DNA of 20,974 nucleotides from an uncultured Candidatus Binatia bacterium (GTDB taxonomy: Bacteria > Desulfobacterota > Binatia > Bin18). Where the stretch lies: positions 1 through 20,974 of the forward strand of contig CBDCCD010000005.1 of the NCBI GenBank assembly GCA_965214605.1, given 5' to 3'. Below, piece by piece: positions 1 to 20,974 of this stretch (its first letter is position 1; each line of letters begins with the position of its first letter). Both the position numbers and the translations under genes were made by a program. The notes under the pieces are model-generated. The model had not been told where the DNA came from, ran no database searches, and saw only the letters and a program-made list of their open reading frames with translations.

Positions 1-2
1 GT

Positions 3-170
3 ATCGAAGAATACCTGACGGAAAATCCGCTTCCGCAGGAAGCACGCTTCAATCACTACCGTCCGGCTCGCTACTTCAGCTCGAACATCGAGTCACTCGC
101 AAAGCACTTGAGGGATGAGGAGCTTGTTCGCTTTGAAGAGGTCTTCCGTGCGGTCAACGCGCTCTTGTAG
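3..170 (+). CDS. 3' end of a gene entering from the left edge; possibly an OLD-family/AAA ATP-dependent nuclease C-terminus
   Basis: Open frame IEEYLTENPLPQEARFNHYRPARYFSSNIESLAKHLRDEELVRFEEVFRAVNALL ending in TAG at 168-170. The FNHYRPARYF segment recalls C-termini of ATPase-TOPRIM (OLD-like) proteins; recall only, product uncertain. Confidence 0.45.
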   Translation: MEEYLTENPLPQEARFNHYRPARYFSSNIESLAKHLRDEELVRFEEVFRAVNALL

Positions 171-229
171 CGGGAGACTCCGCTCGTGACCGGGCATTGC
201 GAGACAATGCTTGCGATGAGGGTGCGCCA

Positions 230-1526
230 ATGACCTTCGACCAAGTCACGGCCTTGGCCTCGATCGGCGAGTCCGAAGCCCTGGAGTTCAGGGCCACGAC
301 CGGAACGCGGCGTGAGGCCGCCGCGACTGTGTGCGCCTTGCTCAACCAGCGTGGTGGACATGTTCTGTCCGGGGTGACGCCGGACGGCAGTGTCGTGGGT
401 CAAGCGGGTCAGCGAGCGGACGGTTGAGCAGGTGAGCGTTGAAATCCGGCGGATCGATCCACCCGCGTTTCCGGAGATCGAACGGATTCATATTTCGGGG
501 GATTTGGAAGTGATTGCGGTTCGAGTGAGTCCTGGCGCGTCACCCCCGTATCAGTACCGGGGCGCCTCCTACCGGCGTGTCGACAACACGACGCAGGCGA
601 TGTCCGCTGAAGAATACAAGCCCATGCTCTTCGAGCGCATGTATAACGAGCGACCTTGGGAGAACCATCCTGCCGACGGGTGGACAGTGGACGACCTGGA
701 CCTCGCGGAGATTCGAAACACGGTTGCGGAAGCCGTCCGGATCGGCCGGCTCAACCAACCCGGGGGCCAGGATCCAGGGGACTTGCTTCGCGGGTTGGGG
801 CTGCTCCGCGACGGTGTCCTGTTTCGGGCCGCCGCAGTGCTGTTCGGGAACGCGGAGCGCCTCGAAAGCGAAATGCCGTAGTGCCTGCTCCGCGTCGCGC
901 GTTTCCGGGGCCTCGACCGCTCGGAGTTCCTCGACAACCGACACGCCTTTACCCTCCTTGCGAGCGCTGTGCGCTTTTTGCGCGATACGCTCCCCATCGC
1001 CAGCCGCTTCGAGTCGAGCCGCATGGCGCGCATCGACGAGCCGCTCTACCCGCCCCTCTGGCTACGCGGGAGGCGCCGGCGAACGCGTTCTGCCGCCGAG
1101 ACTATGCTATGGGCGACGGCTCCGTTGGGCTTGCGATCTACGACGACCGACTGGAGGTGACCTCGACCGGCCCGCTGCACTTCGGGCTGACTCTGGACGA
1201 TCTCTTCGGGCCGTACGAGTCCCGACCCTGGAACCCGCTCATCGCCCGCACGTTCTATCGGCGCGGCATCATCGAGGAATGGGGGGGCCCGGGGACGATC
1301 AGAATGGCGGACCTGGCGACCTCGGCGGGGCTGCCCCGTCCCGAGATCGAGGAACGCGGCGACTACGTGCCGCCTCAACTAGACGACAGCAAACTGACGA
1401 AACAACAGATGACAATCTTGACACTTCTTCAGCTGTTCTGGGGCCGCAGGCGAACGAGCGGCGATTGCGGGAAGACCTCGCCATTCTACTGGGGTTGGCC
1501 GGGGAGCACGCTGGAAACCCCTGTAG
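230..1526 (+). pseudogene. AlbA_2 (Schlafen-like) / RecG-C (HATPase_c_4) / winged-HTH protein, disrupted
   Basis: ATG 230 gives MTFDQV..GESEALEFRATTG..TVCALLNQRGGHVLSGVTPDG (AlbA_2 signature). Frameshift near 400; continues to an in-frame TAG at 879-881 followed by CLLRVARFRG; frameshift near 1055 into ATREAPANAFCRRDY..IYDDRLEVTSTG..WNPLIARTFYRRGIIEEWG; wHTH tail ..RRLREDLAIL..RGARWKPL ending TAG 1524-1526. Confidence 0.85.
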
Positions 1527-1873
1527 AACATGGCGTTGGCTCATTCTGGCTGATTCCTGCTCATTCAGGCCCATTCAGGAAACCCGCGGGCGACGTTGCA
1601 CTACAGCGGGCACCCACGCGTGAGGAGAGGACGCTGCCGACAGATCTATTCACAATCCGACGGTCGGGCCGTGAAGAATCAAACAACGGGTTGTGATCCT
1701 AACCGAATCGGGGTTCCGCATGGCGGTTCCACTGGCAGTCCAGCACCTTGCTCTTACGCCCCGCGATCTGCTTCGTCATCCGAGGCGGCACCCAGCATCA
1801 CCTCGAACCCCTTGCATTGCTACGGTCGGGGTCTAATGATCGGTCAACGTCAGTTGTGACCGGAGTTAGAACG

Positions 1874-2374
1874 ATGGATGAACGAGGGCTTAAGCCATTC
1901 ACCTCTAGTCGTCGTAACCTGGTCAAGGGCGGCTTCATTGCGGCAGCGGTCGCCCCATGGACTGCCGGCTCATCTGCTACTGCCGCGTCGCACGTGATGT
2001 ACCCAAGGATCGGTCAAAGGGTCCTGGCTGAGATAACCGTGTGTTCGGCGTTGGTGCCTGTCGCACGAGCGCTCAAGTCAGTGAGCCTTCAACGGAAATC
2101 CAAGCCGGTAAAACAGCGTACTCTGACACACTGACCCAACGACTTCTCGAAGTATCCTTGCTCAGACGGAGATGATGATCCGAGAACCGTGGAGGTAAAC
2201 GATGACGGCAACATGACGCGAGCGTTCACCGTCGCCTTGAATGAAGAAGCACGAACGATCGAACTGCTACAACAGTCCCGTCTTTTCCGGGTTCAAACTA
2301 ATCCAGTCTTCCTGTATTCGGTCGGCGCTAGTGTGTCCTGTGTGCCTATTCTCGTTTCTTCAAGGATTCAGTAA
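1874..2374 (+). pseudogene. Putative Tat-exported protein with an internal stop
   Basis: GGAG RBS then ATG 1874: MDERGLKPFTSSRRNLVKGGFIAAAVAPWTAGSSATA resembles a twin-arginine signal (S-R-R-x-phi-phi-K, hydrophobic stretch, AxA). TGA at 2132-2134; the same frame reopens to TAA 2374. Confidence 0.35.
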
Positions 2375-2754
2375 TCAGTGGGGCTCGAGAGTAGCAGACT
2401 GGGTTGTGGGAACAGGTCGTAGAACGGCGGCGGCATCCCCCTCGGTCCAGACCTTACGGCCGACCGAAACTTCGGCGTGGCCTTTCCACGGCCCTTGTAG
2501 GATAAGACTGCCCCTATCGACGGCATGCGCGGGAATTCACCCGAATCCGCTTCCGGAACGCTTACGAAATAAGAAAGCAAAGACGGGATTCCATAAATAA
2601 CAATATGCCAGGCTGTTAGCAAAGAATATATCATGTTTGGGTCAGCTGCACCTGGGCACTCCGGGCCGAGGGTAGAGGTGGAGAAGGACGCATTCCACCC
2701 GATCCAGCAATGAACCATGATGGCCAGCGTCGCCCAATGAAGGTTACAATCTCC

Positions 2755-3000
2755 ATGAATTCCGACGAGATCTGTTCGACCGTACATCGGTTGTTGTATG
2801 CGCTCCCGCTATTCGAGCAGCCAACCGAGATCCAAGTCACCGATGGCCTCTACTTCTTCTACGAACACGGCGAGGCCGAGCGGCACGCGCTCAATGGCCG
2901 AATTGTTCGGGTTGGCAATCATCCGCATTCCGATGGGACCCTCGTGCCCGGCTCCGGCAGCACCATGCGGGGGGCAAGAACAGGGGCATCTTTCGTGAAT
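2755..3000 (+). pseudogene. GIY-YIG-like nuclease N-terminal fragment, frameshifted and truncated
   Basis: DGLYFFYEHGE..RIVRVGNH matches the GIY..YIG pattern. Shifted frames then give RLRQHH and GKNRGIFRE, the expected R..H helix and following motif. Similarity is lost near 3000. Confidence 0.55.
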
Positions 3001-3095
3001 GCGAAGCTCCTTGAGCCCCGCGCGCTCGCGGATCAGCTGCCAGTCGTCGAGGCCGTCAAGTGTCCAGCCGCAACCGCGCTCTGCGCCATTCGGAG

Positions 3096-6000
3096 TCAGT
3101 ATTCCAGACGCCGGCGAACACTATCCCGATTGTCCCACCACTTCGCATCGGAGTCGTAGCTGGTCGCGATTTGGTCAAGCATGTTCGCGGTGAAGGGGTA
3201 CTCGAAGGCCACCTCCCGGGACCACCTTCGATACTGTTCTGCAAGCTCTCGTTCCTGCGCCCCGCCCTCGTCTCGCCAAGTCGCCCCGCGGGCGTTGTGG
3301 ATACCAACGAGCATCCCGATCGCGATTCCTTGTGATCCTAAATCATCGATGGCTTCCCGCACAGGCTCGCACGGCCAGACTCCGTCAGCGTCAGGCGGAC
3401 AGTGGGAAAGCAGCTGGCCGATCATCTCGTCGCCAATCTCGACACGCCCATACTCCCGCGCGAGCATCCTTACCTGCTCCAGCCACGCATTCAGCTTATC
3501 AAGATCAATGCTGCCATCGGCTTGGGTTCCCGGAATTCGGCTGGCATTTGTGAGGAGTGCATAAGCGGCCCGCGCCAGAGCAGCGCGACTATCCGAATTT
3601 GACAGCTGCCATTCGGCTGGGTCTTTTCCGCCATCGTCGCGCTTGAAGGCGCGTAGCGCCTCCATAAACAATGCGGGCGTCTCCGCAAGCTGCGCTTCCA
3701 AATTGCGAATTCCGTGATTGGAATCCTCGAGCGTCTCGACAAACAGGAACTCTAGTCGGGCAAGATCTTCTCGAGAAGTATCTTCCCGTTGTTCAAGCGT
3801 TTCTAGCGCTTCGGAGACGTAATGCGCATCAAATTGATAGGAACCGGCGGGCTCCGCACCATTGGTCGCCAGCTCCGTCAGCAAGCGAATCATCCGTAAC
3901 GAATCGAGTTGCTTCCAATCCAGGTGCGCCGCGTGAAACGCCGCGCACGGCCGACCTACATTGAGGAGCTCGTCCACGAAAGTTGAGATTGCAGACGCGT
4001 CGCGTCGGCTCGGGTAAGGAGCGACTTCTCGCCAATATCGCTCCTTAAGTCGCTTGGACAGCCTGTCAACCTGTTGCCATGTGCCGTTGTCAAAAGGCGC
4101 GCGGCAGAGCAGCCTGATGCACGAATCCTCATCGGAGCCAAGACCGGCGAGCAACTCCCCGAGAACGCCGTCACGGTTTTGTAACTCCAGCTTGGCCAAA
4201 AATCCGGTGATGCAGTGCCAACACTTGTCCCACAGCTCCTCTGACCGCTCCGCCATCATGCCCCTGAGAAAATCTATTGCCTTCTGAACTCCGGTGCAGA
4301 TTTCAGCCATGTGCCACCCAACGAGGCGCGAGGCGTCGCCACATTGGCACAGCTGCTTAATCCCGACCAGATCGGACTCCGCCCATACCTCCCGCAACGC
4401 CTCACGTCGCTGACGCGCAATTCGCTCTTCTCTCCCTTGGTGACCGAGCTGTTCGTCCTCAAGTTCGTCAGCAGATTCCTCAACCCACTCGCGCAAGAAA
4501 AGCCATTGGTGGCGCACTGCAGGATTCCGGGGTTCGAGCAGCGCATATGCCTGTCGGGCACGCTTCCTCCCGGCGTCGCCAATATCGCGGCGCCGCCGGC
4601 GCCGGGTTAGGGTGCAGCGCCGTATCCGCTCACGCAACGCCGCCTTCCGCATATCGCTCGGTCCGGTGTCAATCCAGGTGCCAATGAGATCCCACACCCG
4701 GTTGCGAAGCTCAGCACTCAGCACCTCAAGGCGGTCGACCAGATCGCCCAGCGTGTGCTCGTCGTGCGCGGGCCAGTCAAGCGCAAGCTCTACCGCCTTA
4801 CGTTGACCCTGCCGCTCCTCGCCAGCCGTGCCGCCCTCAACCGCATCATAGGCATCGGTGCGCCACCTCGGCTTACTGCTGAAACGCTTGATGGTCGAAC
4901 CCGGATTGAATTGATCGACGCAAATCTGCCAGCCGACATCGGGGAATTTCCTCGTGAGCGTCTCAAGCGCCCGATTGCGCTGATCAAGGGAAGCCGCGGT
5001 CTGAGGCATCGGGAACCAGAAAATTGTTTTAAGCGTGCCCATAGGCTTATCGGCCCAGTTGTCATCGATTTGCCACGCGCACAGTTTGGCGAGAATGAAG
5101 GTGACGCGGACCAGCCGCTCCGGTTTCCAGGCGAGCGATTCGAGCGCCCGCAGCATGCCGGAGCGCGGACAATCTCCGAACATTCCGGTATCCGCAGGCG
5201 CGAACAACACAGCAATCTGCGAGTTCTCGCTTTTGAGATCATCTTCGATGATGCTGAGGAATGTATCCGGCACGGCCTCGGCGTATTGCGGTAGATCGCT
5301 CTTCTGAGACAGCCACGTCGATTCGGCCGAGGGCGTCAGCAAGTGGCGGACGACAGCACTAACGTCGGCCTCAAGGTTAATCCCTAGGCGCTCGCCAACG
5401 AGGGCATTGCCGTGTACGGCCAGAAGCACAAGCGTATCGCAGAGGCCCCGACGGAGAGCAGACGAATGGTTCCGGCTCTTTCCGTAGAGATTGGCCGCCC
5501 ACCGCTCATCCTCCGGTAGTTCCAGTGCCGGATCACGCTCTGACAGGACAATTTCAGCGGCGGACAGGAATTTCTTCAAGTCCTCCGCTGTAAGGGTCCG
5601 GTGCGCGGCGTAGAGCGCATCGACCTTGGAGACGACACCCCGGAGATGGCCGATGGACCAGATTGGCGGTTCGTCAATTGTCTGGAGTCGTGCGATCGTT
5701 TGTTCGGCGTCTTCGTAGGGTCTGTCGGTCAGGGAGCGCAGTATCTCCTTGTCCGCCTCGGCCTTGGAATCCCACGCGCCAACGAATATGAACGGGATCA
5801 ACGCCCGAGCGACAGTGTTGTCAGTGGCCCAGGGCGGCACCTTCACAGCCTCAACCTGCGCGAGTCGGCGCCGGAGGATGGTTGGCGAGCGCGCCGATTC
5901 CCTTGCGAGTTGGTCTATCCGGGATTCATTAAGAGCGGGATCGGTGTCGCGTAGGGCTTTACGGAACGGCTCGTAGCCCAGCAGGTCGAGCGCAATGTCC

Positions 6001-7184
6001 GCTTTGCCCGTCACTGTATTGCGGCCGCGTACGATGATCGTGTGGGTCTTCTTGTGAAGTCCGGCCAACACCCTTTCAACCGCTGACGAGGCGACAATCG
6101 CAACGAAGTTCGAAGACAGCCCAGCGATGGTCTCGAAAGCCTCAAGCGAGCGGATGACCACGGCGCGCTCATAGACGCCGGGGCATGAATCCCCCAGCCG
6201 GTCCAGCGCGCAGCTTAGGAAAGCCAGCGCCTCCAAACTCGAGTCGGCAGCAACGACGAAGGGGCTGATTGGAGGTGCTTTCAGCCATTTCTCAAGCTGT
6301 GCCCGGTGCCGTTCGGCGGCGGGGGCGAACAACTCTCTCGACAGCGCGGGCTCAGTGACGGCCGCCCATTCAAGCCAAATCTGGCAAAGGGTCACAACCT
6401 CCTGACCTGCGCCTCTCTGGAACTCTCCCATTCGGGTCTGCGCCGGAATCGACTGTTCCAACCATTGTTCCAGGTCACTGGCGTCGAAGGCGCGCACATC
6501 CTGCCATTCACCGCCCGTCTTCTTGGCCTTGGCCCAGTCGTGCTTGCCAGTCCAATTACGCGGCGTCACGAACACGAACGTCGTGGATTTTCGTTCCTTG
6601 GCGGGAACTCCGGCTGTACGGGCCTGATAGTCCCTGTCCGCTTTGGTTTTGGGTGTCTTGTTGCACCCGAACTCCCAGCCGGACTGTCCGCGCGGTATCC
6701 ACGGTGTCGCCGATCCGGACCTAACCTGGCCATCCCACCCCTTTCGCTGGGAATTGTCAAAGGCCGGAAAATCGACCGCAGTCAGATTGCTGCCAGTCGA
6801 GTGCACCAGCGTGCGCAGCAGCGCCGGAAGCTGCCCTCTCGCGTCGATGGTATCGGCCCACGCGGCGATCTGGCGGGCGGTGATCTTGAGATAAGCAGGT
6901 GCGTACGCGCGGACGGCGATGTCGTCCGCGCGAGCCCGCGCCTCGAATTCCTCGTACCTCGCCTGCATTTCAAGGAGGGCAGAAGCGTCGGCCTGGAACG
7001 CTTTTTCGAACCGCATGGCCATATCGGGCGAGAGCGCGGCTTTGCCGTTCAGAAGATTGGATAAGGCAGGTCGACCCACGCCGAGCATCTCCGCGGCTCT
7101 CTTCACGGAGAGCTCCGCCGGGAGAATCGACAGCTTTATGTGGGTTCCCGGATGGATTGGGGTCTTGTTGCGTCGCGATGCCAT
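3096..7184 (-). CDS. 1362-aa fusion: HigA-family XRE HTH + restriction-endonuclease-like domain + degenerate NTPase-like region + helical C-terminus (putative defence protein)
   Basis: Intact ORF with AGGAGG upstream. N-terminus PIHPGTHIK..LSVKRAAEMLGVGRPALSNLLNGKAALSPDMAMRFEKAF is classic HigA. Next, GWDG..WEFGC..KADRDY..FVFVTPR..VRAFDASDLEQWL resembles a PD-(D/E)xK/Mrr-like domain. No canonical Walker A (VVAADSSLEALAF at the expected position). Confidence 0.8.
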   Translation of the reverse strand: MASRRNKTPIHPGTHIKLSILPAELSVKRAAEMLGVGRPALSNLLNGKAALSPDMAMRFEKAFQADASALLEMQARYEEFEARARADDIAVRAYAPAYLKITARQIAAWADTIDARGQLPALLRTLVHSTGSNLTAVDFPAFDNSQRKGWDGQVRSGSATPWIPRGQSGWEFGCNKTPKTKADRDYQARTAGVPAKERKSTTFVFVTPRNWTGKHDWAKAKKTGGEWQDVRAFDASDLEQWLEQSIPAQTRMGEFQRGAGQEVVTLCQIWLEWAAVTEPALSRELFAPAAERHRAQLEKWLKAPPISPFVVAADSSLEALAFLSCALDRLGDSCPGVYERAVVIRSLEAFETIAGLSSNFVAIVASSAVERVLAGLHKKTHTIIVRGRNTVTGKADIALDLLGYEPFRKALRDTDPALNESRIDQLARESARSPTILRRRLAQVEAVKVPPWATDNTVARALIPFIFVGAWDSKAEADKEILRSLTDRPYEDAEQTIARLQTIDEPPIWSIGHLRGVVSKVDALYAAHRTLTAEDLKKFLSAAEIVLSERDPALELPEDERWAANLYGKSRNHSSALRRGLCDTLVLLAVHGNALVGERLGINLEADVSAVVRHLLTPSAESTWLSQKSDLPQYAEAVPDTFLSIIEDDLKSENSQIAVLFAPADTGMFGDCPRSGMLRALESLAWKPERLVRVTFILAKLCAWQIDDNWADKPMGTLKTIFWFPMPQTAASLDQRNRALETLTRKFPDVGWQICVDQFNPGSTIKRFSSKPRWRTDAYDAVEGGTAGEERQGQRKAVELALDWPAHDEHTLGDLVDRLEVLSAELRNRVWDLIGTWIDTGPSDMRKAALRERIRRCTLTRRRRRRDIGDAGRKRARQAYALLEPRNPAVRHQWLFLREWVEESADELEDEQLGHQGREERIARQRREALREVWAESDLVGIKQLCQCGDASRLVGWHMAEICTGVQKAIDFLRGMMAERSEELWDKCWHCITGFLAKLELQNRDGVLGELLAGLGSDEDSCIRLLCRAPFDNGTWQQVDRLSKRLKERYWREVAPYPSRRDASAISTFVDELLNVGRPCAAFHAAHLDWKQLDSLRMIRLLTELATNGAEPAGSYQFDAHYVSEALETLEQREDTSREDLARLEFLFVETLEDSNHGIRNLEAQLAETPALFMEALRAFKRDDGGKDPAEWQLSNSDSRAALARAAYALLTNASRIPGTQADGSIDLDKLNAWLEQVRMLAREYGRVEIGDEMIGQLLSHCPPDADGVWPCEPVREAIDDLGSQGIAIGMLVGIHNARGATWRDEGGAQERELAEQYRRWSREVAFEYPFTANMLDQIATSYDSDAKWWDNRDSVRRRLEY

Positions 7185-7251
7185 AGAGCCTACAGCCCTC
7201 CTGCTTGGTAAATCGTGCTCTCAGTTTTCGCTGAGCCATTTGAGGTTTAGA

Positions 7252-7285
7252 GTTGATTGTATCGTGTAACGCAACACATATCAAC
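7252..7285 (-). promoter_or_regulatory. Sigma70 promoter of the HigA fusion overlapped by a palindromic operator
   Basis: Minus strand TTGATA (7284-7279), 17-nt spacer, TACAAT (7261-7256). Palindrome TGT-NN-CGT-NNN-ACG-NN-ACA at 7258-7276, bracketed by GTTGAT (7252-7257) and ATCAAC (7280-7285). Confidence 0.7.
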
Positions 7286-7606
7286 CAAGGATGCCTTGTA
7301 GCGCCTGTGGTGCGGGCGGCCTGTCTGCTCTCAATCGCAGGGGGCCGGAAGACCATCAATCAAAGAGAACGAAGAGGGAACACCGGCTCCGGCACTCATC
7401 ACCGAGTCAGATCATCTCTACCCAGCTCGGTAAGTTCGCAATCCCACCATTCACAACCCTCAATCAGCTTGCGGTCCGAACTACACACAGGAAACCGTTT
7501 TCGGCCAGCCCTTCAAAATTTCGGCAGCGATGCTGTCGGAGACCCGCACCGCCGAACCACCTACCCATTCGGTGAAGTCCTAGAGTTGCGAGGAATTTCG
7601 GTTAGG

Positions 7607-7721
7607 GTGCACCCTCGCTGAGGGTTTACGAGCCGGCGCCGATACGTCCGCAACGTAGGAGGAAATATGAAGCGAAGATTGTATGTGCACCCTCGCTGAG
7701 GGTTTACGAGCCGGCGCCGAT
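7607..7721. repeat. Two identical 37-bp direct repeats separated by 41 bp
   Basis: GTGCACCCTCGCTGAGGGTTTACGAGCCGGCGCCGAT at 7607-7643 and 7685-7721; internal hairpin ACCCTC-GCT-GAGGGT. Confidence 0.95.
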
Positions 7722-7750
7722 TGTCGCAGGCGCCAGCAAGGAGGCACCCC

Positions 7751-9045
7751 ATGGCGAAGGGAGTATCGGCGTCGATGTGCATACGCGAATCCCTTTCCGA
7801 CCTGATCGAAGGCCGCCTGTCGTCTGCCGATGGCCGCGCTGCGCTGGTGAATGTGGCGACGCGGCTGATCGTGGAGGAGGCGTTGGAGGCGGAGAGCCGC
7901 GACGCCCTCGGCCGCGACTCCTACGAGCACGGCGCGTCCCCCGGGCCAAGGCTGGCGCAACGGCGTGCGCATGGGCCGTCTGAAGACGGCGGAAGGGTTG
8001 GTGGACGATGCGGCGCCGCAGAATGCCGGTCGTGAGGAGCCGTTTCGCTCGGAAATGCGCGAGAACCTGAAGGGCCGCACCCTGGCCTTGAGGACTTGGC
8101 GGTGGAGCTTCTAGCGCACGGCCTGAGGGTGCGCGACCTCGAAGACGCCTTCCGGGACGAGAGAGGGCGGCTGTTGCTGTCGCGCACGGGAGTATCAGAG
8201 AGCGGCTGTAGGCGAACTCCCCGGAGTTCGCCGTCCGCGATCTGTCGGAGTACGAACATCGCCTACCTGCTCGTGGACGGTATTGCCGAGCACATCCGGC
8301 CGGGGCAGAAGCGCGAGCCGGTTCTGGCGGCCTGGGGCTTCACCGCGAGTGGCGCCAAGGTTCTGCTGTACCTGATGGCTGGCTCCAAAGAGGACGCCAA
8401 GACGGCGAGCGCCTTCTTTCGGGACATGCGCGGGCGCGGCGATCCCCTGCTGGTGGTCTCGGACGGTGCGGCGGGCATCGTCAAGGCGATTGAGGCCTGC
8501 TTCCCGCGATCGGTGCGCCAGCGCTGCCTCGCCCATCGGATACGCCACCTAGCGGCCAAGGTACCGGAAGACCTCTGGCCCGAGTTTAAAGCCCGAGTCA
8601 CCGCCGTCTACCAAGCGCCGTCGCGCGCCGTAGCCCGCGATCTCGCCTCCGGCCTGGTCGCGGACGATGAGGCCGAACTGCTCCGCGCGATCGCCTGCTT
8701 CATGGATGACTTCGAAGCCTGCATCGCGCACCTGCGCATGCCCATCACCTACCGCCGCGCGATCCAGACCACGAACCTCCTTGAGCGCCTGTTTGTCGAG
8801 GAGCGCCGGCGGCTCAAGATCATCCCCAACGCCTTCGGCGAGAAGGCCGTCCTCCAGCTCCTGTTCGGCGCCAGGATCCGTGCCGCCGAGCGTTAGCAGG
8901 TCATCAAGGTCAGCGAGCTCAAGCGCCGTCGGATGCGCGCAGTCAGAGAGGAGCTCGACCGAGAATACGAGGCCGCAACATCCTCGAAGCGAAGACCTCA
9001 GCTCCGGCACACCAAGCCAAAATATCCAGCACCGCTCGGACTTGA
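7751..9045 (+). pseudogene. IS256-family transposase, frameshifted
   Basis: GGAGG RBS, ATG 7751. Motifs LIVEEALEAE, YLLVDG, LVVSDGAAG, QRCLAH, TTNLLERLFVEERRR. Frameshifts near 7945, 8085 and 8200-8255; premature TAG at 8894-8896. Confidence 0.88.
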
Positions 9046-9049
9046 CCGT

Positions 9050-9136
9050 TCCTGGAACCGCGAACGCTGGATCGGCACCCGGCTGTAGGCGAGCGCGTGC
9101 AGCTTCGACGCCCGCTACCTCGTCACCTCGCTCGCC
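9050..9136 (+). pseudogene. IS1380-family transposase remnant
   Basis: SWNRERWIGTRL*ASACSFDARYLVTSLA resembles the IS1380 segment SW.R.RRV.AR.E......RY.VTSL; internal TAG. Confidence 0.5.
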
Positions 9137-9173
9137 ACCATTTCGGCTGGGGCGGCCTCGGTTCGTCGGACAG

Positions 9174-9223
9174 CCTGGCGGCTGAGTTTAAGGTGTATTC
9201 CGGTTGAAACTCAGGCCGCCAGG
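9174..9223. repeat. Imperfect inverted repeat (16/17-bp arms, 17-nt loop)
   Basis: CCTGGCGGC-TGAGTTT (9174-9189) pairs with AAACTCAGGCCGCCAGG (9207-9223) with one bulge. Confidence 0.7.
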
Positions 9224-9633
9224 GTCCTCATGGTTGGGGTAGCGGTGCAAACACACACTTCCAACTCCCGGATTCACACCGCGCGGGAAGACGCCGTTCC
9301 GCCAAGGAAACCGGTGCCTCGGATCGTCATGATCGGTCGCCGGTGCGCATCAAGCGGAACCTGCAGCCGAACGATTGCACAGGTGACGGAGGCATCGAGC
9401 CACCGAGACCCGCGATTTCGGGGCTGGAAGGCTTAGAGGGCTGAGGGATAGGTCGCTTCCACTGACAGAGCCGCTACGATCCGCACAGGAAGTTCACCCA
9501 AATCTGCTTCCGAAATGCTTACGGAGAAATCAGCCTCAAACACAACTCCATATTAATACCATTTAATACCATCGTTTATTATCGATAGGAACGAATATAC
9601 TGCGTTTGTGTCAATGACATACATCCGCGCGTC

Positions 9634-9880
9634 TCAGGAGAATTTCGGAGGGGCGCGCATCGGGCCGCGCGGGGGGGAGTTCCAGCTCGACTCCGCCAAG
9701 GGGCGGGCAACACGCACGGGCGACTTCCGCCAGATTCCGCGGCCCGGCCCTCCCGTCGCTCACGGCCTCGCGCAGGATGCTACGCCCTTCCTCTTCCATC
9801 GAGCGGTCGTGCTCGGCGGCCCGGACGCGCAGGCGTATCCTCACGTCGTCATCGAGATTGCGGATGGTGATGCTTGCCAT
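9634..9880 (-). pseudogene. FitA/StbC-like ribbon-helix-helix antitoxin with C-terminal frameshift; no PIN toxin partner
   Basis: MASITIRNLDDDVRIRLRVRAAEHDRSMEEEGRSILREAV is a typical FitA N-terminus. Removing one base from the G7 run at 9671-9677 restores ..ELPPRGPMRAPPKFS* (stop 9636-9634); as written it runs on to 9611. Confidence 0.8.
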
Positions 9881-11019
9881 TTGTCGGTCCTCCGCAGGGT
9901 TCGGAAGTAGACAGGCTACCGTATGCTCGCAGTGCAAGCAAGAACGCCCGGCTCGCTGACACTTCCGGCGACGTGGACAGATACCACGTTCCGGGGCTTT
10001 CCCGTGAAGAAGATCTCTCCCGCAACCGGCGTACCAGCCTCGGGGCGGATCGCCGCCGCTTCGCCCGGCAGCCTGGCATCCGCGCCTTCGCGCACTTCAT
10101 GTTGTCTTGCTTCGTGCGAAAGCGAGAGCGCGCCCGAGCAGACAGGTCCACAAACGTGGGAAACGTCGTACCGAAGGCCGTTTTCCGGGCCTTGCGCCGT
10201 GCCTATCCTTGTCCCCATGCCAAGCCTTGGAAGCAGTCTCATTCGTGGCGCGGCCGGGCCGGGGCGACGGTGGAATCGGGGCAAGCGGCCTCCCTACTAG
10301 CATCAATCGGCATGAGGCGGAATCCGAGGCATCGCGGGTCAAATCCGCCCCGGCGGCGGTCGGGTCGCGCTGCTGGTGATGCCGGTGGCGGAGATCGAAG
10401 ATGTTGAGACCGTTCCCGCGCACGGCGAGCTCCCCACGATGCTGAAAGCCGCCGGACCCGGAGCGGACACGGTCGAAAGCCCGCCAGCGTTGTCGGCTGC
10501 CGGTTCAGGAGTTGGCAGCCCGTCGACAGGACGCGGAAGGATATTATGGATGGCGGCTGACTGACGCGGACGTTAGAACGGTCACAGACCGGTTCCCAGC
10601 GCTGACCAAGCGCGGCGAGCTTGCCAGGTTTCGGAATCGCAAATGGGGGGGCGGTCATTGCGAACGCCTCAATGTGCGCCGGACAAGTCCTGGGTGCCGC
10701 CGTCCTAGCACAGTGGAGCTGTCGGTTTTCGCATTGTCTTGTTCCATCTTCCGATCTCGGGGCGACGAATGATCTCGTTCGCCCTCTTGCGTAGCCCTGA
10801 GCATTTCTACGCATGTAAATTGTCAAGATATTGATATTCATCTGAATTTCTGGTTGAAGCGCTTCCGTATTAACGATGTATTCATGCATGTGAGGGCGTT
10901 GGGGGCGCTGCCGAGGATTGCTCGGCAACAACCACGACGGGCCGGGGCCAAGCCGGGGGGCCGGCAGGTGCGAGGCGGTGTTCCCGCCGAGGTCGCAACC
11001 GGGAGATAGCCGCGTTGGG

Positions 11020-11524
11020 AAACCGTGCATATCACGGACGCGCCGCACCAGATGGGGGGCCGCCTTAGATCCCGAACTCTGGCGGCAGGCGATTGTCGTG
11101 GGGCTGGCAGGCGCGGCCTTGATGGCGATACTAGCCCGTGGCGTCACGCTGGTGCGCGGCGCCACGGGTCATGATTGGTATGCCGCGGCCAGACTCACGG
11201 CCGCGGAACTGCTGATCGCCGCCAGCTTCGACGGGACAGCACCAACCGAATACCGCACCGCTGACGGTGTCATCCCAGACCGTCAGTCGCTATGATTTCA
11301 CCCTCATCCTTGAGGCACGGTGGGCGCAGGAGGATATCTTCGCCGCGTCCTGGGACGGGGCGACGCTGGGCGCACTGTCCGGGCTAAGCGGTGCGCTGCT
11401 CTGTCTGGCGCTGATCCGGCGGCGGGAGGACGAGCGCCACATCCCGTGCGCCGCCTGCGAACCGGGGCCCACTCAACCGCCTGAGGCGCGGGAGCGGTTC
11501 GCGCGGCTGGCGAAGCCAGGCTGA
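11020..11524 (+). pseudogene. Membrane-protein remnant resembling the N-terminus of a TraD-like type IV coupling protein
   Basis: Two hydrophobic segments (QAIVVGLAGAALMAILA; GATLGALSGLSGALLCLALIRRR) split by a frameshift near 11275. Assignment rests on topology and the TrwC remnant downstream; no ATPase motifs remain. Confidence 0.35.
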
Positions 11525-11722
11525 GGCGCATCGCCACCTGCGACCGGTGCGGCAGTTCGCACATCGGCGGACCGGCCGCCCGGATCGGATGCCCACCCGC
11601 CCGCGAAACCGGGGCCCCCATCAAGATCTGTAATGAGGCTCGCAGAAGCTAAGGATCACGCGTCGGAACCCGCTAGCCGCGAGCGCCTGGGATCAGCAGG
11701 ACAAGTCAAAACTCGGGAAATG

Positions 11723-11753
11723 CTTTCCGGATTCCATGATCGAGAGCGATTAA
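11723..11753 (+). promoter_or_regulatory. Putative alternative-sigma promoter, copy 1 (upstream of the sigma gene)
   Basis: CTTTCCGGATTCC-atgatcgaga-GCGATTAA; same motif and spacing as 16712-16742. Confidence 0.7.
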
Positions 11754-11814
11754 TAGGGTGAGCGTGACGAATATCCGCTCACGAACCGCTGCAGCACTGC
11801 GAAGAGGGAGCGAG

Positions 11815-12603
11815 ATGGCTCGACCGTTGACGAAAACCAAAGTGGAAGGCTCGCTGTATACGCGTCCGACGGCAGTCGAGGCTCAGATCGATGAGGCCGT
11901 CTGCCTCTCACAATCGGAGTTGCAGAGCCGTCTGTCGATCGCCGATCGCAATGCCCCCGGCTACCTGTGTTCCGAGTGTCTCGTCCATCTTGTTCGACGG
12001 GGGCGGCGGTCTGACGACCAACAGCTGATGAGCGCTGTGTTGCCAGTGTTGCTTGGACGATGTGAAAGGAGTCTCTTGATTAATGTCCCGGACGGCGGAC
12101 TGCCGGACGCTGCAAGCCTTCGGCAAGAAATTCTGGAAGACCTGACGGATCTTTTCGTGACAGATGGAACGGGCGACTCCCCCGACGAGCTTGATTTCTA
12201 CGAATGTCGGTTCAACAAAGCATTCAAAGTCCTGCGTATCAATGCGGTTCGTCGAGATGCTCGGCAGCAGAAGCGCAGCATTGCTCTGGTCGATTTGCCG
12301 CCATCCAAAGCGGCAATTGAGCCAGACGTTTGTGAGGATGCTTCCGCCCGAGTTTCAGACGCATTCAAGATTCCGCCGCAGGAGCGGGCTGTTTTCCGGG
12401 AACAGTTTGTGAAAGCGATCGAAGCTCTGCCAGCCGATGAGTGCGCCGCCATCATCCTCGTCCATGTCCTTGGGTACAAGGTAGAGTCTGAGGATCCCAA
12501 GGAGGAAACGGCCGCGACGCGGTGCAACTGCACCGGACGAACAATTCGCAATCGACTCGCACGGGCCGCTGCGGCGCTTTCCCATTTTAAGGAGGACCTA
12601 TGA
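11815..12603 (+). CDS. ECF-like (sigma-24 type) RNA polymerase sigma factor with N-terminal extension
   Basis: GAGGGAG RBS then ATG 11815 (ORF track uses GTG 11758). Region 2-like RFNKAFKVLRINAVRRDAR; region 4-like KAIEALPADECAAIILVHVLG..TAATRCNCTGRTIRNRLARAAAALS. Confidence 0.72.
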   Translation: MARPLTKTKVEGSLYTRPTAVEAQIDEAVCLSQSELQSRLSIADRNAPGYLCSECLVHLVRRGRRSDDQQLMSAVLPVLLGRCERSLLINVPDGGLPDAASLRQEILEDLTDLFVTDGTGDSPDELDFYECRFNKAFKVLRINAVRRDARQQKRSIALVDLPPSKAAIEPDVCEDASARVSDAFKIPPQERAVFREQFVKAIEALPADECAAIILVHVLGYKVESEDPKEETAATRCNCTGRTIRNRLARAAAALSHFKEDL

Positions 12604-13256
12604 ACCAGACTCTCTGCGCAAGCCCGCGCGCATTGCGGGAAGCCCTGTATGTCCTGTCCACCGCGCAGGACGTGCCGGACGCGAAACTGTTGGACGACGT
12701 CGTTCGCCGGTATCCTGAATTCGGAGAAGAGCTGACCGAGTTCGCGATCGCTATTGCGGTAGACGCCCTGCGAGGTGAGCGCGTCGTGGAAGATGCGGAA
12801 GGGGCGATCGGTCCGAGTGCCATCAGCCCGGCTGTCAGCCGGGCGATGAGCCATTTCCAAAACCGACTGCATGCTGTGACGACCGATTCGGCTAAGGCGA
12901 GGAGTACACGTACGGATGTCGCCGATGCAGCCAACCCCTTCTTGGGTTTACCGCGTAATGAATTCCGCGCTTTCGCCGCGCGGTTGAACGCGAATGCCGT
13001 CTTCGCTGGCAAGCTGCGTGACCGTCAAATCGACCCAGCTACCATGACGCCCGGTTTTCAAAGACGGATAGCAGACGAGTTGAAGGCGCCGCTTGATGTC
13101 GTGGGGGCACACTTCGCTGCGCGTCCGACAGCCCCAGCCAGGCAGTTTTTCAAAGCAGAAGGCAAGCCATCAACTGGTGCACAACAAAGTTTCGAGGAGG
13201 CAGTACGAAGCTCGGGTTTGAACGAGGTTCAGCAGAATTCTCTGTTGGAGCTCTGA
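12600..13256 (+). CDS. 218-aa conserved-looking protein; putative anti-sigma with XRE-like HTH
   Basis: AAGGAGG RBS and ATGA overlap with the sigma gene. N-terminal LDDVVRRYPEFGEELTEF helix; HTH-like FRAFAARLNANAVFAGKLRDRQI..RIADELKAP. Function is inference. Confidence 0.7.
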   Translation: MNQTLCASPRALREALYVLSTAQDVPDAKLLDDVVRRYPEFGEELTEFAIAIAVDALRGERVVEDAEGAIGPSAISPAVSRAMSHFQNRLHAVTTDSAKARSTRTDVADAANPFLGLPRNEFRAFAARLNANAVFAGKLRDRQIDPATMTPGFQRRIADELKAPLDVVGAHFAARPTAPARQFFKAEGKPSTGAQQSFEEAVRSSGLNEVQQNSLLEL

Positions 13257-13260
13257 ACTC

Positions 13261-16200
13261 ATGGATCCCTTCGAGTCGATCCGTTCCAAGGCAGCGGCAC
13301 TTCATGAGGAGTTGCTCTCGGAAGGCAAAGACCCGTTGGAACCGCTCGCACTTGTGGAAGCTGCTGTAGGGCGCCGCGATCTGGATCTCGTATGGCTGTC
13401 GCAAGGTGACCCGGCACTGAAGGGCGCGCGGGCACTATACGACGACCAGGGCGGAACGATCTGCTGCGAAGAGGACGGCGACCTAGCAAACCGAGCGCTA
13501 CTAGTGGCGCACGAACTTGGACATTCCGAACTTCACGCTGGCTCCGTGACTTGCGCTGGATCCGATATCGATCCCTCCCGGACCACCGAGGTTGCGCCGG
13601 TTGGTCTACAGCGCGTCGAGGATTACGGTGCGCGCGAGCGGCGCGAACTGCAGGCGAATGTTTACGCGCGCGAGCTTCTGCTCCCACGCGCCTTTGTGCA
13701 CGAGCTACACCTCGAGCAGAATCTGACCGCCGCAGCGATCGCAGACCGAATGAAGTTCCCCGTGGCGCTGGTTCGTCAACAAATGTTCGACGCATTGCTT
13801 CTGCCGCCCATCGTGGTCGACGATGAACCAACGCCAGAGCTACCGTCCTCGCACAAGCCCGATGTCTCCCAAGAGCGGGCTGCGGCGCACCGCGCCAAAC
13901 CCTTTCAGTTACAGGCAGGACCCGGAACCGGCAAAACGCGAACGCTGGTGAAACGCGTATTCTCACTGCTGGCCGAAGGCACCGATCCAGCCGCGATCCT
14001 CATTCTGACTTTCTCTAATCGCGCCGCTGGCGAGCTGTTGGAGCGACTGATGGCGACCGCCCCAGAGGCGGCGCCAAAACTCTGGATCGGAACATTTCAT
14101 GCCTTCGGTCTCGATCTTGTGCGGCGCTACCACGACAAGCTCGAACTCGCGCCGAATCCCTCGCTTTTCGACCGTAGTGACGCGATTGAAATCCTCGAAG
14201 ACATTTTGCCTACGCTCCCGTTAGTCCATTACTGTAACCTCTGGGATCCGGCGATGGTGCTCCGGGATATCGTCGGTGCGATCTCTCGTGCAAAGGATGA
14301 AATGGTCGGGCCGGACCGCTACCGGATGTTGGCGAAGGCGATGGAAGCGGATACGGCTGATCATGATGAAGATGCGCGAATCGCCGCGGCCAAATGCCTC
14401 GAAATCGCGAAAGTCTACGATCTCTATGAAGAGGCGCTACGCAAACATGGGGGCGTGGACTTTGGCGACCTGATCATGCGCCCTGCGCGTTTGCTGGAAG
14501 ACGATGAAACCGCGCGCATTGGCGTGCGACTTCGCCACCGGCACGTGCTCGTCGACGAATATCAGGACGTGAACCGGGCCAGCGCGCTCCTGCTGAAGAT
14601 GGTGGCGGGAGATGGCGAGCGGCTATGGGTCGTCGGCGATGCGCGGCAGTCGATCTATCGCTTTCGTGGCGCTTCCTCCGAAAACATGGTTCGGTTTAGC
14701 TCCGATTATCCTGGCGCTGTAACGGATCAGCTGGGCGTCAATTATCGATCAACCGAGCAGATCGTGCATAGCTTTGTCGCGGTGACGCCACATATGGGCT
14801 CGTCAAAGGGCATGCTGAGTCTCGAATTGGAGGCCGATCGGAGCGGAAGGTCGAACCATCCCGAGCTTCGCCGTTTCGAGACGCTGAATGATGAAGCCGG
14901 CGGCGTGGCGGCCAGTATCCGTCAACTTGAGGGCGCGGGGGTGAGGTTTCGCGACCAAGCGGTCCTGTGTCGGACCAACCGGCAACTGAACGAAATTGCC
15001 TCGGCGCTTGAGGTACGCGGCATCCCCGTCCTTCACCTTGGCAGCTTGTTTGAACGGGAGGAGGTTCGTGGCCTGCTGGCCGTACTTAGCTTAGCCGTTG
15101 ACCCGTTTGGCGACGCGCTGGTTAGGGTCGGCGCTATGCCGCGATATGGTTTGACGCTACAGGATGTGTACTGCGTGAGCCGATTTCTTCGGTCCCTTCA
15201 CAAACCCGCGTTGGCAGGGCTCGCGGAGGCGGTGCAAGCACCCGGTCTGTCGACATCAGGGCGGAAAGGCATTGAGCGCCTTGCTGCTGATATGAATGGC
15301 CTGTGCTCAAGTGCCAACGCCTGGGAGTTTCTCGCCACCTTTCTGCTCGATCATACGAACCTGGCCAAGGAGTTTGGTCGCGCCACGTCCGTAACGGAGC
15401 GCATGCGTGCTGTTGCAGTCTGGCAATTCCTCAACTTTGTGCGCGAGCAGAGCCCGGTGGGAATGGGCCTTCCGATCCAACGCATCCTTGATCGGGTGCG
15501 ACAGCTGTTGTTGTTGGCCCAGGAGCGCGATCTGAGACAAGTCCCGGCCGCGGCACTGCGTCTTGATGCCGTTCGGTTGATGACCGTCCACGGCAGCAAG
15601 GGGCTTGAATTCGAGGCTGTGCACCTCCCTGGACTCACGGTTGCGAGTTTCCCGAGTTCCAACCGCGGCGAGCGTTGTCCGCCACCCAGGGGCATGATCG
15701 ATGGATATGGCAATGCCTCGCCAAAGGAAGTGGCGAAGCGCGCACATATGGACGAGGAGGAATGCCTGTTCTTCGTGGCGCTATCACGAGCCCGGACACA
15801 CCTCCGTCTCTACCATGCGCGAAAGCAGCCAAATGGAAACAATTGCTCCCCCTCGCCGTTTCTGAAGTTGCTCTCCGCGGGGCATCTCCACGAGGTGACC
15901 GACCCTCCAAAGCTTCCGCGTCCCGCAAACGGTCCGCGGCTGCAGCCAATCGCAATCACCCGGCAAACGGATTGGGCGGTTACAGACAGCCGTCTGGGCT
16001 CGTACGAGAAATGTCCGCGACGCTTCCTTTATACACATGTTCTGGGATTGGGCGGTGCTCGCAAGCCCACTGCGTTCTCACGCACGCATGATTGTCTCTA
16101 CGCCTTGCTGCGCTGGCTCGCCGATGCCCGGCGTATGGGCGAGCCTAGCTTGGACGAGGCAGAAACCGCCTTCGAGGCAATCTGGCAAGCGCACGGGCCG

Positions 16201-16695
16201 GCAGAGCATGCCTTCGCAGCCGATTACCGCAGGCTCGCGTCCCGGCTGATTGCGGCTTTGCTCAAGGCGGGGGCTGGGCAAAGGTTCCGCGACACGCAAC
16301 CCCTTGCCATCGACTTTCCCAACGGGCGGGTACTCGTAGAGCCGAATGAATTGGCGGAAATGCCCGATGGCACCGTCATCATTCGCCGGGTTCGCACGGG
16401 CTACAAGCGGAGTGACGAGTACGATCGGTTGGAATACACCCTTTACCGCCTTGTGGCCCAGAGCCAGTTTGGCGGTAGCGCCACTGTGCGGGCGTTGCAC
16501 CTGACCGACGAAACCCATGAGCCCGTCGTGATCAGCGGGGCCAAGCTCGGCAACCGACAGAAGAAGATCGATACCATGTTGGGCGCTATCGCCTCGGGCG
16601 AGTTTCCGCCGGAGGTGGACGCCGTGACCTGTCCCCGGTGTCCTCACTTCTTCATTTGCCCCTCAGTGCCGAACGGGGGCCTTCAGCTCGACTGA
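13261..16695 (+). CDS. ImmA/IrrE metallopeptidase - UvrD/SF1A helicase - PD-(D/E)xK-like Fe-S domain fusion (1144 aa)
   Basis: HELGH (aa 84-88) and ELQANVYARELLLP. Helicase motifs AGPGTGKT, TFSNRAA, GTFHAFG, VDEYQD, VGDARQSIYRFRGA, NYRS, TVHGSKGLEF, FVALSRAR. C-terminal CPRRF and CPRCPHFFIC. Confidence 0.92.
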   Translation: MDPFESIRSKAAALHEELLSEGKDPLEPLALVEAAVGRRDLDLVWLSQGDPALKGARALYDDQGGTICCEEDGDLANRALLVAHELGHSELHAGSVTCAGSDIDPSRTTEVAPVGLQRVEDYGARERRELQANVYARELLLPRAFVHELHLEQNLTAAAIADRMKFPVALVRQQMFDALLLPPIVVDDEPTPELPSSHKPDVSQERAAAHRAKPFQLQAGPGTGKTRTLVKRVFSLLAEGTDPAAILILTFSNRAAGELLERLMATAPEAAPKLWIGTFHAFGLDLVRRYHDKLELAPNPSLFDRSDAIEILEDILPTLPLVHYCNLWDPAMVLRDIVGAISRAKDEMVGPDRYRMLAKAMEADTADHDEDARIAAAKCLEIAKVYDLYEEALRKHGGVDFGDLIMRPARLLEDDETARIGVRLRHRHVLVDEYQDVNRASALLLKMVAGDGERLWVVGDARQSIYRFRGASSENMVRFSSDYPGAVTDQLGVNYRSTEQIVHSFVAVTPHMGSSKGMLSLELEADRSGRSNHPELRRFETLNDEAGGVAASIRQLEGAGVRFRDQAVLCRTNRQLNEIASALEVRGIPVLHLGSLFEREEVRGLLAVLSLAVDPFGDALVRVGAMPRYGLTLQDVYCVSRFLRSLHKPALAGLAEAVQAPGLSTSGRKGIERLAADMNGLCSSANAWEFLATFLLDHTNLAKEFGRATSVTERMRAVAVWQFLNFVREQSPVGMGLPIQRILDRVRQLLLLAQERDLRQVPAAALRLDAVRLMTVHGSKGLEFEAVHLPGLTVASFPSSNRGERCPPPRGMIDGYGNASPKEVAKRAHMDEEECLFFVALSRARTHLRLYHARKQPNGNNCSPSPFLKLLSAGHLHEVTDPPKLPRPANGPRLQPIAITRQTDWAVTDSRLGSYEKCPRRFLYTHVLGLGGARKPTAFSRTHDCLYALLRWLADARRMGEPSLDEAETAFEAIWQAHGPAEHAFAADYRRLASRLIAALLKAGAGQRFRDTQPLAIDFPNGRVLVEPNELAEMPDGTVIIRRVRTGYKRSDEYDRLEYTLYRLVAQSQFGGSATVRALHLTDETHEPVVISGAKLGNRQKKIDTMLGAIASGEFPPEVDAVTCPRCPHFFICPSVPNGGLQLD

Positions 16696-16711
16696 TTTCG
16701 CCCGGAGTAGC

Positions 16712-16742
16712 CTTTCCGGGTTCCTGCTCTACTGGCGATCAA
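16712..16742 (+). promoter_or_regulatory. Putative alternative-sigma promoter, copy 2 (upstream of the bil operon)
   Basis: CTTTCCGGGTTCC-tgctctactg-GCGATCAA in the 108-bp gap between the helicase gene and bilA. Confidence 0.7.
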
Positions 16743-16803
16743 GCAGGCAAGGGACAAAGTCAGGCAATTCCGCCTCGCACATCGATCCCCGGAGTACAAG
16801 GCC

Positions 16804-17313
16804 ATGAAACCAATTGATCTTTTTTGTCAGGGCGAAGGCATCGGCGAGATCGTGCATATCGAACTCGAGCTGGACGCGACCTTCGGTCTCCTCAAGGCCC
16901 GCCTCGTCGAAGAGTACCGGATCCCTAGGGATGCACTACTCTTCATTGAGGACAAGGACGAGCCGATTGACGAGACCGTGCTCGTCAAGGACCATGCAAC
17001 CGCCACGGGGCTGAAAGTCCACATCCACCGCTGCCGCCACGTCAAGGTGACCGTCACGTTTAACGGGAAGACGGCGGAGTGCCGCTTCCCGCCGAGTGCC
17101 ACTGTCGCGCGGGTGAAGCTCTGGGCGGCCGAAAAGGAGTTCGGCATGTCTGAAGACGAGGCTGGCGAGCACGTGTTGCAGATCGAGGGCGCGCATGAAC
17201 GGCCGGCGCCTGGGACGCATATCGGCGTGCTGACCAATGACAACGCCGACAGCCTATCCTTCGATCTAGTCCCGGACGAACGAGTCAATGGCGCGGCCAA
17301 GGGTGTCGCGTGA
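16804..17313 (+). CDS. bilA: Tandem ubiquitin-like (ISG15-like) protein of a type I Bil system
   Basis: GGAG RBS; two beta-grasp-like halves; C-terminal [11 protein letters not shown] (Gly163) plus 6-aa tail; first gene of the Ubl-E2-JAB-E1 array. Confidence 0.85.
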
Positions 17314-17783
17314 TCGCCCCCGATCAGAGAGCCTTCGAGGCGGACGTGGCGAAGGCCGCGTTCCGCCTTGGACAGTCGGAGGGCCGCTGGCGGCTGATCC
17401 GCGTGGCGTGGCCCTTCGCGTTCTTGGGCGTGGTCGCCAAGGATGACCGGGAATATGTGCTTCGCTTGAACTGCACCGGTTACCCACAGGCAGCGCCGAC
17501 CGGTGGCCCATGGAACATGAAGACGGACAAGATTCTCGCGTTCGACCTGTGGCCGAGGGGTCAAGGCGGTCGTGTCTCCGCGGTCTTCCGCACCGACTGG
17601 AAGAATGGCAGCGCTCTCTACCTGCCTTGTGATCGTGAAAGTCTCGTTGGTCACGACAACTGGCGCCACGAGATGCCATCGAAGATCTGGCGTCCCACCG
17701 ATGGAATCGTCCAGTACCTGGAGCTCGTTCATGAACTTCTTCAATCCCGTGATTATGCGGCGCCTCATCGCTCCGCGGCATGA
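17310..17783 (+). CDS. bilB: E2-like conjugating enzyme
   Basis: GTGA overlap with bilA; UBC-like [14 protein letters not shown]; candidate catalytic Cys107 in LYLPCDR. Confidence 0.83.
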
Positions 17784-18252
17784 GCTGTCATGCTCCTGGC
17801 TTCTGTGGCGCCGTCTCAAGACAGAGCTGCGTGAACGTGGCCACCGTTGCCGTCGGGAGAGCGGGGCGTTCTTGCTTGGACATCGCGAAGGCGGCAGCGC
17901 CCGGATTGTGGACTTCGTGCTTTATGATGATCTCGATCCGCACGCGCTTGACAGCGGCATCGTTCGGTTTGATGGGCGGTATTTCAGCGACCTCTGGGTG
18001 ATTTGCAAATCACGCGGCCTGACGGTCGTGGCCGATGTTCATGTGCATCCGGGCGGATCGGGCCAAAGTGATTCCGACCGCGATCACCCCATGATCTCTC
18101 AGGCCGGACACATCGCGCTGATATTGCCTCGTTTCGCGGCTGGTGCCCAGCCGCGGTGCGACATCGGCATCTATCGCTACTTGAGCGGCAAGAAGTGGGA
18201 GATGGTGCGGCCGTCTTCGCGCCGCCAATTCTTTCACATCGGCTTGATCTAG
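17731..18252 (+). CDS. bilC: JAB/JAMM metalloprotease (deubiquitinase-like)
   Basis: RESGAFLLG (catalytic Glu) and [15 protein letters not shown] (HxH..S..D). Likely start ATG 17731 after GGAG, or 17755; overlaps the bilB 3' end. Confidence 0.9.
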
Positions 18253-18266
18253 AGAGGTGAAGAGTC

Positions 18267-19679
18267 GTGAAAGCGCAGATTTCAGCGGATTCACTTCATC
18301 GGCTAGTCAAACAGGCCATCGACAACGGGACCGCCGCTAGTCTCGCTGAGGCCAAGGCGCTATTTCGGGGCTATCGGCTGCGAGTGGAGACCGATCCCGC
18401 TGATGTCTCCGATCCAGTGCATCAGGCGGCATTGCTGACGACTGTCGCCCTCGGCCGTCGGGTATTTCTTGGTGGAGTCACGGTCACCGGACCGCTCGAC
18501 GCACCGCTAATGCTGGCGATGCCGCTGGGGCGCACGATGAGGGACGCGGTTCAGGCGCTGGGCGGCATACTTGGAGATGTTGCTGAGGAGATGCCGACGA
18601 TCGTGATCGGGGGCGGTCCACGGCAGCGGCGAGCAGGCTTTTGTGTACGCACCGCAGCGGCAGGATGGCGTGGTGGCATCTTACCGATCCATTCAGAGTT
18701 GCAGCCCGGCGGTGAATGCGCGATGCCGTTGAGCGGGATGCTTGCGGCTGGATTAGCCGTCAACGAGGCGTTTCTTTTTGTAAACGGCGGGATGCCCGTG
18801 GCTGGGCGACAGGCGTTAGGGCTCTCGTTGTGGTGCCCTGGTCGGGAGGCTGACTGGTTGCAGCCTGACGAAAATGAGCCGGTGCTAGCCTACCTGCCCT
18901 CGCGCCTGTGGCTGATCGGTCTGGGACATCTGGGTCAGGCATACCTATGGGGGCTTGGCTTGCTGCCTTATCGGGATCCTGCTGCCGTGGCGCTAGTCCT
19001 CCAGGATATCGACGTTATCACCGAATCGACAGAGAGCACCTCCATCCTCACCGACGCCGCCATGATCGGCCAAAGAAAGACACGGGCAATGGCGGCTTGG
19101 GCCGAGCGGCGCGGGTTCGCGACTTCTCTCCAAGAGCGGGTGTTCGACGCGGATTTCACGCGGCAGGCGGAGGAACCGGCGGTTGCGCTTTGCGGGCTTG
19201 ATAATGCAGCAGGTCGACGGGCGCTGGATCAAGTTGGCTTTGACCTGATCGTAGAAGCCGGTTTGGGACGCGGACACCGTGATTTCCGCACCATGCGCCT
19301 TCACGTCCTGCCGGGCCAGCGCCCCGCCGCAGACATCTGGAAGCAGACAAGCGAAGGAGAAAAGGCCGAGGACCGGCCCGCGTATGTCAAGCTCATGGAG
19401 GACGGTGTGTTAGATCAATGCGGTATGACACTGCTCGCCGGCAAGGCGGTCGGCGCGCCGTTCGTGGGCTCGATCGCAGCAACATTGGCGTTGTCGGAGG
19501 TGCTGCGGCTGCTGCACGACGGGGTGGTTTACCAGCTAATTGATCTCGACCTTCTCAGTCTCGATCAGCGCTTGGTCTCTCGGCATAGCAATGATTTTGC
19601 TAATCTTAACCCAGGATTCACGATGGCGAACGCGCGGGCTGAGGCAATAGCAGGTCGTACGGCAAAGGCCGTCAGTTAG
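18267..19679 (+). CDS. bilD: E1-like (ThiF family) activating enzyme
   Basis: GAGG RBS, GTG start. LIGLGHLG nucleotide-binding loop, LQDID, GQRKT, CGLDNAAGRR; candidate catalytic Cys385 in DQCG; N-terminal inactive-adenylation-like half. Confidence 0.88.
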   Translation: MKAQISADSLHRLVKQAIDNGTAASLAEAKALFRGYRLRVETDPADVSDPVHQAALLTTVALGRRVFLGGVTVTGPLDAPLMLAMPLGRTMRDAVQALGGILGDVAEEMPTIVIGGGPRQRRAGFCVRTAAAGWRGGILPIHSELQPGGECAMPLSGMLAAGLAVNEAFLFVNGGMPVAGRQALGLSLWCPGREADWLQPDENEPVLAYLPSRLWLIGLGHLGQAYLWGLGLLPYRDPAAVALVLQDIDVITESTESTSILTDAAMIGQRKTRAMAAWAERRGFATSLQERVFDADFTRQAEEPAVALCGLDNAAGRRALDQVGFDLIVEAGLGRGHRDFRTMRLHVLPGQRPAADIWKQTSEGEKAEDRPAYVKLMEDGVLDQCGMTLLAGKAVGAPFVGSIAATLALSEVLRLLHDGVVYQLIDLDLLSLDQRLVSRHSNDFANLNPGFTMANARAEAIAGRTAKAVS

Positions 19680-19953
19680 GGGGCAGGGAGCGAGTCTCGT
19701 ATAGTGGGGATGGTTTCCGGCCCGAACGGTGGATGGAAAGACCGGGGCGCCACGGCGCCGGAACTGTCCGGAGATTCGGCAGCGGAATCCGGTGATGCAG
19801 AGAAGCACGGTGTGCCTGCCAGTGCTTCCGCCGCCGAAGGCTCCACCCATCCTGGTAAGCTGGAAACCCTAGCTTGCGAGACGGACGAGGCCGAGGAGCG
19901 GGAAGCGGCCCCCGACCTTGACGAGCGCCCGGCCTGCGACTAGGTCTGGTCTG

Positions 19954-20485
19954 ATGGTCGCCTGATCGGCGCGGTGGCGAGCCCGTCCCAGGGTGCCAGC
20001 TACTATGGGAAGGACGGATCCGGGCGGCGGCTCAGGTGTCGGATCGGCGACGGTGAGATCCGCCACCGCCCCGGCCGCGACCTGACGTTTTCCGCGCCCA
20101 AGTCCGTATCCCTTGCGGCGCTCGTTGGCGGCGACGAACGCATTGTCGAGGCCTGTGATTGGGCGGTCGGGCGCGCGGCCGGCTGGTTCGAGAAGAAAGC
20201 CGCCGAGACCCGGGTACAGGACGGGACGACCGGCTGTATGGTCCGGGCCGGGGACCAGAAGACCGTGATCGCCGCCTTCCGGCACCCAGACCTCCGGGAA
20301 CCTCGACCCGGCGCTGCACCCCCATTCAGTGATCGCCACATGCTGCTCGGCGCCGATGCGAAGTGGCGGACGATGGCGAACGAGAGCCTTCGCGCCTCCA
20401 AGATGCTGCTGAACGCCATGTATCGGAGCGAGCTCGCGAGCGAGTTGGCGGAGCTCGGCTACGGCATTGAGAAGACCCATGCCGA
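19954..20485 (+). pseudogene. trwC: MobF/TrwC conjugative relaxase N-terminal remnant
   Basis: ATG 19954 then, after a frameshift, IGAVASPSQGASYYGKDG; HRPGRDLTFSAPKSVS; VIAAFRH; scrambled HUH region; KWRTMANE..MYRSELA..LGY. Internal deletion and no helicase domain. Confidence 0.85.
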
Positions 20486-20832
20486 AATGGCGTTGCTGGT
20501 CCTTGACGGATCGGAAGCGTTCGAGTTTTTGACGAGGTCCCGGAAGGGGTCTTTTGAGATTTCGAAACAAGCGGTTTTGGCGACGAGGTCGTCGCTGCGA
20601 TAGCAGTCCTTGGTCTGATCAAATCAAAAAAGTGGACAGGAAAAAGCAGATCGTTTGGCAGCCTTATTACTTCATGTCGAACGCGCGGCCAGGTTCATCA
20701 TATGGATATGGAGGGCACCCAGGACAGGATGCTATGGCAGTCAAAAAGAAGCTCCTAAAACTCTCTGCGGTTGAATGCCAGGAGGAGCTCTTGAGCTTCT
20801 CAATCCGTTTGACCTCACCCTAGGCGGCAGTC

Positions 20833-20973
20833 TTAGGAATCGACGAACTCACCCGCCACGAGCTTGAAGAGAGCCGTATAGCGGTTGTTGTGGGCTCTGA
20901 AAAACTCGCAACCTACGGCGTGGGCGTAGTCTTCTCCTTAGTAAAAGTCTTTGATGTTGCTGCTGACGTTGGC
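20833..20973 (-). pseudogene. Possible 3' tail of a gene entering from the right edge, with an in-frame stop
   Basis: Coding-like frame ANVSSNIKDFY*GEDYAHAVGCEFFRAHNNRYTALFKLVAGEFVDS*; no family recognised. Confidence 0.2.
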
Positions 20974-20974
20974 A

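What the first reader, a model, noticed from the sequence alone, without database searches (positions are those of the whole stretch)
11723..16742. Identical bipartite promoter-like motif 92 nt upstream of both the sigma gene and bilA
Seen: CTTTCCGG(A/G)TTCC-N10-GCGAT(T/C)AA at 11723-11753 and 16712-16742. 19 of 21 flanking positions are identical, the 10-nt spacers are unrelated, and both motifs start 92 nt before an ATG (11815, 16804). Conserved ends with a free spacer argue for a protein-recognised -35/-10 pair rather than a duplication. Established: ECF sigma factors commonly autoregulate via such motifs. Inference: this is the cognate promoter, directly linking the sigma factor to bil transcription.
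Basis: partly seen in the sequence, partly recalled or inferred. Interest (0 to 1): 0.85.

Follow-up and report, generated by a model that had tools for sequence, protein, structure and literature searches.

The report
Private sigma promoter drives Bil defence
The repeated DNA motif is most likely the private promoter of an unnamed sigma factor that, together with an anti-sigma partner and a protease-helicase, switches on a bacterial ubiquitin-like anti-phage operon.

Summary
The conserved core is TTTCCG-N17-CGATY, a -35/-10 geometry. In 89 non-redundant homologous loci it precedes the ubiquitin-like gene in 51 of 52 testable cases. It precedes the sigma gene in 62 of 63 of this clade but only 1 of 13 of a sister clade. 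It is absent from 5 of 5 Bil loci that have CapH/CapP-type regulators instead. A third copy lies inside the sigma gene (12393-12421), under synonymous-site constraint, ahead of orf2. The third -35 base tracks the sigma residue that aligns with sigma70 E585 (R: T in 65 loci; K/Q: A in 12). The protein folds as sigma2+sigma4. orf2 is predicted to clamp both domains like a class I anti-sigma (0.85 versus 0.00 for controls) and also carries a CapH-like HTH. The next gene fuses an intact IrrE/CapP-type protease to a UvrD helicase. Best model: DNA sensing, orf2 cleavage, sigma release, Bil/Bub transcription. No transcription or cleavage was measured. I found no description in the papers searched beyond one sentence on sigma genes beside capH/capP. 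This scan noted the same cassette four times on other DNA.

The parts
11723..11753 (+). P1: predicted sigma-dependent promoter (-35 TTTCCG 11724-11729, 17-nt spacer, -10 CGATTA 11747-11752; start inferred near 11759) upstream of the sigma gene
   Evidence: second-best PWM site in the whole host genome, 32.6 bits, PWM trained without the window
11815..12603 (+). Divergent ECF-like sigma factor, 262 aa (N-terminal extension, sigma2 about 50-160, linker, sigma4 about 188-262)
   Evidence: Pfam Sigma70_r4_2 E 5.5e-5, below its cutoff; AF2 pLDDT 89; the listed Foldseek and top VIA hits are sigma factors; 1242 clusters at 50% identity
12393..12421 (+). P2: third motif copy inside the sigma coding sequence (codons F194-R195 and A201-I202), 207 nt before orf2; predicted promoter for orf2 and the protease-helicase
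   Evidence: 19.1 bits; synonymous-site constraint in homologs
12600..13256 (+). orf2, 218 aa: predicted anti-sigma domain (about 10-93), XRE/CapH-like HTH (about 112-175), tail with conserved [FY]K (F184-K185, candidate cleavage site)
   Evidence: complex score 0.85 vs best control 0.00; VIA Z 4.9-6.0 to XRE HTHs including CapH and DdrO; [FY]K in 68 of 76
13261..16695 (+). IrrE/ImmA (M78) metalloprotease fused to UvrD helicase and a four-cysteine PD-(D/E)XK-like domain, 1144 aa; predicted sensor-protease
   Evidence: Pfam; HExxH, Walker A, DE[YF]QD and four Cys invariant in 53 of 53 full-length homologs
16712..16742 (+). P3: predicted sigma-dependent promoter (-35 16713-16718, -10 CGATCA 16736-16741; start inferred near 16748) upstream of bilA
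   Evidence: best PWM site in the host genome, 34.3 bits
16804..17313 (+). bilA, ubiquitin-like protein
   Evidence: PADLOC BilA E 1e-54
17310..17783 (+). bilB, E2
   Evidence: PADLOC BilB E 8e-63
17731..18252 (+). bilC, JAB deubiquitinase (start 17731 or 17755, not resolved)
   Evidence: PADLOC BilC E 2e-65; Pfam Prok-JAB
18267..19679 (+). bilD, E1
   Evidence: PADLOC BilD E 8.5e-172

Best explanation
The motif is the cognate -35/-10 promoter (TTTCCG-N17-CGATY) of the adjacent divergent ECF-like sigma factor. It occurs three times: P1 (positive autoregulation), P2 inside the sigma gene (makes the anti-sigma orf2 and the sensor, negative feedback) and P3 (the bilABCD output). Shown by computation: conservation, geometry, strand, co-variation with the sigma, sigma fold, and a predicted sigma-orf2 complex. 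Inferred (about 0.55): orf2 holds the sigma inactive through its N-terminal four-helix domain. The fused UvrD motor engages ssDNA or DNA ends during phage infection or DNA damage and licenses the IrrE-type protease. The protease cuts orf2 at the conserved [FY]K in its tail, as CapP cuts CapH, which destabilises orf2 and frees the sigma. The confidence value refers to the promoter claim.
For: P3 in 38 of 39 (clade I) and 13 of 13 (clade II); P1 in 62 of 63; nulls 65 of 2560 shuffles, 1 of 128 reverse complements, 51 of 676 helicase-CDS windows. Invariant arms with a near-random spacer, also between P1 and P3 of one locus. Absent in 5 of 5 CapH/CapP- or XRE-type Bil loci. Parallel changes within loci: TTACCG at both P2 and P3 in clade II; CGACT at both P1 and P3 in Xanthomonas and Variovorax. 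Residue 242 against the third -35 base: R-T 65, K-A 11, Q-A 1, S-T 1 of 78 loci. This residue aligns with the E of the host primary sigma's region-4.2 helix, and E585 reads -33 in sigma70 (PMC2613000, passages; the numbering match is recalled). P2 wobble bases in clade II are 15 of 15 against 4.4-6.4 expected; they are the only fully conserved wobble columns of 259. 71 of 72 testable loci keep P1 or P2. Complex score 0.85 vs 0.00; the mark was reached by 116 of 157 solved and 2 of 215 mismatched pairs; runs agree in at least 96% of contacts; partner pLDDT at least 75. orf2 is adjacent in 75 of 76 loci, and a ubiquitin-like gene follows the helicase in 49 of 50.
Against: No transcript, start site, sigma dependence, RNAP binding or cleavage was measured. 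The search pattern was derived from these same loci, and the loci are related, so counts and z-values overstate independence. The residue-242/base switch needs only 2 changes on the tree, and starred branches force only 1. Sigma and orf2 are co-inherited, so clade-level co-variation cannot by itself say which protein reads the DNA. Pfam finds no sigma2 domain, the r4 hit is below cutoff, and no Foldseek hit reaches E 0.001. P2 is within 1 mismatch in only 36 of 70 clade I loci. 3 of 7 helicase-preceded Bil loci found through BilA/BilD searches show no recognisable site. The candidate cut site (184/185) is far from the sigma-binding domain (10-93), so how cleavage frees the sigma is unexplained. 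The complex pass may reflect likeness to solved ECF/anti-sigma structures.
Confidence: 0.85

Rival explanations
1. The motif is an operator for the XRE-like HTH of orf2, acting as a CapH-type repressor. Housekeeping sigma transcribes the operon, and the sigma-like gene does something else.
For: orf2 has an XRE-like HTH (VIA Z 4.9 to CapH 7t5u and DdrO 6rnz) and sits beside an M78 protease, like CapH/CapP (Lau preprint passages). It is co-inherited with the motif.
Against: The motif is asymmetric, lies on the sense strand (1 of 128 on the reverse), has a 17-nt spacer, and sits at promoter distance. Its variable base tracks the sigma region-4.2 residue. No sigma70-type promoter was found in 11300-20000 (0 against 1.9 expected; weak), whereas several CapH/CapP Bil loci show TTGAC-type hexamers (by eye). 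orf2's N-terminus is predicted to bind the sigma.
Confidence: 0.06
2. The sigma-like protein binds the motif but is no longer a true sigma factor. It acts as a DNA-bound activator or repressor alongside housekeeping RNA polymerase.
For: No Pfam sigma2 hit; an N-terminal extension of about 50 residues; a 7-residue insertion in the sigma4 HTH. Sigma2-only structural matches are modest (Z 5.4-5.6).
Against: The top Foldseek alignments to ECF sigmas span 200-236 columns, covering both domains. Both a -35-like and a -10-like element are conserved at holoenzyme spacing. The partner binds sigma2 and sigma4 in an anti-sigma-like way.
Confidence: 0.07
3. Local duplication or chance similarity with no function.
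For: None beyond there being few copies in one window.
Against: Spacer 0 of 10 identical and flanks near random; 0 of 100 shuffles; conserved across sigmas down to about 25% identity.
Confidence: 0.01

Closest known systems
CapH + CapP (and IrrE/DdrO, ImmA/ImmR); Lau et al. preprint 10.1101/2022.04.27.489752
   Same: M78 HExxH protease next to an XRE-HTH protein, upstream of an immune operon. CapH is cut at Phe82-Arg83, and orf2 has a conserved aromatic-basic pair in its tail. That paper notes in one sentence that 24 CBASS systems encode a sigma70-family factor beside capH and capP.
   Different: Here the protease is fused to a UvrD helicase and a nuclease-like domain instead of a GAF domain. 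The HTH protein carries an extra predicted anti-sigma domain. The genes run in the same direction as the operon, and output appears to be activation from a private promoter, not de-repression. Whether Lau's 24 sigma genes belong to this family was not tested.
ECF sigma / class I anti-sigma pairs, e.g. C. glutamicum SigH-RshA (PMC3489674) and the ASDI model (PMC7406223)
   Same: Sigma2+sigma4 protein with an overlapping downstream partner; three helices plus a linker plus a fourth helix that contacts sigma2; a sigma-dependent promoter inside the sigma gene that drives the anti-sigma, as for PrshA.
   Different: No Pfam anti-sigma family hit. The partner ends in an XRE HTH rather than a membrane or zinc sensor. 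The motif and neighbours were not found by term search in the ECF reclassification text or its stored, truncated supplement.
DdvS/DdvA of Myxococcus xanthus (PMC11506125, abstract and outline only)
   Same: An ECF sigma/anti-sigma pair controls an anti-phage island.
   Different: DdvA is a transmembrane TPR-CHAT protein controlling CBASS/CRISPR; orf2 appears soluble, and the presumed signal is DNA in the cytoplasm.
Type II BilABCD (Chambers et al. and Hoer et al. preprints), type II Bub (Ye et al., Gong et al.)
   Same: The output operon here is a standard type II Bil; sister loci carry type II Bub.
   Different: [quoted passage not shown]

Membership tests
ECF (group 4) sigma factor | sigma4 HTH domain | tested here: met
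   VIA Z 9.9, rmsd 1.6 over 67 residues to E. coli sigmaE region 4; profile hits to ECF structures E 3e-7
ECF (group 4) sigma factor | sigma2 domain | tested here: inconclusive
   Full-length alignments to ECFs cover residues 50-262 (Z 8-9), but sigma2-only matches are Z 5.4-5.6 and Pfam has no region-2 hit
ECF (group 4) sigma factor | no sigma3 domain between sigma2 and sigma4 | tested here: met
   Only a low-confidence linker and one short helix at 161-187 in the model
ECF (group 4) sigma factor | bipartite promoter with 16-18 nt spacer upstream of own gene or partner | tested here: met
   P1 in 62 of 63 clade I loci; P1 or P2 in 71 of 72; in silico only
ECF (group 4) sigma factor | binds core RNA polymerase and initiates transcription | not testable with these tools
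   needs in vitro transcription
a numbered ECF group (Casas-Pastor 2021) | match to a group HMM | not tested
   No ECF group library available; term searches of the paper and its truncated supplement found no matching context
Class I anti-sigma (orf2) | three-helix bundle, linker, fourth helix; fourth helix on sigma2, first helices on sigma4 | tested here: met
   Helices 9-22, 28-37, 39-66, 77-99; residues 79-86 contact sigma2 76-115, residues 28 and 50 contact sigma4 214-219. Prediction only; helix 1 also touches sigma2
Class I anti-sigma (orf2) | sequence or fold match to a known anti-sigma domain | tested here: inconclusive
   No relevant Pfam, PDB-sequence or fold hit
CapH + CapP | M78 protease with intact HExxH | tested here: met
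   Pfam M78 E 3e-8; H, E, H invariant in 53 of 53
CapH + CapP | XRE HTH partner | tested here: inconclusive
   VIA Z 4.9-6.0 to XRE HTHs over 56-69 residues, within the range of common helical matches; an Atlas neighbour cluster has HTH_31 in 54% of members
CapH + CapP | stand-alone CapP with C-terminal GAF domain | tested here: not met
   The protease domain is followed directly by UvrD at residue 203
CapH + CapP | divergent orientation sharing a promoter region with the operon | tested here: not met
   All seven genes lie on one strand
CapH + CapP | ssDNA-activated cleavage of the HTH protein | not testable with these tools
   Only the conserved [FY]K/FR pair (70 of 76) suggests it
Type II Bil | bilA-bilB-bilC-bilD in order | tested here: met
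   PADLOC BilA-D
Type II Bil | anti-phage Ubl conjugation | not testable with these tools
   needs phage assays

The most novel reading that the evidence does not exclude
A further, unnamed family of controllers for bacterial ubiquitin-like immunity, and one that works by activation. A helicase-powered IrrE protease senses foreign or damaged DNA and destroys a hybrid anti-sigma/XRE protein, freeing a private sigma factor with a three-promoter feedback circuit and a readable one-residue/one-base specificity code. It may control a large share of type II Bil operons and many Bub operons, which could explain why Bub operons cloned without it have shown no phenotype.
Probability: 0.55. Interest if true: 0.85.

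Novelty: new variant of a known kind. Interest (0 to 1): 0.74.

Why it matters
How Bil and Bub operons are switched on is known only for those beside CapW, CapH+CapP or CapK+CapS, all repressors. This gives an exact promoter consensus, predicted start sites, a sigma, an anti-sigma, a candidate cut site and a specificity residue for a widespread activator-type module (Alpha-, Beta- and Gammaproteobacteria, a cyanobacterial plasmid, and MAGs labelled Acidobacteriota and delta proteobacterium). Each step is directly testable in E. coli. It would join two well-studied logics, ECF/anti-sigma sequestration and IrrE-type DNA-damage proteolysis, and would offer an orthogonal promoter-sigma pair with natural variants.

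Tried and rejected
Wider host regulon: the C1:2643177 hit (copy on C5) lies in the 3' end of a coding sequence and lacks CGAT. The only other PWM site above the weakest training scores, C1:4247496 (20.4 bits), is antisense inside an ORF. Both were rejected, so the regulon looks island-local. RNA evidence: no RNA holder listed; contigs of 4 runs from one study match the locus without differences and may be its source. No homolog among phage records. No match in 300 other genomes of the host's phylum that were searched. The orf2 tree did not finish, and the sigma tree is the quick version with L114 left out as too short. A search of E. coli-type sigma70 promoters gave 0 (weak). No fold match for orf2's N-terminal domain; this is not evidence of a new fold. 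A structured-leader explanation of the fixed distance is weak: P3 leaders have mean z -1.15 (n=50), P1 leaders -0.19 (n=62). The host's broken chromosomal Bub remnant was not usable as a control because it has no Ubl gene. L014 (a 42-residue fragment) dropped out before the counts; 23 of 112 loci were removed as at least 90% identical. Literature searches for the module found no description. Subscription journals, bioRxiv supplements (including Lau Table S1), two files of the CapK/CapS supplement and the cut part of the ECF supplement were not seen and could bear on novelty.
Full report
Observation. The pattern matches twice in the window and never in 100 shuffles. Arms are 19 of 21 identical, spacers 0 of 10, and flanks near random; both motifs start 92 nt before an ATG. 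The window is contig C6 of a 4.37-Mb genome.

Locus. Seven genes lie on one strand: a sigma-like gene (11815-12603), orf2 (12600-13256, no Pfam), a 1144-aa M78 protease-UvrD-PD-(D/E)XK fusion (13261-16695) and bilABCD (16804-19679).

Homologous loci. I gathered 12 loci from GTDB genomes, 80 of 133 from metagenomes and 20 plasmid regions picked by hand from 78 and 76 matching records (23-30, 58-69). With the window, 112 held a sigma hit, and 89 remained below 90% identity. orf2 is adjacent in 75 of 76 testable loci. A ubiquitin-like gene follows the helicase in 49 of 50: 37 resemble type II BilA, 11 type II BubA, and 1 is a multiubiquitin gene followed by a separate E2. I split the set by hand into clade I (74) and clade II (15); a quick tree of 33 sigmas supports the split at 96.

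Motif conservation. The core is TT[TA]CCG-N17-CGAT. Allowing one mismatch, it lies within 200 nt upstream of the Ubl gene (P3) in 38 of 39 clade I and 13 of 13 clade II loci. It lies upstream of the sigma (P1) in 62 of 63 and 1 of 13. Null rates are 65 of 2560 shuffles, 1 of 128 reverse complements and 51 of 676 helicase coding windows. The arms carry about 2 bits per base and the spacer little. The pattern came from these loci and the loci are related, so the counts overstate independence. A PWM trained without the window ranks 16712 and 11723 first and second in the whole host genome (34.3 and 32.6 bits). Next come a chromosomal site antisense inside an ORF (20.4) and 12392 (19.1). There is no sign of a wider host regulon.

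Controls. Five Bil loci with stand-alone CapH/CapP-type or XRE regulators lack the motif, with best matches at 2.5-3.5 mismatches. Of seven helicase-preceded Bil loci found through BilA or BilD searches, one has a perfect site and three have variants. Three show no recognisable site, which counts against universality. The variants recur before their own sigma genes: CGACT at P1 and P3 in Xanthomonas and Variovorax, and a T-rich -35 at both sites in Aminobacter.

A third copy. P2 lies inside the sigma gene, 207 nt before orf2. In clade II it is perfect in 15 of 15. The three wobble bases it needs are found in 15 of 15 loci, against 4.9, 6.4 and 4.4 expected from synonymous usage in the same loci, while the amino acids vary (for example A/S/T at 201). 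They are the only fully conserved wobble columns of 259. In clade I it is patchier, 36 of 70, but still enriched (39 of 64 vs 12.1; 49 of 70 vs 25.9). 71 of 72 testable loci keep P1 or P2, so orf2 and the sensor nearly always stay downstream of a copy. A sigma-dependent promoter inside the sigma gene that drives the anti-sigma is known for C. glutamicum sigH-rshA (PMC3489674, passages).

Which protein reads it. The model of the sigma has pLDDT 89. Every listed Foldseek hit is a sigma factor or a sigma-containing complex, though none reaches E 0.001. VIA gives Z 9.9 to sigmaE region 4 and Z 5.4-5.6 for sigma2 alone. The third base of the -35 hexamer tracks residue 242: R with T in 65 loci, K or Q with A in 12, S with T in 1. 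Residue 242 aligns with the glutamate at the start of the recognition helix of the host's primary sigma. In E. coli numbering (recalled) this is E585, which contacts -33 (PMC2613000, passages). L018 sits inside the K clade yet has R and T, but its nesting has support of only 90-93, so a single origin is not excluded. ECF promoters use 16-18 nt spacers, and about half of ECFs autoregulate (PMC7776599, passages), which fits clade II lacking P1.

orf2. The predicted complex with the sigma scores 0.85 against 0.00 for the best of 3 controls. That mark was reached by 116 of 157 solved and 2 of 215 mismatched pairs; the runs agree in at least 96% of contacts and partner pLDDT is at least 75. This supports binding but does not show it, and it may reflect likeness to solved ECF pairs. 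The interface uses orf2 residues 10-93 only: the fourth helix on sigma2 and earlier helices on sigma4, the class I anti-sigma layout (PMC7406223, passages). Residues 112-175 resemble XRE HTHs including CapH and DdrO, at modest Z 4.9-6.0. The tail has an aromatic-basic pair in 70 of 76 homologs. CapP cuts CapH at Phe82-Arg83. The one locus whose fetched flank lacks the protease-helicase (L019) also lacks this pair (n=1).

Sensor. In 53 full-length fusions, HExxH, Walker A, DE[YF]QD and four cysteines are invariant. Where a PD-(D/E)XK nuclease would have D-x-K (recalled), the consensus is R-V-R, so the last domain probably binds DNA without cutting (inference).

Mechanism. Resting: orf2 sequesters the sigma. 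Signal: ssDNA or DNA ends engage the helicase, which licenses the protease (inferred from CapP and IrrE). orf2 is cut in its tail and lost or monomerised, and the sigma transcribes bil from P3, itself from P1, and orf2 and the sensor from P2, which resets the switch. I put the promoter claim at 0.85 and the whole chain at about 0.55. The step from a tail cut to release of an N-terminal clamp is unexplained.

Literature, and what I saw. Term-matched passages only for the Chambers and Hoer Bil preprints, Gong (32), Ye (37), CapK/CapS (36), Lau (91) and the sigma papers above; abstract and outline for DdvS/DdvA (117); no term matches in the ECF reclassification main text (127); term searches of supplements for the ECF reclassification, Gong, CapK/CapS and Chambers. 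[quoted passage not shown] The only related remark is Lau's sentence that 24 CBASS systems encode a sigma70-family factor beside capH and capP. Searches found no description of this module; unseen supplements and subscription journals could hold one. Four earlier notes of this scan describe the same cassette on other genomes. I read them after my analysis; they are not independent evidence.

Verdict. A real and very probably sigma-specific promoter, belonging to an undescribed hybrid of ECF/anti-sigma and CapH/CapP control over Bil and Bub operons. New variant of a known kind; interest 0.74.

Noticed in passing
L008:8148 and L009:8155: An extra motif copy (30.4 bits in L008) lies before a 500-aa gene just upstream of the sigma. 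The gene looks caspase-like by eye (label recalled, not scanned); it is a possible fourth regulon member.
   Followed up: partly
L136:2046-2200 (Variovorax plasmid): Three tandem copies of the variant motif precede the sigma gene.
   Followed up: no
L019:12001-15380 (Cupriavidus plasmid): Sigma, orf2, P1, P3 and bil are present, but the protease-helicase is missing from the fetched flank and orf2 lacks the [FY]K pair.
   Followed up: partly
window 3096-7184 (-): A 1362-aa protein with an N-terminal HigA-type HTH (TIGR02607 above cutoff) and no family for the rest.
   Followed up: no
window 197-1696 (+) and 7721-8896 (+): A frameshifted Schlafen/AlbA_2 gene and a frameshifted Mutator-family transposase.
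   Followed up: no
window 19974-20603 (+) and 10918-11524 (+): A TrwC relaxase fragment downstream and short unassigned ORFs upstream suggest the unit sits in a decayed conjugative element.
   Followed up: no
G000:C1:2102322-2103723 and C1:3884420-3884695: The host chromosome holds a broken type II Bub remnant (E2-E1 and DUF6527 pieces, no Ubl hit, no strong motif site) and a second DUF6527 piece.
   Followed up: partly
G000:C5 versus C1:2636000-2645500: Contig C5 is a near-copy of a chromosomal stretch, probably a strain variant in the assembly.
   Followed up: no
plasmid hits and genomes: A helicase, its remnant or the sigma precedes bil in 11 of 14 plasmid BilD loci examined (of 37 records) and in 2 of 4 alphaproteobacterial BilA genomes (one being the search centre). 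The sample is biased by the query, but the module may be a common Bil regulator.
   Followed up: partly
plasmid annotations: Many homologs of the sigma are annotated as 'DNA-binding response regulator' or hypothetical, which may be why the module was overlooked.
   Followed up: no
window 16748-16803: P3 leaders are mildly structured across homologs (mean z -1.15, n=50); P1 leaders are not on average.
   Followed up: partly
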